Source: a virus | DNA length: 61,888 bases | Reading direction: 5' to 3' (one strand) | IMG/VR virus record: IMGVR_UViG_3300029675_000009 | Span: 1 to 61,888 of that record | In this document: positions 1-61,888 of the stretch, piece after piece | Position numbering within the stretch: position 1 is the stretch's first letter | Layout: the number at the start of each line of letters is the position of its first letter | Program-made: the position numbers and the translations under genes | The notes under the pieces: generated by a model | The model's input: only the letters and a program-made list of their open reading frames with translations | The model's database searches: none | Told to the model about the DNA's origin: nothing

Positions 1-158
1 CGCCTTTTACGTGTATTTTTACGTGCAGTAACAAAAACAGCCCTGACAATCAGCAGATTACCAAGGCTGTTGTGGAGATGGAGAGACCATAACTTATACT
101 GTCATACATTATCAAACAATATCATATGCGCTCATGTTCAACGATTTCATGTGTTTTT
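1..158. repeat. Terminal direct repeat, copy 1 (identical to 61731..61888)
   Basis: Manual comparison shows nt 1-158 equal the last 158 nt. Contains two TTTTACGTG motifs at 5-13 and 17-25. Confidence 0.95.
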
Positions 159-245
159 AAACAGTCACTAAATATCATGTTATGTCATATGATGTCATGT
201 TTTTTGCGTGTAAATTCGCGTAGTTACACGCAACACGTTTTTATC

Positions 246-1526
246 ATGGAAATAAAGAGGAGCATAACGTTTGACGTAGAGAAAAGGAAGAAGGATGGGT
301 TATTGATCGTAAAGAACGTACCTATCCGATGCATGGTTACGTTCAACCGGAACAGGATAACGTTTTTCACGGGGCATAGGATAGACGCAAGCAAGTTCGT
401 CCCAGAGAAGGGCATCGTTAAAAACGGATGCTTCAACAAGGCCGGGGAAAGCTCTTCCGAGATAAATTCCGATCTTGACGATATACGTGCCACATTGCAA
501 AACATATTCCGCCAATACGAGAGAGAGGGTGAGATGCCTAGCGCCAACGATATCAAGGAAAAGTTCAAGGTTGCGACAGGCCGGGTAAAAGAGGAAGAGA
601 GGAAGCCGATATCCCTGTTCGATATCTACAAGGAGTTTATCGATACGGTAGGGAGGCAGAACGCATGGACGAAGACATCGCACTACAAACATAACTCGAT
701 CATGCACCTTCTGGAGGAGTTCAATCCACAGATCAAGTTCGATGACCTGTCGGAGGATACCTTGCAAGACTTCGTAGAGTTCTTAAGGGAATACAAGGGT
801 ATAAGGAATACCACGTTGAACAAGTACCTCCACTTCATAAAGCAATTCCTTTTATGGGCCGACGACAAGGGATACAACACGAGAAAGGACTATCGAAGGT
901 TCAGCCCAAGGCTTAAAGGGGCGAACTTCGAGCTGAAGAAAGTCATATACTTGACATGGGAGGAACTGATGCGTATATATAATATGTATATAAAGGAAGG
1001 GACGTTATCCACCGTCCGTGACGTTTTCTGCTTCTGCTGCTTCACCGGCCTCCGTTACTCCGACGTATATAACTTAAGGAAGACGGATATCATTAACGGG
1101 AAGATTGACATCGTGACACAGAAGGACAGCGACAACATACAGATCGAGTTGAACAAGTATAGTAAATCCATACTTGATAAATACGGAGACATCGAGCTTA
1201 AGAACGGGAAGGCGCTACCGGTCCTGTCAAACCAGAAATACAATATGTATCTCAAGGATCTCGGCAAGATGGCAGAGCTGGACTCCGAGATAACCGAGGT
1301 ATGGTACGAGGGCAACAAGCGAATACAGCAGACATTCCACAAGTGGGAACGGCTTACTACCCATGTCGCAAGGAAGACGTTTGTCGTCAACGCCCTCATG
1401 TTAGGCATCCCCCCTCAAGTCATCATGAGATGGACAGGGCACAACGACCTCAAGGCCATGAGACCTTACACTCATATAGTGGACAAGCTGAAGGAGGACG
1501 AGATGAGCAAGTTCGATAAGATATAA
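246..1526 (+). CDS. int: Tyrosine recombinase / phage integrase (Bacteroidetes type)
   Basis: ORF 126..1526, with the likely start at ATG 246 (MEIKRSITFDV...). Catalytic-type motifs are FTGLRYSDV (R), HVARKTF (HxxR) and GHNDLKAMRPYTH (H..Y). Confidence 0.85.
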   Translation: MEIKRSITFDVEKRKKDGLLIVKNVPIRCMVTFNRNRITFFTGHRIDASKFVPEKGIVKNGCFNKAGESSSEINSDLDDIRATLQNIFRQYEREGEMPSANDIKEKFKVATGRVKEEERKPISLFDIYKEFIDTVGRQNAWTKTSHYKHNSIMHLLEEFNPQIKFDDLSEDTLQDFVEFLREYKGIRNTTLNKYLHFIKQFLLWADDKGYNTRKDYRRFSPRLKGANFELKKVIYLTWEELMRIYNMYIKEGTLSTVRDVFCFCCFTGLRYSDVYNLRKTDIINGKIDIVTQKDSDNIQIELNKYSKSILDKYGDIELKNGKALPVLSNQKYNMYLKDLGKMAELDSEITEVWYEGNKRIQQTFHKWERLTTHVARKTFVVNALMLGIPPQVIMRWTGHNDLKAMRPYTHIVDKLKEDEMSKFDKI

Positions 1527-1559
1527 ACAAGCATCTTATATAAAAAACAAGAATATATC

Positions 1560-1814
1560 ATGAATGAGGAACTAAAAAAACTGCTTGCGTGGTTTGATAA
1601 CTACGAGATTACATTTAACGAGATAAGATTGTCACAATGTCAATATATCTTTGACTTACGAAAATTTATCTCTGTCCAAACTAACTCTGTCCGAAAAAAT
1701 TGGGACAATCCGACATTTGAGTATGATATTTTGAGTCTATATCAGCTTAAAAAGGTACTGGAGGAAAAAGAGGAAGAAAACACGCCGTATACCAAGACCA
1801 CATCGCCCGTATAA
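1560..1814 (+). CDS. Hypothetical protein
   Basis: ORF track, 84 aa, directly downstream of int. No recognisable motif. Confidence 0.5.
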   Translation: MNEELKKLLAWFDNYEITFNEIRLSQCQYIFDLRKFISVQTNSVRKNWDNPTFEYDILSLYQLKKVLEEKEEENTPYTKTTSPV

Positions 1815-1917
1815 AACAAGGAAACATAATGATATAATCAAACAAAAAAGGATGGAAGGATAACACAGGGCTGGAATATTAATTGTTGTTAATTCTATAA
1901 ATATTTCCGTTACGATA

Positions 1918-1949
1918 TTTGGTAACAAACAATATTATGCTTATCTTTG
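1918..1949 (+). promoter_or_regulatory. Bacteroides-type promoter (-33 TTTG, -7 TAtcTTTG)
   Basis: TTTG at 1918-1921 and TATCTTTG at 1942-1949 with a 20-nt spacer, about 50 nt upstream of ATG 2000. Confidence 0.5.
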
Positions 1950-1999
1950 CATCATAACAATAGAGCTGGTGGCAACAGTAACAATTCAGCGATAATATC

Positions 2000-2182
2000 A
2001 TGACAACTTACATTTATAAAGGACAGTCAATCTCTCACATTCGTTTTATTTCAATTCTTCGTTATGCCGGCATTAATGGAGGTCATAAGCTGTCCGCTTA
2101 TGAGGCCCTTGTGAAATGTGCAAGCTTGGGGAAAGAAAAAGCTATCAAGATTTTAAATGATCTTGAAGTGATTGAAAAATAA
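2000..2182 (+). CDS. Hypothetical protein
   Basis: ORF track, 60 aa, first gene after the predicted promoter. Confidence 0.45.
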   Translation: MTTYIYKGQSISHIRFISILRYAGINGGHKLSAYEALVKCASLGKEKAIKILNDLEVIEK

Positions 2183-2223
2183 ATATATCTATATTAATTA
2201 ATAATCAAATAAATACAATAAAC

Positions 2224-2409
2224 ATGAAAACATTATATTGCGAAAATAGCGAGTTATTAGAGATTCTAGAAAATAATGGGATAGAAATGATTTGTAATGA
2301 AAATATGGAAATCGTAATATCTGACGAGGACGCAATGCGCATTGCTACCATTGTTGAAGATTTCGCCCCCTTTGCGTCTGGTGACTATGCGATAGAAGAT
2401 ATAGCCTAG
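2224..2409 (+). CDS. Hypothetical acidic protein
   Basis: ORF track, 61 aa. Confidence 0.45.
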   Translation: MKTLYCENSELLEILENNGIEMICNENMEIVISDEDAMRIATIVEDFAPFASGDYAIEDIA

Positions 2410-2439
2410 TGGAGATAAAAGATAACGAAGACATATATC

Positions 2440-2799
2440 ATGAATTTAACATTGCCCGAGTTCGCCTTCGTTGAAGGTTCCGGTCACGAAAAAGGCGGGG
2501 ATCCTCTATATGGGAGAAATGTCATAATGCACATACGTTCTGCCAGTATCATCGAAATATTTGGCAGGGATGATGTAGTCTTAAATCCGGATGTTCTGAC
2601 ATTAAAGTTTAGCTATACCAATAGATTTGGCATTAAAGAGCCAATGATTGCGGCGTTACATTATTGCGCCACGCTTGATGTCAAATATGATTCCGAAATG
2701 ATAAAAAAGGAAATCATAAAACCCGCGGCTCAATGGTATTGCGATTGGGCTGAGTGGGAAGATGAAAATATAGTAAGAGAGGAGGGATCGAATGAATGA
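2440..2799 (+). CDS. Hypothetical protein
   Basis: ORF track, 119 aa. Overlaps the next gene by 8 nt, which suggests operon coupling. Confidence 0.55.
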   Translation: MNLTLPEFAFVEGSGHEKGGDPLYGRNVIMHIRSASIIEIFGRDDVVLNPDVLTLKFSYTNRFGIKEPMIAALHYCATLDVKYDSEMIKKEIIKPAAQWYCDWAEWEDENIVREEGSNE

Positions 2800-2989
2800 A
2801 CGTGAACGAATAGGGAAACGAATAGCCGTAATCCGAAAGGAGAGAGGCTACACGGTTCGGCAACTGGCCGAACTTGCCAATCTTCGGGCAGCAACTATCA
2901 GCAACGTCGAGAACGGGAAGTTCTCCGTTGGGATAGATATCCTTGCGAAGATATGTGACGCACTAGAAGTTAAAATAGAAATAATATGA
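2792..2989 (+). CDS. XRE-family helix-turn-helix transcriptional regulator
   Basis: 65 aa. The segment GYTVRQLAELANLRAATISNVENGK is a typical HTH_3 pattern. Confidence 0.75.
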   Translation: MNERERIGKRIAVIRKERGYTVRQLAELANLRAATISNVENGKFSVGIDILAKICDALEVKIEII

Positions 2990-3366
2990 TAACGACAAGC
3001 ATGACACCCTCCGAATTGTTGGAGGAGATCAAAGCTGATTATCCCAATATATTCTCTGTATCCGACACCAAGGACGCTAAGGTGAGCCGGATAATCAATA
3101 AATCCGGCATCTTTCCTGTTCGCATCCACTCATTTGTTACCACTAAGCGTAAAAACAAGTGGCTGATATTATGGGAGGCCCACAATAAAAAGGATATAGG
3201 CGACAATTGCCGGATCTCTTTTGTGTGCTACCATGATACCAATCATGGCAAGTATGCCTATATGCCTGTCTTTGTCAATGGCAAGATGGTTCTTCTCGCG
3301 TTTCCTCCTCACTTCTTCAGCCGGTCGCCGATCGGATGGGAATTAACCTTACAGGCAAAGAGTTGA
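2986..3366 (+). CDS. Hypothetical protein
   Basis: ORF track, 126 aa. Its 3' end overlaps the next ORF by 31 nt in another frame. Confidence 0.5.
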   Translation: MITTSMTPSELLEEIKADYPNIFSVSDTKDAKVSRIINKSGIFPVRIHSFVTTKRKNKWLILWEAHNKKDIGDNCRISFVCYHDTNHGKYAYMPVFVNGKMVLLAFPPHFFSRSPIGWELTLQAKS

Positions 3367-3611
3367 TTAAGCGGTACTTCGAGATAAACAATAGTTATTC
3401 ATTCACATTTTCGCACGAAGAGGTGGACGGAGGGTACCGGGAGAATGTATTAGCCACCTGTAAAGAGGGAATTGCGATGGGATTCAAAGCCGTAGGGCCG
3501 GATGTTTTTCTGCTGAAGACCTTTATCACCTACGATATGTGCAAGGGGGATCAAGTCAGTAGCTTCGCCAAGAGCGAGGAGTTCAGGAGAATTCAACATG
3601 ACAACAAGTAA
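3336..3611 (+). CDS. Hypothetical protein (possibly the 3' part of a frameshifted gene with 2986..3366)
   Basis: ORF track, 91 aa, followed by a strong terminator. Confidence 0.45.
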   Translation: MGINLTGKELIKRYFEINNSYSFTFSHEEVDGGYRENVLATCKEGIAMGFKAVGPDVFLLKTFITYDMCKGDQVSSFAKSEEFRRIQHDNK

Positions 3612-3641
3612 TAGTTCTATTTTTCGCATCGCCAAAGTATA

Positions 3642-3674
3642 ACGCCCGTGTTTTTTCTGACACGGGCGTGTTTT
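3642..3674 (+). terminator. Rho-independent terminator
   Basis: A 9-bp stem (ACGCCCGTG 3642-3650 with CACGGGCGT 3661-3669) is followed by GTTTT. Confidence 0.8.
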
Positions 3675-3710
3675 ATTGGTCTATTTGACTTATTATCATA
3701 TTTAATATCT

Positions 3711-3962
3711 CTATGTTGAAAATTCGCTAGAATCAACATTCCTACGCTTGACATAAAGGCATCGCTTGGATATCTCAGGATTCGCTATACCACGGTTATA
3801 CACTCTTACCGTCATTACCACTTTTCTTTTCTCTAAAAACAAATCTTCCGCCAGCCGAATTATCTGCTCTACTCTATCGTCATAATCACCAACCATATTA
3901 ATTAGATTTTTTAAGGTAATAATTAAACAGTACAGCGAAAAAGTTTGTTTTGCAACACTCAC
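3711..3962 (-). CDS. Hypothetical protein downstream of the repressor
   Basis: ORF track, 83 aa. The start is uncertain because of an internal Met at MVGDYDD. Confidence 0.35.
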   Translation of the reverse strand: MSVAKQTFSLYCLIITLKNLINMVGDYDDRVEQIIRLAEDLFLEKRKVVMTVRVYNRGIANPEISKRCLYVKRRNVDSSEFST

Positions 3963-3968
3963 ATGTTA

Positions 3969-4424
3969 TTAAGCAGAATCTTTCTCTCCTTGCCGGTTCC
4001 CGGACCTATCGTCTCTCTCTTGCTTCAACGACTCGGCCAACAGGCCTATGAGTTTCTCGATATTCCGGCTGTTCCTCTCGTTCGCCTCCGCGTTTTGCTT
4101 GCCTTGCGCCGTTAGATCATGTATGATATCTAGCAGTTCCCTTGGATTAAAGCCGTCACCTATTTCTTCCGGGATATCAACTGATCGTGCGGGTGGAACG
4201 TCAGAGGTTAGCATATCACCAACACCTGTAAGAAGCCAAACTTTATTATAATGAGGATATACAGATATTATTTTATCAGCAATCTCTTCAGATATTTTCT
4301 TAATCTTTCCTTTTTGAAGGTCATATATTTGAGTAGGTACAACCCCAACACTTTTCGCAAATGTTGCTGCCTTCAGACCTTCTCTATCAAGAATAGAACT
4401 AATTATTTCTGATGTTATTCTCAT
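3969..4424 (-). CDS. CI-like repressor candidate (N-terminal HTH)
   Basis: 151 aa. The HTH segment is LKAATFAKSVGVVPTQIYDLQKGK. It is transcribed divergently from the rightward early operon across an AT-rich operator region. Confidence 0.7.
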   Translation of the reverse strand: MRITSEIISSILDREGLKAATFAKSVGVVPTQIYDLQKGKIKKISEEIADKIISVYPHYNKVWLLTGVGDMLTSDVPPARSVDIPEEIGDGFNPRELLDIIHDLTAQGKQNAEANERNSRNIEKLIGLLAESLKQERDDRSGNRQGEKDSA

Positions 4425-4616
4425 TCTACTTAATTTTATTGTATAGCAAAAAACTATATATATTTATTCCTATATCAAGTTACTAAAACGAACCCCGCAA
4501 ATCAATACAAAAACATTAAAATACAGATAAATAAGATCATATGTCTTACTTGCAAAATCTACTAGACATACATTTTTACATAATATCCATAAACATCAAA
4601 AGTTAAAAAAACCTTT

Positions 4617-4672
4617 TATATAGTATTTTGCTCTACAAATGTTTGATCGTATAGTAAAATACTATATATTTG
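4617..4672. promoter_or_regulatory. Operator-like inverted repeat overlapping the rightward early promoter
   Basis: TATATAGTATTTT (4617-4629) is the reverse complement of AAAATACTATATA (4656-4668). The right half overlaps the -7 box TATATTTG (4665-4672). Confidence 0.5.
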
Positions 4673-4988
4673 CACAGTGTAACGCTACAAAGGTACGTTA
4701 CTAAAAAGTAAAGTGCAATAGCATATACGTGTTAAAATGAGTTCTATGACATGTTTCCACCTTAGTACCCACCGAAAGGGGGTTAAAACGAAAGGATATA
4801 AAGACATAAGGCATGAGAGCGTAATAGCGGAAACGCCGGGATTTACGCAGGGATGCCGAAATATATCGCAAGGTTGGAAGTCCTTGCATAGTAAGCAACA
4901 ATAAAAGCTCCAGACCGTCTCGATTCGGTTAAGTATCAAATGGTAAAACATTACTGGAGCACAAATATTACTAAATAAACAAATAGTT

Positions 4989-5231
4989 ATGGAAAAAGAA
5001 ATAATCATTGATGAAAATTACAAGACGACAAACCTTTTCGACAAGATGAAAGTCGGGGATATATATAAGGTTCCATATGATCCCAGCCGACATAACGGCA
5101 TCAAGTCAGAAGCATCCAGACGCAATAAGTACGCCCGATTGAGCAATGAGCTCAAAGGTATACAGGATATCAAGTTTAGGGTATCCGAGGCCGTATATCC
5201 GGGATTCACGTCCATTATACGAATAAAGTAA
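4989..5231 (+). CDS. Hypothetical protein (first gene of the rightward early operon)
   Basis: ORF track, 80 aa. Confidence 0.55.
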   Translation: MEKEIIIDENYKTTNLFDKMKVGDIYKVPYDPSRHNGIKSEASRRNKYARLSNELKGIQDIKFRVSEAVYPGFTSIIRIK

Positions 5232-5237
5232 AAAGTC

Positions 5238-5627
5238 ATGGAAAGGGTATTCACCGAGTTAACCGAGGAATGTGATTACACGGCCCAGTATTACGCCGTA
5301 GGGTTCGAGAAAAAAGAGATAGCCGAGAAAAAGTGCAGGTCGTTACATACGATCATAAACCAGCTAAGGACGGCTTTCGAGATACTAGGCGTAAGGAACG
5401 GTAGGGAGTTGGCCATAAAACTATGTGAGAGACTATGCGATATAAAAGCTAACGTGGATATACAGCAGATGGTTCATTCCGCCGTGGCGTGCGTATTGCT
5501 GCTTGTCCTTTGCGCCGACTCACATCTGGAAATGAGAAGGACAAGGCAAAGATGTCGGTCCGTGGCTAAAATAGAGATATCCTCTAGGGATTTCAGGGGC
5601 TGTAGAGGAAAGAATATAACATTATAA
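5238..5627 (+). CDS. LuxR/GerE-type HTH regulator candidate with a hydrophobic C-terminal segment
   Basis: The segment FEKKEIAEKKCRSLHTIINQLRTAFEILGVRNGRELA resembles a GerE HTH. Confidence 0.5.
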   Translation: MERVFTELTEECDYTAQYYAVGFEKKEIAEKKCRSLHTIINQLRTAFEILGVRNGRELAIKLCERLCDIKANVDIQQMVHSAVACVLLLVLCADSHLEMRRTRQRCRSVAKIEISSRDFRGCRGKNITL

Positions 5628-5638
5628 TAAATAACGAT

Positions 5639-5920
5639 ATGGAGAATATAGCGGATTTACCGGCAACACAAGTAACGGCGGGGCAGCTGGCCGACTTGAT
5701 CATAGAGAGGCTTGGGATTAACAAGGAGGCCAAGGATAAGCCTAAATACGTAAGGGGCCTTGAGTCATTGGCTAAAACGCTCCAAGTAAGCCCGGCGACA
5801 ATCGCCAGATACAAAAAGAGAGGAGTGTTTGGTGACGCTATAAAACAAAACGGGAAATACATCTTGGTGGATATCCAACTCGCCCAAGAGCGTTTCCTTG
5901 GCAAAGGCAAGAAGAAATAA
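5639..5920 (+). CDS. HTH DNA-binding protein (excisionase/MerR-like)
   Basis: 93 aa. The segment LAKTLQVSPATIARYKKRGVF is a typical short HTH. Confidence 0.55.
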   Translation: MENIADLPATQVTAGQLADLIIERLGINKEAKDKPKYVRGLESLAKTLQVSPATIARYKKRGVFGDAIKQNGKYILVDIQLAQERFLGKGKKK

Positions 5921-6061
5921 CATCCCGGATGTCCCTAGGCCTTATCGCACCTGTGGCGCTAGGGATGTCCGGACCTACTTATAAGGCCCCTACCCGTCTA
6001 CGATTCGGGTTCGAAACCGTTGGAGGTTGTGGGGGAGCAAACACTTTTAAATAATAACAAC

Positions 6062-6412
6062 ATGAATGAGATTTATTGGATCACAAGGTTAGATGCCATA
6101 CAGACGTTGGCAATAATAGCAGTATTTATCTTGGGAATATTAGCTTCCATATATATTGTCATATGGTTTATTGAAGATGATTTTGAAAACGATTCCAAGT
6201 TTAAGAACATGGCTATCAAATGTGCCGCCTATATATCAATCCCCATTTTTTTACTGGTGTTCATCCCGTCTAAAAGGGATATGCTGATGATCATTGGAAT
6301 AGGCGGAACTATAGAATATCTCAAGTCTAACGATACCGCCAAGAAGTTGCCAGATAAGGTAATCATGGCAATCGATAAGTTATTGGATGATACAATAGAA
6401 GAAGAAAAATGA
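6062..6412 (+). CDS. Small membrane protein (two predicted TM segments)
   Basis: ORF 6020..6412, with ATG at 6062 (MNEIYW). Hydrophobic stretches are LAIIAVFILGILASIYIVIWF and AAYISIPIFLLVFIP. Confidence 0.6.
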   Translation: MNEIYWITRLDAIQTLAIIAVFILGILASIYIVIWFIEDDFENDSKFKNMAIKCAAYISIPIFLLVFIPSKRDMLMIIGIGGTIEYLKSNDTAKKLPDKVIMAIDKLLDDTIEEEK

Positions 6413-6482
6413 ATAAAACCGATAGACCTATAAGATCACAATGAAAGAAAGAAGGATTCCACCCTAGGCATTTCCTAGGGTA

Positions 6483-6610
6483 GGTAGCGAACCATGACCA
6501 GTATTCATTAATGTATATCGCACGATCAAGGCGTGCGTCCAATGTAAGATTGGTTATCTTGTTATATTATTATCTAGGGTTACAGGGGGTGCGAGTTCCC
6601 CCGGCTACCG
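6483..6610 (+). ncRNA. Expanded tRNA-like RNA (tRNA-Leu CAA-like)
   Basis: Acceptor GGTAGC (6483-6488) pairs with GCTACC (6604-6609). The anticodon-type arm is 6519-6537, with a 6-bp stem and the 7-nt loop AUCAAGG. The variable-arm hairpin is 6539-6553. The T-arm-like hairpin GGGGG/CCCCC has an 8-nt loop. There is no canonical D arm, and about 31 extra nt lie before the T arm. Confidence 0.35.
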
Positions 6611-6734
6611 CATTAGCACTGTTTGAATGTTTATGTGTAATAAAGCTTCCAAGACCTTAATATACCGCCGTGAGGCAGGCAATCAGGAATATTAGTTTTG
6701 CTTAAACTGTGCCGGGGTGGATTCCCCGGCAAAC

Positions 6735-6900
6735 GGATGTATGGCGAAATTGGTAAACGCTAATCAGTATGTGAGGTGAAAAATTCCATGATAACCGTTA
6801 ATAACCAAACCGGCAACATGCGAGACATACTAGGAATAACCGATTTTAAATCGGGGGCCGCAAAAACACCACCTTTCCGGTTCGAGTCCGGATACATCCA
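6735..6900 (+). ncRNA. Expanded tRNA-like RNA (canonical acceptor, D arm and T arm with about 110 nt in place of the anticodon and variable region)
   Basis: The 7-bp acceptor is GGATGTA (6735-6741) with TACATCC (6893-6899). U8 and a D arm with A14 and G18G19 occupy 6742-6760. The T arm is TCCGG-TTCGAGT-CCGGA (6876-6892). Internal helices are 6766-6772/6825-6831 and 6840-6854. Confidence 0.45.
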
Positions 6901-6966
6901 CTATTCACCCCTAGAGGGTGCTTATTCATCTATTTAAGTCACAAATAGTTTTAGACATTGCAACGC

Positions 6967-6995
6967 AGGTCTCCGTCCGTGAGGATATGAGGCCT
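6967..6995 (+). promoter_or_regulatory. Conserved RNA hairpin, copy 1 (apical CGUCCGUGAGGAUAU)
   Basis: The stem AGGTCTC (6967-6973) pairs with GAGGCCT (6989-6995). The 15-nt apical sequence is identical to 12786-12800. The apex can form UCC-GUGA-GGA, a GNRA tetraloop. Confidence 0.55.
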
Positions 6996-7026
6996 TTTCA
7001 CATCGATCAATTTAAATCAACAACAT

Positions 7027-7257
7027 ATGATAAAGAGAAACCAAGCGTGGCTCTGGAAGATATTCCGGGCCACAAAGAGCGTGATCGTCTTCTCTTTTAG
7101 GATGATCTCCGCTACCATACTAGGACTAATATCAATAGTGTCAATATTTGAGTGGTACGATAAGCCATTCAATATTCACCTCTTGATCTTATCGATCATA
7201 TCAATCTTTATTGTGGTACACCAAATAGTTATAATGACTTATGAGTCAGAAAAATGA
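7027..7257 (+). CDS. Small membrane protein
   Basis: ORF track, 76 aa, two hydrophobic segments. Confidence 0.55.
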   Translation: MIKRNQAWLWKIFRATKSVIVFSFRMISATILGLISIVSIFEWYDKPFNIHLLILSIISIFIVVHQIVIMTYESEK

Positions 7258-7264
7258 TTTCGGG

Positions 7265-7402
7265 GTGTTGTACGTGGTACAAGCCCCATCAAGACCGAAT
7301 CGATCGAGGAAGGACGATATCCTAGACGAGCTAAATTCTCTTAGCAAGGAGGAGCTTATACAAATCAGGAAAGATATTATAAAACTTATAAACGAGAAAT
7401 AA
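7265..7402 (+). CDS. Possible small ORF (GTG/TTG start) coupled to the repeat-protein gene
   Basis: An open frame reads ...SRKDDILDELNSLSKEELIQIRKDIIKLINEK and ends in TAATG overlapping ATG 7402. No ATG start is present. Confidence 0.25.
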   Translation: MLYVVQAPSRPNRSRKDDILDELNSLSKEELIQIRKDIIKLINEK

Positions 7403-8277
7403 TGAAGACATTCGAGGAATTAAAGAAGGATCTGCTTGAACGGGCTAAAAAACATAACGCTTGTCAAGATGGATACAGGATGGGGTTAAACGCAAAAAGC
7501 AAACAAGATTTGCTGAAAGCAATAACCAATAATTGGTATTGGGTCTTGAGTGCATCCAAGATGATTGACGCAAATTACCTAGAAAATAACTTTTCTGAAG
7601 AGGAATTAGCCGAAGCCGGTATTTACACAAGAAAAGAACACACCTCTAATGCTAAATCATTTGCTTGCGGCTCTGCCACGGTCGAGGCTTACGGCTCTGC
7701 CACGGTCGAGGCTTACGGCTCTGCCACGGTCGAGGCTTACGGCTCTGCCAAGGTCGAGGCTTACGGCTCTGCCACGGTCAAGGCTTACGGCTCTGCCACG
7801 GTCAAGGCTTACGGCTCTGCCAAGGTCGAGGCTTACGACTCTGCCACGGTCAAGGCTTACGGCTCTGCCAAGGTCGAGGCTTACGACTCTGCCACGGTCA
7901 AGGCTTACGACTCTGCCACGGTCGAGGCTTGCGGCTCTGCCACGGTCGAGGCTTGCGACTCTGCCAAGGTCGAGGCTTACGACTCTGCCAAGGTCGAGGC
8001 TTGCGGCTCTGCCACGGTCAAGGCTTACGACTCTGCCACGGTCGAGGCTTACGACTCTGCCACGGTCAAGGCTTACGACTCTGCCACGGTCGAGGCTTAC
8101 GACTCTGCCAAGGTCGAGGCTTACGGCTCTGCCACGGTCAAGGCTTACGATAACTCATATGTTGAGGATTGCACAGGGAACATAAATACAGTTTCCGATC
8201 ATGGAATAGTCAAAGATTACTACAATCATAAGATATATATAAAGAAAGGAAAATTCGAGATTATTGAGATCGAATAA
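7402..8277 (+). CDS. Tandem octapeptide-repeat protein (89-aa N-terminal domain plus 20 x [G/D]SA[T/K]V[E/K]A[Y/C])
   Basis: ORF track, 291 aa. The other two frames over the repeats are also open, which is a repeat artefact. Confidence 0.8.
   Translation: MKTFEELKKDLLERAKKHNACQDGYRMGLNAKSKQDLLKAITNNWYWVLSASKMIDANYLENNFSEEELAEAGIYTRKEHTSNAKSFACGSATVEAYGSATVEAYGSATVEAYGSAKVEAYGSATVKAYGSATVKAYGSAKVEAYDSATVKAYGSAKVEAYDSATVKAYDSATVEACGSATVEACDSAKVEAYDSAKVEACGSATVKAYDSATVEAYDSATVKAYDSATVEAYDSAKVEAYGSATVKAYDNSYVEDCTGNINTVSDHGIVKDYYNHKIYIKKGKFEIIEIE
7669..8148 (+). repeat. 20 tandem copies of a 24-nt unit (GGCTCTGCCACGGTCGAGGCTTAC and variants)
   Basis: Counted by hand. Only four nucleotide positions per unit vary, and each has two states: gGc/gAc, aCg/aAg, Gag/Aag, tAc/tGc. 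Confidence 0.95.
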
Positions 8278-8281
8278 ATTC

Positions 8282-8349
8282 AATGCCTTAGCTTATCGGT
8301 AGAGCGCCCCTAACATGGGGATGGCCGGGTTCGACTCCCGGAGGCTCAC
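8282..8349 (+). pseudogene. Degenerate tRNA-like element
   Basis: It has U8, a good D arm (GCTT-ATCGGTA-GAGC) and a canonical T arm (CCGGG-TTCGACT-CCCGG). The acceptor pairs only 4 bp, and the anticodon stem CCCC/GGGG closes a 6-nt loop. Confidence 0.4.
8325..8346 (+). repeat. 22-nt tRNA 3'-half direct repeat, copy 1 (CCGGGTTCGACTCCCGGAGGCT)
   Basis: Identical to 8620-8641. Confidence 0.9.
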
Positions 8350-8361
8350 AAATCAAGATAT

Positions 8362-8484
8362 ATGAGAGACATCTACATCAAAGACCCCGACGGAGATTAC
8401 GAGTACGACGGGGAGGAAGACAACGAGGAATATGAGGAGAGCATGGAGGAACTTAGGTTCCTATGTGATTCATATAATTGGTAA
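8362..8484 (+). CDS. Possible small acidic protein (40 aa)
   Basis: The ATG-started ORF reads MRDIYIKDPDGDYEYDGEEDNEEYEESMEELRFLCDSYNW. It is below the ORF-track cutoff and lies between the two 22-nt repeats. Confidence 0.3.
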   Translation: MRDIYIKDPDGDYEYDGEEDNEEYEESMEELRFLCDSYNW

Positions 8485-8619
8485 CATCCCGCCCTTACGA
8501 GGTGCAACCCCGACCCAGACCGGCAACCGATATCCTAGACAAGTGGTAGGCCATGACGATATCATTGGCCCGGTGGAAAGGGACACGGTAATAAGGGCAG
8601 GGCGGCCGATGGTCTTAGT

Positions 8620-8641
8620 CCGGGTTCGACTCCCGGAGGCT
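8620..8641 (+). repeat. 22-nt tRNA 3'-half direct repeat, copy 2
   Basis: Identical to 8325-8346. No matching 5' acceptor strand was found upstream. Confidence 0.9.
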
Positions 8642-8664
8642 GACGAATTTAAATACAAGACAAC

Positions 8665-9327
8665 ATGGACAAATCAGAAGAGATTGACAAATTAGCCATA
8701 GCGTTGGCCAAGTTCCAAGGGTCGCTAGAGCAACCAAGCCTCAATTCAGAGGTCAAGGTAAAGACTAAAACTGGACTAGAGTACAAGTTTAAGTACGCGG
8801 ACCTATCCGAATGCAAAAGGGCGGCGAAACAACCATTAGCCGATAACGAGCTTGCTGTATGTCAGCTAATAGAGGATGATTACTCTATCCGGACCATACT
8901 GCTTCATTCCTCCGGCCAATGGATATCGTCCAAGGTAAGGATGCCATCCAATACGGCGGACGCTCAATCCATAGGATCGGCCATCACGTACGCCAAGAGA
9001 TACGCCTTTTGCGCCATCCTTGGCATCGTGGCCGACGATGACGAGGACGCTAACATAGCGAACGGTAATACCGCCCAAAAGGAGCTGCCTAAAAAAACGG
9101 CAAGCTCAAACCAGAAGAAAGAGCTTACGAGAGATCATATAAACAACGAGAGCGCCATGAAATCCATATCGGAGTGGATATACAAGAACGAGAAGAAGGC
9201 CAAGGAATCCAACCAGCCCTTCTCCGTGGAGAGCCTTATAAACAAGGCTTACATCGCCGGAAAGGTTGAGATGGAATCCATTATCGAGATATACAACAAC
9301 TATAAAATAAACAACAACCTGTCATGA
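8665..9327 (+). CDS. erf: ERF-family single-strand annealing protein
   Basis: 220 aa. The segments KFKYADLS and GSAITYAKRYAFCAILGIVADDDEDAN match the ERF superfamily pattern. Confidence 0.8.
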   Translation: MDKSEEIDKLAIALAKFQGSLEQPSLNSEVKVKTKTGLEYKFKYADLSECKRAAKQPLADNELAVCQLIEDDYSIRTILLHSSGQWISSKVRMPSNTADAQSIGSAITYAKRYAFCAILGIVADDDEDANIANGNTAQKELPKKTASSNQKKELTRDHINNESAMKSISEWIYKNEKKAKESNQPFSVESLINKAYIAGKVEMESIIEIYNNYKINNNLS

Positions 9328-9803
9328 GCAAAGAACTAGAGCTAAGCGGCAAGACCCCGCTAACGAGAAGCGAGATCGAGGCCTTATCCATAGACCTTTT
9401 GAACCCGGTACTGGAAGGGGAGGTAGACCCCGTATCACACGTCATCAAGTTAAAGGCGATGCAAGAGACCATCAAGAGGACGCTGGACGATGACCGGATG
9501 AAGGACGCTGTCCTTTCCGAGATCGAGAAATACGGGAAGGAGCGCTCTTGGAACGGGGCCACGGTCAAGATGAAGGAGGTAGGCGTATCCTACGACCACT
9601 CCAATTGCAACGACCCGGTCTACGCTAGGTTGATCGAGGAAAGGACGATTCTCGATGCCAAGATAAAAGAACGGGAGGCGTTTCTGAAAACGGTGCCGGA
9701 CAATACCACGGTCGTTGATGACGAGACCGGGGAGATATACACGATCCATCCGGCGATAAGGATAGCCAAGATGTCATACTCTATAACATTCAACAAAAAA
9801 TAA
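9324..9803 (+). CDS. Hypothetical protein (recombination module)
   Basis: ORF track, 159 aa. ATGA overlap with erf. Confidence 0.6.
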   Translation: MSKELELSGKTPLTRSEIEALSIDLLNPVLEGEVDPVSHVIKLKAMQETIKRTLDDDRMKDAVLSEIEKYGKERSWNGATVKMKEVGVSYDHSNCNDPVYARLIEERTILDAKIKEREAFLKTVPDNTTVVDDETGEIYTIHPAIRIAKMSYSITFNKK

Positions 9804-9899
9804 TCCACGCGTGCCGTGGCTACGGGACGGTGGTTATCCCCGCCGTAGCGAATAACCGACCGCCCCGCTTATAAATCTAAAATTTAAAATCATAACATT

Positions 9900-10208
9900 A
9901 TGGCAAATTTATACGGCTCAATCTGCTTGAGCGACATACCGAAGGAGTTGATGAAAAAAGTAATGACGGCCAAGGGGGAGAAGATCTTCCTCAATATCTC
10001 GATCGGGGAGAAAAAAGAGCCTGTCACGTTCGACAACCGCACCTATACGCATTATGTGTCTTGCGCCCCAAGGAAAGAGGAACGAAAGGAAGGCGTTTAT
10101 TATGGCATAGGTGACTTGATGGAATCCACGTTCAAGAGCAACATCCCCTCACCGGAGGATATCAACAACGCCCCATCGGTTGGAGAAGACGATGGATTGC
10201 CGTTCTGA
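9900..10208 (+). CDS. Putative ssDNA-binding protein
   Basis: 102 aa. The C-terminal acidic tip EDDGLPF resembles the SSB DDDIPF tail, and the gene sits next to ERF. Confidence 0.5.
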   Translation: MANLYGSICLSDIPKELMKKVMTAKGEKIFLNISIGEKKEPVTFDNRTYTHYVSCAPRKEERKEGVYYGIGDLMESTFKSNIPSPEDINNAPSVGEDDGLPF

Positions 10209-10210
10209 CC

Positions 10211-10645
10211 ATGGAACTATACTTGCTCAACACCGCCAGCGGATTGAGGCCATGCTATGATTCCGACTATGACGAGAAGAAAAAGCTCAAGCTAGGCAAG
10301 ATATACAAGGCCAAGATAACGCTGGCACGGAACATAGATTTCCATAGGAAGTATTTCGCCTTGATAAATTGCGCATGGTCTTACCAGAACGAGAAGACCA
10401 CGGCGCATTTCAAGGAGAGCGTGGAGTGCTTCCGGAAGACTGTAGAGATCGCCGCCGGGCATTGCGATACGGCCTACAGCATATCCCGAAAGGAATGGAT
10501 AGAGATCCCGAAGTCGATAGCCTTCGACAAGATGGACGAGGCCGAGTTCATGGATCTCTACGAACGTGTCAAGGACGTGCTTTTCTCGGTATTCCTACGG
10601 GACATATCCGAATACGATTTTATGAGAAACCTCTCAAATTTCTAA
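10211..10645 (+). CDS. Hypothetical protein (recombination/replication module)
   Basis: ORF track, 144 aa. A possible DUF1367-like relationship is recalled from memory and is unverified. Confidence 0.55.
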   Translation: MELYLLNTASGLRPCYDSDYDEKKKLKLGKIYKAKITLARNIDFHRKYFALINCAWSYQNEKTTAHFKESVECFRKTVEIAAGHCDTAYSISRKEWIEIPKSIAFDKMDEAEFMDLYERVKDVLFSVFLRDISEYDFMRNLSNF

Positions 10646-10647
10646 TC

Positions 10648-10821
10648 ATGAGAAAAAGTGACAGGCCTCCAAATTACTTAATAGAAAAGATCGTTAGGCA
10701 TGCGAACATTATTATTACCGCTCCTTATGGCAGCGTCAAATACATGGATGCGGCCAGACTCCTTAAAAAGGAGGTCAAGAAGCTGGAAACCTATAAGAGA
10801 TACGATAATGAGAGATCTTAA
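10648..10821 (+). CDS. Small hypothetical protein
   Basis: Internal ATG of ORF 10369..10821 (MRKSDRPPNY...), 3 nt after the previous stop. Confidence 0.4.
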   Translation: MRKSDRPPNYLIEKIVRHANIIITAPYGSVKYMDAARLLKKEVKKLETYKRYDNERS

Positions 10822-11005
10822 ATACTGCCTCAATGAGGATTGCTGTAAAAGACATTGCCTTTGCCATCAACGGCAAAAGCATTGGAAAGACCCGTCTAAA
10901 AAAGATGGGGAAACTACAAGGGCTTCGGCCCTATTTGACGGAAACACCCCTTGCGAGGGGTATGTCCCACAGTTTGAAAGAAAGAAATACAACATAAACT
11001 ATTAG
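10808..11005 (+). CDS. Small Cys-rich hypothetical protein
   Basis: Internal ATG of ORF 10700..11005 (MRDLKYCLNEDCCKRHCLCH...). Confidence 0.4.
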   Translation: MRDLKYCLNEDCCKRHCLCHQRQKHWKDPSKKDGETTRASALFDGNTPCEGYVPQFERKKYNINY

Positions 11006-11009
11006 CGAC

Positions 11010-11735
11010 ATGCACAACTATTTTGAATGTAAGGTCTCCTACGAGAAGATGTTGGAGAACGGTATGCAAAAGAAAGTAACGGAACCTTATTTAGTAGATG
11101 CCCTGTCTTTTACGGAAGCGGAAGCTCGCATCATCGAGGAGATCCGCCCCTTCATCACGGGTGAATTCACGGTAACAGACATCAAACGAGCTCGTTTATC
11201 CGAGTTGTTCTTCAACGAAAACGGTGACCGGTTCTATAAGATCAAGGTTTATTTCATCACGCTGGACGAGAAGAGCGGGTCTGAGAAGAAAACAGCCGCT
11301 ACCATGTTAGCCCAAGCCTCTAATCTAAAAGAGGCCATCGCCGTATTGGAAGACGGCATGAAGGGTACATTGGCGGATTATACCATCGCCTCGGTAACGG
11401 AGACAATGATCATGGACGTGTTCCCGTTCAACGCGGATGTCAACAAGAGAGTCGTTGACATAGACAAAGAAGAGATAGAGAGATCATTGTCCGACTCCGG
11501 CAAGTCCATCGAGGACAAGATGATAGAATGTAAGGAGATCATAACCCGTGATCCCAAAGAAGGGGACGGGGATCTTATAACAAGGACGCAATCCTTCATC
11601 AGGCAAAAGGCCGGGCATGACAAGGGCAAGTTCAAGGAGGCGGCGATAGAGATAGCCTTGCTACAAAAATTGCCAGCTTCCCAAGTATGGTTCATGGGAT
11701 GCGGGCAACTCTTAATTGAAGAGCTAGAAGTTTAA
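11010..11735 (+). CDS. DUF4494-like protein
   Basis: The N-terminal 140 aa (FECKVSYEKMLENGMQKKVTEPYLVDALSFTEAEARIIEE...) match my recollection of the Bacteroidetes DUF4494 family. Confidence 0.65.
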   Translation: MHNYFECKVSYEKMLENGMQKKVTEPYLVDALSFTEAEARIIEEIRPFITGEFTVTDIKRARLSELFFNENGDRFYKIKVYFITLDEKSGSEKKTAATMLAQASNLKEAIAVLEDGMKGTLADYTIASVTETMIMDVFPFNADVNKRVVDIDKEEIERSLSDSGKSIEDKMIECKEIITRDPKEGDGDLITRTQSFIRQKAGHDKGKFKEAAIEIALLQKLPASQVWFMGCGQLLIEELEV

Positions 11736-11749
11736 TAAATAAAAAGATC

Positions 11750-11929
11750 ATGAAGAAATTTATCAACAAACACTGGATATTGATATTGGCCATAGCCTTT
11801 ATTCCGGCAGGGAACAGAGTTTTTAACCATGTTGACGCATGGCTAGGAATAGTCATTATGTTAACTAGTTCATTATTTATAATTTACAAACTATTTAATT
11901 TTATCAAGAATGAAAAGGACAAGTTTTAA
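11750..11929 (+). CDS. Possible small membrane protein (59 aa)
   Basis: The ATG-started ORF reads MKKFINKHWILILAIAFIPAG... It is below the ORF-track cutoff and overlaps the next gene by 20 nt. Confidence 0.35.
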   Translation: MKKFINKHWILILAIAFIPAGNRVFNHVDAWLGIVIMLTSSLFIIYKLFNFIKNEKDKF

Positions 11930-12722
11930 GTTTTTTACTATAGCGATAATCGCTATGGTATTTTTATCCTCTTGTGAACGTGTAGCACCTAATTACGCTG
12001 GGGTATTGATGGAAAATTATGGGAAACAAGGCAAGGAGGATTTCAAGGTCGTATCGGGTAAGGTATCCACTTGGGAATGGGGGACGGAATTATTCCAAGT
12101 CCCATTATTTGATCAAAGAGGTGAGTTTGCGAGCCCTGTTACGTTAAAAGCCGCAGATAATACGGAATTTAACGCACGCCCCACTTACTCATACAAGGTT
12201 ATCAAGAACAGGGCCATAGACGTTGTTTTCGACAACAAACACATAGACAAGGCCGATACGGAATCAGGCAAAGACGGTTTCATGCAATCATTGGAGGATA
12301 ATATACTTGAGCCTCGCATCTATGACTTGATCAAGGAAGAGAGTCGTAAACATAAGACAGACAGCTTAATGGCGGATGGAGGATCGCTTCTTTTTGAGAA
12401 ACGACTTGAGCAGATAGTAGATAAGGAATTCGAGAAAAGAGGCCTTCAATTACTCACATTCTCCGCCCAGCTTGAGTTTTCCAAGGCGGTACGTGAAAAA
12501 ATAGACAGCAGGAATGAGGTTAACACCAATATATCGGTTTTAGACCAGCAGATAGCGGAGCAACGGAAACGTAACGAGTTGGAGCAATTGAAAACGGAAC
12601 AAGCGTTAATCACCTCGAGAGGATTGACTAAAGAAATTCTTTATAAGCAGTTTATCGACAAATGGGATGGTCGTACCCCCATTTATGGAGCGATACCCGA
12701 TTTAATAAAGATTCAGAACTAA
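11910..12722 (+). CDS. SPFH/Band-7 (prohibitin-like) lipoprotein
   Basis: A signal peptide with lipobox FLSSC is followed by a body resembling an SPFH domain and a coiled-coil tail. Confidence 0.7.
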   Translation: MKRTSFKFFTIAIIAMVFLSSCERVAPNYAGVLMENYGKQGKEDFKVVSGKVSTWEWGTELFQVPLFDQRGEFASPVTLKAADNTEFNARPTYSYKVIKNRAIDVVFDNKHIDKADTESGKDGFMQSLEDNILEPRIYDLIKEESRKHKTDSLMADGGSLLFEKRLEQIVDKEFEKRGLQLLTFSAQLEFSKAVREKIDSRNEVNTNISVLDQQIAEQRKRNELEQLKTEQALITSRGLTKEILYKQFIDKWDGRTPIYGAIPDLIKIQN

Positions 12723-12777
12723 GGATATTAATATTAGAGTGTGTTTTTCATGGTATTAGATTTGGGTTAGAATGATT

Positions 12778-12808
12778 ATCCCCGCCGTCCGTGAGGATAT
12801 GCGGGGAT
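12778..12808 (+). promoter_or_regulatory. Conserved RNA hairpin, copy 2 (apical CGUCCGUGAGGAUAU)
   Basis: The stem ATCCCCGC (12778-12785) pairs with GCGGGGAT (12801-12808). The 15-nt apex is identical to copy 1, and the hairpin ends 3 nt before the tRNA. Confidence 0.55.
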
Positions 12809-12811
12809 TTA

Positions 12812-12888
12812 GGTATCGTGGGTCTAATGGTAAGACCACTCCGCCAAAAGACGGAGAGATGCAGATTCGAATCCTGCCGATACCACCA
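12812..12888 (+). tRNA. tRNA with a non-canonical 8-nt anticodon loop (CCAAAAGA) and encoded CCA; anticodon undetermined
   Basis: The acceptor is GGTATCG/CGATACC. The D arm is GGTC-TAATGGTAA-GACC. The anticodon stem is CTCCG/CGGAG. The T arm is GCAGA-TTCGAAT-CCTGC, with an A-C mismatch at positions 53:61. The discriminator is A, followed by CCA. Confidence 0.7.
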
Positions 12889-12962
12889 ACAACAAATAAC
12901 AATCATGGATTTCGGTAACGACATTCCGGATTACGGTCCGGACGATTTTGACAATTACGATT

Positions 12963-13076
12963 ATGAATGACATTTTTCAAAGCCTGTTATTATCCTTCGG
13001 GGTAATAACGTTCATATTCGCTATCCTAGCGATAATTTTTATTGTATTAATCTTGATAGACGACAAGTACAAATGA
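12963..13076 (+). CDS. Possible 37-aa single-TM peptide
   Basis: The ATG-started ORF reads MNDIFQSLLLSFGVITFIFAILAIIFIVLILIDDKYK. Its stop overlaps ATG 13073. Confidence 0.3.
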   Translation: MNDIFQSLLLSFGVITFIFAILAIIFIVLILIDDKYK

Positions 13077-13423
13077 GGAATATCGAATCACAGACCCAGC
13101 AAGCTTGCGTCAGATACTTCCGTCTCCAATACCCGAGATACGCCGGATGCTTCTTTAGCGTCCCGAACGGAGGACGGAGGGACACGGTAACCGGGGCGAT
13201 ACTGAAAGCGGAAGGGGCATTGGCCGGGGTCGCCGATCTGTTCCTGTCAGTCCCGAATAACGTCCATCACGGTCTGTACGTGGAAATGAAGACAAGAAAA
13301 GGCCGGCAACAGGACAGCCAGAAGGCATTCCAGAAGGCGGTAGAGGCTCAAGGATACAGATATGAGATATGCCGATCGCTGGACGATTTCATCGCGCTTA
13401 TAAAAGACTACTTGAATGGCTAA
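13073..13423 (+). CDS. VRR-NUC domain nuclease
   Basis: 116 aa. The PD-(D/E)xK pattern is GVADLFL...GLYVEMKTRKGRQQDSQ. Confidence 0.8.
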   Translation: MRNIESQTQQACVRYFRLQYPRYAGCFFSVPNGGRRDTVTGAILKAEGALAGVADLFLSVPNNVHHGLYVEMKTRKGRQQDSQKAFQKAVEAQGYRYEICRSLDDFIALIKDYLNG

Positions 13424-13568
13424 GAAACCTACCAAGCAGCCCGAGCGTATCAGATGCGCCGATTGCGTGCACGGCAAGCCTCACAAGGGTCTGGCCGTAT
13501 GGTGCGAGATACTGAACACCGGAAGGGTAGCGAACTCCTTCCGGTATTGTGACAACTATAAACGATAA
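13416..13568 (+). CDS. Possible small Cys-rich protein (50 aa)
   Basis: The ATG-started ORF reads MAKKPTKQPERIRCADCVHGKPHKGLAVWCEILNTGRVANSFRYCDNYKR, overlaps the previous gene by 8 nt and is below the cutoff. Confidence 0.35.
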   Translation: MAKKPTKQPERIRCADCVHGKPHKGLAVWCEILNTGRVANSFRYCDNYKR

Positions 13569-13573
13569 CTTAT

Positions 13574-13762
13574 ATGAGAACGATCAAAGCGAACACGAAG
13601 GCAAACGGGGATATACTCCCGGAGCCTCAATTCAAGAGGATACCCGTAAGGGTTGACAAGAACACGATCATCCTCGTAAGGGAGGGGTTGAACGTGGAAG
13701 AGCATCTGAAAAGATTCAAGGACAAGGATAACACGCCTCCGGGATATATCCCATGGTTCTAA
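13574..13762 (+). CDS. Hypothetical protein
   Basis: ORF track, 62 aa. Confidence 0.45.
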   Translation: MRTIKANTKANGDILPEPQFKRIPVRVDKNTIILVREGLNVEEHLKRFKDKDNTPPGYIPWF

Positions 13763-13773
13763 AAAAACTTCAA

Positions 13774-13980
13774 TTTGTTTGGCATTTTTAATTTGAGTTG
13801 TATCTTTGCGGTGATTCAAGACCAAGGAATCACTACATAGTAAACTTGTATGCGGCATTTTTTATGTCGTTACTACAGCTATACCTGCAAAGATATAAGC
13901 CGTTGGTTTCCCTGTTGGCTGCATCAGTTTATCTAATGTAGTGTTCCTTGGTCGGAGTTGGGAGCCAGCGGCTTTCTTTA
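13774..13980 (+). promoter_or_regulatory. Promoter plus structured leader, cassette 1 (P1 long-range helix, P2 terminator-like helix)
   Basis: TTTG is at 13778-13781 and TATCTTTG at 13801-13808. P1 pairs 13820-13838 with 13936-13953. P2 pairs 13897-13911 with 13960-13974 and is followed by a U-rich tract. Confidence 0.6.
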
Positions 13981-14001
13981 TATAACTCAAATTTCATCAA
14001 A

Positions 14002-14232
14002 ATGACCAAGGAACATGAAATTGCGAGTGTAACGAACAACAGTAATTGCACAACCACGTCAGCTCACGAAACGAGCATCTTCTCATGGCGCACAATCGCC
14101 AAGCTATTAACCTTCATATCATCCGGATTGCTCGAATGCGATAACCGGGATGATGTTATAGGCTATGTAAAGGTTCTCATCTTATTAATGACAGCTTTCA
14201 TATTAGCAGGAATGGAAGGAGGTGCGTTATGA
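14002..14232 (+). CDS. Small C-terminally TM-anchored protein (paralog of 22552..22770)
   Basis: ORF 13948..14232, with the likely start at ATG 14002 (MTKEHE). It shares FSWR..AK...G..EC..DD.GYVK.LILL..AF..AGME.GGA with the paralog. Confidence 0.6.
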   Translation: MTKEHEIASVTNNSNCTTTSAHETSIFSWRTIAKLLTFISSGLLECDNRDDVIGYVKVLILLMTAFILAGMEGGAL

Positions 14233-14486
14233 ATACGCTTACCCAACGTCAGCAAACCATCCGTATCAACCGCCTATCCAAGGAGAACGACCAGCTCGCC
14301 AAGGAACTTGAGCACGTGAGGAACCAACTCAAATGGTCACGCATCACGTCATCGCAAGAGACGGAGCTAAAGAACTCATGTTTCTTCTTCATGATGTCCA
14401 AAGGGCTATTCACCGAATGGCACGAGTGGCACGACAGGAGGATAACTGAGAGGTTGATGGACGAGATCAAGAGGACTATCAAATAG
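14229..14486 (+). CDS. Hypothetical coiled-coil protein
   Basis: ORF track, 85 aa. ATGA overlap with the upstream gene. Confidence 0.55.
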   Translation: MNTLTQRQQTIRINRLSKENDQLAKELEHVRNQLKWSRITSSQETELKNSCFFFMMSKGLFTEWHEWHDRRITERLMDEIKRTIK

Positions 14487-14601
14487 CCCTACCCTACTCA
14501 CGTATTAAGATTTTAAAAGCCCCGGTTCCGGCCGGGGAGTATATTGTATTGTCTAAAAAAATAAAATCATATAGAAATGGTACATTTAAAAAGAAATAAG
14601 C

Positions 14602-15390
14602 ATGGGACGAAATAGAAGGAACGGTCTTGACTATTTCCCTTTTGATGTTGACCTATTCCAAGACATTCGCATCAGAAAGTTGATCAAGTATCAAAGTGGT
14701 AAAGCTATAACAGTATATGCTCTCCTGCTATGTATTATCTACAAGGATGGGTACTACGTGAGGTGGGACAAAGAGTTGCCTTTCATTATATCGGAGCAGA
14801 CCGGGTTTGAAGAGGCGTATATACTGGAGGTGATTAATAGCTGCTTGAAACTGGGATTATTTAATAATGAATTGTATGCGTCAGACGGAATTTTGACTTC
14901 AAAAGGAATACAGGAAAGATATAAAAAGATATGTGATTTGTGTCGAAGAAATAGTGAAATCTCCGAGTTTTCCCTAATTTCTTCAGAAGATAATGCTATT
15001 TCTTCAGAAGAAAAGCATATAAACTCCGAAGAAACGGCTATAAACTCCGCAAAAAGTACACAAAGTAAAGAAAAGAAAAGTAAAGAAAAAGAAATATTAA
15101 AGAAAGAACCCCCTAAAGGGGGTGAGAAAGAAAAAATGAAAGTCGAGAATGAGGAGTTGACGGACGAGTTCAAGAACTTCTTGGATTGGGTCGACAAAGA
15201 GACCCCATGCTTGAAGAAAATCCAACGTCAAATCACGCAAAAAGAGTACTACAAGATGAAAGAGAAGTATAACAAGAAGCAGATAACGGACGTGCTTACG
15301 AAAATAGACAACTACAAGGACGCTCCTAAGAAATACACATCCGTATATCGTACCTTCCTAGATTGGGCGAGAAAGGATTATGGTGGATAA
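14602..15390 (+). CDS. Replication initiation protein candidate (DUF4373 / Lin1244-like N-terminal domain)
   Basis: The N terminus GLDYFPFDVDLFQDIRIRKL...YALLLCIIYKDGYY resembles DUF4373. The gene lies directly upstream of and overlaps dnaB. Confidence 0.65.
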   Translation: MGRNRRNGLDYFPFDVDLFQDIRIRKLIKYQSGKAITVYALLLCIIYKDGYYVRWDKELPFIISEQTGFEEAYILEVINSCLKLGLFNNELYASDGILTSKGIQERYKKICDLCRRNSEISEFSLISSEDNAISSEEKHINSEETAINSAKSTQSKEKKSKEKEILKKEPPKGGEKEKMKVENEELTDEFKNFLDWVDKETPCLKKIQRQITQKEYYKMKEKYNKKQITDVLTKIDNYKDAPKKYTSVYRTFLDWARKDYGG

Positions 15391-16729
15391 CAGGGTAATG
15401 CCTAACGACATCGAGGCCGAGAGACTTGTGTTAGGCACGATAATGACGGAAAGAAACGCTCTTGACGAGGTGAGGGACATATTGACCCCATCATGCTTCT
15501 ACGACCCGTTCAACAAGTCCATATACGAGGCGATAACAAGGATTTCCGACAGGGGGGAGAGGGCTGACATGGTGACGGTAGCGAACGAGTTGATGAAATC
15601 AAGCGATAAGCCGGACATGTTCAAGCTAAGCCAGATATCATCATGCCTCACCTTCGACATCTACCAGCACGCCGCCTTGCTTCACGACAAGGAAAAGAGA
15701 AGGAGGTTCATAGAGATCGGGAACGAGCTTATATCGAGGGCTTATTCCGAGTCTGACGACATAGCTGACACGCTGACGGATACGGAGGAGAAATTGAAAA
15801 GCCTTTTCCAATCGTCAAGCGATAGCGTGTCCACGTTAAGTGACGCGATAAAGGAGGTATCAAACCAAATGTCGTTGAACGCTACCGACGGGAAGAAAAT
15901 GACCGGAACACCGACAGGGTTCAACGACATAGACAAGAGAAGCGGAGGTCTTCAAAAGTCAGACCTTATCGTGATAGCGGCGGACACATCGTCCGGAAAG
16001 ACATCGTTAGCCGTGGCTTTATCATTGTCCGCGGCGAAACACGGTGACGGGGTCGCCTTCTACTCCATGGAGATGAAGAAGGAGCAGATAGCCGCCCGCA
16101 TGATCTCGATAGAATCCGGAGTCCCGGCAAACGAGATCATGTACTCCCGCCTGCTACCAGAACAATTCAACATGATAGACATCGGGATAGGAAAGATCTA
16201 CGATAAGCCTGTTTATTTTGATGACAGGAGCACTTCTAACATAGACACGATACTTTCATCCATCCGTACGATGAAACTCAAATACGGTATATCTGGGGCG
16301 ATAGTGGATTACTTGCAAATATTGTCCGTGAATATGAGGGGAAGCAACACGGAGCAACAGATGGGAGAAGCGGCAAGGCGTTTGAAGAACCTAGCGAAAG
16401 ACCTTGATATTTGGATCATCGCACTATCGCAACTAAACAGGGATCAAATAAACCCAGTCCCGTCATTGGCGAGGTTGAGAGCCAGCGGACAGATAGCGGA
16501 GGCCGCAGACGTGGTAATGCTCATATACCGTCCGGAACTTTACGGGAAGTATTACTCTGACCCGTTCCAGAATTATCCGACTGAAGGAACGGCTATGATT
16601 GACATAGCGAAGGGAAGGAACATAGGCCTAGCCAAGTTCATCGTGAACTTTGACAAGAGGACAACTCACTTCACGGAATACGGAGATATGCCCGTGTTTA
16701 ACAGGCAAGATGAAGATGAACCATTTTAA
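15380..16729 (+). CDS. dnaB: Replicative DNA helicase (DnaB family)
   Basis: 449 aa. The N-terminal segment PNDIEAERLVLGTIM is DnaB-like. Walker A is AADTSSGKTS, and the RecA-like C-terminal domain contains IIALSQLNR. Confidence 0.9.
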   Translation: MVDNRVMPNDIEAERLVLGTIMTERNALDEVRDILTPSCFYDPFNKSIYEAITRISDRGERADMVTVANELMKSSDKPDMFKLSQISSCLTFDIYQHAALLHDKEKRRRFIEIGNELISRAYSESDDIADTLTDTEEKLKSLFQSSSDSVSTLSDAIKEVSNQMSLNATDGKKMTGTPTGFNDIDKRSGGLQKSDLIVIAADTSSGKTSLAVALSLSAAKHGDGVAFYSMEMKKEQIAARMISIESGVPANEIMYSRLLPEQFNMIDIGIGKIYDKPVYFDDRSTSNIDTILSSIRTMKLKYGISGAIVDYLQILSVNMRGSNTEQQMGEAARRLKNLAKDLDIWIIALSQLNRDQINPVPSLARLRASGQIAEAADVVMLIYRPELYGKYYSDPFQNYPTEGTAMIDIAKGRNIGLAKFIVNFDKRTTHFTEYGDMPVFNRQDEDEPF

Positions 16730-16739
16730 GAACAAGATC

Positions 16740-16976
16740 ATGGAAATAACAGACAGATTAAGGAACACCCCTACCGGGTTGATCGTGTTGGTAGGAGACA
16801 TGAAAATTGTCGTGGAAAAGTACAGGCCGTACTACAACGGGCAGAACAAGATCCCGTGCAGGGGATGCGTCTTCCGGGACGAGGGAGCAAGGTTTTGCGA
16901 ATACTCATCCGCTTGCATGGCCCATCTGAGGCCGGATCACGAGAGCGTGGTGTTCGCTAAAACAAACAAGGTTTAA
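16740..16976 (+). CDS. Hypothetical Cys-containing protein
   Basis: Internal ATG (MEITDRL...) of ORF 16650..16976, 11 nt after the dnaB stop. Confidence 0.5.
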   Translation: MEITDRLRNTPTGLIVLVGDMKIVVEKYRPYYNGQNKIPCRGCVFRDEGARFCEYSSACMAHLRPDHESVVFAKTNKV

Positions 16977-17038
16977 TCATTCCTCATAGTTGAAAGCTGC
17001 ATTCAGCTATGATGAGAGTAATCAAAATCAAAATAATC

Positions 17039-17545
17039 ATGAAACAATACAACGATTGGGAAGAGATTGACAAGGACACGAACGGCCTTGTCACCTCGCT
17101 AACCTACATGGTACTTTTCGTGAACGACCAAGTGTATAATTACACGATATCGCTCATGGAAGCCATAAGGAATAGCGAGCACTACAGGCATAACGCCAAA
17201 CGGACGGCCAACGCTATCGAAAGGGAGATAGACGCTTATAACACCAACATCTTCCGGATAGCCAAGGCTAACAAGGAGGCGTTAGCGGAGATAACGCAAA
17301 GCATGGAGGAGGACGTGCAGCCTCATATAGACCGGTATTACTACACGATCAGCCAGATATTGCTGGATCACGGGGTATCGGGCATGACGAACCGGATCGC
17401 CTCGCTGTCATCAACGATAAACATGCTGGCTCAGATGTCGAGGATCACGATAAGCGATTTCGGGGACAGGATGCGTAAGATAGTCCCGTTGGCCTACAAT
17501 CCCCTAGGCCTATCTGGCACTGGACAAGGTAGAGTACCTGAGTGA
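17039..17545 (+). CDS. Hypothetical protein (3' end possibly frameshifted into 17508..17687)
   Basis: ORF 17009..17545, with the likely start at ATG 17039 (MKQYND). Confidence 0.5.
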   Translation: MKQYNDWEEIDKDTNGLVTSLTYMVLFVNDQVYNYTISLMEAIRNSEHYRHNAKRTANAIEREIDAYNTNIFRIAKANKEALAEITQSMEEDVQPHIDRYYYTISQILLDHGVSGMTNRIASLSSTINMLAQMSRITISDFGDRMRKIVPLAYNPLGLSGTGQGRVPE

Positions 17546-17784
17546 CCGGTTATCAAGTGAGGTCACAGGAAAGGACGTGAGAATAAACTTAAATGAACAG
17601 CCCGGGATCGTGAAGGCGTTCACGGCGATAACGAATGCGATACTTGATCCGAGGGTGTTCAATAAGGCTTTTGAGAAAGCCGGGTGATTAACTATTTAAT
17701 CCAAATTGACATGAAATCGAAAATAAGAAAAACCGGGGAGATCGTTGATGTTTATTGATATGATAAATTCAAAGATAAAAAGAT

Positions 17785-18366
17785 ATGAATGAAATTATAA
17801 ATATACAAGGAACAACTTATGCTGTCACTCCTGATTTAAAAATAGTCAATGCTAGAACTGGCAAAGAAAACAGAAGTGTTAGCGTGTCTGTATTAATGGA
17901 TGATGGCATTAGGCATTGTATCAGACGTGAGCGTCTGATCTATGCGGCAAAGAATAATATCAATCCACTATCTATACCTAAAGGTATTATAATCAATAAA
18001 AACGGGGATGGGATGGATCGGTATGAGTTTTACAAAAAGCACAAGAAAGGAAGTATTAAGTGTAGATATCCGGCTGATGTTAAGGAGTACAGAAAGCTTA
18101 TTGATTGCATGGAGAAAAATACTCCTCCGTTGTTTATGTTTGATTATCTAAAGGAGATAGAAAGTTACTGCAAGTATCACTTGAGAGTATCGAATGAAGA
18201 AGCGTATGAGTTAGCAATAAGTGCCATTAGTGCAACAATTGATAATACAGTAAATGAGGTATTTCCGCAATCAATAATAGGATATATACAAGGTACTGCA
18301 AAAAAGATGCTTGCCGCAAGAATAAAATATAATAAAACTTTCATTACAAATTTGCTATATGAATAA
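17785..18366 (+). CDS. Hypothetical protein (AT-rich module)
   Basis: ORF track, 193 aa. Confidence 0.55.
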   Translation: MNEIINIQGTTYAVTPDLKIVNARTGKENRSVSVSVLMDDGIRHCIRRERLIYAAKNNINPLSIPKGIIINKNGDGMDRYEFYKKHKKGSIKCRYPADVKEYRKLIDCMEKNTPPLFMFDYLKEIESYCKYHLRVSNEEAYELAISAISATIDNTVNEVFPQSIIGYIQGTAKKMLAARIKYNKTFITNLLYE

Positions 18367-18934
18367 GGACGATTTATTTACTTGTTTTAAAATAGACGAT
18401 TTGAAAGATCTCCCTGACGCTGTATTGAATTTATTAGAAGGTGATTTGGATACTCGCAATAAAGTTTATGCAGAGTTGATACAACTGAACAATTACGACA
18501 TGTCTTTTGATTGGTTTCAAGGATTGTATGAAAACGAATTGTCGGAACGTAAGCAAAAAAAACAGGATTTCACCCCTAATTCTATTGGCGTGTTGTGCTC
18601 GGAATTGACAGGGCAATTGGGTTCTATACATGAACCTACAGCAGGTAACGGCTCTATGATTATTGCTGACTGGTGGCAACGTTGTAGCAAAAAAATGCCA
18701 TGGGAGCATTTCCCTTCACAAAATATGGTGACATGCTGGGAGTTGTCTGCAAGGTCAATACCTATATTGCTTCTTAATATGTCAATACGCGGCATAATGG
18801 GGTATGTTTATCATGGAGATGTATTGACCAAAGATATAAAGCAGAAATACGTACTTCTGAATAGAATTGACGATACTTTAGGTTTTTCTGAGATAATTAA
18901 AGTTGATATTAATACTAAAATAGTAGAAGTATGA
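18359..18934 (+). CDS. N6-adenine methyltransferase-like fragment (SAM-binding motif only)
   Basis: HEPTAGNGSM resembles motif I (D/E-P-x-x-G-x-G). CWELSARSIPILLLNMSIRGI resembles the HsdM-type E....A..N..L.G segment. No NPPY/F motif is present before the stop. Confidence 0.5.
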   Translation: MNKDDLFTCFKIDDLKDLPDAVLNLLEGDLDTRNKVYAELIQLNNYDMSFDWFQGLYENELSERKQKKQDFTPNSIGVLCSELTGQLGSIHEPTAGNGSMIIADWWQRCSKKMPWEHFPSQNMVTCWELSARSIPILLLNMSIRGIMGYVYHGDVLTKDIKQKYVLLNRIDDTLGFSEIIKVDINTKIVEV

Positions 18935-19890
18935 AATTAAATGATGTATATAACGAATGGCTGCCTGTTAAAAGAAGGCAAGTTAAGGGATCAACGCTAA
19001 GCTGTTATCAGCTCATATATCTGAATATGCTTGCTCCCCGGTTTGGTAATACAGACGTAGAAAATATGGGGAAAAAGGTTGTTACAGCATTTATCTATGA
19101 ACTTCTTGATTCTGGGACTAAGTCGAAAAAGTACTGTTCGGATATTCTGATCGTCATAAAGATGCTTATTCGCTTTGCCGGTGACGAATTGAATATCGAT
19201 GTCCCCGACACCACATGGAAGGTTATTTGGCCAACCAATAATAAAGTTGTCACACCCAAATTAGAGCGCTATACGCCTGAAGAATACCGTAAAATAGTGA
19301 GTTATGTTATGGATAATCCATCCCCCCGCAATTTAGGCATTTTATTGACTATATGTACCGGTATGAGGATAGGCGAAGTTTGTGCATTGCAATGGCATGA
19401 TGTAGATCTTGTTGGCAAGGTAATTCACGTTAATAAAACGATAGAACGCATATATCTCCCTGAGAATATCGGTACCGACAAGAAAAAGACAGTGGTAGAG
19501 ATAGGATCTCCTAAAACTAATTCATCAGACAGGTACATACCAATTCTTAAGGACATTTTCCCTATTGTTAAGAAGTTCTCAACCGTATGCAACCCCGAGT
19601 ATTATGTCTGTTCCTGCTCTGAGGGGTTTGTAGAACCACGCACTTTTCGTGCCTATTACAGGACATTTATTCTTGAAAAAGTAAAGTTGGATCATTGCAT
19701 TAAATTTCATGGGCTACGTCACACTTTCGCAAGTACACTGATAGAAAACAAAGTCGATGTAAAAACAGTCTCTACTATACTTGGACACTCGAATATAAGT
19801 ACAACTCTTAATGTGTATACCCATCCATCGGATGAAGCAAAAAAAGAAGCTGTTAATGGCTTAAAAAAAATGTTCAGAAATAATTCATAA
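18931..19890 (+). CDS. Second tyrosine recombinase (XerC/D / phage-integrase family)
   Basis: 319 aa. An SAM-like N-terminal domain is followed by GMRIGEVCALQWHDVDL (R), HGLRHTFAS (HxxR) and GHSNISTTLNVYTH (H..Y). Confidence 0.85.
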   Translation: MKLNDVYNEWLPVKRRQVKGSTLSCYQLIYLNMLAPRFGNTDVENMGKKVVTAFIYELLDSGTKSKKYCSDILIVIKMLIRFAGDELNIDVPDTTWKVIWPTNNKVVTPKLERYTPEEYRKIVSYVMDNPSPRNLGILLTICTGMRIGEVCALQWHDVDLVGKVIHVNKTIERIYLPENIGTDKKKTVVEIGSPKTNSSDRYIPILKDIFPIVKKFSTVCNPEYYVCSCSEGFVEPRTFRAYYRTFILEKVKLDHCIKFHGLRHTFASTLIENKVDVKTVSTILGHSNISTTLNVYTHPSDEAKKEAVNGLKKMFRNNS

Positions 19891-20025
19891 TATAAAAAAA
19901 GTATGAAAACATACAGTTATGGAATAAAAGAAAATTTCTAGGTGACAGCAGGTGAAGAACTAATAATCTATCCGGGGCGTTCCTTTCATGGGATGCCCCT
20001 TTAAATCAACAAGAGAAAAATTAGC

Positions 20026-20172
20026 ATGAGAAATAAAGAACTAATCGCTCTATTACAAGAGCAAGACCCGGAAGCGGAGGTCATTATAGAAACATCCGAT
20101 AACTATACCTACGATATAGTGGACGTTACGTTTGAGGAACAAATTGAGTGCGTGGTTATTCATGAGGGATAG
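20026..20172 (+). CDS. Possible small acidic protein (48 aa)
   Basis: The ATG-started ORF reads MRNKELIALLQEQDPEAEVIIETSDNYTYDIVDVTFEEQIECVVIHEG and is below the cutoff. Confidence 0.35.
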   Translation: MRNKELIALLQEQDPEAEVIIETSDNYTYDIVDVTFEEQIECVVIHEG

Positions 20173-20174
20173 AT

Positions 20175-20486
20175 ATGGAAGAGGAAATAAAAAAATGTCC
20201 CGAGTTTCCCTTTTTCGGCGCATCTTATCCAGACGCAATATGCTGTGACGGCTATCTATGGGATCTTGACTCATATGATAGCGAGGTTGGGGGATTGACC
20301 ATAGGCGGGGATGTCCCCTGCCCTTTCTGCAAGACCGATGAGTTTATAGAGTACGATCCTTTTGGTTTATTATACGTAGGGGATGACAAGGAGAAAACTC
20401 GTGAATGGTACTTATCTTACATTGATAAATTGAGGGAAAGATATGGCTCATTGGGCAGACCGGAAGGAACTTTACATGAGCTGTGA
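20175..20486 (+). CDS. Hypothetical Cys-rich protein
   Basis: ORF track, 103 aa. Confidence 0.55.
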   Translation: MEEEIKKCPEFPFFGASYPDAICCDGYLWDLDSYDSEVGGLTIGGDVPCPFCKTDEFIEYDPFGLLYVGDDKEKTREWYLSYIDKLRERYGSLGRPEGTLHEL

Positions 20487-20551
20487 GTTTAAAGATTTCA
20501 CCCCGAGAAAAGGTTTTAAATGTAAAGAATATTTTAACAACGAATTATAAT

Positions 20552-21169
20552 ATGAATCAAATTTGCACGAATAAATCACAATCATCCCGGCTATTAGAGG
20601 CCGGGGTGAGACCGGAGACGGCGGACATGTCGTATCACTTTACGAGAAGCAGAGTGCCTGCGCTGGAGTGGGAACTACAAACGAAACCGCCTACATTGAG
20701 AGGTAGGTTTTGGACACCGCAAAGAATAGCTAAACTTGCAAAGCCTTTTCACAAACATTCTGATGGTACACACATGACGGGGGAAGAAGTGTTTGACCAT
20801 CTATGGGGTAAGGATATCCCGGCTTGGTCTCTATCCAAGCTGATAGAGATGTTACCTACAAATATTAATGGGTATATTTTGAGTGTAGACTTCGAAAATA
20901 AAGGGGTGGAATATTCAATGACTAATTTTTGCGATAGACTTGACTATCTTTATATTAAAGGTTTCGAAAACCTATTTGATGGTATAATTGATTGCATCGA
21001 ATGGCTTATCAAGGAAGGATACCTTGACAATAAATTATGCGGCGATTGCCGACTTATCGAGTATGAAGACGCTAACGGGGAAGATTGGTGTGCCTTCCAT
21101 CAAAAGCCGGTAAGGTGCGATAGCAAGGCTTGTAAGGATATTTTAGAGAAAGGAGTACAAAATGCGTGA
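20552..21169 (+). CDS. Hypothetical protein
   Basis: ORF 20483..21169 (GTG start). The first ATG is at 20552 (MNQICT). Confidence 0.55.
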   Translation: MNQICTNKSQSSRLLEAGVRPETADMSYHFTRSRVPALEWELQTKPPTLRGRFWTPQRIAKLAKPFHKHSDGTHMTGEEVFDHLWGKDIPAWSLSKLIEMLPTNINGYILSVDFENKGVEYSMTNFCDRLDYLYIKGFENLFDGIIDCIEWLIKEGYLDNKLCGDCRLIEYEDANGEDWCAFHQKPVRCDSKACKDILEKGVQNA

Positions 21170-21584
21170 GATTAAATTCAGGGGGAAAGACATTGAGAAC
21201 GATAATCTGTGGCGTTACGGGTCATTGATAACCTATCCGAGCGGATGCACCTCGATAATAGAGTTTGACAAGTTTGGGAACGAGCTAAACTATGACGTGG
21301 ATCTTGACACCGTAGGCCAGTTCACAGGCCTAAAAGACAAGAGCGGAAAGGAGATTTACGAGGGGGACATTATCAGCGTGAATGGCAAATATCCTAAATT
21401 GATTAGGTACATAGATGAATGGGCGAGTTATTGCTTGGCTAATCTTACAGATTTGGACTGTGATCTTAAAACTCGTTATTGGCAGCAAGTTAGTCCTTGC
21501 TGGTGGACTGATTATAAAAGAGAAATTAAAGTAATAGGTAATGTTTATGATAATCTAGAATTGGTAAAAGGAGGTGAAAAATGA
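21162..21584 (+). CDS. YopX-family protein
   Basis: The pattern is MREIKFRGK...VGQFTGLKDKSGKEIYEGDII...IGNVYDN. Confidence 0.75.
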   Translation: MREIKFRGKDIENDNLWRYGSLITYPSGCTSIIEFDKFGNELNYDVDLDTVGQFTGLKDKSGKEIYEGDIISVNGKYPKLIRYIDEWASYCLANLTDLDCDLKTRYWQQVSPCWWTDYKREIKVIGNVYDNLELVKGGEK

Positions 21585-22024
21585 AAGCAATAACCATCAA
21601 ACAACCGTGGGCCTCCTTGATAGTCCACGGTATCAAAGACATTGAGAATCGTACTTGGAGAACTAACTATCGTGGACGTGTGCTTATTCATGCTGCCGGT
21701 TCTCATGGTAAAAAGTTTAGCGTCGATTTAACTGATGCCCAAATGAAGGCTGCATTTGGTACGATTGCTAAAGAAACAATGTTTGGTAATCTGCCTTTTG
21801 GTACAATCATTGGCAGCGTAGAGATTGTGGATTGCGTAGTAAATCATTCATCCATTTGGGCAGAGAAAACAGAAAACTACACAGTCGGCATGAATCCTAA
21901 ACTGCATGAGAATATTACAGGCAGAAAGGTTGTCTATAATTGGGTATTGGCAAACCCTGTAATGTTTGACAAGCCGATAACAGGCGTGAAAGGCAAGCTT
22001 TCGTTTTGGGAATTTAAACAATAA
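21581..22024 (+). CDS. ASCH domain protein
   Basis: MKAITIKQPWASLIVHGIKDIENRTW is a typical ASCH/PUA-like N terminus. Confidence 0.75.
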   Translation: MKAITIKQPWASLIVHGIKDIENRTWRTNYRGRVLIHAAGSHGKKFSVDLTDAQMKAAFGTIAKETMFGNLPFGTIIGSVEIVDCVVNHSSIWAEKTENYTVGMNPKLHENITGRKVVYNWVLANPVMFDKPITGVKGKLSFWEFKQ

Positions 22025-22032
22025 GTATTTCA

Positions 22033-22329
22033 ATGGAAAGAAATATTGATAAGAGACAGACGGTAGAAGAAGCGGCTCATTTCTTCGCTGAAAGCAGGAG
22101 TAGCGGTAGTGCATTCCCGGCGTATTATCAGGGATTTATAGCAGGTGCCGAATGGGGAATGGCAGAAGCTATTAATGCTCACTGGAAAAGTTGTCCAAAC
22201 CTCTCTAAAGACAATGATCGAATGTGCAATCAAATGAATGATTGCAATCAGAATTGCGAGTACATGAGGTCTTTTATTAGACTATTAAGAGGAATAGTAT
22301 TAACCGAGCCTTCCCGTGAAGGCTCTTAA
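22033..22329 (+). CDS. Hypothetical protein
   Basis: ORF track, 98 aa. Confidence 0.5.
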   Translation: MERNIDKRQTVEEAAHFFAESRSSGSAFPAYYQGFIAGAEWGMAEAINAHWKSCPNLSKDNDRMCNQMNDCNQNCEYMRSFIRLLRGIVLTEPSREGS

Positions 22330-22352
22330 TTAAAAAGATATGAAAATATCGC

Positions 22353-22530
22353 TTGCTTTTCCAGGAAAATTCGTAAGTTTGCGGCGCGAAGATTACACAT
22401 AGGCACCGCAAGCGAGTGGTCCAGTAGAGAATGAGAGAAGTATAAGCAGCTCCCATAATCCGTTCATGTATCTCTACGATATGTGTGGTCTTCGCAAACT
22501 AGGATTATGAGGGGTTGCTCTTTTTTTTTA
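22353..22530 (+). promoter_or_regulatory. Promoter plus structured leader, cassette 2 (P1, then a P2 terminator with U9)
   Basis: TAAGTTTG is at 22374-22381. P1 pairs 22386-22401 with 22480-22495. P2 pairs 22445-22461 with 22502-22519 and is followed by C plus T9 (22521-22529). Confidence 0.65.
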
Positions 22531-22551
22531 TTCATCTAATGCGAAGACCAG

Positions 22552-22770
22552 ATGAAGCAAACGATTCAAGCCACCGGTACGCCCGTACCTGTGTCCGTAA
22601 GAGCCGGAAAGTTCTTTTCGTGGCGAAATGTCGCCAAAGTGTTTAACGTATTACCGTTCGGTGTATGCGAGTGTGAAAGCGTTGACGATGCCAAGGGCTA
22701 TGTCAAGGCGTTGATCTTACTGATATTCGCATTCCTTATAGCTGGGATGGAGAAAGGAGGTGCGCAATGA
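22552..22770 (+). CDS. Small C-terminally TM-anchored protein (paralog of 14002..14232)
   Basis: ORF track, 72 aa. The C-terminal segment is GYVKALILLIFAFLIAGMEKGGAQ. Confidence 0.6.
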   Translation: MKQTIQATGTPVPVSVRAGKFFSWRNVAKVFNVLPFGVCECESVDDAKGYVKALILLIFAFLIAGMEKGGAQ

Positions 22771-22976
22771 TCGATAAGATTCATTTCGACCTGTCTGGTC
22801 TTGATGATTTCTTTTCCAAGGTCATCACTCCGGATGAGTTATGAGAGTCTTTAATAGACCTGCTGTTTAATTACTCCATGACCATGAATGAGGAACGTTC
22901 CGAGACTTTCAAGGATGATGTCGGGACAATATATCTACTTTACAGCGAGTTAAGAAAATTAAAATCAATCAGTTAA
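22767..22976 (+). CDS. 70-codon reading frame interrupted by one in-frame TGA (22842-22844)
   Basis: MIDKIHFDLSGLDDFFSKVITPDEL-TGA-ESLIDLLFNYSMTMNEERSETFKDDVGTIYLLYSELRKLKSIS is in the same frame throughout. ATG 22767 overlaps the upstream stop. Confidence 0.3.
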
Positions 22977-23075
22977 ATCATTAATCACTTTGTAAAAGGG
23001 GGGGCGTTTTACCGCCCCTCACTGTAAATCAGCGTTAAAAATTATTTTGTCAGAAATTTAAAAGACTTACGTATT

Positions 23076-23870
23076 ATGAAAGGAATCGAAATATTCAAGA
23101 ACGATCTTTTCGGTGAAATTAGAGTAGCCGGGACAAGTGATAACCCCTTATTCTGCTTGGCGGACATATGCAAGGCGGTCGAGATAACGAATAGCAGAAA
23201 CGTGAAGAACAGGTTAGATGAAGAGGACGTCCATCTGGTGGACACCCCTACTACCGGCGGTATGCAATCGATGGTCTACGTATCAGAAGCCGGGATGTAT
23301 GATGCGGTATTAAAAAGCGATAGTCCAAAAGCTAGACCTTTCTCTCGTTGGATAACACACGAGGTTCTCCCCTCAATCCGCAAGACCGGAGGTTACATGG
23401 TCGCCAAACCGGAGGATACCCCGGAGGAGATCATGGCACGAGCATTGACCATAGCGCAAGCCACTCTATTAAGGAAAGAGGAACGGCTAAAAACGCTTGA
23501 GATCGAGAATGAGCATAAACAGGCCACGATAGAGCTGCAAGCGCAAGAGTTAAGGATATCCGCGCCAAAAGCGGAATACTGCGACAAGGTTCTTTCATCC
23601 AAGGGTTATCTCACGGTTAACATGATAGCCTCATGCCTAGGTATTTCCGATATCAAATTGAACAAGCTGCTTTGCGAGTGGGGCGTGCAATACAAGGAAA
23701 GCGGCACATACTTTCTTTACTCTAAATACAGGGACAAGGGGTTTACCTTTCACAAGCCACATCCATATACGGATAGCAACGGCGAGATAAAGACACGCCA
23801 GCATATGTATTGGACGGAGGCCGGGAAGAAGTTCATCCTTGATTTGTATAACCTTAAAATTTCAGCCTAA
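23076..23870 (+). CDS. Antirepressor (BRO-N domain plus KilAC-type C-terminal domain)
   Basis: The BRO-N pattern is FGEIRVAGTSDNPLFCLADICKAVEI...ARPFSRWITHEVLPSIRKTGGY. The C-terminal segment is YLTVNMIASCLGIS. Confidence 0.85.
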   Translation: MKGIEIFKNDLFGEIRVAGTSDNPLFCLADICKAVEITNSRNVKNRLDEEDVHLVDTPTTGGMQSMVYVSEAGMYDAVLKSDSPKARPFSRWITHEVLPSIRKTGGYMVAKPEDTPEEIMARALTIAQATLLRKEERLKTLEIENEHKQATIELQAQELRISAPKAEYCDKVLSSKGYLTVNMIASCLGISDIKLNKLLCEWGVQYKESGTYFLYSKYRDKGFTFHKPHPYTDSNGEIKTRQHMYWTEAGKKFILDLYNLKISA

Positions 23871-24694
23871 TGAGAGATAAACCTTTTTATGAGATGTTAT
23901 CACGCATAGATGATGACAGTTTATTGGCCAACTTTTTCAATAAGGTGTTAGGGAATTTGGATATGGCGAGAATCGTATCCGCACCCCGTACTTTTCGTCA
24001 TAAGGATGATGAGAATAGCCGATATTACATTGATCTTTTTTATGATACATGCTTGTGGGAAATGTATCTGCATCAATCCATATACAAGCTGAAGGGATGG
24101 ATAAGAACACTGGATGAATACCTGATAGAGTTTGATGGGAACTGGAAATATTACGCTTCCTCGAAACGTATCGAGAGCGTTAATGAATATGGCGGCGATA
24201 GCGATGACTATAACGAGGATGGGAGCGTTAAGGTCATCGATATCCCCAATGACAGGCTTGAGCCTTACTCAGTCATAAGGGAGTTGGTCTGTGACGATTG
24301 GACTGATATCGTTCAAGAGACCAGCCCGAAAGACTTGGAGAGGCTCTACGGATGCCTACAAGCAAAGGCTAATTTTTCCATAACTGATTTTATCAAGGTC
24401 AAAATGGGAGTTGATATCCCTATGTATCAAAAAGATGATAACGGTAATATGGTTAAGATGGGATTCGCAGACAAAGTATTGCATAAGGCCGCTGAACAGA
24501 ACAATTCAGAGGTCATGGGATCGTATGTATTGTTGGCATGCTATTGTATGCATGATCTTGTCTCCGCCATAAAATCGTTAAATCCATTTGAAGATAACGT
24601 GGAGGCATTGACTAGCGTAAGGAATGACTCAATGCGGCTTCTATCCATGTCCTTTAGTAATATGGATGTCGTAAAAAAATACATGTCATCATAA
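23870..24694 (+). CDS. Hypothetical protein (last plus-strand gene)
   Basis: ORF track, 274 aa. Confidence 0.6.
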   Translation: MRDKPFYEMLSRIDDDSLLANFFNKVLGNLDMARIVSAPRTFRHKDDENSRYYIDLFYDTCLWEMYLHQSIYKLKGWIRTLDEYLIEFDGNWKYYASSKRIESVNEYGGDSDDYNEDGSVKVIDIPNDRLEPYSVIRELVCDDWTDIVQETSPKDLERLYGCLQAKANFSITDFIKVKMGVDIPMYQKDDNGNMVKMGFADKVLHKAAEQNNSEVMGSYVLLACYCMHDLVSAIKSLNPFEDNVEALTSVRNDSMRLLSMSFSNMDVVKKYMSS

Positions 24695-24939
24695 CAGGCA
24701 CATCAAGTGTCTAATCCGAGCCATCACCTCATAGAAGTTGACAGGCTCGAAATCGAGAGAATCAACCAACCGATCTAGTTCGCGTTTGGAGGATTCTCTC
24801 ATTTCTGTATGTTGCTTACCTTTTTTCATTATTAACGAGTGGACACCATAAGAAAAACAATAAGATTATCCACATATACCCTGTACCTGTTGTGTCCCTT
24901 TGATAAGGGAGAGGTCTAACCAAATGCGAGGATGATCGT

Positions 24940-25221
24940 TTAAGCCGTTTCGCCAGCAACATTCTCTTTCGTGTCTGATCCATCTTCTGTTTGTTTAGGT
25001 GATATATTGTTCCAATTCATTCCCCCAATCATAGAAGCCACTTGCGAAACCATACCTTGAGGATCATCCGTGTCCTTCAAATCCAAATCCTTTTGAAGAA
25101 AGTTATATATTTCTTCCGCTAAAGGAGTAAACTCCAATTTTTCCCCTTTTTCGCGCGCCTCATTTACGGATTCCGTCGCAAGACGAGCGGCCTCAATTTT
25201 TAAATCTGCTTTTGTTACCAT
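24940..25221 (-). CDS. Hypothetical acidic protein
   Basis: ORF track, 93 aa. Confidence 0.5.
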   Translation of the reverse strand: MVTKADLKIEAARLATESVNEAREKGEKLEFTPLAEEIYNFLQKDLDLKDTDDPQGMVSQVASMIGGMNWNNISPKQTEDGSDTKENVAGETA

Positions 25222-25268
25222 TTTCTTTTCTTTTTTTTTGTTGATAAATATGTCTGTTTATCTCGTTT

Positions 25269-25676
25269 TTATAGACAATTGCAATCACAAATGAACAGCT
25301 GGATATCGGGAGCTAGCTTTCCTCCTATGTACCCGCTTAGGTAAGCTATCTCTTCTCCACCCACATCCATATTTAAGGCTATAGCCATGTGATCGGTCAA
25401 GTGCCGGCACTCGTGGAACAACGAATTGGAGAACTCCCTGTAAGACGAGGTCCGGCCTATCACCATGACGGATTCCCGGCTGCGGTAATTCGAATAGGTC
25501 AGTCCCACGTCCAGCTTGCAGGATCCTACGTTGCCATAAGCCTCCCGTATCTTGCTTTCCGGGCAACCGGCCCTCCTCAATAGGGCTATGATATCGGATA
25601 TCCTCGAGCAGGTGACGTTATACAGCACGTGGATCACCCAATCGTATCTCTTGATATGGTAATCCCGTCGTATCAT
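25269..25676 (-). CDS. Putative zinc metallopeptidase (HExxH)
   Basis: 135 aa with the motif LFHECRHLTDH. Confidence 0.5.
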   Translation of the reverse strand: MIRRDYHIKRYDWVIHVLYNVTCSRISDIIALLRRAGCPESKIREAYGNVGSCKLDVGLTYSNYRSRESVMVIGRTSSYREFSNSLFHECRHLTDHMAIALNMDVGGEEIAYLSGYIGGKLAPDIQLFICDCNCL

Positions 25677-25855
25677 CTCCTTACCGTCTTGAACTCCCGC
25701 TCTATCCTCCTCCTTTGTTGCCGGGTGAGATTGGTTGCCTTGAGATTGCCCACCACCTCGGATACCTTGTCAAAATCCTTCTCTGGCATACTCGCCAGCA
25801 CGTCCTTGGGGGACTCTCCCTTCAAGATCCTCAGTATGTAGCCCCAGCCTCCCAT
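25673..25855 (-). CDS. Small hypothetical protein
   Basis: ORF 25673..25900. ATG at 25855 overlaps the upstream stop (TGATG coupling). Confidence 0.45.
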   Translation of the reverse strand: MGGWGYILRILKGESPKDVLASMPEKDFDKVSEVVGNLKATNLTRQQRRRIEREFKTVRR

Positions 25856-26265
25856 CACATCATCTCCTCCCAGATTATAGGCGTGCCGGACCCGATGCAA
25901 TCAGCGTAGAACCGGGTGAACACTATCCCGTCGTAAGCGTCCGGATCGTCGCAGACGTTCTTGACATAAAGAGCGGCGTACTGCTCGTTAGGCACTGAGG
26001 AGCCAAGGTAATCGGCCTTGCACATGTTGGCGGCGTAAACATAATCGTATCCACCCTTTTTCTTCACGTCAACGCTATACTTCTTCAGCATCTCATCCAC
26101 CTGTTCCTTCGTGAAAGGGGTTATCTTGACCTTCTTCCCGTTTCCGTCCTCCTTCTCCATCATGGATACGGCCCAATCGCACATGGCCTTGGAAAAATGC
26201 CAGCCATACGCCTTCAGGTAGGATCGCATCCCGGAAGGGAAATCATCATACATATCTAGTCTCAT
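25855..26265 (-). CDS. Hypothetical protein
   Basis: ORF 25855..26307, with the likely start at ATG 26265 (MRLDMYDD). Confidence 0.55.
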   Translation of the reverse strand: MRLDMYDDFPSGMRSYLKAYGWHFSKAMCDWAVSMMEKEDGNGKKVKITPFTKEQVDEMLKKYSVDVKKKGGYDYVYAANMCKADYLGSSVPNEQYAALYVKNVCDDPDAYDGIVFTRFYADCIGSGTPIIWEEMM

Positions 26266-26309
26266 ATTCCTCTGTTTTTTAGGAGGGGGAAACCGGTCCC
26301 CCCTCATGG

Positions 26310-26627
26310 TTATCTACGATATCGTCTCGAGTAGCGTCCGGTGCCCGGTACCCCACGGCGATTGCCATAGCCTCCCCCGGATGATCCACGACCGCCGCCA
26401 CGGTTGCCGTAGCCGCCACGCTCCCACATCTCACGGAACTCGTCGTCGTCCTCGAACTCATCGTCTTCGTCTTCCTCCATGCGGTTGCCATAGCCTTCCA
26501 TGGCCTTCCGCTTTCCTTCCTTACAGCCAAGCTTATAGGCCTCCTTCGCCAGTTCCAACATATCCTCGTCTTCCATGGCGTCGAATTCCTCGATCAGCTC
26601 TCTCAGTTTTCTGCTATATGTTCCCAT
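26310..26627 (-). CDS. Hypothetical protein with an acidic centre and an RGG/Gly-Arg-rich tail
   Basis: ORF track, 105 aa. The sequence includes EEDEDDEFEDDDEF and GGYGNRGGGRGSSGGGYGNRRG. Confidence 0.55.
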   Translation of the reverse strand: MGTYSRKLRELIEEFDAMEDEDMLELAKEAYKLGCKEGKRKAMEGYGNRMEEDEDDEFEDDDEFREMWERGGYGNRGGGRGSSGGGYGNRRGVPGTGRYSRRYRR

Positions 26628-26628
26628 A

Positions 26629-27174
26629 TCACTCTGTTTTTTTATTTTTGTTATTATTACCGTTCACGGAACCGACAAGTTGCTCCATCATGGCAACCAA
26701 CCTTGCGTTAGCCTCCTTCAGATCGGACATCTCGTTTCTCATGTTAGCGATCTCACTCTCCCTCTCCTTCTCCCGGGCAAACTCAGGGTTCAGTATTACC
26801 AGCATCTTCTCGCACCCCTCAATCACGGATTTATGGTAATCGATGCTGTCAAGTGCCTGTCGGCTTTGCTGCATCATGGCGTTGATCTCCGTATTCAGGG
26901 CACCTAGATCGCATGACACAACCAGTTTCTCCCCATTTGTAGTGGGGTAATCCGTAATGGTAACGTCGGACAAGACGTTGGAGAAGCTGACGTTGTCCTC
27001 ACCTACCTTGGCCTTTATGTCCACCACGATTTTAGCTTGCGGACCATACATGTTGAAATTTGGATTCTCCGGTCTCGGAGGGGACACGCTGACTATGCTT
27101 CCAACCTCACAAAAAGGCGTATTCCCCTTATGAAGGATATATAAAGGATTCCCTTGTCTCTGATTCTTGAACAT
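26629..27174 (-). CDS. Hypothetical protein with a C-terminal coiled coil
   Basis: ORF track, 181 aa. Confidence 0.6.
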   Translation of the reverse strand: MFKNQRQGNPLYILHKGNTPFCEVGSIVSVSPPRPENPNFNMYGPQAKIVVDIKAKVGEDNVSFSNVLSDVTITDYPTTNGEKLVVSCDLGALNTEINAMMQQSRQALDSIDYHKSVIEGCEKMLVILNPEFAREKERESEIANMRNEMSDLKEANARLVAMMEQLVGSVNGNNNKNKKTE

Positions 27175-27227
27175 ATTTATTGGTTTTTATGAGAGCCGGA
27201 TCGCTCCGGTCTCTCGTTGATACTCTC

Positions 27228-27572
27228 TCACACCACTCCCGTCATTATCTGGAGCGTATTATTGCCCGACTCATAGTAACACAAGTAGATTCCGGTGCCG
27301 GTTATATCGGATGCCGTGACATCTGCGCCGTTAATGGTCGTTAGCGCCTGCGTGGAGCCGTTCGTGTCAAACACTACCGGCAACGTCCCGGTAGTACCAG
27401 CCGGGATAGGCTGGGCCAGACGGAACAAGATCAACCCGCTAAACGGGGCTGACAGGAACGGGTGATTGCGGAAGGAGAAACGAACGTTGGTCGTCCCGAC
27501 CGTAACGCCCGTGCTCTCCAAACGTGGGATACCGTTCTTGTTCGCCATTATGAAAGGACTAATGAATGCCAT
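27228..27572 (-). CDS. Hypothetical beta-rich protein
   Basis: ORF track, 114 aa. Confidence 0.55.
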   Translation of the reverse strand: MAFISPFIMANKNGIPRLESTGVTVGTTNVRFSFRNHPFLSAPFSGLILFRLAQPIPAGTTGTLPVVFDTNGSTQALTTINGADVTASDITGTGIYLCYYESGNNTLQIMTGVV

Positions 27573-27600
27573 AACTCTTTATTTTTAGGTTATTAACTCA

Positions 27601-28575
27601 TTATCCCCATCCGTTGCCGAAGTTTCCCCAGTTACCGAGACCTAGGCCTAATCCGTACTGGGCGGCCACGCAAGTGGGTATGCCTACCACGGGGGAGTAA
27701 GGAACCTTTGCCACCTCCGGCTGGTTACACTCGATCTTGGCCAATCTTGAGCTCAAATCACCCAAGGCGTTACCTAGAGGGGCGGTCTGCGCCTGTAGAG
27801 TAGCGGCGAAATAGGCGTTCTGGTTGCTTTGGGAGATCTGTCCTTTCAAGGCTAGGTTCTCCGCCGTCAAGCGATCCATCTTGTCTTGTTGATACAAGTT
27901 CTTGAAATCACGAACCTCGTTGATGATATCACGGGTGTTCTGCAGACCTGAGTCACGGAGAGTCAACGTGTTGTTGTTCATCGTATTCACCAGCGTGTTT
28001 GTCTGGTTGCAGCTAGCCAATTGGTTCTCGTAGCCCATCTTAGTGATGTTGTTGTTAACCGTGCAGCAGCACTCGGCGATCTGGCTCAATAATTGATTGT
28101 TACCACTTTGGACGGCGTTAATGATTTGTTGGGAACTCATGCCTACTTGGTTACCCACGCTCTGGATCTGTCCTTGGATCTGGCAGATAGCGTTTTGTAA
28201 TTGTTGGGTTGAGCAATTCAAGGAAGATGACAATTGGCTGATAGCCGTTCCGTTTCCTTGGATAGCGTTCATCAACAATTCACGACCAGCGTCATTGTTC
28301 AATTGAGCCGGTAATCCGTTAGCCCCGTTGTTGCCGAAGCCGTTGCCACCCCAGCCTCCCCATACGAAGAACAGGAGGATGATCCAGATCCACCAGCAAC
28401 CACCACCGCCCCAAGCGTCTTGATTGCCCTTATTGTTCATCAAAGCCGCTACCAAATTGGGGTCCAATGATTTTCCACCGCCACCCATCAAGCTCGGGAG
28501 AAAGGCCATGATGTCAAACTTACTTCCACCGGAATTACCTCCTTCGGGAGTACCGATAAAATAATTTCTGTCCAT
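27601..28575 (-). CDS. Gly/Trp-rich membrane protein with a Gln/Asn-rich coiled region
   Basis: ORF track, 324 aa. The TM segment is CWWIWIILLFFVW flanked by poly-Gly, and the C-terminal tail is GLGLGNWGNFGNGWG. Confidence 0.6.
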   Translation of the reverse strand: MDRNYFIGTPEGGNSGGSKFDIMAFLPSLMGGGGKSLDPNLVAALMNNKGNQDAWGGGGCWWIWIILLFFVWGGWGGNGFGNNGANGLPAQLNNDAGRELLMNAIQGNGTAISQLSSSLNCSTQQLQNAICQIQGQIQSVGNQVGMSSQQIINAVQSGNNQLLSQIAECCCTVNNNITKMGYENQLASCNQTNTLVNTMNNNTLTLRDSGLQNTRDIINEVRDFKNLYQQDKMDRLTAENLALKGQISQSNQNAYFAATLQAQTAPLGNALGDLSSRLAKIECNQPEVAKVPYSPVVGIPTCVAAQYGLGLGLGNWGNFGNGWG

Positions 28576-28711
28576 TATCTTTAATTTTTGTCGTTAATCC
28601 GGCACCATTACCGGACACGACAAAAATCATGAGAAGGGATTTGCTAAATAAATATCTCCTTGCTAGCTTGTTGCGAAGTTGTTGCTAGTTCTTTGCGGAA
28701 GGGGATGACAC

Positions 28712-28738
28712 AAAAAAAGCCCCCAGATTTTTGGGGGC
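28712..28738 (-). terminator. Rho-independent terminator downstream of hicB
   Basis: The 7-bp stem is GCCCCCA (28719-28725) with TGGGGGC (28732-28738). The A7 run at 28712-28718 reads as U7 on the minus strand. Confidence 0.8.
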
Positions 28739-28765
28739 CATAGGAAGCATAAGGATAGCGGTTAA

Positions 28766-29212
28766 TTATAGATTTATAGCCAATAATTCCTCTCCTAGTT
28801 TATGAAGGGCATTCTCCAATTTAACGGTTTGCTCTGGGCGTGGGTTACGTAAACCTGACGCATAATGCCATAATTGCTTTTGGTTTATGCCCGTAATACG
28901 TTCTAATCCAGCTTTTGTGAATATCTTTGAGTAGAAATCCAAAAGAGATTTAACATCCATTTTAAACGCCAAACAATACTCACCTTTAAGTGCCTCTGGA
29001 ATAGCATCGCCAAACTCATTACATTCATCTATTAGTACGTTAATAGAATCAATTATACATTTTTTAATTTCTTCCACGCTTTTACCTGTTGCCACGATAC
29101 CATCCACTTCTTGCAGATATGCCGAGTAATTATTATCGGTTCTCTCGATTATAACAGTCAACGTTTTCATATTGATATTTTTTAGGTTCATGTTTGCTAA
29201 TTTATCACTCAT
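28766..29212 (-). CDS. hicB: HicB-family antitoxin with a C-terminal HTH
   Basis: The N-terminal domain LTVIIERTDNNYSAYLQEVDGIVATGKSVEEIKK is HicB-like. The gene follows hicA. Confidence 0.8.
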   Translation of the reverse strand: MSDKLANMNLKNINMKTLTVIIERTDNNYSAYLQEVDGIVATGKSVEEIKKCIIDSINVLIDECNEFGDAIPEALKGEYCLAFKMDVKSLLDFYSKIFTKAGLERITGINQKQLWHYASGLRNPRPEQTVKLENALHKLGEELLAINL

Positions 29213-29262
29213 CCAAAATGAAAGCAGGACTGGCTATATGTCCTGCTATCCATTGGATGTAA

Positions 29263-29475
29263 TCAAATTTTATCAAAGTCAGACTCGCTTAGCCCGGCTT
29301 GTTTTAATATTGATTTTAGCGTACCGATTGCTAGATCGTCACTAGGACTCCCCGGAATAGGAATAGAACGGGGTTCTCCGTCTTTCCTGAATATCCTGTG
29401 ATCTCCTCTAGTTCTTATGTGCGCCCATCCATTCGCTTCCAATAAGGCAATAACAGCCTTGATCTTTCTTACCAT
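29263..29475 (-). CDS. hicA: HicA-family mRNA interferase toxin
   Basis: 70 aa. The segments LLEANGWAHIRTRGDHRIF and IGTLKSILKQAGL are diagnostic. Confidence 0.85.
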   Translation of the reverse strand: MVRKIKAVIALLEANGWAHIRTRGDHRIFRKDGEPRSIPIPGSPSDDLAIGTLKSILKQAGLSESDFDKI

Positions 29476-29525
29476 GTGCTAATCCTTTTGGTTAATAAAA
29501 TCATCATCTTGGATGAATGAACGCA

Positions 29526-29533
29526 CAAAGATA
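29526..29533 (-). promoter_or_regulatory. Candidate -7 box (TATCTTTG on the minus strand) for hicAB
   Basis: The plus strand reads CAAAGATA, about 50 nt upstream of the hicA ATG. Confidence 0.4.
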
Positions 29534-29626
29534 ACTATTTTTCTATCACCTACAATATTTTCGGTAACTTTTTTTCTATCATTAGTATAACATTTGAACT
29601 TTGAAAAAGTTATAATATAATCATAA

Positions 29627-29917
29627 CTATTCATTTATGCTATCTTTAACGCTCTCCACCGTCCTCCTCAGATAGTAACTCCTCTTGATCCTGTCCGGGT
29701 ACAAGTTACGCATCCTGTTGACCGCCTGCCTCGTCATTCCCGTCAGATCGGATATGATATTGTCGCTTAACTTGCGATCGGCCAGTATGGTTATAGCCAC
29801 TCCCCTAGCGTCAACATTGCGTTCTTTGTTGTTACTAAACATCATTATCGGATCGGTCCCGCACTCCTTGCATACCGCCTCTATCACTTTTTTGTAAAAA
29901 ATTTCCACCTTATTCAT
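29627..29917 (-). CDS. Small HTH protein (DnaA C-terminal-domain-like)
   Basis: 96 aa. VIEAVCKECGTDPIMMFSNNKERNVDARGVAITILADRKLSDNIISDLTGMTRQAVNRM resembles DnaA domain IV. Confidence 0.45.
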   Translation of the reverse strand: MNKVEIFYKKVIEAVCKECGTDPIMMFSNNKERNVDARGVAITILADRKLSDNIISDLTGMTRQAVNRMRNLYPDRIKRSYYLRRTVESVKDSINE

Positions 29918-29987
29918 AAACTTTTTATTTCGTGGTTTGTTTTACTATCAAAGCCGGGCACAAAAAATGCACGGCAGAAAGACTTAT

Positions 29988-30068
29988 AAGAATCTTCCCG
30001 TCGTGCGTGGCATGAAAAAATAATCAAACTTCCGATCCGATTATTTAGGGAAGATTCTTTTTTTCTTT
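29988..30068 (+). terminator. Long hairpin with a plus-strand U-tract (orphan terminator-like element)
   Basis: The 12-bp stem is AAGAATCTTCCC (29988-29999) with GGGAAGATTCTT (30048-30059), followed by TTTTTCTTT. No plus-strand gene lies upstream. Confidence 0.4.
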
Positions 30069-30212
30069 ATCTTCCCTTTCCGGTTCGTTCTCACGAAGTC
30101 ACCATCAAACTAATATTAAATTAATCATGAACAAAAAAACGTCAGCCCTTGTTATTCATATAACGCATTCATTCTATTATCAGAGGTTTCTCGGGCGTGA
30201 GCCATGGAAGCC

Positions 30213-30695
30213 TCACCAAATTCTATAAAACCCGCCTATCCCGACATAGGGTGACAAGCCATGCTTTCCGATCCCATAACCGGCTATCGCGCCGATTCCC
30301 CATCTACGGGGGGAGATCGTCTTGGTTATATACTCAGTCCTTCTATAAACCTCGATGTAATCAAGATTAGGCTTATAGCCGGATATAAATAACCGATAAT
30401 CATTCGTCTTGTACTCCTTTTGAGTTATCGGTACCGGAACATATATGGATTCCTTGACCGTATCGCCATCCAATGTAATATAGATAGGGAACGGCTCCGG
30501 TATCGTCTGCACCAATGTCTCGTAAACAGGATACGGGATACTGTCACGGATCGTGTCGGTTATTAATACGGTATCGGATTTAGACACGACTTTATCAGTC
30601 ACATCCCCCCCCCGGATATGGTAGCCAACCGTGAAACTGGCTACCAAGCACACTAGTATTAATATAACCAGCCATGCTCTCATAACAGATTCCAC
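30213..30695 (-). CDS. Membrane-anchored protein of the lysis cassette (spanin-like position)
   Basis: 160 aa with the N-terminal TM segment AWLVILILVCLVASFTVGY. It overlaps the lysin gene. Confidence 0.45.
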   Translation of the reverse strand: MESVMRAWLVILILVCLVASFTVGYHIRGGDVTDKVVSKSDTVLITDTIRDSIPYPVYETLVQTIPEPFPIYITLDGDTVKESIYVPVPITQKEYKTNDYRLFISGYKPNLDYIEVYRRTEYITKTISPRRWGIGAIAGYGIGKHGLSPYVGIGGFYRIW

Positions 30696-31090
30696 CCCGC
30701 AATAACATCCGACATATCTGCCTCTCTCCCATTCTCCACCTTGCTCATCCCGGCCACAATCCGGATCATTTGCTCACGATCATTTGCATTGATCGGATCA
30801 TCGGCAGGGATACCGGCACAATCAGATACGGCCTTGATATAGGCATCTGTATTATTCTCGTTTTCCGGCGCCCAGCGACCTATCATCTTGCGGATCGTGT
30901 CCAGCTTATAGTTCCGGTAATAGTTAGACAGTATCTTGAAGATCGCCCGGTAGCCATACGCCATCGTCTCAAACTGTTTGAACGACTTGTCCTTGCTCGG
31001 ACGTATCTCACCTTGGAACAAGTCTCCGTTGATCCGGATGTTTCCCGGGTTGTTGTTCCGATACCCACGAGGTAAATTATTTTTCCCCAT
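30680..31090 (-). CDS. Putative peptidoglycan hydrolase / endolysin (RNNNPGNIR motif family)
   Basis: 136 aa. The motif is GYRNNNPGNIR, and the gene lies between the holin and a membrane protein. The family assignment is from memory (phi6 P5-like). Confidence 0.5.
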   Translation of the reverse strand: MGKNNLPRGYRNNNPGNIRINGDLFQGEIRPSKDKSFKQFETMAYGYRAIFKILSNYYRNYKLDTIRKMIGRWAPENENNTDAYIKAVSDCAGIPADDPINANDREQMIRIVAGMSKVENGREADMSDVIAGWNLL

Positions 31091-31093
31091 ATT

Positions 31094-31570
31094 TTACTCT
31101 CCTTTCTTCTTTTTATTCATGGCATTGGATAAAGCGTTTGTCAAAGCGTCCTCCAAAACCTTTTGCGTTACAACCTTACCGATCATGTCGGCTGTCTTAC
31201 TCGCCTGCCTCCTTTGTTTGGCGTCAGCCTTCTCCCAGATAGACCGAACCTCCGTTATCAAGATAAATACGGTCACTATCGAGGATACGACCGGGACATT
31301 GGTCAAGAAAGGCAGATGGATAAATTCCCAGAACCGGCACACGTAGCAAACCGAGTCTATCCCGCACGCTATACATACGCTACCAGCGTAAAGTATGAAC
31401 TTACTGACCGTCCTACGCATGCCATACGAATTACGCTCCTCGCCCCTCAATTTAGCCTTGTAATAACCCGAGGCGAAATCCCACCCCATCGCCACCATAA
31501 CGATGAACATCTCAAACACGACTACAGTCAGTAGCTCCCTCATACTGCAAATCATTTTAAAAAATTCCAT
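31094..31570 (-). CDS. Holin candidate
   Basis: 158 aa with 3-4 hydrophobic segments and a charged C-terminal tail, immediately upstream of the lysin. Confidence 0.6.
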   Translation of the reverse strand: MEFFKMICSMRELLTVVVFEMFIVMVAMGWDFASGYYKAKLRGEERNSYGMRRTVSKFILYAGSVCIACGIDSVCYVCRFWEFIHLPFLTNVPVVSSIVTVFILITEVRSIWEKADAKQRRQASKTADMIGKVVTQKVLEDALTNALSNAMNKKKKGE

Positions 31571-31595
31571 TCTTCCGATCCTTTTTTTTATTTAG

Positions 31596-31988
31596 TTATA
31601 AAACCACTATGCTCTCCTCCTCTCTCGCCGCCTCCCACTCGGCGAAATCGCTATCCACACGGTCTTTCAACGCCTTCCTCTCGTTAAGGAACGTCTTATA
31701 AGACTCCACGTATGACAAGTCCAATATGCCTAGCTGGGCGGCGTTGTAGTCGTTCAGCTTCTTTTGCTCCACGTCCTTGTCCCATAGGGCGTTGATACAG
31801 GCCTCCAATATCTTGTTGGCAGTTAACGTGGCCCATATCCTGACCTCGTTGTAACTATAGGAGATCACGGGGGCCATATCGTCACCCATCTCCCTTGTCT
31901 CCTCTCTAACGTCCCACCGGTACAGGTAGGAACCGTCACCGTCCCGCTCTATTTTAGGCGGCATTGTGTCGCTCCATGATCGCTTCAT
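31596..31988 (-). CDS. Hypothetical protein
   Basis: ORF track, 130 aa. It overlaps the RT 3' end by 35 nt. Confidence 0.5.
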   Translation of the reverse strand: MKRSWSDTMPPKIERDGDGSYLYRWDVREETREMGDDMAPVISYSYNEVRIWATLTANKILEACINALWDKDVEQKKLNDYNAAQLGILDLSYVESYKTFLNERKALKDRVDSDFAEWEAAREEESIVVL

Positions 31989-32991
31989 AAAACTCTGGTT
32001 TTAAAATTTTCTTAGCTAAATGCTTGCTATCGCTATCATATATCCAGCCCAGCCAACCGGCTAGACCTGCCTTGTATTCCGTTAAGGATATATTCGGGAC
32101 TTTATTCAATCTAGCCGCCGCACGACATAGATTTTGCTTAGTCCTCTTCCTTATCCGTATATGCTCCTTATAGAAAACGAACCCCACGAAATCTATACCA
32201 CGGCCGCTTTTATCCGATCTTCTCTCAGCGATCTTAAATATCTGGTAATTCCCTTTCAGCTCCAACTTCAACACGGCCAATCTATCGATAAGCCACGGAA
32301 GTAATACGTTTCTCAAGAAACACTTATCATGATGGAAAAAAGTCATGTCATCCGCGTATCTGATATAATGCCTTATATCTATAATCTCCTTTATCTCGTG
32401 ATCCAGATAGGCGAGATAAAGATTCGCAAGATATTGGCTAAGATAGTTCCCGATCGGAACGCCGGGAGCGGAATCAATGATCTCATCCAACAACATAAGC
32501 AAGCGATCGTCCTTGATCTTCTTCCGAGCGATGCCTTTCAACACCTCATGGTCTATTGACGGATAGAATTTGCGGATATCAACCTTGAGGCAATAGACGG
32601 ATTCACGATCGGACAAAGCCCGTCTTGTCCTCTTATACGCCTCCGTTATTCCTCTTCCCTTGATACATGATGTCGTATCAGCCGTGAACACGGAAACCCA
32701 TATAGGTTCCATGACGTTCATTATGGCATGATGCAATATCCTGTCCGGATAATAAGGGAGCTTGAAGATGATCCTTTCTTTTGGCTCATAGATGGTATCA
32801 GTCCGGTACTTGGAAGTCTTGAACGTGCCATCCAGCAGAGACCTTAGCAAACGGCTTAGATTACCTTCTTTGTCCTTGTCAAACAACCTTATGCCGTATG
32901 AATCCTTCTTTCCCCTTCGGGCTTTCATGTCCGCAAGTATCAAGTTGTCCATATTCGCTATCTTATCAAATAAATTCCCTATTCTCTTCAT
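31954..32991 (-). CDS. DGR reverse transcriptase
   Basis: ORF 31954..33048, with the likely start at ATG 32991 (MKRIGNLF). Motifs are PIGNYLSQ ([ILV]GxxxSQ) and YIRYADDMTFF (YxDD). The TR lies immediately upstream. Confidence 0.9.
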   Translation of the reverse strand: MKRIGNLFDKIANMDNLILADMKARRGKKDSYGIRLFDKDKEGNLSRLLRSLLDGTFKTSKYRTDTIYEPKERIIFKLPYYPDRILHHAIMNVMEPIWVSVFTADTTSCIKGRGITEAYKRTRRALSDRESVYCLKVDIRKFYPSIDHEVLKGIARKKIKDDRLLMLLDEIIDSAPGVPIGNYLSQYLANLYLAYLDHEIKEIIDIRHYIRYADDMTFFHHDKCFLRNVLLPWLIDRLAVLKLELKGNYQIFKIAERRSDKSGRGIDFVGFVFYKEHIRIRKRTKQNLCRAAARLNKVPNISLTEYKAGLAGWLGWIYDSDSKHLAKKILKPEFYEAIMERHNAA

Positions 32992-33128
32992 TTTATTGTC
33001 ATTAATTTGCTTTTTATCATAGGGAGTCTTCGGTTTCCCTACCAACACCCTTTATATGGGGAGACTTTTTTCGCCAAGAGGCGAGGCCACCATCCCTGTT
33101 TGTTCTCTAAATATCTTTTCCCCTCTCT

Positions 33129-33245
33129 AAAAGTATAGGCGTGAACCGATGTTACGATTCGCATCGGAAGGCGCATTATTCGTATTCACGTTAGCGAGGC
33201 CTGCATTCGACCTGTTGTCCGCGTTACCGCCAACCAGCACCACCT
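33129..33245 (-). other. DGR template repeat (TR)
   Basis: It aligns without gaps to 33692..33808. All 16 mismatches fall at TR adenines on the coding strand. It lies 137 nt upstream of the RT start. Confidence 0.9.
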
Positions 33246-33268
33246 AGGGATGATCGACCCTTATTACG

Positions 33269-33622
33269 TCATTCGAGATAATACCTGTTCCCGGAGGCTC
33301 GCATCGTTACTTTCCTAGGGAACTTGTCCATCTCCTTTATCTTTCCAAGAACGTACTTGATCTCTTGGGAGTTCGTAAAGAATTTCTTGGCATCACTATC
33401 CTTATCCTCTAGATTCTCCTTGATCATGACAAGCGCCCTGTCTTTCCCGAACTTGGTGGACACGCCATCCATGTAATCAATTACCCAGAACGTGAGATTC
33501 GTCAACTTCTGTTGGGTGATCTCCGGACAATTAAAATGCCTTGAGTTCTTATCCCTTGGGATATTCAAGAACGACAAGCTGCCGTCATCTTTATTCTTTT
33601 CTTCTTCCATTTTTATCCTCAT
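33269..33622 (-). CDS. DGR accessory-position ORF (not recognisably Avd-like)
   Basis: 117 aa between VR and TR, where Avd normally sits. The sequence does not resemble the helical-bundle Avd proteins I recall. Confidence 0.55.
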   Translation of the reverse strand: MRIKMEEEKNKDDGSLSFLNIPRDKNSRHFNCPEITQQKLTNLTFWVIDYMDGVSTKFGKDRALVMIKENLEDKDSDAKKFFTNSQEIKYVLGKIKEMDKFPRKVTMRASGNRYYLE

Positions 33623-33662
33623 TAAACGTTATACAAAAAAATTCCCGACGTGAGACGTGCGG

Positions 33663-35819
33663 CTATGCCGACGTTTTACGATATTCGGGGAAAAAGCAAA
33701 GGCGCGAACCGAAGTAACGATACGCAGCGGAAGGCGCATTATACGTATACACGTGAGCGAGGCCCGCAGTCGACCCGTCGCCCGCGTAACCGCCAACCAG
33801 CACCACCTGCATGCGGTTAGCCGATGTGTAGGTGTAGTAGTAGTCGCACCAGTAGGTAGAACTACTACCGCCGATCTCCGTAGCTACGATATCACCATCC
33901 TCACCTAGGAGCATCTTCTTGGCATAACCATTGGTACGGCAGATGTTGCCTTTCTTGTTATAGCCTGTGTAAGATGTATCGCTGAAGTTTGACGGGTCAT
34001 CGGTAGTCCATAAGATAGACAATCCGGAATCACCCGTGGTGACTTGTATGTTGGCCCCATCGGTGTATTTCCAGATATGGCCGAACGGATTCTCTATACC
34101 ACGATACCTGTTAGCCATCAATGTGGCATGAGTACCGCCGGAAGCGTTCTTCACCACATATGCCTTCTCTCCCGAGCCGTTCCCGAACTCGTTGGTATAG
34201 CCGCATGGGATAAGGGGGTTGGCGTTGTTGAAGTTAGCCCAATCCGTCATTTGCGTCGGTCCCGGACCTAAGCCACCTTGTGCGAAACCGTTAGCGTCCT
34301 TCTGGGCGTTGAAAGGTTTCTGGCTGTCCAGCGTGGCGTACTCGACGGCGAATAACCAGAACAGGATCTTGTGGGCGTTATAGGTGTACATTTCCCAGCC
34401 GCTGCCACGTTTCCTAGCGGCTTGCCGGAATTGGTCTCGGGTGAGGTTGGTGACGGGGCGGCCGAGTAGGGAACGGTAGGTATCATCCCATTCAGCGGTG
34501 TTGTCACCACCTCTAAAATTAGTTGAATTAGGATCACTTAATTTACTAGCTCCAGCCGCCGAACATAATAAATTATCGGTTCTATACATTCTGGCTTCAT
34601 ATGTTGAGATATAGAACTTATCTACATGTTTATACCCAGGTAATGGAATTTCGGACAACATCTTCCTAAATTTAGTGCCATTAAAATACAATTTATACCA
34701 ATGTTCAGGTATCTCTGTCATAACGGCATAATCCAAATAGCTTCCACCCCATGAAAGCTCATTATCCAAATATTCTTTAACTCCACCATCTCTATCCAAA
34801 AGACACCTTCTCATCTTACTCTGCACCGGCAACTCCCGATGTAGTTGCATATTACCCACACGCTTCCCGTCCGGGCTTGACGATGCCATGTCCCACTCTA
34901 CACCGTAGGCGTACCGCTCCTCTATATCCGGGATGTCCTCCCAAGCGGGGGTCCACTCGGTGGAGATGTCACCATATTCAAGTTTAATCTTATGGATGGT
35001 GGAAGTTGATGTGCCAGTTTTAGGAGAACTAAATACAACCATATGTGTATTATCAGCTACTGCATCTCCGATATTAGTAATCCATTTAAAAGTCTTACTG
35101 GCCTTCCCATTCACAAAGTCAGCCTTACTGAACTGAGCCATAGAACCTACTGCACCAGTAGAGTTATATATAGTGAACATTTCCTTATCATCACCCAATT
35201 CTCCAAAAATAGTCAATGTTACTTGTGTTCCTTTAGATATCGGTTCAGTTAGCCAATAATCAGCGATATTGTAATTCGAGTTACTCACCTCCTTCCCTGA
35301 TCCCAGCAACAGGTTCCTGCCGTACACGGGCAGCTTGCGGTACTTGCCATCAGCCATCAGAGACTTATCCTTGTCCCCCTTGGTCTCCAGCGTTATCGAC
35401 ACGTCCGGATCTTCGTTTTGGGCCTTGTCCGGCGTTATGGTTATCTGGCCGTTAGACGGGGTGGATGTGACAACGGGCTTTAACTTATTAACGTCCGTCC
35501 TTAGACCGGTGACCAGATTCCGGATATCCGTATCGTCGTAATGGTCACGCAAGTTAGGCGTGGTTATGGTTCCCTCAGCGGAGGTTATCTCCAAGACGTA
35601 TTCCGTGTCCGTGTTAGTCTTTATCCTCACCTTGATGTCTTGCATCATCAATGGAAGCTCGGCGTACGTATGGATACCGTCCGAGAACTTCATGTTTAAA
35701 TTGCCGTTCGCCAACCGCTCGAAAAGCCATAGCGACGGCGGGTATATGGTGCTGTCAGCCGTCCACTCGGCGGTGGACTGCTCTATCTGTTGGTATACGT
35801 AAGCCCCTGTCTTGCTCAT
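33663..35819 (-). CDS. DGR target: tail fibre / receptor-binding protein with a C-terminal VR (CLec/FGE-like fold expected)
   Basis: 718 aa. The N terminus STAEWTADSTIYPPSLWLFERLANGNLNMKFSDGIHTYAELP resembles a fibre/Mtd-type N-domain. The C terminus GGYAGDGSTAGLAHVYTYNAPSAAYRYFGSRLCF is encoded by the VR. Confidence 0.85.
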   Translation of the reverse strand: MSKTGAYVYQQIEQSTAEWTADSTIYPPSLWLFERLANGNLNMKFSDGIHTYAELPLMMQDIKVRIKTNTDTEYVLEITSAEGTITTPNLRDHYDDTDIRNLVTGLRTDVNKLKPVVTSTPSNGQITITPDKAQNEDPDVSITLETKGDKDKSLMADGKYRKLPVYGRNLLLGSGKEVSNSNYNIADYWLTEPISKGTQVTLTIFGELGDDKEMFTIYNSTGAVGSMAQFSKADFVNGKASKTFKWITNIGDAVADNTHMVVFSSPKTGTSTSTIHKIKLEYGDISTEWTPAWEDIPDIEERYAYGVEWDMASSSPDGKRVGNMQLHRELPVQSKMRRCLLDRDGGVKEYLDNELSWGGSYLDYAVMTEIPEHWYKLYFNGTKFRKMLSEIPLPGYKHVDKFYISTYEARMYRTDNLLCSAAGASKLSDPNSTNFRGGDNTAEWDDTYRSLLGRPVTNLTRDQFRQAARKRGSGWEMYTYNAHKILFWLFAVEYATLDSQKPFNAQKDANGFAQGGLGPGPTQMTDWANFNNANPLIPCGYTNEFGNGSGEKAYVVKNASGGTHATLMANRYRGIENPFGHIWKYTDGANIQVTTGDSGLSILWTTDDPSNFSDTSYTGYNKKGNICRTNGYAKKMLLGEDGDIVATEIGGSSSTYWCDYYYTYTSANRMQVVLVGGYAGDGSTAGLAHVYTYNAPSAAYRYFGSRLCFFPEYRKTSA
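33692..33808 (-). other. DGR variable repeat (VR)
   Basis: It lies at the 3' end of the 718-aa gene and ends 26 nt before the stop codon. Confidence 0.9.
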
Positions 35820-37156
35820 GATAATATTCCTCCCTTTATTATTTTTACCGAATCATTGAAATAATTAGCCCCTGTCAAGTAAATGTTCCCCGGTAACGCG
35901 GCACCGGAAGACTCCTCCCATATGGCCTTACCCTCCACTATGTCGTGGAGCTTGTAGAACGTAACGTCTCCGGGAGACTCCCTTAGATAGACCTCACCGC
36001 CTATAGGGTAGCTCTTGGTCTCGCCGCCCTCCTCGTAGGTCACGTCGTTAGCCCCCGGGACATGGTCGATCTCCCTTGTCTTGTATACGCCGACTACCGA
36101 TCCGTCCTGTCCTTGCGGGACGGTAAGATCTAATTCCGCCAATGGAACCCCTTCCTCGGTCTCTCCCTTCTCGGTTATCGTGGCTTGGGCCGCCGTTCCC
36201 GGGAGACCGGTCGTCACCTTCCCGATCGATATCTTGGGAGAGAATCCCCTAGGGCCTCTCTGCAACACGAAGTTCATCCTGTATACGGGGTTGCCGGATG
36301 CGTCCGTGCCCCCGTCGGACAACGATACGGAAGGATACGTGCCCGCCGTTATGGTGCCTATGGAGAATTGCGGGGTCTTCCCGGTGAAGCCTCTCATGCC
36401 GGACACGTCCACGAGGTAATCGTAGCCCGTGGATGTCCTGAGATATAGCTTGCCGGTATCCTCCTCCTCCACGCTGCCCGTGTTGATGATGACGAATTTA
36501 CCCTCCGGGACGTTAGACTTGTCCGCCTCCATGACCGATACTGACTTATAGACCCTGTAGATCGTGAACGCCTCCGGTTTCAGTATCCTGTCCGTCTTGA
36601 TATAGGTCCCGGTAGCGTAATCCCACGTGTAGACATGGAAGTCATCGCCGATATAGCCCGGGTGGTCAGACACCGACTTGGCGTTCTCAGCCGCCGTGTT
36701 CGCTTTCTCGGTTGCCGCATCCGCCCTCTCCAAGGCGTGCCTCACGTCGTTCTCGAACTGGGTCTTCAAGGCGTTCACCTCGCTCACGATAGCGTTCATC
36801 CTCTCACGCACATCGGCGGCGGCTTCCGTGGCCGGCCTCTTCAAGTCGGCGAGCGGTATGAGGTTCTGCCACATCCCGTCCTCGTAACGCCACTGTATGT
36901 AATCGGCGGTGACCTGCAAGACGATCTGTTTCCCGTCAACGCCCCTCAACAAGGATATGGCCACACGTACGAGATCGTAGGCCGATCCGGATTGCCTGAA
37001 CACCGGCAAGGAAGATATACCTTGCAGGCTATCGGCCTCCTCGTACTGTCCCGGGTCCTTAGACGTGGTCAGCAACAGGCCGTTGACCGCCGACGCTATC
37101 TTCTGGATGTCCTCGGGGGTTACCTCGGTGCCCGATGATAGGATGATGCTTTCCAT
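35816..37156 (-). CDS. Tail fibre-associated structural protein (coiled-coil centre)
   Basis: ORF track, 446 aa, between the tip protein and the DGR fibre. Confidence 0.5.
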   Translation of the reverse strand: MESIILSSGTEVTPEDIQKIASAVNGLLLTTSKDPGQYEEADSLQGISSLPVFRQSGSAYDLVRVAISLLRGVDGKQIVLQVTADYIQWRYEDGMWQNLIPLADLKRPATEAAADVRERMNAIVSEVNALKTQFENDVRHALERADAATEKANTAAENAKSVSDHPGYIGDDFHVYTWDYATGTYIKTDRILKPEAFTIYRVYKSVSVMEADKSNVPEGKFVIINTGSVEEEDTGKLYLRTSTGYDYLVDVSGMRGFTGKTPQFSIGTITAGTYPSVSLSDGGTDASGNPVYRMNFVLQRGPRGFSPKISIGKVTTGLPGTAAQATITEKGETEEGVPLAELDLTVPQGQDGSVVGVYKTREIDHVPGANDVTYEEGGETKSYPIGGEVYLRESPGDVTFYKLHDIVEGKAIWEESSGAALPGNIYLTGANYFNDSVKIIKGGILS

Positions 37157-37157
37157 A

Positions 37158-37445
37158 TTACTCCACCGCTTGACTGTTCAACATCTCGTAAGTGTCGTTA
37201 AAGAATTGAGTGGCGATGGCCACCGCATCCTCCTTGCTCGTTATCACGCCGGGCTTGTCCACCGACATGAAGAATTGCCCGTTACGCTCGTAGACCAGAG
37301 ATCCCACACGTACCCCGTCCCTGATAAAAGAGCCTGTTATCCGGTCTATCCGCTCATCGGTCTTGACCGAGGCGGAATACTGTATCTTGATACCGGCTAC
37401 TTCCGAGTAGCCGTTTATCGTCCTTGTGTCGCTCGTTATCTCCAT
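37158..37445 (-). CDS. Hypothetical protein
   Basis: ORF track, 95 aa. Confidence 0.5.
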   Translation of the reverse strand: MEITSDTRTINGYSEVAGIKIQYSASVKTDERIDRITGSFIRDGVRVGSLVYERNGQFFMSVDKPGVITSKEDAVAIATQFFNDTYEMLNSQAVE

Positions 37446-37449
37446 GGTA

Positions 37450-37740
37450 TCATACGTTTAAAAGTTCAAAGATCTGACCGAAAGCTCCGGCGGTCAATGT
37501 CTTGTTACAACATTTCTTTATCAATAGGGACTCCTTGTCGCTAATGTCCATATCGCCATCGGCGGCGTTGATCCTTGTCATTAGCTTGTAAAGCTCGTAC
37601 TTCTCATCCTCGCTCATATCATCACCGTACGAGTAAAGCCTAGCGCATACGATATCCTTGATGACCTTCACTTTACCGGAATTGTCCCTCATGTCTTCTC
37701 CATCGAAGTCCTTTAAATTCTTGTTGAAATTTACTCTCAT
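37450..37740 (-). CDS. Hypothetical protein
   Basis: ORF track, 96 aa. Confidence 0.5.
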   Translation of the reverse strand: MRVNFNKNLKDFDGEDMRDNSGKVKVIKDIVCARLYSYGDDMSEDEKYELYKLMTRINAADGDMDISDKESLLIKKCCNKTLTAGAFGQIFELLNV

Positions 37741-37767
37741 GATTTACTGTATTTTAGTTGTTAATAA

Positions 37768-40700
37768 TTATTCTATATATAAAAGTCCCGTAGCGGAATC
37801 CCATTTGACGTTATATCTAGTCCCTGACGTGGATTCAGTGTTTACTTGTGTTACCGAAGGCATTAAACTCATACGTAAAACGGTACGCCATATTCCCGGC
37901 GAGTCGTTTGAGAACTTCTTAGTCCCAAGCTGTATATCTCTTATTCCATGCTCGCAATACAAAAAATTCATGAACCCGCTATCATTTCTGGTAGACTCAC
38001 ATTCTAACTTTACCATATTAGAATCGTCCGCATTAGTGACTGCTACTTTTATGGCGGTTCTCGGGACTTCGACCATAGTTCTTATCGCCAGTGATTTTTT
38101 GATGAACAAGGACGCTGTCCCCGCATCATTCGTTGTCCTATAATTATATCCTACGCTTAGTTTATACGTTGACTCATTGCTATCAGATATCCCGATCTCA
38201 CATCTGCTTGAATCCATGTACATCTTATAACTCCCGTAATATTCATTATTCGTTGTTCCATAAAGCTGATTTTTGTCAATCGTAAATCCAGCTATAGATG
38301 CGGCGTTCGCTATGATTTTATCCGCATTCAATAAAGATGTATCTATAAATCCATTAATGATTGTCGTGGATTGCTTCCCTGTAAGGGCGTTTATCAAATC
38401 CTTAACCTTATCATCCGCCACGCCTGTCAGCTCGTATTTTTTCAGAGATTCGGTTAGAGATGTAGAAGTGACATACGGTTTCAATGCGGTTGTTATATCG
38501 TCGGGAGTAGCTTTGCCGCTGATGATACCTTGTAACACCGAGGAAAGATCGGACATCTCTACCTCGCTCTCATAAGCCAAATCCCCTAGAGCGCTCGAGT
38601 TTGCTTTCCCGTTAATAGTGCTTTGAAGATCCGTATTAAACATGCTGAACGTCACCGCCCCTACAAGATTGATCCTGTCAGCCTGTATCAATATGCCTTC
38701 ATCTGAAAGATTGATTGAACTTATCACACCATCTTTCTTGACATATAGCTCCAGATTACCTTTTACAGCATCCAATTCCGTGCCTACTTGCGTAAGCGAA
38801 TTGTTTGTGTTATCTAATGATGTCGACAAGCTCGTTATCCTTCCAGCCTCTACGGTAATCTTTCCTTCTAGCTCCGATTTAATCGCTCCTGTCTCCGTAT
38901 CGAAATCCGTCTTGGTTACACGTTGCTCTATCTTATCGGCCATGACCGACAACTCTGCGTCATACTTGGTATATATCGCACCGGTCTCCGAGTCCACGTA
39001 CTCCTTCGTGGCCAGCAACTTGATATACTCCTCTGTCTGTAATATCCGCGTCTCAAGCTTTATCACGGCATCGGCCAACCGGTCGTTGAACAACGACACG
39101 CCGTATATCAATATCTCGCCGGTGAATCCGATCCGGAAATCCCCGGTACCGTCCCATTTGCCGGCTTTTGACAGCTTGACGTACTCGTCGGACGGATCGA
39201 GGGTCAAGGAGTCGTACAACTCCTGCCCGGCGAAACCCACCGTCAAAACACCTCGTCTCATGACCTTGTAGAAAAAGGCGTACGAGTAGGTCCCAGCCGC
39301 CTTATCGCCTTTCATGTTGGCGTTTGACTGGTATATGGTAGTCCCCAGCAGACGGAGCACATTACGATCACCGTCACGGTAGATGTCCGCCACCTCTCTC
39401 TTCTCCGAGTAGAAAGCGCCGCCTATCCATAACAGGTCGCCCCCGACGTTAATGAAATGGACCTCGTTCTCCGACCGCCAATAATTTGTGTCCTTCCCGA
39501 ACGTGGAATTGACAAGTATATTCCCGGATTCCAGAGACATGTCGTTCCTCACCCCCTCGATCTCGCTCCTCAGCTCCCCGTTCATCACGGAGAACTGTTG
39601 TTCCACGGTCATGCCGTTATCGAGGTATATGGACGAGTTCTCTATATAGATTCCGTTAAGGTAAGCCCCGTAACCCTTCAGTTGCGTACCGTTCTTGGTG
39701 CGGATCATGGAGAGGTTGCCTAGCTGGGCCTTCAGCGTGTCTTGCGTGGAAACGCCCGTGATACCGTCATATACGGCGATGAACGGCGCTCCTTGATCCG
39801 CCGATGTCAGATAGATAAGGCCCTGCCTAGTGGTATCCCTGTCGTTACCCCAACGCATGGCGAAATCCCCCGCCTCTGGCTCGCCGGTACCCTCTATCAG
39901 CGGGTAGGCCACGTCGAAATAGTCGGATGAGATACCGATACAGCGACCGAATAGATATTTAGTGGACGTGATACCGTTCCTTCTCTGTATCCTCACTCCG
40001 TCACCTTCCCTGAGGTTCATCAGCATGAGACCGTCCATGTCGTCCATGTAGCATCTCCAACGATCGGACAGCCTCTCGACCCTCCCTATCTTGTTGATAT
40101 CGGATACGATCTGGTTGCCGCCCAACCCGTATATCTGCGAATACACTATCTCGTAGGCCGTGAAGGTCTTCCTAACGAATATGTTGTCAAAGGTTCCCGT
40201 GGCCGTGGGGATGTCTATCTCCGTGCCCCAGCCGGTGAAGCCGGGGGCGAACGATATGGAGCCGATCTTGTTGCCAGCGTATATGTCGGAACGCACCTTC
40301 AACGCCTCCATGATACCGGAACCGTCGGCCTTGATCTCCCAGCCCTTGCCGTCCATGCCGTCAAGAAAGATGGAGGAGCCTATCTTCTTGTCGAATAAAA
40401 TACCCTCATGGGCGATATCGGGTATGTCCTTACGAAGGTAACGTTTGTCGTTATCCTGTTTTACCTTGTTTATCTCATATAATGTCCGCAGAGCGGAGAA
40501 AACGTTCTCGTCCGAGGCGGCGGTAGTATCCTCTTTCTTTATGATATACACCCCGAAAGAACCGCTACCTTGGTTGACGTACGTGTTATCCTTATATTGG
40601 ATATTCTCCAACTTACGCTCCAATTCTCCCAACCGGGAGTAAGCAGCGCTCTCTCCTACCGTATAGGAAGGCGAATCATATGGGATATCAAGTTTTTTCT

Positions 40701-42138
40701 CGAAACCCAATACCCTAGATTCCCGCCCATTCTCAAAATAGGCCTTATTGATAAGCCTGACACGCTGTCCTACGGATAGATCAATCGCCTTTTCCGGGTT
40801 CAATATACCATTATTCTCATCGTAGCCGGAAGCGTAGTATGAGTTAAGGACGCATGTGTAAGTGGAAGGGTCCGACACGACCTTGGCCTTATACTCTATC
40901 GTCCTTCTCAGCAATTCCTCTTCCGCCTGTGGGATAAGGGTGTCACTTACGTATTGCGTGTCAAAATTGTATAGGATATATTTGTTCCCCGTCCCCGGTA
41001 TAAGAGGGCTTTCCGGCAATGTCTGACCATAGGAGTCATTACGGACTATCTCGAACACCTGAGCCTCCGGATCATCCTCCGGCAATCCTTCCGGGTTGAA
41101 TCGCAAGGCGAAATCCATGCCTGACAACGGCCCTGTCTGGAATACGACACGAAGCTCTTTGCCGGGAAGCACGTATTCCTCGGAGAAGGACAATCCCGAG
41201 TCCTTGAACCGATAGACGGTGAATGTCTCCGATATCCCGTCCTCGCCCTCCTCCGTGACCTCCTTAGGTATCACCTCGGTTATCGTACCGATCTTACGTG
41301 GGTATATATCGTCGAATATAACGACCGCCTCCACTATTTGATCCTCGGTCAATCCCTGTACCACGTCCACGTAGGGGGTTCCCTTAGGAAGCATGAGCCG
41401 TTTTTGCACCACCCCTTGCACCACCGTACCGGATTCCCCCTTGCGATAGTCCGAGGGGATATTTCTCGTTGAGCCGAAAGCGTACAGGCGTGTGGCGAAC
41501 AGGTCTTGGCTTTGGCTTCTTGACATGGACGCTACTTGCCGGCCTATTTCCAGATCTACTGGATCGCCACGCTCTATCCGCCCTATATATATCTTGTCGC
41601 CCTCTACCCACCACTCGCACTCCCACGCCTCGGCAATCTTGGTAAGGGCATCCACGATATTCGTGCTGTCGTATTGCACGAGCTTGGCTACAGCGTCAAC
41701 GGAGCTATCGACAACGGCTTGGTACTCCTTGCCGTTATACCTGAATCCCAGAGATCGCAAATTGGATACGACAATGCTTAGGTGGGCCTCCGGAGCACGT
41801 GTAAGGCTCCATGACGCTTCCTTGTTACCTTGCCTATCGTAAAACAGGATATGATTCTTCCATCGGTAATAATGCGAGTCGAATCGCACGCTATAGTCGT
41901 ATCCGCCTGTGGATGTGTTGAATGTCGGGTATGTCTTGGCAGTTACGTAGAAAACGCTACCTCCATAATCGATATTGTCTCCGATCTCCAGTTGTACCGG
42001 GTCGGACAAGGAGAACACGAGGTTCACATAGTCCTCTTTCATCAACTCAAACCGACGTACCGATCCCGTTTCTATCGATACCGACAACTTGACTCTACCA
42101 GATATGTCCTTTATCTCGATCATGAACTCAAAGTTCAC
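37768..42138 (-). CDS. Tail tip / host-specificity protein (Tal-like, 1456 aa)
   Basis: Assigned on size, position after Dit/TMP, and an N-terminal region resembling siphovirus tail-endopeptidase-type N-domains. Confidence 0.7.
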   Translation of the reverse strand: MNFEFMIEIKDISGRVKLSVSIETGSVRRFELMKEDYVNLVFSLSDPVQLEIGDNIDYGGSVFYVTAKTYPTFNTSTGGYDYSVRFDSHYYRWKNHILFYDRQGNKEASWSLTRAPEAHLSIVVSNLRSLGFRYNGKEYQAVVDSSVDAVAKLVQYDSTNIVDALTKIAEAWECEWWVEGDKIYIGRIERGDPVDLEIGRQVASMSRSQSQDLFATRLYAFGSTRNIPSDYRKGESGTVVQGVVQKRLMLPKGTPYVDVVQGLTEDQIVEAVVIFDDIYPRKIGTITEVIPKEVTEEGEDGISETFTVYRFKDSGLSFSEEYVLPGKELRVVFQTGPLSGMDFALRFNPEGLPEDDPEAQVFEIVRNDSYGQTLPESPLIPGTGNKYILYNFDTQYVSDTLIPQAEEELLRRTIEYKAKVVSDPSTYTCVLNSYYASGYDENNGILNPEKAIDLSVGQRVRLINKAYFENGRESRVLGFEKKLDIPYDSPSYTVGESAAYSRLGELERKLENIQYKDNTYVNQGSGSFGVYIIKKEDTTAASDENVFSALRTLYEINKVKQDNDKRYLRKDIPDIAHEGILFDKKIGSSIFLDGMDGKGWEIKADGSGIMEALKVRSDIYAGNKIGSISFAPGFTGWGTEIDIPTATGTFDNIFVRKTFTAYEIVYSQIYGLGGNQIVSDINKIGRVERLSDRWRCYMDDMDGLMLMNLREGDGVRIQRRNGITSTKYLFGRCIGISSDYFDVAYPLIEGTGEPEAGDFAMRWGNDRDTTRQGLIYLTSADQGAPFIAVYDGITGVSTQDTLKAQLGNLSMIRTKNGTQLKGYGAYLNGIYIENSSIYLDNGMTVEQQFSVMNGELRSEIEGVRNDMSLESGNILVNSTFGKDTNYWRSENEVHFINVGGDLLWIGGAFYSEKREVADIYRDGDRNVLRLLGTTIYQSNANMKGDKAAGTYSYAFFYKVMRRGVLTVGFAGQELYDSLTLDPSDEYVKLSKAGKWDGTGDFRIGFTGEILIYGVSLFNDRLADAVIKLETRILQTEEYIKLLATKEYVDSETGAIYTKYDAELSVMADKIEQRVTKTDFDTETGAIKSELEGKITVEAGRITSLSTSLDNTNNSLTQVGTELDAVKGNLELYVKKDGVISSINLSDEGILIQADRINLVGAVTFSMFNTDLQSTINGKANSSALGDLAYESEVEMSDLSSVLQGIISGKATPDDITTALKPYVTSTSLTESLKKYELTGVADDKVKDLINALTGKQSTTIINGFIDTSLLNADKIIANAASIAGFTIDKNQLYGTTNNEYYGSYKMYMDSSRCEIGISDSNESTYKLSVGYNYRTTNDAGTASLFIKKSLAIRTMVEVPRTAIKVAVTNADDSNMVKLECESTRNDSGFMNFLYCEHGIRDIQLGTKKFSNDSPGIWRTVLRMSLMPSVTQVNTESTSGTRYNVKWDSATGLLYIE

Positions 42139-42220
42139 GCATATGAGGGGGATGACAAAAAATCAAGCGGACCTAAAGAAAACAATGAAGGGATTGTTGT
42201 AATTTTGTGTAGGAGGAAAT

Positions 42221-42250
42221 AAAAAAGCCCCGAACTGTGGGGAGCGGGGC
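42221..42250 (-). terminator. Rho-independent terminator at the left edge of the accessory island
   Basis: The stem is GCCCCG (42227-42232) with CGGGGC (42245-42250). The A6 run at 42221-42226 reads as a U-tract on the minus strand. It lies between the lipoprotein gene and the Tal start. Confidence 0.75.
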
Positions 42251-42263
42251 CTGTGAATAATAA

Positions 42264-48825: not shown

Positions 48826-51800
48826 CTACATGTTTTTAGTGTTAGTCTCTATACTAGTCAATTTATCCACCGCTTTTTTCAATTGTATCACGGTATTGGC
48901 GGTATTATCATTGATCTGCTGTAACTCTATATAGATACTGACGATCATCGCCCTAGTCTCATCCGCTACGTCATACAATGAGGCCATCTTTACAGATATC
49001 ACGTCCATACTGGCCTTTATATACAAGAGGCTCAAGAATTGCTCGGAGCCTTGCAGGAACAACAGTATCTCCTCCCCTGTCATTTGCAGGGCGGTGAAAC
49101 GGCCATTTAACTCATCGGCGCTATCTTGAGACATCTTCTCGAAACCTCCGGATGTAGCGGTCTGCTCATATTTATCATTCTTATCCTCTTGGAAATACTT
49201 GCTTGACGTATCGAAGACCTTCTGGGCCTCAGCGTCCATTTTTTCCTTCAACTTGTTCAACTCCGCTTCTTCCCAAGGCGAAACGATACCATCGGACATA
49301 TAATCGGCCAGTTTCTTCATGAATTCCTCTACGGAAGGAGATAATTTCTTCTTCAAGAACTCAATGATAGCCGTCTTGATCAAATTTTGGACAATCTTAG
49401 TCGAAGCCTCTGCCGCATCAGTTCCGGTAGCCCACGCTTCTGAATACGCTTGGGCGAACTCGTCAATAGCGGACATGACATCGGTTCCTGTTATAGCCTC
49501 TACAGCTTTCTCCTTATTGTCCTCCAATTGAGCGTTGATATCCTCCAATTGCTTTTGCCAATCCTTGATCCGGTCATCGTCGGTCTTTTTCTTGTTCCTT
49601 TCCTCCTCGATCTGTTGTTGGATGATCACTTTTTGCTGCTCTAGCAATTTATTTTGCTGGTTTATGAGCTTAGAAGCGTCCGTAGAATAAGCCTTTTCTA
49701 TGGAACGGCCTAGTTTCTCATACGAGGCATCCAACACATCGATCTGGTCTTGTAGTCTCTGTATACGTTTCTCGTTCTTTTTGTCATGGATCTTAGCGAT
49801 AGAGGACGCTAGAGAAGTCACTACCCCAATAGCAGCACCGGCGGCGGCTCCTATAGGGCCAAATAAAGACGCAGCTTTTTCTCCTATAACACCCAGTTTT
49901 TTTCCTATAGAAGCAGCTAGCTCACCAAACTTTTCCCCAGAAATAGCCCCCTCCATTCCTGATGATATAGAATCAAATATAGTCTCAAACCCATCCGCAA
50001 CTTCTTCAATAGCATTTATATCAATAGACTCGCTTAGTTTTCGAAATGAAGTAGACAAGAATTGGACAGAGGTCATAACTTCATTTACACCCTCATTAAT
50101 AAGCTGCAATGATTCCGTCAGTTTTTTAGGATCATCACCGGCGGCAAAAAAACGCCTCACTCCTTCCGTCACCTTGTCAAAAGCGGGTCTCAACTCATCA
50201 ACCTTCTCGTTGGTGCTCTCAACGCTTTTCCCTGCCCTATCCATTATTTCAGGCATATCAGACCAAAGATCGAATTGTTCCTGCGTTATGCCTAATCCCT
50301 TGCCTTTTGATTCATCCCATTCGCCGGACTTAAGAAATTCCAAGGCCTCCTTACCCTTGGTGGATATCTCTATCAACTCCTTTAGAGTCTTGTCCTTCAT
50401 GTCTCCGAAAAGAGCGATTATGGCATTGGCGGTATTGCCACTCTTTATCTCAAGGTCGGAAAGCTGCTTATCCCATTCCTTCCCGAGTATCAATTTCTCT
50501 CCCTCGGTCTCGGCAAACGCTATTTTTTGCCCGTATTCGGCGGCGAGAGCCATCTTTTTGTCTTGATAAGTGCCATATTCCTTAAGGTAATCATTCATGG
50601 CTTTACGTTGAGCCTCGATCTGCTCATTCTCTACTTCTTGCGTGGATCGCATACGGGTAGCTTGAGCCTGTGTAATGGCTGTTTTTATCTCGACCGTTTG
50701 TTCTTGCGTAAGTTTGCCTCCTTGAACCTCACGCCACTCTTTCTCTCTCTTACGGATAGCCTCTATTTCACGATCGTAATCATATTCTATTTGGGCGATG
50801 CGCTTATCGGAACCTTCCTCCATAAGATTTATCCTAGATTGCTGGTTCTTATTTTGAAGATCAAGTAATTGCTGATTGACACGCTCTTGTACTTCTTTTT
50901 GTTTTTCAGCCTCTTTCTTCCGTTTTTCTGTTTCTTGTTGAGCTTTTTTAAGTCTATCTTCTTCGTATTTATCGTACTTTTCAATGCCTGAACTAGAAAG
51001 AAGATCATCAGCCGCCTGTTCTTTTGCCTTACCAAGTTCAAAATAAGCGTCCGCATTCCGCTTCAAGGCTTGTGCGTCTCTATCTACAGCTTCCGCTTCA
51101 TGATCAAAACTTTTTGCCCTATCTTCTACTAGTTGTTGATGAGATTTTATATTACCAAAACGAGTATCTTGTATAACTCCGGTTGCGTCAATTTCTTGTT
51201 TTTTACGAGTTTCACTTGCTTTTTCTCTAATTTTATCTGCCTCTATTTCTTTTTGGATAGCCTTTTTATATTCTTCGGCAGCTAAATCTTGAGCGGCAGT
51301 AGCTTGAGCTCGCAATTTCAATGAGTTTATAAAATTATCTGTATTATCCACAAACAAATTCTCTGCATCTCTTACAGATTTAATCGAAACCCCCATTGAA
51401 TCTAACGCATCTTTATTCTTATCTATAAATTTCTGCTGTTCTTGCAAATTACCTGCAAGTTCTTTCCACTGTCTTTGATACGACTTAAACTGAATAATTA
51501 ACCTACTTAATTCTCCTGAATTTTTAGAAAAAGATTGGTTTAAATCATCTTGTAGCTGCTTCGTGTTTTTTATAGCCTCGCCCGCTCCAAATAATTTTTT
51601 CGTCCATTCGATAATATCCTTCCCATAGACAGATAAAAGCGTTATCGCCGCAACCAAGGCCGTTTGCCAACTGAAAATAGATGTTATCAACTGCTTCCAG
51701 ACTGGAGCCACTTTTGCCACGTCATTATTTCCTGTCGCTACAGCCATCTTGAACGCCTTATACTCTGCGGCGGCTTTCTTCAGCTCATCGGCAAGCATCG

Positions 51801-52599
51801 GCAAGTTATTGGATATAGCCAAAAAGAATGTATTCCAGCCTACAGCAAGGGAAGGCAACTCCCGTGCGACCTGTTGAACCGACACGCTCAATCCGTTCCA
51901 ACTACTGGCGTAATTTCCGACGTTCCGTTGATATCGTCCGGTAGCTTGTTCCGCCGAACTGATCTCCGTATTCAAGGCCTGTATCTGTTTTTGCAGGTTA
52001 GCCCCTACGGTCGCTTTCCTATCCGTGGCGGAAAGGCGGTCATACTCGGCATTAAGCAACGACAATTGCTTTCTCAACGCTACAAGGGAATCCGAGGCGG
52101 CTCCCTCGATCTTGATATTGTCCGAATATTCCTTCCTTAGCCTCTTCAGGGCCTCATTCTCTAAAGCGTGCTGCCGGGTCTTCTCCTTCAGGTCGGTTAA
52201 TATATTAGAGCCCTTCTGAGAATTTTTATCTACATCCGATAGAGACAAATAAGACTTGTTGAGTTTTTTGATCTCGTCACTTAGGCCTTTAACCTTTAGT
52301 TGTTGCTCGACAAACACATCGGTAGCGTTATTTAGCTCTTCTGTTATCTGACGAGCACCATCAATAATCCCATTAGAGACCTTAAGCTGCTCTATTACCC
52401 TTTGATAATTCTGCATCTGCTGCTCATAGTCCTTTAGTTTCCGTGTCGCCTCCTCGTATTTCCGGTTTAAATCGTCAAATCCCTTGGTATCTGTAGATAC
52501 ATCGAAATCCTTCAAGGCGGATTTCAACTCCTCCACCTCCTTTCGAAGATTTATAAGTTTCTGTAGATCGGCATCGACCTCGAAATTTAGTTTTGCCAT
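48826..52599 (-). CDS. Tail tape measure protein
   Basis: 1257 aa with extensive coiled coil, internal hydrophobic segments (LAVGWNTFFLAISNNLPML) and the expected position after the chaperone pair. Confidence 0.85.
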   Translation of the reverse strand: MAKLNFEVDADLQKLINLRKEVEELKSALKDFDVSTDTKGFDDLNRKYEEATRKLKDYEQQMQNYQRVIEQLKVSNGIIDGARQITEELNNATDVFVEQQLKVKGLSDEIKKLNKSYLSLSDVDKNSQKGSNILTDLKEKTRQHALENEALKRLRKEYSDNIKIEGAASDSLVALRKQLSLLNAEYDRLSATDRKATVGANLQKQIQALNTEISSAEQATGRYQRNVGNYASSWNGLSVSVQQVARELPSLAVGWNTFFLAISNNLPMLADELKKAAAEYKAFKMAVATGNNDVAKVAPVWKQLITSIFSWQTALVAAITLLSVYGKDIIEWTKKLFGAGEAIKNTKQLQDDLNQSFSKNSGELSRLIIQFKSYQRQWKELAGNLQEQQKFIDKNKDALDSMGVSIKSVRDAENLFVDNTDNFINSLKLRAQATAAQDLAAEEYKKAIQKEIEADKIREKASETRKKQEIDATGVIQDTRFGNIKSHQQLVEDRAKSFDHEAEAVDRDAQALKRNADAYFELGKAKEQAADDLLSSSGIEKYDKYEEDRLKKAQQETEKRKKEAEKQKEVQERVNQQLLDLQNKNQQSRINLMEEGSDKRIAQIEYDYDREIEAIRKREKEWREVQGGKLTQEQTVEIKTAITQAQATRMRSTQEVENEQIEAQRKAMNDYLKEYGTYQDKKMALAAEYGQKIAFAETEGEKLILGKEWDKQLSDLEIKSGNTANAIIALFGDMKDKTLKELIEISTKGKEALEFLKSGEWDESKGKGLGITQEQFDLWSDMPEIMDRAGKSVESTNEKVDELRPAFDKVTEGVRRFFAAGDDPKKLTESLQLINEGVNEVMTSVQFLSTSFRKLSESIDINAIEEVADGFETIFDSISSGMEGAISGEKFGELAASIGKKLGVIGEKAASLFGPIGAAAGAAIGVVTSLASSIAKIHDKKNEKRIQRLQDQIDVLDASYEKLGRSIEKAYSTDASKLINQQNKLLEQQKVIIQQQIEEERNKKKTDDDRIKDWQKQLEDINAQLEDNKEKAVEAITGTDVMSAIDEFAQAYSEAWATGTDAAEASTKIVQNLIKTAIIEFLKKKLSPSVEEFMKKLADYMSDGIVSPWEEAELNKLKEKMDAEAQKVFDTSSKYFQEDKNDKYEQTATSGGFEKMSQDSADELNGRFTALQMTGEEILLFLQGSEQFLSLLYIKASMDVISVKMASLYDVADETRAMIVSIYIELQQINDNTANTVIQLKKAVDKLTSIETNTKNM

Positions 52600-52802
52600 T
52601 AATCACCCTCCTTTCCCTTTCGGTTCAACAAATCACGCCCGGTTCTCTCCACGATCAAATCACCGGTAACGCTATGCAATATATCCTTCTGCATGATCAG
52701 AAGGTTTCGATAAGGTATTTTATAAACCACGTCCTCATAAGACAATCTTAACGATTCCATGAATGTGGCCACTTGCCCTAGCATGGTCTCATTACCTGTC
52801 AC
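52599..52802 (-). CDS. Tail assembly chaperone, -1 frame extension (T-like part)
   Basis: A 67-codon ORF in the -1 frame overlaps the end of 52799..53257. The putative shift site is A-CCA-AAG. Confidence 0.45.
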   Translation of the reverse strand: MTGNETMLGQVATFMESLRLSYEDVVYKIPYRNLLIMQKDILHSVTGDLIVERTGRDLLNRKGKEGD

Positions 52803-53257
52803 TTTGGTGTCGCCGCCATTCTTGCCACGCTCTCGGCTAAGGCGGCACAGACGAAAAAATCCTCTGCGGATATGAATTTAACGACAGTCTCCAACGCCTC
52901 CCTTAGCTCATGAAGGGTCGCCCCCTCGATCTCCTCATATCTATCGGCGCTCCCCAAAACAAACACTGACAAACCCTTTAGTATATTTTCCAGTTCGTTC
53001 CTCACCTTTTCAAGATCCTCCTTGCCCGATGTTGTCTTATCAATAAGAGATAGGTATTGTATTCCTTTGCAAATCGTCGCTATTGTAGGAGGACTTACCT
53101 TATACGCCTTCCCCCCTAGGACCACGACCTTGAAATCCTCACCTAAGACAGCGTCAGCCACTAAACTAGCACCCTTGTTCATGTCACGTAAAAAATTAGA
53201 ATTAAACAAAAACGGGGACGAACGGAAAATACCGCCGTCCCCGTGCCTATAAGACAT
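52799..53257 (-). CDS. Tail assembly chaperone (G-like)
   Basis: 152 aa, between the major tail protein and the tape measure. Confidence 0.5.
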   Translation of the reverse strand: MSYRHGDGGIFRSSPFLFNSNFLRDMNKGASLVADAVLGEDFKVVVLGGKAYKVSPPTIATICKGIQYLSLIDKTTSGKEDLEKVRNELENILKGLSVFVLGSADRYEEIEGATLHELREALETVVKFISAEDFFVCAALAESVARMAATPK

Positions 53258-53264
53258 ATTACAT

Positions 53265-53795
53265 TCAATCCTTCAAGGATTTTCCTTCCACGTCAAACCA
53301 ATACTCTGAAGCTATTGTCGTGGATGATTTCAGCGGGGTGGCGGACATCGACAAACCAACGGCCCCATCCGTGGAAGCCCCACGACCCACAAGATTCGCC
53401 TTTGGGAAAATGATAGCCACGTCATCATTGGTAATAGCGACGATACATTTATATCGTTGCTCTCCGGCGTTGCCACGTTCCCATCCCTTATCCGTATCCA
53501 AGGGTTTACCGCCCATAAGCTCGGCCTTGGTAGCGAAGTCATATGCCCCGATCACCCAATTCAAGCTCTGTGATCCTGCCTCAAACGATGACCGATATGT
53601 CTGGCCGGTCAACTCATCCTTGTATTCTGTTAACGTACCGTCCTCCTCGGTATATTCATAAGTCCCTTGATGGACGATTTGAACATCCTTGAAAGCCGTA
53701 AATAACGTCTCCAAGCTCTCGTATGTGGGTGCAGCAACCAGAGGCTCCCCATAAAGTATCCTTTTTACGCCTATAGCAGAAATTGTTCTTCCCAT
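53265..53795 (-). CDS. Major tail protein candidate
   Basis: 176 aa. Assigned by synteny (after head-tail joining genes, before the chaperones). Confidence 0.5.
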   Translation of the reverse strand: MGRTISAIGVKRILYGEPLVAAPTYESLETLFTAFKDVQIVHQGTYEYTEEDGTLTEYKDELTGQTYRSSFEAGSQSLNWVIGAYDFATKAELMGGKPLDTDKGWERGNAGEQRYKCIVAITNDDVAIIFPKANLVGRGASTDGAVGLSMSATPLKSSTTIASEYWFDVEGKSLKD

Positions 53796-53796
53796 A

Positions 53797-54198
53797 TTAC
53801 AATACTATTACATTTAAAACTTTAAATAATACTCTCACATTAACGTAGTGACATTTAAGATCCCTGTTAACCTCAATTCTAGTAGTGTCTACCTCGTAGG
53901 TATAAGGAGTGCCATCAAACACCGAGGTGTCCTTGAACACCTCCATGGACATACGTTCCAGCTTATTCATCCTGTCCAAATCAGGCGTTCCTTTCTCGTC
54001 CAGATCAGGGACGGCTATATTGACATGAACGAATCCCACCTTCCATGTAATTCCCGGCTCCGAGGAATTCGAGTGTACGGTAATCCTCTCCTCCTCAAGC
54101 TTACCTGTAGGCGTATCATCCTCCTTGTACACCCCGGGAACACCAAGCTCCAAGGCTTTCTTATATAAGATTGTCTGTATGTCCGTGCTTACTATCAT
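53797..54198 (-). CDS. Tail terminator / tail completion candidate
   Basis: 133 aa. Synteny only. Confidence 0.4.
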   Translation of the reverse strand: MIVSTDIQTILYKKALELGVPGVYKEDDTPTGKLEEERITVHSNSSEPGITWKVGFVHVNIAVPDLDEKGTPDLDRMNKLERMSMEVFKDTSVFDGTPYTYEVDTTRIEVNRDLKCHYVNVRVLFKVLNVIVL

Positions 54199-54689
54199 TG
54201 TAACATAGCTATTACTTTAGCCTCGGCAGTATCTATCACGTTAAGCTTATGAATATCATTCACGTAGCTGGCGTAATCCATTCCCGCCACGACAATCAAT
54301 GTCACTCCCTTTGTATGCTTAGAAGCCAGATCCCTAGCGTAACTAAGTCCTTGCCTACTTCCCTCGCTTCCATCCCCGGACTTTCCTTTAGCCCAGAACT
54401 GGACCGTCTTTTGGGATCTGGTCGTGAAAAAAACCTTCTCATAATTTTCCCCACGTCCATCTATCCTCTTAAACCCGCCTTCCTTTACGATCTTGCCGTC
54501 CATTGATATGACATATCCCAATGAACTCCTCAAATTTCCGGTAATATTGTTATATTTACCTTCTTGAACGGCGGTCTCATAAGCGGATTGCCCTAGTTGG
54601 GCAAGAAAGGCGAACACCTCACGATAGGCCTCCAAGATGAAATCATCCACATCGGACAAATCATAACTTAACTTTATTATTCCAGCCAT
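54195..54689 (-). CDS. HK97 gp10-like head-tail joining protein candidate
   Basis: 164 aa. Assigned by synteny plus the motif ITGNLRSSLGY. Confidence 0.45.
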   Translation of the reverse strand: MAGIIKLSYDLSDVDDFILEAYREVFAFLAQLGQSAYETAVQEGKYNNITGNLRSSLGYVISMDGKIVKEGGFKRIDGRGENYEKVFFTTRSQKTVQFWAKGKSGDGSEGSRQGLSYARDLASKHTKGVTLIVVAGMDYASYVNDIHKLNVIDTAEAKVIAMLQ

Positions 54690-55003
54690 ATTTGCCCGTA
54701 ATTTAGATAATCCGTGAGCATCGGGTTGATAACAACGCCACTACCTCGGATACTCCCATCTTGGTTCAATACTCTCACGATATCCCCAGCATTAATCTTG
54801 ATCTTATCTGTCACGACACGATACTTGTAATCAAAGGCTACGCCATTTACCGTATATACCCGATCGGCGCTCTTATCATAGCATTTACATCGTCCCAGTC
54901 TCTCCCATAACTCACCACCAGTCCCGGGAACAGGATTGCCATTGTCATCGTGATCATATTCCTTGACAACCTTTCGTTCTAATATGTGAGGAGCGTAATA
55001 CAT
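54677..55003 (-). CDS. Head closure / head-tail adaptor candidate
   Basis: 108 aa. Synteny only. Confidence 0.4.
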   Translation of the reverse strand: MYYAPHILERKVVKEYDHDDNGNPVPGTGGELWERLGRCKCYDKSADRVYTVNGVAFDYKYRVVTDKIKINAGDIVRVLNQDGSIRGSGVVINPMLTDYLNYGQIWLE

Positions 55004-55004
55004 A

Positions 55005-55328
55005 TCAATAATCCGTATAAGATGAGACTACCCCAAGACCGGAAGACACATCCGGGCTAACACCGTTCCGTTCGCACAGGAACAAATAATACCGCCGGAG
55101 GCCGTCCTTGTCCCAAGAGACAGAGAAGCCGCTCTCATTGACGCTATCAGGGCGCAATAGCAGCGACGGGATGATCTCTATCATCCCTGTCTCTACCTTG
55201 CCTATGGATTCACTAGACATCTCATCGTCCGGGGATAGCCCCGATTTGATACTGAAATCCAGCATATCCGCCTCGGATAGATCTCCATAAGCCGAGAATT
55301 TCTGCCCTATGTAGTCTCTTATCGTCAT
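55005..55328 (-). CDS. Head-tail connector candidate
   Basis: 107 aa. Synteny only. Confidence 0.4.
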   Translation of the reverse strand: MTIRDYIGQKFSAYGDLSEADMLDFSIKSGLSPDDEMSSESIGKVETGMIEIIPSLLLRPDSVNESGFSVSWDKDGLRRYYLFLCERNGVSPDVSSGLGVVSSYTDY

Positions 55329-56425
55329 GCCTCCACCGTCAATGAGTAAATGCCATTAATCTCGGTAAGGACCGGCAAGGATAGCGATTGAGCCTTGGTA
55401 AACTCTACGCCATTGGAATTATCCGTCTCACCCTTGCCCCATTGAGAGATACGAATCCGGCCATAATTAGAGTAAGTAACGCCCGGTTCCTGTCTCAACT
55501 CATTATCGGCGTAAGCGTTCTTGATGACACCTAATTTACCTGCCGGGACAAAGACGATATTCTTGTCGTTCCAAGGCTTGTACTCGGATAGCTTGCCGTT
55601 GTCTTGGATACGGGTGATACGTCTCACTGTCTCTATGACAGGAAGGTCATTAGAGCGTAGGAACTCATTCAAACCGGACATCAAAAGAGGAGTGCCGGAT
55701 TTGTCGGTCCCAAAAATGACCTGTTTCATCTTCCTGCTCTTAAGCAAATAAGACAATCTGGCCGGAGACATCAATATCTTATCAAACGTCACCTTGTCTT
55801 GGGCCGCATCCACGACACCTTGGATATCCTCGAAAGGATCGACGTTGTCCTTATTGGTATCCGTCCAGTCAAGGGTAACGCTAGCGATATTCTCGGGCGG
55901 CATCTTGTAATCAATAATACCACGTACCCCTCCTTCAGGGTTATTATTGGCATTAAAGGTAAATACCCCCTTGTTAGACAAGGCACCCAAGAAAATAATA
56001 TCCAGCTTAGATTGTACGGATTTGACAACGGTAGACACGTTATTCCACATCAGATTAATGAGCTGCTGTGTCTTCTGGTCATCCGTCAACATCCTAGAGT
56101 CTAGGATCTGCAAGACCTTACGATACTCCTCGATCGGCATTGAGTAACTCATCTGGTGGGTAAGGACCTTTTGCTTCAAGGTCTCAAGCCCCTCCGTACC
56201 CAAGATCGGTTCCTTTCCCTTGGAATCAAGGGTAGCCGCCGCAACGCTCAAGTTATATTGCCCGATCAGCTCCTCAAAATTAAGGCCGATAGTCGGGACA
56301 TCCCAATCAAGATAACGCTCGTAGATATTCTGGTCAAACAAGCGCTTGCGAAGCTCCGTGGCAGCGTCAATACGAATCTGAACCTCTTTTGTCAGTTCGC
56401 CAAAAATAGAACTATAAACATCCAT
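55325..56425 (-). CDS. Major capsid protein (lambda gpE-like arrangement)
   Basis: 366 aa, after the scaffold and a decoration-position gene. Confidence 0.65.
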   Translation of the reverse strand: MDVYSSIFGELTKEVQIRIDAATELRKRLFDQNIYERYLDWDVPTIGLNFEELIGQYNLSVAAATLDSKGKEPILGTEGLETLKQKVLTHQMSYSMPIEEYRKVLQILDSRMLTDDQKTQQLINLMWNNVSTVVKSVQSKLDIIFLGALSNKGVFTFNANNNPEGGVRGIIDYKMPPENIASVTLDWTDTNKDNVDPFEDIQGVVDAAQDKVTFDKILMSPARLSYLLKSRKMKQVIFGTDKSGTPLLMSGLNEFLRSNDLPVIETVRRITRIQDNGKLSEYKPWNDKNIVFVPAGKLGVIKNAYADNELRQEPGVTYSNYGRIRISQWGKGETDNSNGVEFTKAQSLSLPVLTEINGIYSLTVEA

Positions 56426-56436
56426 CGTTCACCTCC

Positions 56437-56988
56437 TTACTGTCTAATATACTTAATAGTGGGATTATTCTTCATGCTGAATCCCGTCAACCATGAGGAA
56501 GGGACTGGATAAGCCACATCCTTAAGGATAAGGACCTCATATCCCGCCGATACCGTCTGGAAAGACATATTCTTCGTATAGACAAACGTTGTCTCAACCA
56601 CAGCGTCAGGCTCATCCGTTCCCACGGCAAGAATCGCCCCTTCTGTAGCAGACTCTACAGCGGCAGCCAATGTAACCACGTCATAATCAGAGTTGCTTGA
56701 ATCTACGGAACTCACGTTCTGCCCACCAATAGAATCTCCCTTGGCGACAAAGCTATCTTTCCCTATACGTGGCTTAGTGGTCGTTCCTCCGGCTAATACC
56801 TTAACGGCCTTACAGATCTTGCACTCCATGCGATCAAAGTCCAGCTTGATAGGAGTGCCTTTTCGCACGATTGTCCCTTCCGCCAACTCAGTGGTTAATT
56901 TGAAATCTCCGGGAAGGGGAGAGCATTCCCCGCGCCAAAAGACGGGGAACGATCCTTTAATCTTTGTTTTGTTAAATTCGATACCCAT
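56437..56988 (-). CDS. Head decoration-position protein
   Basis: 183 aa, between the scaffold and capsid genes. Confidence 0.4.
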   Translation of the reverse strand: MGIEFNKTKIKGSFPVFWRGECSPLPGDFKLTTELAEGTIVRKGTPIKLDFDRMECKICKAVKVLAGGTTTKPRIGKDSFVAKGDSIGGQNVSSVDSSNSDYDVVTLAAAVESATEGAILAVGTDEPDAVVETTFVYTKNMSFQTVSAGYEVLILKDVAYPVPSSWLTGFSMKNNPTIKYIRQ

Positions 56989-56999
56989 AATCTTTTACT

Positions 57000-57659
57000 T
57001 TAATTAGCGTCCGGCAATGATTTGGCCCAATCCTTAGCGAGCTCCTTGCTCTTTTCCTTGGACGTAGAGACAGAGAACGCCGAACCTTTTTCCTCTAATC
57101 CCTTTGCGACCTCATTTTGTCTCACCTTGGACAGATAAGTATCAATCGCATTATCGTCCATATCGTCCGTTATAGCGAAGCCCTCCTCTATCCGTTCCTT
57201 TGAGATCTTAAGGCTCTTGGCCTTGTCAAGGATCAGATTGTGTCTTTCAGCACGTGCTTTCTCCTCCTTAGCTTTATCATTCTCGGAGATCAAGAGCCGG
57301 ATTTTCTCGTCCTGCTCCTCACGATACTTCTTGAACCAATCCGGCTCCTCGTTTTTATCTGGTTGCTGTTGCTGGCCGCCCCCCTTGCCTCTCAACTCCT
57401 CTAATTCCTTCTTGTAATTTGCGCATTCGGTTCGCACCTTATCCAAGGAACTCTGGTAAGATTTCAACATTGATTCTTGCCCTGCTACCGCAGTTTCAAG
57501 ATTATCGTCCGTAATCAGGCCAGTGGACCCCAATGATTCTGCCACGGACCTCAAAACATCCTCCGTTAACCCAAGATTTGAGTACTTCTGTTTTAACTGC
57601 TGGAAAATCTTCTCTTTCATGCTATCACTTTTATTTTTCGCATAAAAGTATTGATACAT
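57000..57659 (-). CDS. Scaffolding protein candidate
   Basis: 219 aa, highly charged coiled coil, between the portal and capsid genes. Confidence 0.5.
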   Translation of the reverse strand: MYQYFYAKNKSDSMKEKIFQQLKQKYSNLGLTEDVLRSVAESLGSTGLITDDNLETAVAGQESMLKSYQSSLDKVRTECANYKKELEELRGKGGGQQQQPDKNEEPDWFKKYREEQDEKIRLLISENDKAKEEKARAERHNLILDKAKSLKISKERIEEGFAITDDMDDNAIDTYLSKVRQNEVAKGLEEKGSAFSVSTSKEKSKELAKDWAKSLPDAN

Positions 57660-57872
57660 AAGCTTGTAATAAAATAAAAACAGGCTATATACATGACAAT
57701 AGACCGATTGTCACAAAAACAATAATATTAAACCATTCGTGCCTATTGCTTGATAGGCTGCGCATGCGCCGGTACATCCTTTACCATAATATTTAAAATT
57801 CAATTTTGTGAATAAATATGCCTTTATATACCATTTAACAGTATTTTTTATTTAAATAATTCCGTAAGACCT

Positions 57873-59312
57873 TTAATTTCGATTGGAATCATCCGGGCTT
57901 TTGGAATTTTCAATCTTCTCTTTTCTATTATCTTGCGTCTTTTCCCGCTTATCCTCTAATATCCGTCGAATCTCCTCCTCCGGCTTATCAGTCAAGGACA
58001 GCATATCTACCGCCGTTTGAAGGGACACCAATCCTGACTCATAGAGTTTCGCTATCATATCTATTCTCTTATCCTTATCCTCGGCGAAAGGCTCGGAGAA
58101 CTCATGTTGCAGGTCGAGCCTGCCTAACTCCTCTCTCATGCCGATATGAGTTACGTTCATCATGATAGCCAATATAAGATTCTTCTCACGGTCTATTAAT
58201 ATATCATATATCTCTTTCAAGTTATCCCTTTTCATGTATCCAAGGGCCAAGGCCCTTTTCAATGCCTCCCCGGATAATGTCCCAAGCCCCTTCATGTTCT
58301 CGTAACTGAAATCCGGGGTGAACGTATCGAATAGTATGCTTGATGACAGGTCTTTTTTCTCCGCCTCTTTCATCGTGGAATAATCGGGCGGAACGAGATA
58401 CTCGGCAGCGCTTTTGTCCTTATCGGACATGGTGATAACCTCTCCTACCATATTAGATCCTCCCCCTACTATGCTCTGAATGACATCAGCGGTTAATTTC
58501 AATTTTGGATCGGAGAAATAATTATTGGAATCCGCCGCCTTGCTATCAACCGCCTCCTCTCTGTCTATACGCTTTTGAACCCCATACCATGCCTTGTTTT
58601 GACGATAGTAGATAACATTTATTTTACCCGAAGGATTAGGCAATGGCGTAACATCCCATCCGATATCCGCTCTCTTGCATCTATAGATGTATTCCGGGGT
58701 CTCTATATCAAAATGCTCTACGGACTTATCGCCCTCAAGTAGCGTATATCCATAACCAAAAGCTATCATGTTATCCCATTGATCAAATAAAGGCCGCAAT
58801 GTATATCCTTTTGACTTGGATATAACCTTAACCTTTACTTGGGGCATGCCATTTTCCCTGTATATATGATAAACCTTAGCGCTCTCCGTCTCCGCACCGG
58901 CCAAACGCTTGGCTTCCCGGATTGTCGTGTTGAATCGAGTATCACGGAGAAAATCACCGAATGCCCTGAAAGCCTTATCCGTATCATCCGATACAGCTTT
59001 CCACAAGATAGGCTGCCCGAGGAGAAAAAACAACTCGACCTCATTTATATACGCTTGCCTTCCTCTTGGCAATTTCTCCGTAATATACGGTTCTTGATTT
59101 TTCCTGTGCTTATTAGGACGTTTATTAACCTCATGGGATTCCGGGTTATACTCCAAGATCGCTTGGGAAACATCCCTGTCCCGGCATTGCATCATTGACA
59201 TGGCCCGGCTTATATCCCTATCCTTGATAAGGCTGACAAAGTCCCTCTCCACTCCAAACGAGTTCAATATCTTGTTTTGGAAGACCTGAAATATAGCGTC
59301 TATGTAATTCAT
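57873..59312 (-). CDS. Portal protein
   Basis: 479 aa, immediately downstream of terL. Confidence 0.75.
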   Translation of the reverse strand: MNYIDAIFQVFQNKILNSFGVERDFVSLIKDRDISRAMSMMQCRDRDVSQAILEYNPESHEVNKRPNKHRKNQEPYITEKLPRGRQAYINEVELFFLLGQPILWKAVSDDTDKAFRAFGDFLRDTRFNTTIREAKRLAGAETESAKVYHIYRENGMPQVKVKVISKSKGYTLRPLFDQWDNMIAFGYGYTLLEGDKSVEHFDIETPEYIYRCKRADIGWDVTPLPNPSGKINVIYYRQNKAWYGVQKRIDREEAVDSKAADSNNYFSDPKLKLTADVIQSIVGGGSNMVGEVITMSDKDKSAAEYLVPPDYSTMKEAEKKDLSSSILFDTFTPDFSYENMKGLGTLSGEALKRALALGYMKRDNLKEIYDILIDREKNLILAIMMNVTHIGMREELGRLDLQHEFSEPFAEDKDKRIDMIAKLYESGLVSLQTAVDMLSLTDKPEEEIRRILEDKREKTQDNRKEKIENSKSPDDSNRN

Positions 59313-59313
59313 G

Positions 59314-60516
59314 TTAAAATCCTAACTCCTCCTTCGAGTACAGTCTTGTTGTTAATACTTTTCCTAGAAGCTTGCCTATCGTCCAATAACGTGCCCCATC
59401 GATAAGATGGTTATACCCGTCAATAGGCTCATTGATAAATTTACCGTCCTTGTTTTGGGCGTATACATAGTTCCTAAGCTCTTTTATCAAGTTTAAAGAT
59501 CTCTTGGTGACACAAATCTTATACTCCATCATCTTGATAATACCTCCCATAACAGATCCCTTGTACTTGTCCGCAGGGTATATGATTATCCCCGCATTTG
59601 ATATTTCTTGTATAAGCCTTGGATCGGCGCTGTCAGCGTAAACCACCAAGCCTAGGTCTTTCAATACCTTAATAATCTCCTTGGTTAACATATGGGTACG
59701 GTAACATTTCTCGTCAAGATATAACCTATCATCAACCAATCCGCATCTAACTATAGCGGTAGGGTCATAGCTATATCCAAAGTCAAGCCCTAACGCCACA
59801 TGCTTGGCATAGGAAGGGAACTCGTCCACGATCTCGAAATCAGGGAACACCAACCCTTCGGCCATCGCCCGCTGCCCTAACCCATAAACCGCCCAAAGCA
59901 CCTTATTCTTATTCTTCAATGACTCTATCTCATCGATGATTGTTTGCTCTAAAAAAGGATTGTCCTTATAAGTGGATATAAAATGATACGTCCTAGGGTC
60001 ATTGTTCAGATCGCAAATCCAGTGCTCGTCACTGAACGACGGGTTATAATCAATGACAGAGAAAAGAGTGGTACGCATCACCAGTTGCTGCCACTCAAGA
60101 TAAGATATCTCATTTCCCTCGTTACAATAAAGTATATCACGTTTCCTTCCTCTTATCTTCTGCTCATCATCCGTGGAAAAGAACTCCACGAATGATCCAT
60201 TTGGGAACGAGTAAACCATCTCCGACTTGTTCATGCACCTATTATCCCATATACGGAACTTATCGATCATGATTTCCTTGAAATCCCGGAAGACAGATCC
60301 CTTCAGCGCCGGCAATGTCTTCCTCACGATAGATAGAGACAGCTTAGGGTTATGAAGGATATACGCTATAAGGAATATCAATATGTTATAAGTTTTACTG
60401 CTCCTTGAAGATCCTTGGGCAGATATAATCTTATAACCGCTATCCAAAGCGCCCTGTACCTCCGTATATATCCTAGTCGTCTGTATCACCATTGATAACG
60501 TCCTCCCTCTTGTCAA
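59314..60516 (-). CDS. terL: Terminase large subunit
   Basis: 400 aa. The Walker A-like motif is GSSRSSKT, and the C-terminal nuclease motif is DGYNHLIDGARYW. Confidence 0.85.
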   Translation of the reverse strand: MTRGRTLSMVIQTTRIYTEVQGALDSGYKIISAQGSSRSSKTYNILIFLIAYILHNPKLSLSIVRKTLPALKGSVFRDFKEIMIDKFRIWDNRCMNKSEMVYSFPNGSFVEFFSTDDEQKIRGRKRDILYCNEGNEISYLEWQQLVMRTTLFSVIDYNPSFSDEHWICDLNNDPRTYHFISTYKDNPFLEQTIIDEIESLKNKNKVLWAVYGLGQRAMAEGLVFPDFEIVDEFPSYAKHVALGLDFGYSYDPTAIVRCGLVDDRLYLDEKCYRTHMLTKEIIKVLKDLGLVVYADSADPRLIQEISNAGIIIYPADKYKGSVMGGIIKMMEYKICVTKRSLNLIKELRNYVYAQNKDGKFINEPIDGYNHLIDGARYWTIGKLLGKVLTTRLYSKEELGF

Positions 60517-61018
60517 TAACCTGAATAGTTATGGATTTATCCTCGCCATCTATATTGACCTCCGATTTGACAGGCGCATCCCATCCCATCATCTTCGAAA
60601 GGCGATCCAAAGCGTCTATCTTGGAATACATCTTTACCTCAAAGCCCTTATCCGTACTTTTGACCGATTGGATAGCTAATTGGAAAGACAAAGGCAGTTT
60701 AGACAAATCTTTTATCAAGAAGATCACATAGTTCTTTCCCCTCTTGATTTGCAACATATCCACGACATTGGCCCGTGCTATATTCTTAAGGATATCAATA
60801 GCCTCGTCTTTGGTTATATCCGATCTTCTTTGTAAATCAGCTTGCAACTCTTTTACCCTTACCGCTATCTTACCGTTGGCTAGAAGCTCGCAAGCCCTTA
60901 TATTAATAGTCTCGGGTCTCATATTCTCGCAAGAATAAGCACGCCTATACGCCTCGGAAGCATTGCCTGATTCCAAGTAATAATTACAGAACTTCTCTTG
61001 CTTGATTGTCAATTTCAT
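60473..61018 (-). CDS. terS: Terminase small subunit
   Basis: ORF 60473..61117, with the likely start at ATG 61018. MKLTIKQEKFCNYYLESGNASEAYRRAY is a typical small-terminase N terminus. Confidence 0.8.
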   Translation of the reverse strand: MKLTIKQEKFCNYYLESGNASEAYRRAYSCENMRPETINIRACELLANGKIAVRVKELQADLQRRSDITKDEAIDILKNIARANVVDMLQIKRGKNYVIFLIKDLSKLPLSFQLAIQSVKSTDKGFEVKMYSKIDALDRLSKMMGWDAPVKSEVNIDGEDKSITIQVIDKREDVINGDTDD

Positions 61019-61143
61019 GTCTTTGCCTTGAATAAAGATCAAGACCAAAGTTATGTCATCGATATTTATGGTCATAAATAAAGAAAGGGCGATTCGTGAC
61101 AACAGGTAGAATGTCACGAATTACCCCTAAAAAACCACAAAAT

Positions 61144-61560
61144 TTATTTGGTCTTACCCAGCCGAATCGATATCTCAGAGAAAATACGCTCTATATCTTG
61201 CCTAAAGTACTTATACAATTGATAAGAAAAAACTATGCCATTGATATTATTGGAAACGACTGTCTTCTCCTTAATCCCTAGCACGTTCCCTAGTTTTTCT
61301 CTCAACCCAGCCTTCATCTTACCGCCAGCCAAGGTCATAGGAGAATAAAGATATAATATTATGAATATGAATTTTTTCCTTTGCGGTACATTCCCTTTAG
61401 GGATTGGCTTTCCTCCGAGGGCTATCTCCTTGAACCACTCATATAGGGTATCGATCATACCCAAGTCGGTTAACACAGGTTTAGCGATCTCCGATTCACG
61501 CTCAGAGAGTCTGTACTTTTGCTCACGAATGGATTTGAGCTCAAAAATATTTGAAAACAT
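61144..61560 (-). CDS. Hypothetical protein (first gene of the minus-strand late operon)
   Basis: ORF track, 138 aa. Confidence 0.5.
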   Translation of the reverse strand: MFSNIFELKSIREQKYRLSERESEIAKPVLTDLGMIDTLYEWFKEIALGGKPIPKGNVPQRKKFIFIILYLYSPMTLAGGKMKAGLREKLGNVLGIKEKTVVSNNINGIVFSYQLYKYFRQDIERIFSEISIRLGKTK

Positions 61561-61593
61561 ATTTTCGTAACTTTAAGTTACGCACCTGTCCCG

Positions 61594-61601
61594 CAAATAT
61601 A
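61594..61601 (-). promoter_or_regulatory. Candidate -7 box (TATATTTG on the minus strand) for the late operon
   Basis: The plus strand reads CAAATATA, 34 nt upstream of ATG 61560. The hairpin CGTAAC/GTTACG (61566-61582) lies in the short 5' UTR. Confidence 0.45.
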
Positions 61602-61730
61602 ATGAATAATATACATGACGGCTACACTGTATCCATAAAATATGTTATTGATCATAATTGGGAGTTGAGAAGGAAAAACGTTATATTTGTCACGATGGAG
61701 AATTAAGACATCAAAAATCCTATAAAAAAA

Positions 61731-61888
61731 CGCCTTTTACGTGTATTTTTACGTGCAGTAACAAAAACAGCCCTGACAATCAGCAGATTACCAAGGCTGT
61801 TGTGGAGATGGAGAGACCATAACTTATACTGTCATACATTATCAAACAATATCATATGCGCTCATGTTCAACGATTTCATGTGTTTTT
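61731..61888. repeat. Terminal direct repeat, copy 2
   Basis: Identical to nt 1-158. Confidence 0.95.

Follow-up and report, generated by a model that had tools for sequence, protein, structure and literature searches.

The window analysed here, 61,888 nt of DNA from a phage of gut Bacteroidales, carries a leader RNA ahead of an antirepressor gene. We consider this leader likely to be an antisense-RNA immunity cassette, complete in itself, that follows the principle of P1 c4 and P4 CI and has another RNA scaffold. One antisense element in this leader (cassette 2) complements an upstream and a downstream target copy, the latter where the first ORF begins; the seed of this element varies between related phages with its complementarity retained, and a short leader ORF stands ahead of an antirepressor or replication operon. 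Each of these features of layout and variation is found in the c4/CI class, and that family is recognized by just such a three-way co-variation as links the upstream copy (a1), the antisense element and the downstream copy (a2) here, through about 20 specificities.

Leader architecture and downstream genes

Positions 22374-22554 form a leader without coding function which, as the earlier note had proposed, has its own promoter and terminator hairpin and lies 5' of a small ORF and the antirepressor gene Ant. The coordinates and pair counts given in that note for the promoter, for the helices P1 and P2, for the C and U9 that follow P2 and for a2 all proved exact when checked on the window. All features described here lie on the plus strand. 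The -7 box TAAGTTTG (22374-22381), of the Bacteroides TAnnTTTG type, is followed by CGGCG, which is conserved as CGGYG, and 21 nt upstream of the box lies a further conserved element, CTTGC (22352-22356; TTTGC in close relatives), which from the Bacteroides promoter consensus we take to be a -33-like element with a probable role in the promoter. The promoter core TTCGTAWGTTTGCGGYG is common to cassettes 1, 2 and 3 of this phage and is kept in the 44 relatives described below; the motif count alone (3 found, 1.6 expected) is not significant. Transcription of cassette 2 would probably start at about 22385-22387, and a helix that RNAalifold offered between GCGGC next to the promoter and the 3' arm of P2 was set aside as probably lying 5' of that start.

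The upstream target copy a1 (GCGAAGATTACACATA, 22386-22401) is at once the 5' arm of P1 and the 'lock' of the anti-terminator fold. It pairs with TATGTGTGGTCTTCGC (22480-22495) over 16 bp, two of them G-U. The latter stretch is the antisense element, which contains the seed TGGTCTTCGC (22486-22495) and complements a1 over 16 nt and a2, perfectly, over 10 nt. The target a2 (GCGAAGACCA, 22541-22550) reads as the reverse complement of 22486-22495 without a mismatch and is followed by a single G and then by the ATG at 22552; its 10-mer is unique within the 61.9-kb window. The antisense element lies in the loop of the long hairpin P2, in which AGCAGCTCCCATAATCC (22445-22461) pairs with GGATTATGAGGGGTTGCT (22502-22519) over 17 bp, two of them G-U, with A22510 bulged. 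P1 and P2 thus interleave, with the 3' arm of P1 inside the P2 loop, which is the topology that the earlier note had described. After C22520 comes the U9 tract (22521-22529; T6-T9 in relatives), so that a G+C-containing stem of 17 bp stands directly before C and U9, as in an intrinsic terminator at which transcripts may end. P2 was missing from a generic terminator scan because its 40-nt loop is atypical.

Four further hairpins or helices complete the leader. H1 (22402-22422) is part of both folds considered below. P3, found by RNAalifold, pairs GTAGAGA (22424-22430) with TCTCTAC (22471-22477). The anti-terminator hairpin AT has its 5' arm in the AATGAGAG region (22431-22437), and its partner CTCCCAT (22450-22456) lies within the P2 5' arm. 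H3 (CATGTATC / GATATGTG, 22465-22485, arms 22465-22472 and 22478-22485) sits within the P2 loop and holds the 3' arm of P3 in its own loop and 5' arm. RNAalifold also returned a possible hairpin, CATCT...AGATG (22534-22554), which would place a2 in a loop and pair the start codon; its sequence is invariant, so covariation neither supports nor opposes it. Folding of the leader beats 200 of 200 dinucleotide shuffles (z = -3.3).

The first gene behind the leader encodes a 72-aa protein with a hydrophobic C-terminal segment (22552-22770), which is like P1 icd in position and size, a likeness that does not imply homology. Its family comprises 39 protein clusters, has a paralog behind cassette 1 (42% identity) and occurs at some loci without a cassette (L048-50 and L082-104); the 72-aa ORF gave no match in Pfam or PHROG. 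The ATG of a 25-aa ORF (22767-22844), conserved in close relatives, overlaps the stop of the leader ORF (ATGA), and translation of the two is probably coupled. Ant itself (23076-23870) has Bro-N and KilAC domains (Pfam PF02498 and PF03374) and belongs to PHROG 130 (E = 3e-69).

Covariation among relatives

For comparison we drew 44 distinct relatives (15 at first) from about 100 gut-phage contigs. Lack of conservation in relatives had been named in the earlier note as a possible refutation; the element is conserved, and a1, the antisense element and a2 change jointly across the 44 sequences, with 29 distinct a2 strings among them; the seeds include a GTCACA class, that of L006. The duplex between the antisense element and its cognate a2 has a mean energy of -20.5 kcal/mol (range -17.1 to -23.6), compared with -10.6 kcal/mol (sd 4.2) for non-cognate pairings, and the corresponding means for a1 are -26.1 and -14.7 kcal/mol (sd of the latter 4.5). 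Ranked by strength, the cognate duplex comes first or close to first in all 44 sequences for a2 and in 43 of them for a1. In one natural chimera (L001/L003/L112) a1 does not match (-14.2 kcal/mol), which indicates that a matching a1 is not strictly needed for the cassette to persist.

The individual helices are likewise retained. P1 has compensatory changes at 10 of its 16 pairs with 91% of cells paired, and H1 has them at 4-5 of 7 pairs with 95-97% of cells paired. P2, counted on an improved alignment and on model-fitted alignments (38 distinct sequences), has 98% of cells paired and 4 compensatory pairs, and for H3 the values are 96% and 3. P3 occurs in 44/44 relatives, its sequence taking at least 12 forms. 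AT is also present in all 44, in two covarying types (AUGAGAG/CUCCCAU and AUAGAA/UUCUAU), as judged by folding each sequence separately, since the column-based count (70% paired) is unreliable. P1, H1 and P3 were the helices chosen in the RNAalifold consensus, with 17 compensatory pairs. Given that P1, P2 and the complementarity to a2 are all kept through compensatory changes, more than chance is at work; judged by sequence comparison, the leader structure is not accidental and the comparative evidence for this is decisive.

In distant relatives the cassette precedes genes other than Ant, and the RNA class as a whole fronts at least seven unrelated first ORFs. Tandem cassette arrays with differing seeds were seen in L016, L060, L064, L140, L151 and L154.

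Two mutually exclusive folds

Covariation supports two mutually exclusive folds of the leader. State A consists of P1, P3 and AT and hides both the 5' arm of P2 and the antisense seed; state B consists of H3 and P2, so that the terminator is made and the seed displayed. H3 overlaps the 3' arms of P1 and P3 and cannot coexist with the fold that contains them, and because the AT/P3/P1 fold competes with P2 and H3 the terminator is predicted to be conditional. Both states are backed by the alignment: for state A, 87% of cells are paired with 19 compensatory pairs, and slid controls reach only 30-50% paired; for state B, 97% are paired with 9-12 compensatory pairs. The observed values were matched by 0/500 shuffles in either case.

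On the window sequence the two folds differ little in energy (-47.2 kcal/mol for A and -43.1 kcal/mol for B). The AT hairpin is weak (-4.6 to -9.1 kcal/mol). Blocking a1 in silico flips the window RNA from A to B, with the probability of P2 going from 0.00 when a1 is free to 1.00 when it is blocked; the folding programs used are limited to nested structures and cannot evaluate a P1/P2 pseudoknot. Across the 44 sequences a1 blocking lifts the mean probability of P2 from 0.28 to 0.97, and P2 then forms in 43 of them. In nascent RNA lacking the P2 3' arm, P1 is predicted with a mean probability of 0.90, above 0.5 in 44/44.

These results modify several of the earlier proposals. P1 and P2 had been drawn as coexisting, and the helices P3, AT and H3 now place P1 in a fold that prevents P2. 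The description of P2 as a textbook terminator holds for the stem followed by C and U9; it had overlooked the P3 and AT helices, with which the terminator is predicted to be conditional. A terminated RNA of about 140 nt as the default product is not a given, since the nested-structure model leaves P2 unformed as long as a1 is free. Control by antitermination, attenuation or both had been suggested: attenuation is consistent with two covarying, exclusive folds, and nothing points to a protein antiterminator. Translational masking, the remaining suggestion, is consistent with the covarying pairing of antisense element and a2.

Sister cassettes and database searches

The same phage carries two sister cassettes on the same strand, and the three precede replication genes, Ant and an Rha/KilAC protein, respectively. 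Cassette 1 (13801-14018; seed CCAAGGAAC) has the same architecture and lies 5' of the paralogous small ORF and of replication genes (Lin1244_N and DnaB). Alignment of cassette-1-type leaders by MAFFT/RNAalifold was too poor, and alignment-free duplex matrices were used for them; in Rfam, including the c4 models, nothing relevant was found for cassette 1 at gathering scores or at E <= 10. Cassette 3 (46696-46897), 5' of the Rha + KilAC gene, contains a bona fide Rfam c4-2 RNA (46796-46871, 45.1 bits against the c4-2 model) and has flanking target copies, like cassette 2. It also gave a partial RAGATH-36 match (24.6 bits; gathering score 70). The seed and target sequences of the three cassettes are mutually orthogonal.

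The region 22250-22650 matched neither C4 (RF01695) nor its distant relative c4-2 (RF02944), both of clan CL00128, nor the covariance model of Gifsy-1 IsrK (RF01394), even at E <= 10, and homology of the cassette 2 RNA with those families is therefore unproven. A covariance model built from cassette-2-type RNA (R1) gives cassette 3 a score of only 15 bits. A small-molecule riboswitch was considered and rejected: Rfam offered no credible aptamer, the AdoCbl-II hit being at 17.9 bits (gathering 36.5) and in a coding region, and the greatest sequence variability falls on the switching elements, where a riboswitch would have a conserved ligand core. A protein-guided scan of species-representative genomes gave zero loci, and a DNA-pattern scan of genomes gave one, in a Parabacteroides MAG. 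BLAST against deposited phages returned only BF1-TP2, which shares the neighbouring genes and lacks cassette 2; a search of it with R1 found no cassette-2-type RNA. BF1-TP2 is in culture on B. fragilis BL19 and carries an RNA of the cassette-1 type; in its deposited genome a protein-coding annotation spans this sister RNA.

Discussion

If cassette 2 is an immunity cassette, its two folds suggest how it may work. In state A, a1 and the antisense element would be joined as P1, and the linker would bind the H3 loop (as P3) and the P2 5' arm (as AT). The terminator would be blocked, the seed masked and a2 free, a combination that would allow read-through; the 72-aa ORF would be translatable and the coupled genes, with Ant last, could follow. 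In state B, H3 and the terminator P2 would be made and the P2 loop would show the seed. A seed-bearing RNA acting in trans, which may be the terminated transcript or a processed piece of the leader without a1 (as with c4 and CI), would bind a1 of a nascent leader, remove the lock and allow P2 to form, with a stop at the U tract. The same RNA on a2 of a read-through mRNA would block initiation at the leader ORF and hence expression of Ant, making the regulation negative in sign. Specificity would be set by the sequence of the seed, and hetero-immunity would be expected between relatives whose seeds differ. Since the unprocessed terminated RNA has a1 in cis to mask its own seed, the active trans RNA would need processing, and the prediction that the free window RNA adopts state A counts against an unprocessed trans-acting RNA. 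The a2 duplex, of only 10-13 bp in Bacteroidales, which are not known to have Hfq or ProQ, counts against the immunity-cassette reading as such. So do the weakness of AT, the failure to match the Rfam models, the chimera with its unmatched a1 and the distant relatives in which Ant is not the gene behind the cassette. It is possible, and we put this forward tentatively, that the leader is an RNA-sensing intrinsic terminator with its own product as the 'ligand': seed RNA on a1 would unlock the stem and U9, the seed would also cover the start codon, and the result would be a bistable, sequence-addressed switch.

The layout equals that of Gifsy-1 isrK-orf45-anrP, in which an RNA acting in trans is an activator, and one may therefore ask whether a terminated short RNA from cassette 2 could turn its operon on in trans, with a2 freed either through capture of the mRNA's antisense element by the free a1 tail or through competition for an inhibitory intramolecular helix. 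The terminated RNA has both a1 and the antisense element, so both polarities are chemically possible. We nevertheless regard activation as unlikely, given that a2 is already free in the read-through state A, leaving nothing to activate, that the seed complements and covaries with 10 nt beside the ATG, which is the geometry of an initiation repressor, and that Rfam IsrK is not matched. It is more doubtful still that the leader is a static pseudoknotted RNA in which P1 and P2 form together and the terminator always fires, the RNA of about 140 nt having another job and the downstream genes depending on a lambda Q-style protein antiterminator. Such a fold is sterically adequate by geometric estimate (P1 and P2 have no common nucleotides, and the loops would be of 43, 18 and 6 nt), and a 17-bp stem with U9 is a strong terminator by sequence. 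One fold would leave unexplained the covarying P3 and AT, which cannot form together with H3 and P2, respectively, and the three-way co-variation with a2 would be idle in a Q-type mechanism.

At least seven unrelated first ORFs stand behind RNAs of this class, the small ORF is also found free of cassettes, and the next ORF always overlaps the small-ORF stop, which suggests a leader-and-coupling role. These observations make it rather improbable that the 72-aa ORF encodes a membrane toxin or an Icd-like division inhibitor, with the RNA as a type I-like antitoxin and the control of Ant incidental. The small size of the protein, the hydrophobic C-terminal segment conserved in 39 clusters, the paralogs behind two cassettes and a seed that spans the initiation region would fit that arrangement. 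Its RNA would be in tandem with the toxin gene on the same strand; we know of no type I antitoxin placed in this way. A toxin function is in any case compatible with an immunity cassette, and the two are not exclusive. Least credible, with only the barest chance left to it, is that nothing here is regulatory and that the region is the terminator of an upstream operon followed by a promoter and chance repeats. The number of promoter motifs on its own is within chance, but the actual order is promoter and then terminator, and compensatory changes, dozens of them over about 100 contigs, have preserved both folds and both pairings of intermolecular type; judged from these alignments, the comparative data already contradict this explanation.

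Immunity by RNAs of the c4/CI type, the switch by which P1 and P4 set whether their lytic genes come on, has so far been studied in detail in phages and plasmids of enterobacteria. The immunity-cassette reading would place the same logic, with a scaffold unrelated to theirs, in temperate phages that infect Bacteroides and Parabacteroides. These two genera are dominant in the human gut, and almost nothing is known of lysis-lysogeny control in their phages. Cassette 2 would add to the known systems an RNA absent from Rfam that combines the three-element logic of c4/CI with an RNA-gated intrinsic terminator. In a compact stretch of about 170 nt it would unite conditional stopping at an intrinsic terminator with a block on translation, and it makes testable an old question, namely the role of the upstream target copy (a1b1 or seqA). 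If the leader is indeed an RNA-sensing terminator, phages would carry several orthogonal copies of it (three here), and tandem arrays could represent multi-specificity immunity or decoys against rival phages. The family offers approximately 20 natural, apparently orthogonal seed/target sets, which could be taken over as they are for use as orthogonal RNA switches in the engineering of Bacteroides.

Comparison with known systems

The earlier note had likened the leader to lambda PR'-tR' and its 6S RNA, and there is a likeness in the constitutive-looking promoter and the close terminator that has to be passed before the downstream genes. That analogy implies a protein antiterminator, and antitermination in lambda does depend on a protein and a DNA site; the covarying RNA-RNA triad of cassette 2 is without a lambda counterpart and is instead the mark of c4 and CI. 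In P22, sar is made from the opposite strand, across the start of ant, and is fully complementary to it, whereas the RNA of cassette 2 is on the same strand as its target and has a short seed. The sar RNA is a small antisense RNA that stops initiation of antirepressor translation (PMC12197685). IsrK of Gifsy-1 is an sRNA with a Rho-independent terminator, partial read-through into orf45-anrP and two mRNA folds, and it acts in cis and in trans, the small ORF being translationally coupled to the antirepressor (PMC4825925). Activation of translation by IsrK differs from the repression that the geometry of cassette 2 predicts.

In P4, CI is a processed leader RNA whose seqB complements seqA and seqC of the same transcript, and by its sequence cassette 2 appears to follow the same plan. 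Pairing of CI RNA with seqA upstream and seqC downstream leads to premature termination and turns the replication operon off (PMC4825925). The placement of cassette 1 before replication genes resembles this layout, and in cassette 2 the occupation of a1 is predicted in silico to give the terminator, which is the same logic. Termination in P4 is Rho-dependent, whereas in cassette 2 a canonical stem and U9 are built into the RNA itself. Cassette 2 is also without sequence or covariance-model similarity to P4 CI, and its intramolecular helix between a1 and the antisense element belongs to a defined, covarying alternative fold.

A further close parallel in layout is immI of P1 and P7. In P1, a1b1 lies 5' of c4 and a2b2 lies over the initiation region of an ORF of about 73 aa that precedes ant, and differences between the c4 seeds of P1 and P7 are reportedly the cause of their hetero-immunity, according to Citron and Schuster in 1990 and 1992. 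As in cassette 2, the antisense RNA of the c4-icd-ant unit is on the strand of its target, behind the same promoter, with target copies on both sides of it. By pairing near the ribosome-binding site c4 blocks ant, and this is the basis of P1/P7 hetero-immunity (PMC12197685). An RNA of the c4-2 type with the c4 layout is found in cassette 3 of the present phage, and cassette 2 falls outside the C4 and c4-2 models. It differs further from P1 c4 in its Bacteroidales host, with other promoters and no Shine-Dalgarno-led initiation, and in having one contiguous seed where c4 has the two short blocks a' and b'. In the cassette family the a1 pairing (16-20 bp) exceeds the a2 pairing (10-13 bp), unlike in P1 c4, and the outer stem of cassette 2 is itself an intrinsic terminator, countered by the covarying P1/P3/AT fold.

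Results

Cassette 2 carries every element that the earlier note had listed, each at the coordinates claimed for it in the window. A -7 box, TAAGTTTG (22374-22381), is followed by CGGCG; helix P1 pairs 22386-22401 with 22480-22495 (16 bp, 2 G-U); and the terminator stem, P2, pairs 22445-22461 with 22502-22519 (17 bp, 2 G-U, bulged A22510) and runs directly into C and T9 (22520-22529). GCGAAGACCA (22541-22550), 1 nt before the ATG at 22552, is the exact complement of 22486-22495 and, as a 10-mer, proved unique in a whole-genome search. The promoter core TTCGTAWGTTTGCGGYG is common to cassettes 1, 2 and 3, and the transcription start of cassette 2 would lie where the promoter consensus places it. 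Folding of the segment beat 200/200 shuffles (z = -3.3), and Rfam families gave zero matches to the region, even at E <= 10. P2 was absent from the output of a generic terminator scan only because of its 40-nt loop.

A genuine Rfam c4-2 RNA (46796-46871, 45.1 bits) lies within cassette 3 (46696-46897, +), which stands ahead of a gene for a Rha + KilAC protein. Within this RNA, CTTGTAAgacTTAGAC is complementary both to an upstream GTCTAAATTTTACAAG and to GTCTAAAATTTACAAG, located shortly before the ATG. Near-identical 16-nt target copies flank this RNA (46708-46723 and 46879-94), the a1b1/a'b'/a2b2 layout of the phage P1 c4 system; a hairpin with T6 also lies between a1b1 and the c4-2 RNA, at ~46737-46760. 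Recognition of this layout led us to reframe cassette 2: what the earlier note called the 5' arm of P1 becomes an element of the a1 type, and GCGAAGACCA a target of the a2 type.

Cassette 1 (13801-14018, +) has the same architecture as cassette 2, with seed CCAAGGAAC and an a1 pairing of 28 bp. It lies upstream of a paralog of the 72-aa ORF that follows cassette 2 (42% identity), with an 85-aa ORF next and then genes for a Lin1244_N replication-initiation protein and a DnaB-like helicase; by its layout it would gate the paralogous small ORF and the Lin1244_N and DnaB replication genes. Among cassette-1-type leaders there are four seeds, and a1, antisense element and a2 co-vary as in the cassette-2 type (cognate a2 duplexes -17.5 to -25.5 and a1 duplexes -34 to -40 in duplex matrices). 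Cross-pairing is absent among the window's three cassettes. The cultured temperate B. fragilis phage BF1-TP2 also has an RNA of the cassette-1 type, with seed GCCAAGTCC (PQ571263.1, 5826-6040). The gp11 CDS deposited for that phage (5898-6254) extends through this RNA; the true start of the small ORF is at ~6026.

The 72-aa ORF belongs to a narrow family of small ORFs, with 39 protein clusters drawn from phages and prophages of Bacteroidales. Scanning guided by the protein located 50 loci in IMG/VR and 56 in metagenomes, and a DNA pattern from the top of P2 added 65 viral contigs and one Parabacteroides MAG; pooled, these relatives represent 44 distinct extended sequences. R1, a covariance model of the cassette-2 RNA, recovered all collected RNAs of this type (108-156 bits), its sole match in the window being 22386-22527 (136 bits). 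Placement is modular, with at least seven different first ORFs fronted by this RNA. In six relatives (L016:2020-2503, L060:1013-1503, L064, L140, L151 and L154) two or three such RNAs with differing seeds stand in tandem, and behind each lies a copy of the small ORF, full-length or truncated. On one metagenome contig (L051:1260-1500) unrelated sequence replaces the 5' half of the RNA, from a1 to hairpin H3, with the antisense element, the P2 3' arm and a2 retained. Small-ORF homologs starting MYLSLGKQ also occur without any cassette in Parabacteroides-type prophages (L048-L050, L082-L104), preceded by a G+C-rich hairpin only.

Across relatives the variable part of a1, the antisense element and a2 form a complementary triad that co-varies, reading, in that order, GCGAAGA/TCTTCGC/GCGAAGA in the window, GTCACA/TGTGAC/GTCACA in contig L006, GCAACACT/AGTGTTGC/GCAACACT in L017 and GTCAGAG/CTCTGAC/GTCAGAG in L109, with 29 distinct a2 strings in all. 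In alignment-free duplex matrices, cognate antisense:a2 duplexes ranged from -17.1 to -23.6 kcal/mol (mean -20.5) compared with a non-cognate mean of -10.6 (sd 4.2), and antisense:a1 duplexes averaged -26.1 kcal/mol when cognate and -14.7 (sd 4.5) when not. The lone exception to a1 matching (contigs L001, L003 and L112, 4388-4529; a1 duplex -14.2 kcal/mol, helix P3 weak) is a natural chimera, combining a1 and linker of the GCTACAAC class with the antisense element and a2 of the window's class.

The RNA has two covarying folds. RNAalifold (15 sequences) prefers P1, hairpin H1 and a new helix, P3 (GTAGAGA 22424-22430 with TCTCTAC 22471-22477), over the terminator, with 17 compensatory pairs; constrained folding adds a weak anti-terminator hairpin, AT, in which 22431-22437 pairs with CTCCCAT (22450-22456) within the P2 5' arm. 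Together these helices (state A) have 87% of cells paired and 19 compensatory pairs, values reached by 0/500 shuffles, with slid controls at 30-50%. P3, in no fewer than 12 sequence variants, is present in 44/44 sequences, and AT occurs as two covarying types, both of which also match the P2 3' arm. State B (H1, H3 and P2) reaches 97.5% paired cells over 15 sequences and 97.1% over 38 distinct ones, with 9-12 compensatory pairs, again reached by 0/500 shuffles. The two states are mutually exclusive, since H3 overlaps the 3' arms of P1 as well as P3, and the 5' arm of P2 is taken up by AT. They are similar in energy: -47.2 (A) and -43.1 kcal/mol (B) in the window, -39.1 and -43.2 in L006, and -42.7 and -42.5 in L017. 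A predicted hairpin around a2 (CATCT...AGATG, RNAalifold) is invariant in sequence and hence gives no covariation signal either way.

Partition functions were computed with nested-structure models, whose scoring does not extend to the P1/P2 pseudoknot. In nascent RNA ending just before the P2 3' arm, P1 had a mean probability of 0.90 and exceeded 0.5 in 44/44 sequences. The free full-length RNAs were split, P1 exceeding 0.5 in 31 and P2 in 12 of the 44. Making a1 unavailable raised P2 to a mean probability of 0.97, forming in 43/44, and in the window sequence took it from 0.00 to 1.00.

The leader ORF of 72 aa (22552-22770), with a hydrophobic C-terminus, is overlapped by the next gene, its stop codon sharing ATGA with the start of a 25-aa ORF. 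Ant, with Bro-N and KilAC domains (PHROG 130, E = 3e-69), lies ~300 nt further on; a G+C-rich hairpin without a T tract, GGGGGGCGttttaCCGCCCC (22998-23027), follows the small ORFs, ahead of the start of ant. An exact 158-bp repeat (1-158 and 61731-61888) marks the window, on the evidence of its ends, as a complete phage genome of 61,730 bp, circular or terminally redundant. Elsewhere, a tRNA gene (12812-12888, +; Rfam 47.5 bits) with a four-base anticodon, 'aaaa', according to ARAGORN may be frameshift-suppressor-like or otherwise odd. The region 31954-33808 (-) looks like a diversity-generating retroelement, with a reverse-transcriptase ORF (31954-33048), an adjoining RT-17 RNA (33003-33088) and a 117-nt repeat pair (33129-33245 and 33692-33808, 86% identical). 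A 24-nt unit, CGAGGCTTACGGCTCTGCCACGGT, is repeated in tandem about 21 times (7543-8262) and probably encodes an 8-residue protein repeat, and CCGGGTTCGACTCCCGGAGGCT, resembling a tRNA T-arm and acceptor end, occurs twice, 295 nt apart (8325-8365 and 8620-8660), with no tRNA called at either site.

Discussion

We infer that state A would allow both read-through and translation of the transcript. An RNA that carries the seed, whether a terminated transcript or one processed to lose a1 as in c4 and CI, would pair with a1 on nascent leaders; with the lock thus released, the built-in terminator would fire. This RNA would also pair with a2, blocking initiation and with it the coupled downstream genes, including Ant. 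The regulatory sign could be the opposite, with the RNA activating as in IsrK, but we consider this less likely, given that the seed covers the start region and that the read-through fold already leaves a2 free.

The repressive mechanism would follow the logic described for P4 CI, P1/P7 c4 and Gifsy-1 IsrK. Pairing of P4 CI RNA with seqA and seqC causes premature termination (PMC4825925); P1/P7 c4 blocks ant by pairing near the ribosome-binding site, the seed setting hetero-immunity (PMC12197685); and IsrK is a terminator-bearing sRNA with read-through into orf45-anrP and two alternative mRNA folds (PMC4825925). The cassette-2 RNA itself fails the c4/CI covariance models. R1 aligns end to end with cassette 1 (20 bits, E ~1e-4 in a 400-nt search) and also aligns with the c4-2 cassette (15 bits, E ~1e-3), which suggests, without proving homology, a shared plan of an outer terminator stem enclosing a hairpin and a 3' seed. 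Weak full-length R1 matches (19-24 bits) also lie ~850 nt downstream of cassette-1-type leaders (L010:3289-3392, L025:3300-3403 and, in BF1-TP2, 6880-6984) and may represent another related RNA. The cassette-2 RNA appears to work like c4/CI. Four features set it apart from the known systems: the seed is a single unbroken block, a1 forms a longer pairing than a2 does, a defined alternative fold would gate the intrinsic terminator, and the hosts are Bacteroidales. Given both this likeness and these four differences, we file it as a new structural version of the already known c4/CI-type logic.

Follow-up and report, generated by a model that had tools for sequence, protein, structure and literature searches.

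The DNA analysed here (the window; 61,888 nucleotides) holds a genuine diversity-generating retroelement (DGR) in a complete temperate Bacteroides-type gut phage genome of 61.7 kb. Judged from sequence, the best explanation of the locus is very probably a functional-looking DGR in a complete temperate phage genome of this type, operating by the mechanism proposed below. Its anatomy is directly established: on the minus strand, to which all feature coordinates refer, the order is target gene with variable repeat (VR), small accessory ORF, template repeat (TR), and reverse transcriptase (RT), as a first-pass annotation had described (ORFs 33663–35819, 33269–33622, and 31954–33048). That annotation had also called a complete DGR diversifying a tail-fibre C terminus, a call upheld by the DGR-type RT, adenine-specific mismatches, phage tail-protein family matches, and the comparison of TRs and VRs among related genomes.

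Repeats and target gene

The TR (33129–33245; 117 nt, 28 adenines) and VR (33692–33808; 117 nt) aligned without gaps and were identical at 101/117 positions, with similarity dropping off at once on both sides. All 16 differences fell at TR adenines and none at other sites (plus-strand positions 33134, 33136, 33142, 33150, 33153, 33159, 33164, 33180, 33186, 33192, 33202, 33206, 33213, 33216, 33218, and 33225), so that re-alignment returned the length, mismatch count, and positions first listed; the chance of 16/16 mismatches hitting A, given 28 A in the 117-nt TR, is P = 1.5e-12. The VR peptide reported earlier, GGYAGDGSTAGLAHVYTYNAPSAAYRYFGSRLCF, was found in the target ORF translation, and the VR does end 26 nt short of the stop codon (33663–33665). 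The accompanying statement that it is the AAY codons that are diversified is half true, because just 8/16 mismatches sit in these; the remaining 8 affect GAC, AGG, GCA, GAT, ATC, TCA, CTA, and TAC.

Related genomes (62 IMG/VR loci) contributed 38 TR copies and 47 distinct VRs. The TR was almost invariant (34/38 copies identical over 117/117 positions; 4/38 differing at one adenine each), and the VRs were hypervariable, each with 7 to 21 adenine-site changes, mostly 13 to 21. Among 26 near-identical locus pairs (flank differences, ≤2/600), per-site divergence was 0.08% in the flanks, 0.8% at VR non-adenine sites, and 49% at VR adenine sites, the last resembling the ~50% misincorporation of Bordetella phage BPP-1 (PMC7826257). 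A further 38 homologous loci in Bacteroidales genomes each had 11 to 22 adenine-site mismatches and no more than 2 others. Comparison of 48 different VRs placed the variable TR adenines within a hypervariable core at repeat positions 21 to 104 (33705–33788). Position 1 (A) was unchanged in all 48, and the synonymous adenine site at position 44 was G in 47/48; some adenine sites, such as this one, are non-random, for which a simple mutagenesis model gives no account.

Repeat positions 110 and 112 (VR 33699 and 33697; TR 33136 and 33134) were likewise fixed, with identical differences in 47/48 distinct VRs. Across divergent families, the VR 3' end is conserved and the TR 3' ends vary, and at locus L064 the TR and VR have a non-adenine difference at the 3' end. 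The two mismatches at 33134 and 33136 are probably fixed IMH/IMH*-type differences rather than mutagenesis products. On cross-family conservation and likeness to BPP-1, the VR 3' end (33692–33704; CGCCTTTGCTTTT, TR counterpart CGCCTATACTTTT) is tentatively assigned as an IMH, tentatively because just 13 nt of homology lie beyond the last variable site on the 3' side. The IMH-like homology is far shorter than in BPP-1 and lacks its (G/C)14 element. Both systems have non-identical VR and TR 3' ends and an inverted repeat after the VR. Here, inverted repeats spanning the stop codon and followed by a T7 run (33635–33674) form a candidate DGR stem-loop and/or terminator; in this genome, their fold was no better than that of shuffled sequence (z = −0.98). 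The sequence is kept in relatives that lack the cassette described below, and most family members have a far stronger GC-rich hairpin of other sequence at the same site.

The target (33663–35819) is a 718-aa tail fibre or tail protein with the VR at the 3' end of its gene. It matched phrog_5302 ("tail protein"; E = 7.9e-109), sits in a tail module behind 1,257-aa tape-measure-like, 1,456-aa, and 446-aa tail genes, and, as a low-confidence model searched against BFVD, matched a crAss-like "tail fiber protein" (E = 1e-24). A C-type lectin (CLec/FGE) fold was sought in the target and not confirmed, the AF2 model having a pLDDT of 58 and PDB and Pfam giving no match. The conserved C-terminal module (aa 297 to 718; 33666–34931) occurs elsewhere as a stand-alone protein of ~440 aa or attached to different N termini. 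Among the IMG/VR loci, this module was 80 to 97% identical, and the N-terminal 296 aa were 42 to 100% identical. The module was 43 to 47% identical to the full-length targets of loci L064 and L065 (441/443 aa) and 26% identical (E = 6e-12) to the target C terminus of Hankyphage (Bacteroides phage p00, BK010646). It was 91 to 92% identical to gp044 of crAss-like phage cr50_1 (NC_055868), which includes a diversified VR and is itself followed by an orf130 homologue. A TR matching the gp044 VR was looked for and none was found; cr50_1 has a DGR of its own, with a TR/VR pair and gene order that differ from those here, and lacks any counterpart homologous to the 117-aa protein.

Reverse transcriptase and spacer RNA

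The RT (31954–32991) has 345 aa from the ATG at 32991, within an ORF opening at GTG 33048, and by its sequence is of DGR type. It matched RVT_1 (E = 8e-13) and phrog_1423 (E = 6e-105), and its translation contains GVPIGNYLSQ and IRYADDM, bearing out the [I/V/L]GxxxSQ and YADD motifs noted at first pass. Equivalents of R74 and I181, the adenine-mutagenesis residues of the Bordetella RT (bRT), are retained (PMC7826257). The best PDB match was bRT (8ub7; E = 3.8e-33); group II intron RTs reached 2e-14. The nearest GenBank phage RTs (45 to 55% identity) are crAss-like, from phages such as cr50_1, cr115_1, and crAssphage LMMB; the LMMB DGR has been published (PMC7290462).

The spacer between TR and RT is a structured RNA (33003–33088) matching Rfam RF03020 (RT-17 RNA) over the full model length (cmscan, E = 4e-6; 43.4 bits, above the gathering score of 40.4). 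RNA motifs of the RT-n series were catalogued upstream of RT genes by comparative genomics and are not known to have been given a mechanism. Its elements are hairpin P2, an A-run, and P3/P4, which surround a conserved UGGUAGG...CCGAA loop; P2, P3, and P4 all show covariation. A further stem, P1, pairs an arm directly upstream of the TR (33246–33259) with one 31 nt downstream of it (33085–33097); 9 of its 13 pairs change on both sides (27 sequences), and 93% of cells are paired. By this covariation, P1 is a long-range stem predicted to close the TR into a loop. The first five bases of the RT-17 model are unpaired, whereas here they are the end of the 13-bp P1, with their partner just upstream of the TR, 150 to 200 nt off. 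For P1 to P4 together, both sides change in 18/26 pairs, pairing holds in 89.9% of cells compared with 36 to 54% when partners are slid, and the observed score was matched by 0/500 shuffles. BPP-1 also has a structured spacer between TR and RT; unlike it, the spacer here is RT-17, with a covarying stem joining the TR flanks.

Accessory gene and alternative readings

The accessory ORF (33269–33622; likelier start at the second ATG, 33610) encodes 117 aa, is mildly basic (pI 7.7 to 9.5), and matched phrog_19665 (function unknown). Its position gives the same order as in BPP-1 (mtd-avd-TR-brt), but the BPP-1 Avd is a four-helix bundle, and the protein here is predicted to be beta-rich, with no sequence relationship. 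No Avd or four-helix-bundle match was obtained in Pfam, NCBIfam, or PDB profile searches, and its identification as Avd was rejected for this lack of homology and the predicted beta-rich fold. The AF2 model (pLDDT 84) has b-b-b-a-b-b topology; Foldseek gave no significant structural match, with OB-fold proteins among the best (E > 0.1). More than 400 homologues (~70% identity) were found, with the gene invariably in the order target, accessory, TR, RT.

Hankyphage has the same kind of host, the order target/VR, TR, RT, a repeat of equal length (117 bp; PMC6199706), a homologous RT (32% identity), and a spacer sharing the GGTTTGGTAGG motif; the activity of its DGR has been demonstrated experimentally (PMC12135933). 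Its accessory domain is homologous to the 117-aa protein (37% identity; E = 4e-14) but is a C-terminal extension of a 434-aa RT, whereas here it is a separate gene between VR and TR. In that interval, Hankyphage has an unrelated 64-aa ORF, named "Avd" from its size and pI (PMC6199706, PMC12135933). Its target is also much larger (VR at residues 2188 to 2225; PMC6199706), and it is, unlike this phage, a Mu-like transposable phage of ~43 kb; no nucleotide-level similarity was detected between the two genomes.

The 117-aa ORF could instead be an ordinary phage gene beside an accessory-less DGR (TR-RT core, architecture A of Wu et al.). It has no recognisable domain, about one-quarter of catalogued DGRs have no accessory gene (PMC5758913), and the neighbouring orf130 (31596–31988; phrog_11557), whose start overlaps the RT end, proved to be a backbone gene outside the cassette, coming directly after the target in ~20 loci without accessory gene, TR, and RT and so marking the right boundary; at L064 and L065, orf130 homologues follow the RT. 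Unlike orf130, however, the 117-aa ORF is present or absent together with TR-RT, as part of a 1.64-kb unit. An RT start (MKRIGNL) lies ~250 to 310 nt 3' of it in 34/44 loci by a simple pattern scan, it is ~70% identical across families in which RTs are ~56% and targets ~45% identical, and the RT carries its domain as a C-terminal fusion in Hankyphage and in 6/6 long representatives (six other clusters). With genetic linkage and fusion to the RT both observed directly, an ordinary gene is unlikely, and the accessory protein probably works with the RT in the DGR.

A second reading, that the DGR is decayed or dormant and the TR/VR pattern records past homing in a copy no longer diversifying, draws on the weak stem-loop after the VR in this genome and on ~20 related phage contigs (IMG/VR loci) that lack the accessory-TR-RT unit yet retain diversified VRs; function loss is therefore common in the lineage. 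We consider it distinctly improbable, since the cassette has an intact RT, accessory ORF, TR, and spacer RNA, the catalytic YADD and adenine-mutagenesis residues are kept, and these parts are 97 to 100% identical to their counterparts in many genomes that differ in VR despite identical flanks. That the RT is of group II intron, retron, or defence type, with the repeat a chance duplication, has a negligible likelihood. NCBIfam gave sub-threshold matches to a group II RT/maturase (97 bits; cut-off, 300), Drt3a, and retron St85, and the related cr50_1 RT is annotated as "retron-type" in GenBank, but all such NCBIfam matches are far under cut-off, and bRT leads the solved relatives by 19 orders of magnitude. 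The motif is IGxxxSQ rather than QGxxxSP (PMC7826257), no RNA family of group II introns or retrons was detected at positions 31000–36500, where RT-17 was, and the adenine-only mismatches in ~85 related TR/VR pairs are unlike ordinary divergence. RT, motif, RNA, and mismatch tests together refute this assignment.

Proposed mechanism

In the functional DGR favoured here, one transcript would extend from the end of the accessory gene through the TR and spacer, with P1 looping the TR and the spacer adopting the RT-17 scaffold. The RT, probably with the 117-aa non-Avd accessory protein, would copy the TR into cDNA, misincorporating opposite adenines, and this cDNA would substitute VR repeat positions ~21 to 104 (33705–33788), anchored by the IMH-like VR 3' end and the adjoining stem-loop. 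By analogy with BPP-1, we infer that cDNA synthesis is self-primed from the spacer, that the IMH and stem-loop act as just described, and that the accessory protein is required. The exchange would rewrite about 28 codons for the fibre's C-terminal tip, altering phage binding and, on the same analogy, possibly host range. DGRs that rewrite tail fibres in this way are already familiar and frequent in phages of this type; the sole unusual part of this one is a helper protein other than the usual Avd.

Diversity-generating retroelement and its tail-fibre target

The diversity-generating retroelement (DGR) lies on the minus strand, and ORF calls confirmed the order given in the first-pass annotation: target gene, small open reading frame, template repeat (TR), and reverse transcriptase (RT). 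The target ORF (718 aa; 33663-35819) carries the 117-nt variable repeat (VR; 33692-33808) inside its 3′ end, and the reported distance of 26 nt from the end of the VR to the stop codon was correct. It is followed by an accessory ORF (117 aa; 33269-33622), the TR (33129-33245; 117 nt, 28 of them A), and the RT ORF (31954-33048; likely ATG at 32991), all on the minus strand, with the TR sitting within the 277-nt noncoding gap that separates the accessory ORF from the RT start. Re-alignment of TR and VR reproduced the gap-free match over 117 nt with 16 mismatches, all 16 of which fall at TR adenines, each at the site first assigned to it (P = 1.5e-12 for 28 A in 117 nt), and similarity stops abruptly at both repeat edges. 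The peptides quoted for the two repeats and the RT motifs PIGNYLSQ and YADD were likewise found in the translations. The proposal that AAY codons are the diversified ones stood for 8 of the 16 mismatches only and fell for the remaining 8. No second, remote VR was found in the window, where the best other match agreed at 41/89 non-A positions.

The RT matched RVT_1 (Pfam) and phrog_1423 (PHROGs; E, 6e-105), and its closest relatives among GenBank phages were the RTs of crAss-like phages (45 to 55% identity). Its translation carries IGNYLSQ and YADD, i.e., the [I/V/L]GxxxSQ signature plus YxDD, rather than QGxxxSP (DGR RT signature as defined in PMC7826257). Placement in a group II intron or retron clade had been named at first pass as a finding that would overturn the DGR call; the RT instead belongs to the DGR clade, as its best PDB relative was the RT of Bordetella phage BPP-1 (bRT; 8ub7; E, 3.8e-33), with group II intron RTs next (2e-14), and its NCBIfam scores were below the cut-offs for group II RT/maturase (97 bits versus 300) and retron St85 (63 bits versus 235), both of which were rejected. 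The defence RT Drt3a was also rejected (69 bits versus 200), and no intron or retron RNA family was found in 31000-36500 at E ≤ 1. Aligned to 8ub7, the RT retains the equivalents of Arg74 and Ile181, residues shown to promote adenine mutagenesis in bRT (PMC7826257). The type of RT, the adenine-only mismatches, and the related genomes described below bear out a complete DGR acting on the C terminus of the tail fibre; the observation is real, and its interpretation as a DGR is right.

The target was assigned to phrog_5302 (“tail protein”) and is located where the tail module ends. Residues 297-718 constitute a separate module, which occurs alone (~440 aa) in other elements and elsewhere with different N termini, and which is homologous to the C terminus of the target of Hankyphage (Bacteroides phage p00), for which a C-type lectin domain has been reported (PMC6199706). 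Searches with this C-terminal module gave no PDB profile match and no relevant Pfam match (E ≤ 10); its AF2 model, built from a 47-sequence alignment, reached a pLDDT of 58, and a Foldseek search of the PDB with that model was empty. A BFVD match of the target (E, 1.3e-7; low-confidence model as query) was named by its depositor after Treponema denticola TvpA. The Hankyphage homology and this BFVD match lend indirect support to a putative C-type lectin fold, which, like an Ig-like one, is expected to display the variable region of a DGR target.

The two ends of the window carry an exact 158-bp direct repeat (1-158 = 61731-61888), so this is a complete phage genome, either circularly closed or terminally redundant, of 61,730 bp. 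It encodes a DnaB-like helicase, large terminase, portal, major head protein, and tape-measure-like protein, and the lysis module adjoins the DGR. Positions 8362-22155 match the replication module of Bacteroides phage BF1-TP2 at 91% identity; for the rest of the genome, including its structural half, no close phage relative was found in GenBank. Also present are two tyrosine-integrase-like genes (phrog_1; 126-1526 and 18931-19890, both on the plus strand) and a tRNA-like gene called by ARAGORN (12812-12888, plus strand) with a four-base anticodon (aaaa) and no amino acid assigned. A host search of species-representative genomes with the TR pattern returned zero matches, and a sigma-70 promoter scan was uninformative (9 sites against 7.9 expected). 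Because DGRs acting on tail fibres are established and very common in gut Bacteroidota phages (PMC6199706, PMC8143477, PMC12629997), where 43% of inducible species carry a DGR (PMC12629997), the element adds one more example.

VR diversity among related genomes

The query for IMG/VR was the initial 52 nt of the TR with N in place of each A, and the 62 loci it found were rescanned with the whole repeat, which yielded 38 TR copies and 54 VR copies. The TR copies were identical to that of the window over 117/117 positions in 34 of 38 cases; the VR copies comprised 47 distinct sequences, with 7 to 21 (mostly 13 to 21) changes at adenine sites and 0 to 3 at other sites. Close relatives thus combine an invariant TR with a hypervariable VR, as expected of a DGR. 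Pairs of loci that were identical over the 600 nt preceding the VR differed at 5 to 18 positions within it, and across 26 pairs with at most 2 flank differences in 600 nt, per-site divergence was 0.08% in the flank, 49% at VR adenine sites, and 0.8% at VR nonadenine sites. Among 38 more distant Bacteroidales loci, each compared with its own TR, mismatches numbered 11 to 22 at adenine sites and at most two elsewhere. This pattern across related genomes is the signature of repeated mutagenic homing and shows recent homing activity for the lineage, not for this particular genome.

Two further observations concern the rarer differences. VR nonadenine sites diverge ~10 times faster than the flank, and nonadenine TR/VR differences were mostly T to G (17/25 in one set and 7/11 in the other; VRs of loci L005-L062 and L064-L109). 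The four variant TR copies (L009, L036, L044, and L052) showed single-adenine differences only (A21C twice, A82T, and A82C), as would be expected if the TR itself were occasionally the recipient of homing or gene conversion.

Counted along the repeat, variable adenines were confined to positions 21 to 104, and the A at position 1 was never variable. Positions 110 and 112 were T and G in 47/48 VRs, and the VR 3′ end, CGCCTTTGCTT (encoding SRLCF), was kept across divergent families, while TR 3′ ends differed between families (CTATAC, CTAGGC, CAATGA, and CTATGC); locus L064 also had a nonadenine TR/VR difference at the repeat 3′ end. Since the differences are fixed and the VR end is conserved, we read positions 110 and 112 as putative IMH/IMH*-type differences that lie beyond the 3′ point at which information transfer stops and did not arise by mutagenesis. 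Downstream of the VR, positions 33635-33674 hold inverted repeats across the stop codon and a T7 run; in the window these repeats fold no better than shuffled sequence, and in most relatives the equivalent place is taken by a strong GC-rich hairpin that differs in sequence.

One adenine site was strongly biased. TR position 44 (33202; VR 33765), where GCA changes to the synonymous GCG, was G in 47/48 VRs of the window’s family; a TR adenine before GG was G in 10/11 VRs of independent families, and any TR adenine followed by G was G in the VR in 50/52 cases. As the change at position 44 is synonymous, selection at the protein level cannot explain it there, and context-dependent misincorporation is possible, in analogy to BPP-1, for which slippage has been proposed in AC/ACC contexts (PMC12875486). 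With one invariant TR and 47 distinct VRs in otherwise near-identical backgrounds, these loci form a well-sampled natural series that may prove useful, yielding a per-site substitution spectrum in which the outcome at some synonymous sites is nearly deterministic.

Template RNA

Between TR and RT, the spacer (33003-33088, minus strand) matched Rfam family RF03020 (RT-17 RNA) over model positions 1 to 95 (43.4 bits; gathering threshold, 40.4). Alignment of 27 nonredundant intergenic regions, from accessory gene to RT, revealed four helices on the minus strand (P1 to P4). P1 is a 13-bp stem that pairs 33246-33259 (14 nt just upstream of the TR) with 33085-33097 (31 nt downstream) and encloses the TR in its loop; in the spacer, P2 is a hairpin followed by a conserved A-run, and P3 and P4 lie around a conserved UGGUAGG...CCGAA internal loop. 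Over P1 to P4, both sides changed in 18/26 pairs, 89.9% of cells paired (versus 36 to 54% with partners slid by 1 to 3 columns), and 0/500 shuffles reached the observed covariation score. The RT-17 internal loop (33003-33060, minus strand) presumably resembles the AGUA/GAA loop-E (sarcin-ricin) motif.

The RNA motif is already in Rfam; the covarying stem flanking the TR extends it and provides a testable model for how the RT is presented with its template RNA. In BPP-1, bRT-Avd is recruited by the folded spacer, and cDNA synthesis is primed by an adenosine inside that spacer and halted by a motif in the 3′ end of avd (PMC12875486). In the window, the obvious candidates for these roles would be P1 and the A-run.

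Accessory protein and the accessory-TR-RT cassette

A relationship of the 117-aa accessory ORF to Avd (accessory variability determinant), the four-helix-bundle pentamer that serves as accessory protein in BPP-1, did not hold. No Avd-like or four-helix-bundle family was matched in Pfam or NCBIfam (E ≤ 0.01), Avd was absent from a PDB profile search at E ≤ 10, and the fold predicted by AF2 differs; an Avd identity was rejected, the resemblance being limited to size and a mildly basic pI (7.7 to 9.5 for the accessory proteins). The AF2 model (pLDDT, 84) has six strands and one long helix, in the order β-β-β-α-β-β, which is compatible with an OB fold, a nucleic-acid-binding five-stranded barrel whose helix lies between strands 3 and 4. 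Foldseek against the PDB gave no significant match (top matches, E > 0.1 and TM ~0.3); the top matches included OB-fold MCM10, Teb1, SSB, TEBP, PriB, and AB5 B subunits amid unrelated folds, and because E exceeded 0.1 for all the OB-fold matches, “OB-like” is only a lead. Sub-threshold matches of the accessory protein to a T. denticola “clustered lipoprotein” family were also seen (TIGR01781, E 2.4e-5; PF09710, E 7e-4).

The accessory family has >400 members (~70% identity; 191 clusters at the 50% level), all of them unnamed. Its gene lay between the target and TR-RT at every locus examined, with a DGR-type RT start (MKR.GNL) 250 to 310 nt downstream of it in 34/44 loci by a simple-pattern scan, and where it was lost, it was lost with TR-RT as a single block. 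Conservation across the same loci was higher for the accessory protein (~70%) than for the RT (~56%) or the target (~45%). Residues 324-421 of the Hankyphage p00 RT (434 aa) are homologous to accessory residues 10-109 (37% identity; E, 4e-14), and all six representative matches longer than 430 aa combine an N-terminal RVT_1 with a C-terminal accessory domain. Position, co-loss, conservation, and RT fusion link the accessory ORF to the DGR. For the Hankyphage DGR, activity has been shown by experiment (PMC12135933). The 64-aa ORF in its VR-TR interval, called “Avd” by size and pI, was considered and set aside, having no similarity to the 117-aa ORF. Catalogued DGR accessory genes are Avd, HRDC, MSL, and CH1, and of the DGR RTs, ~20% carry C-terminal extensions that are unexplained (PMC5758913); our literature searches found no description of the 117-aa domain and nothing relevant on an OB-fold DGR accessory protein.

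At ~20 IMG/VR loci, orf130 comes immediately after a target that has a diversified VR, and accessory gene, TR, and RT are absent (L001/L038 [crAss-like phage cr50_1, NC_055868; 5977-8319], L004, L007, L010, L012, L020, L027, L032, L039, L043, L062, and others), and the IMH-like end and hairpin are kept. The cassette junctions are clean, the left one after GTATAACG (~33627), just past the T-run, and the right one just before the orf130 ATG at 31988, so the accessory gene, TR, and RT behave as a 1.64-kb insertion/deletion. The neighbouring orf130 (31596-31988, minus strand; phrog_11557) always comes after the target module, either directly or past the cassette, and its cr50_1 homologue is 59% identical. 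That it might be a fourth DGR gene was rejected because it stays beside the target in genomes that lack the cassette, which makes it a gene of the phage backbone. Speculatively, orf130 could act together with the receptor-binding module, e.g., as an assembly chaperone.

In cr50_1, the tail protein gp044 is 91 to 92% identical to the target module of the window, with the orf130 homologue next to it. Between the gp044 VR and the window TR, differences fall at 15 TR adenines and one G; cr50_1’s own DGR employs another TR/VR pair, and neither the 10-kb locus nor the contig’s IMG/VR copy yielded a TR for the gp044 VR. Such orphan VRs could have been left behind by lost cassettes, acquired through recombination, or diversified in trans. 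Tentatively, and at somewhat short of an even chance, we propose that the β-rich, possibly OB-like 117-aa protein is an undescribed class of DGR accessory protein that replaces Avd in a large lineage of Bacteroidota phages, as a free gene between VR and TR or as a C-terminal domain of the RT (as in Hankyphage), and that the 1.64-kb cassette is a gain/loss module, possibly diversifying in trans, when two phages occupy the same cell, the orphan VRs of relatives without the cassette, a crAss-like phage among them. Co-occurrence, co-loss, and RT fusion are genetic evidence that DGRs of the Hankyphage-type lineage, in which Avd-independent homing has been suspected but not explained, have an accessory domain other than Avd, and both this domain and the stem that closes the TR deserve follow-up.
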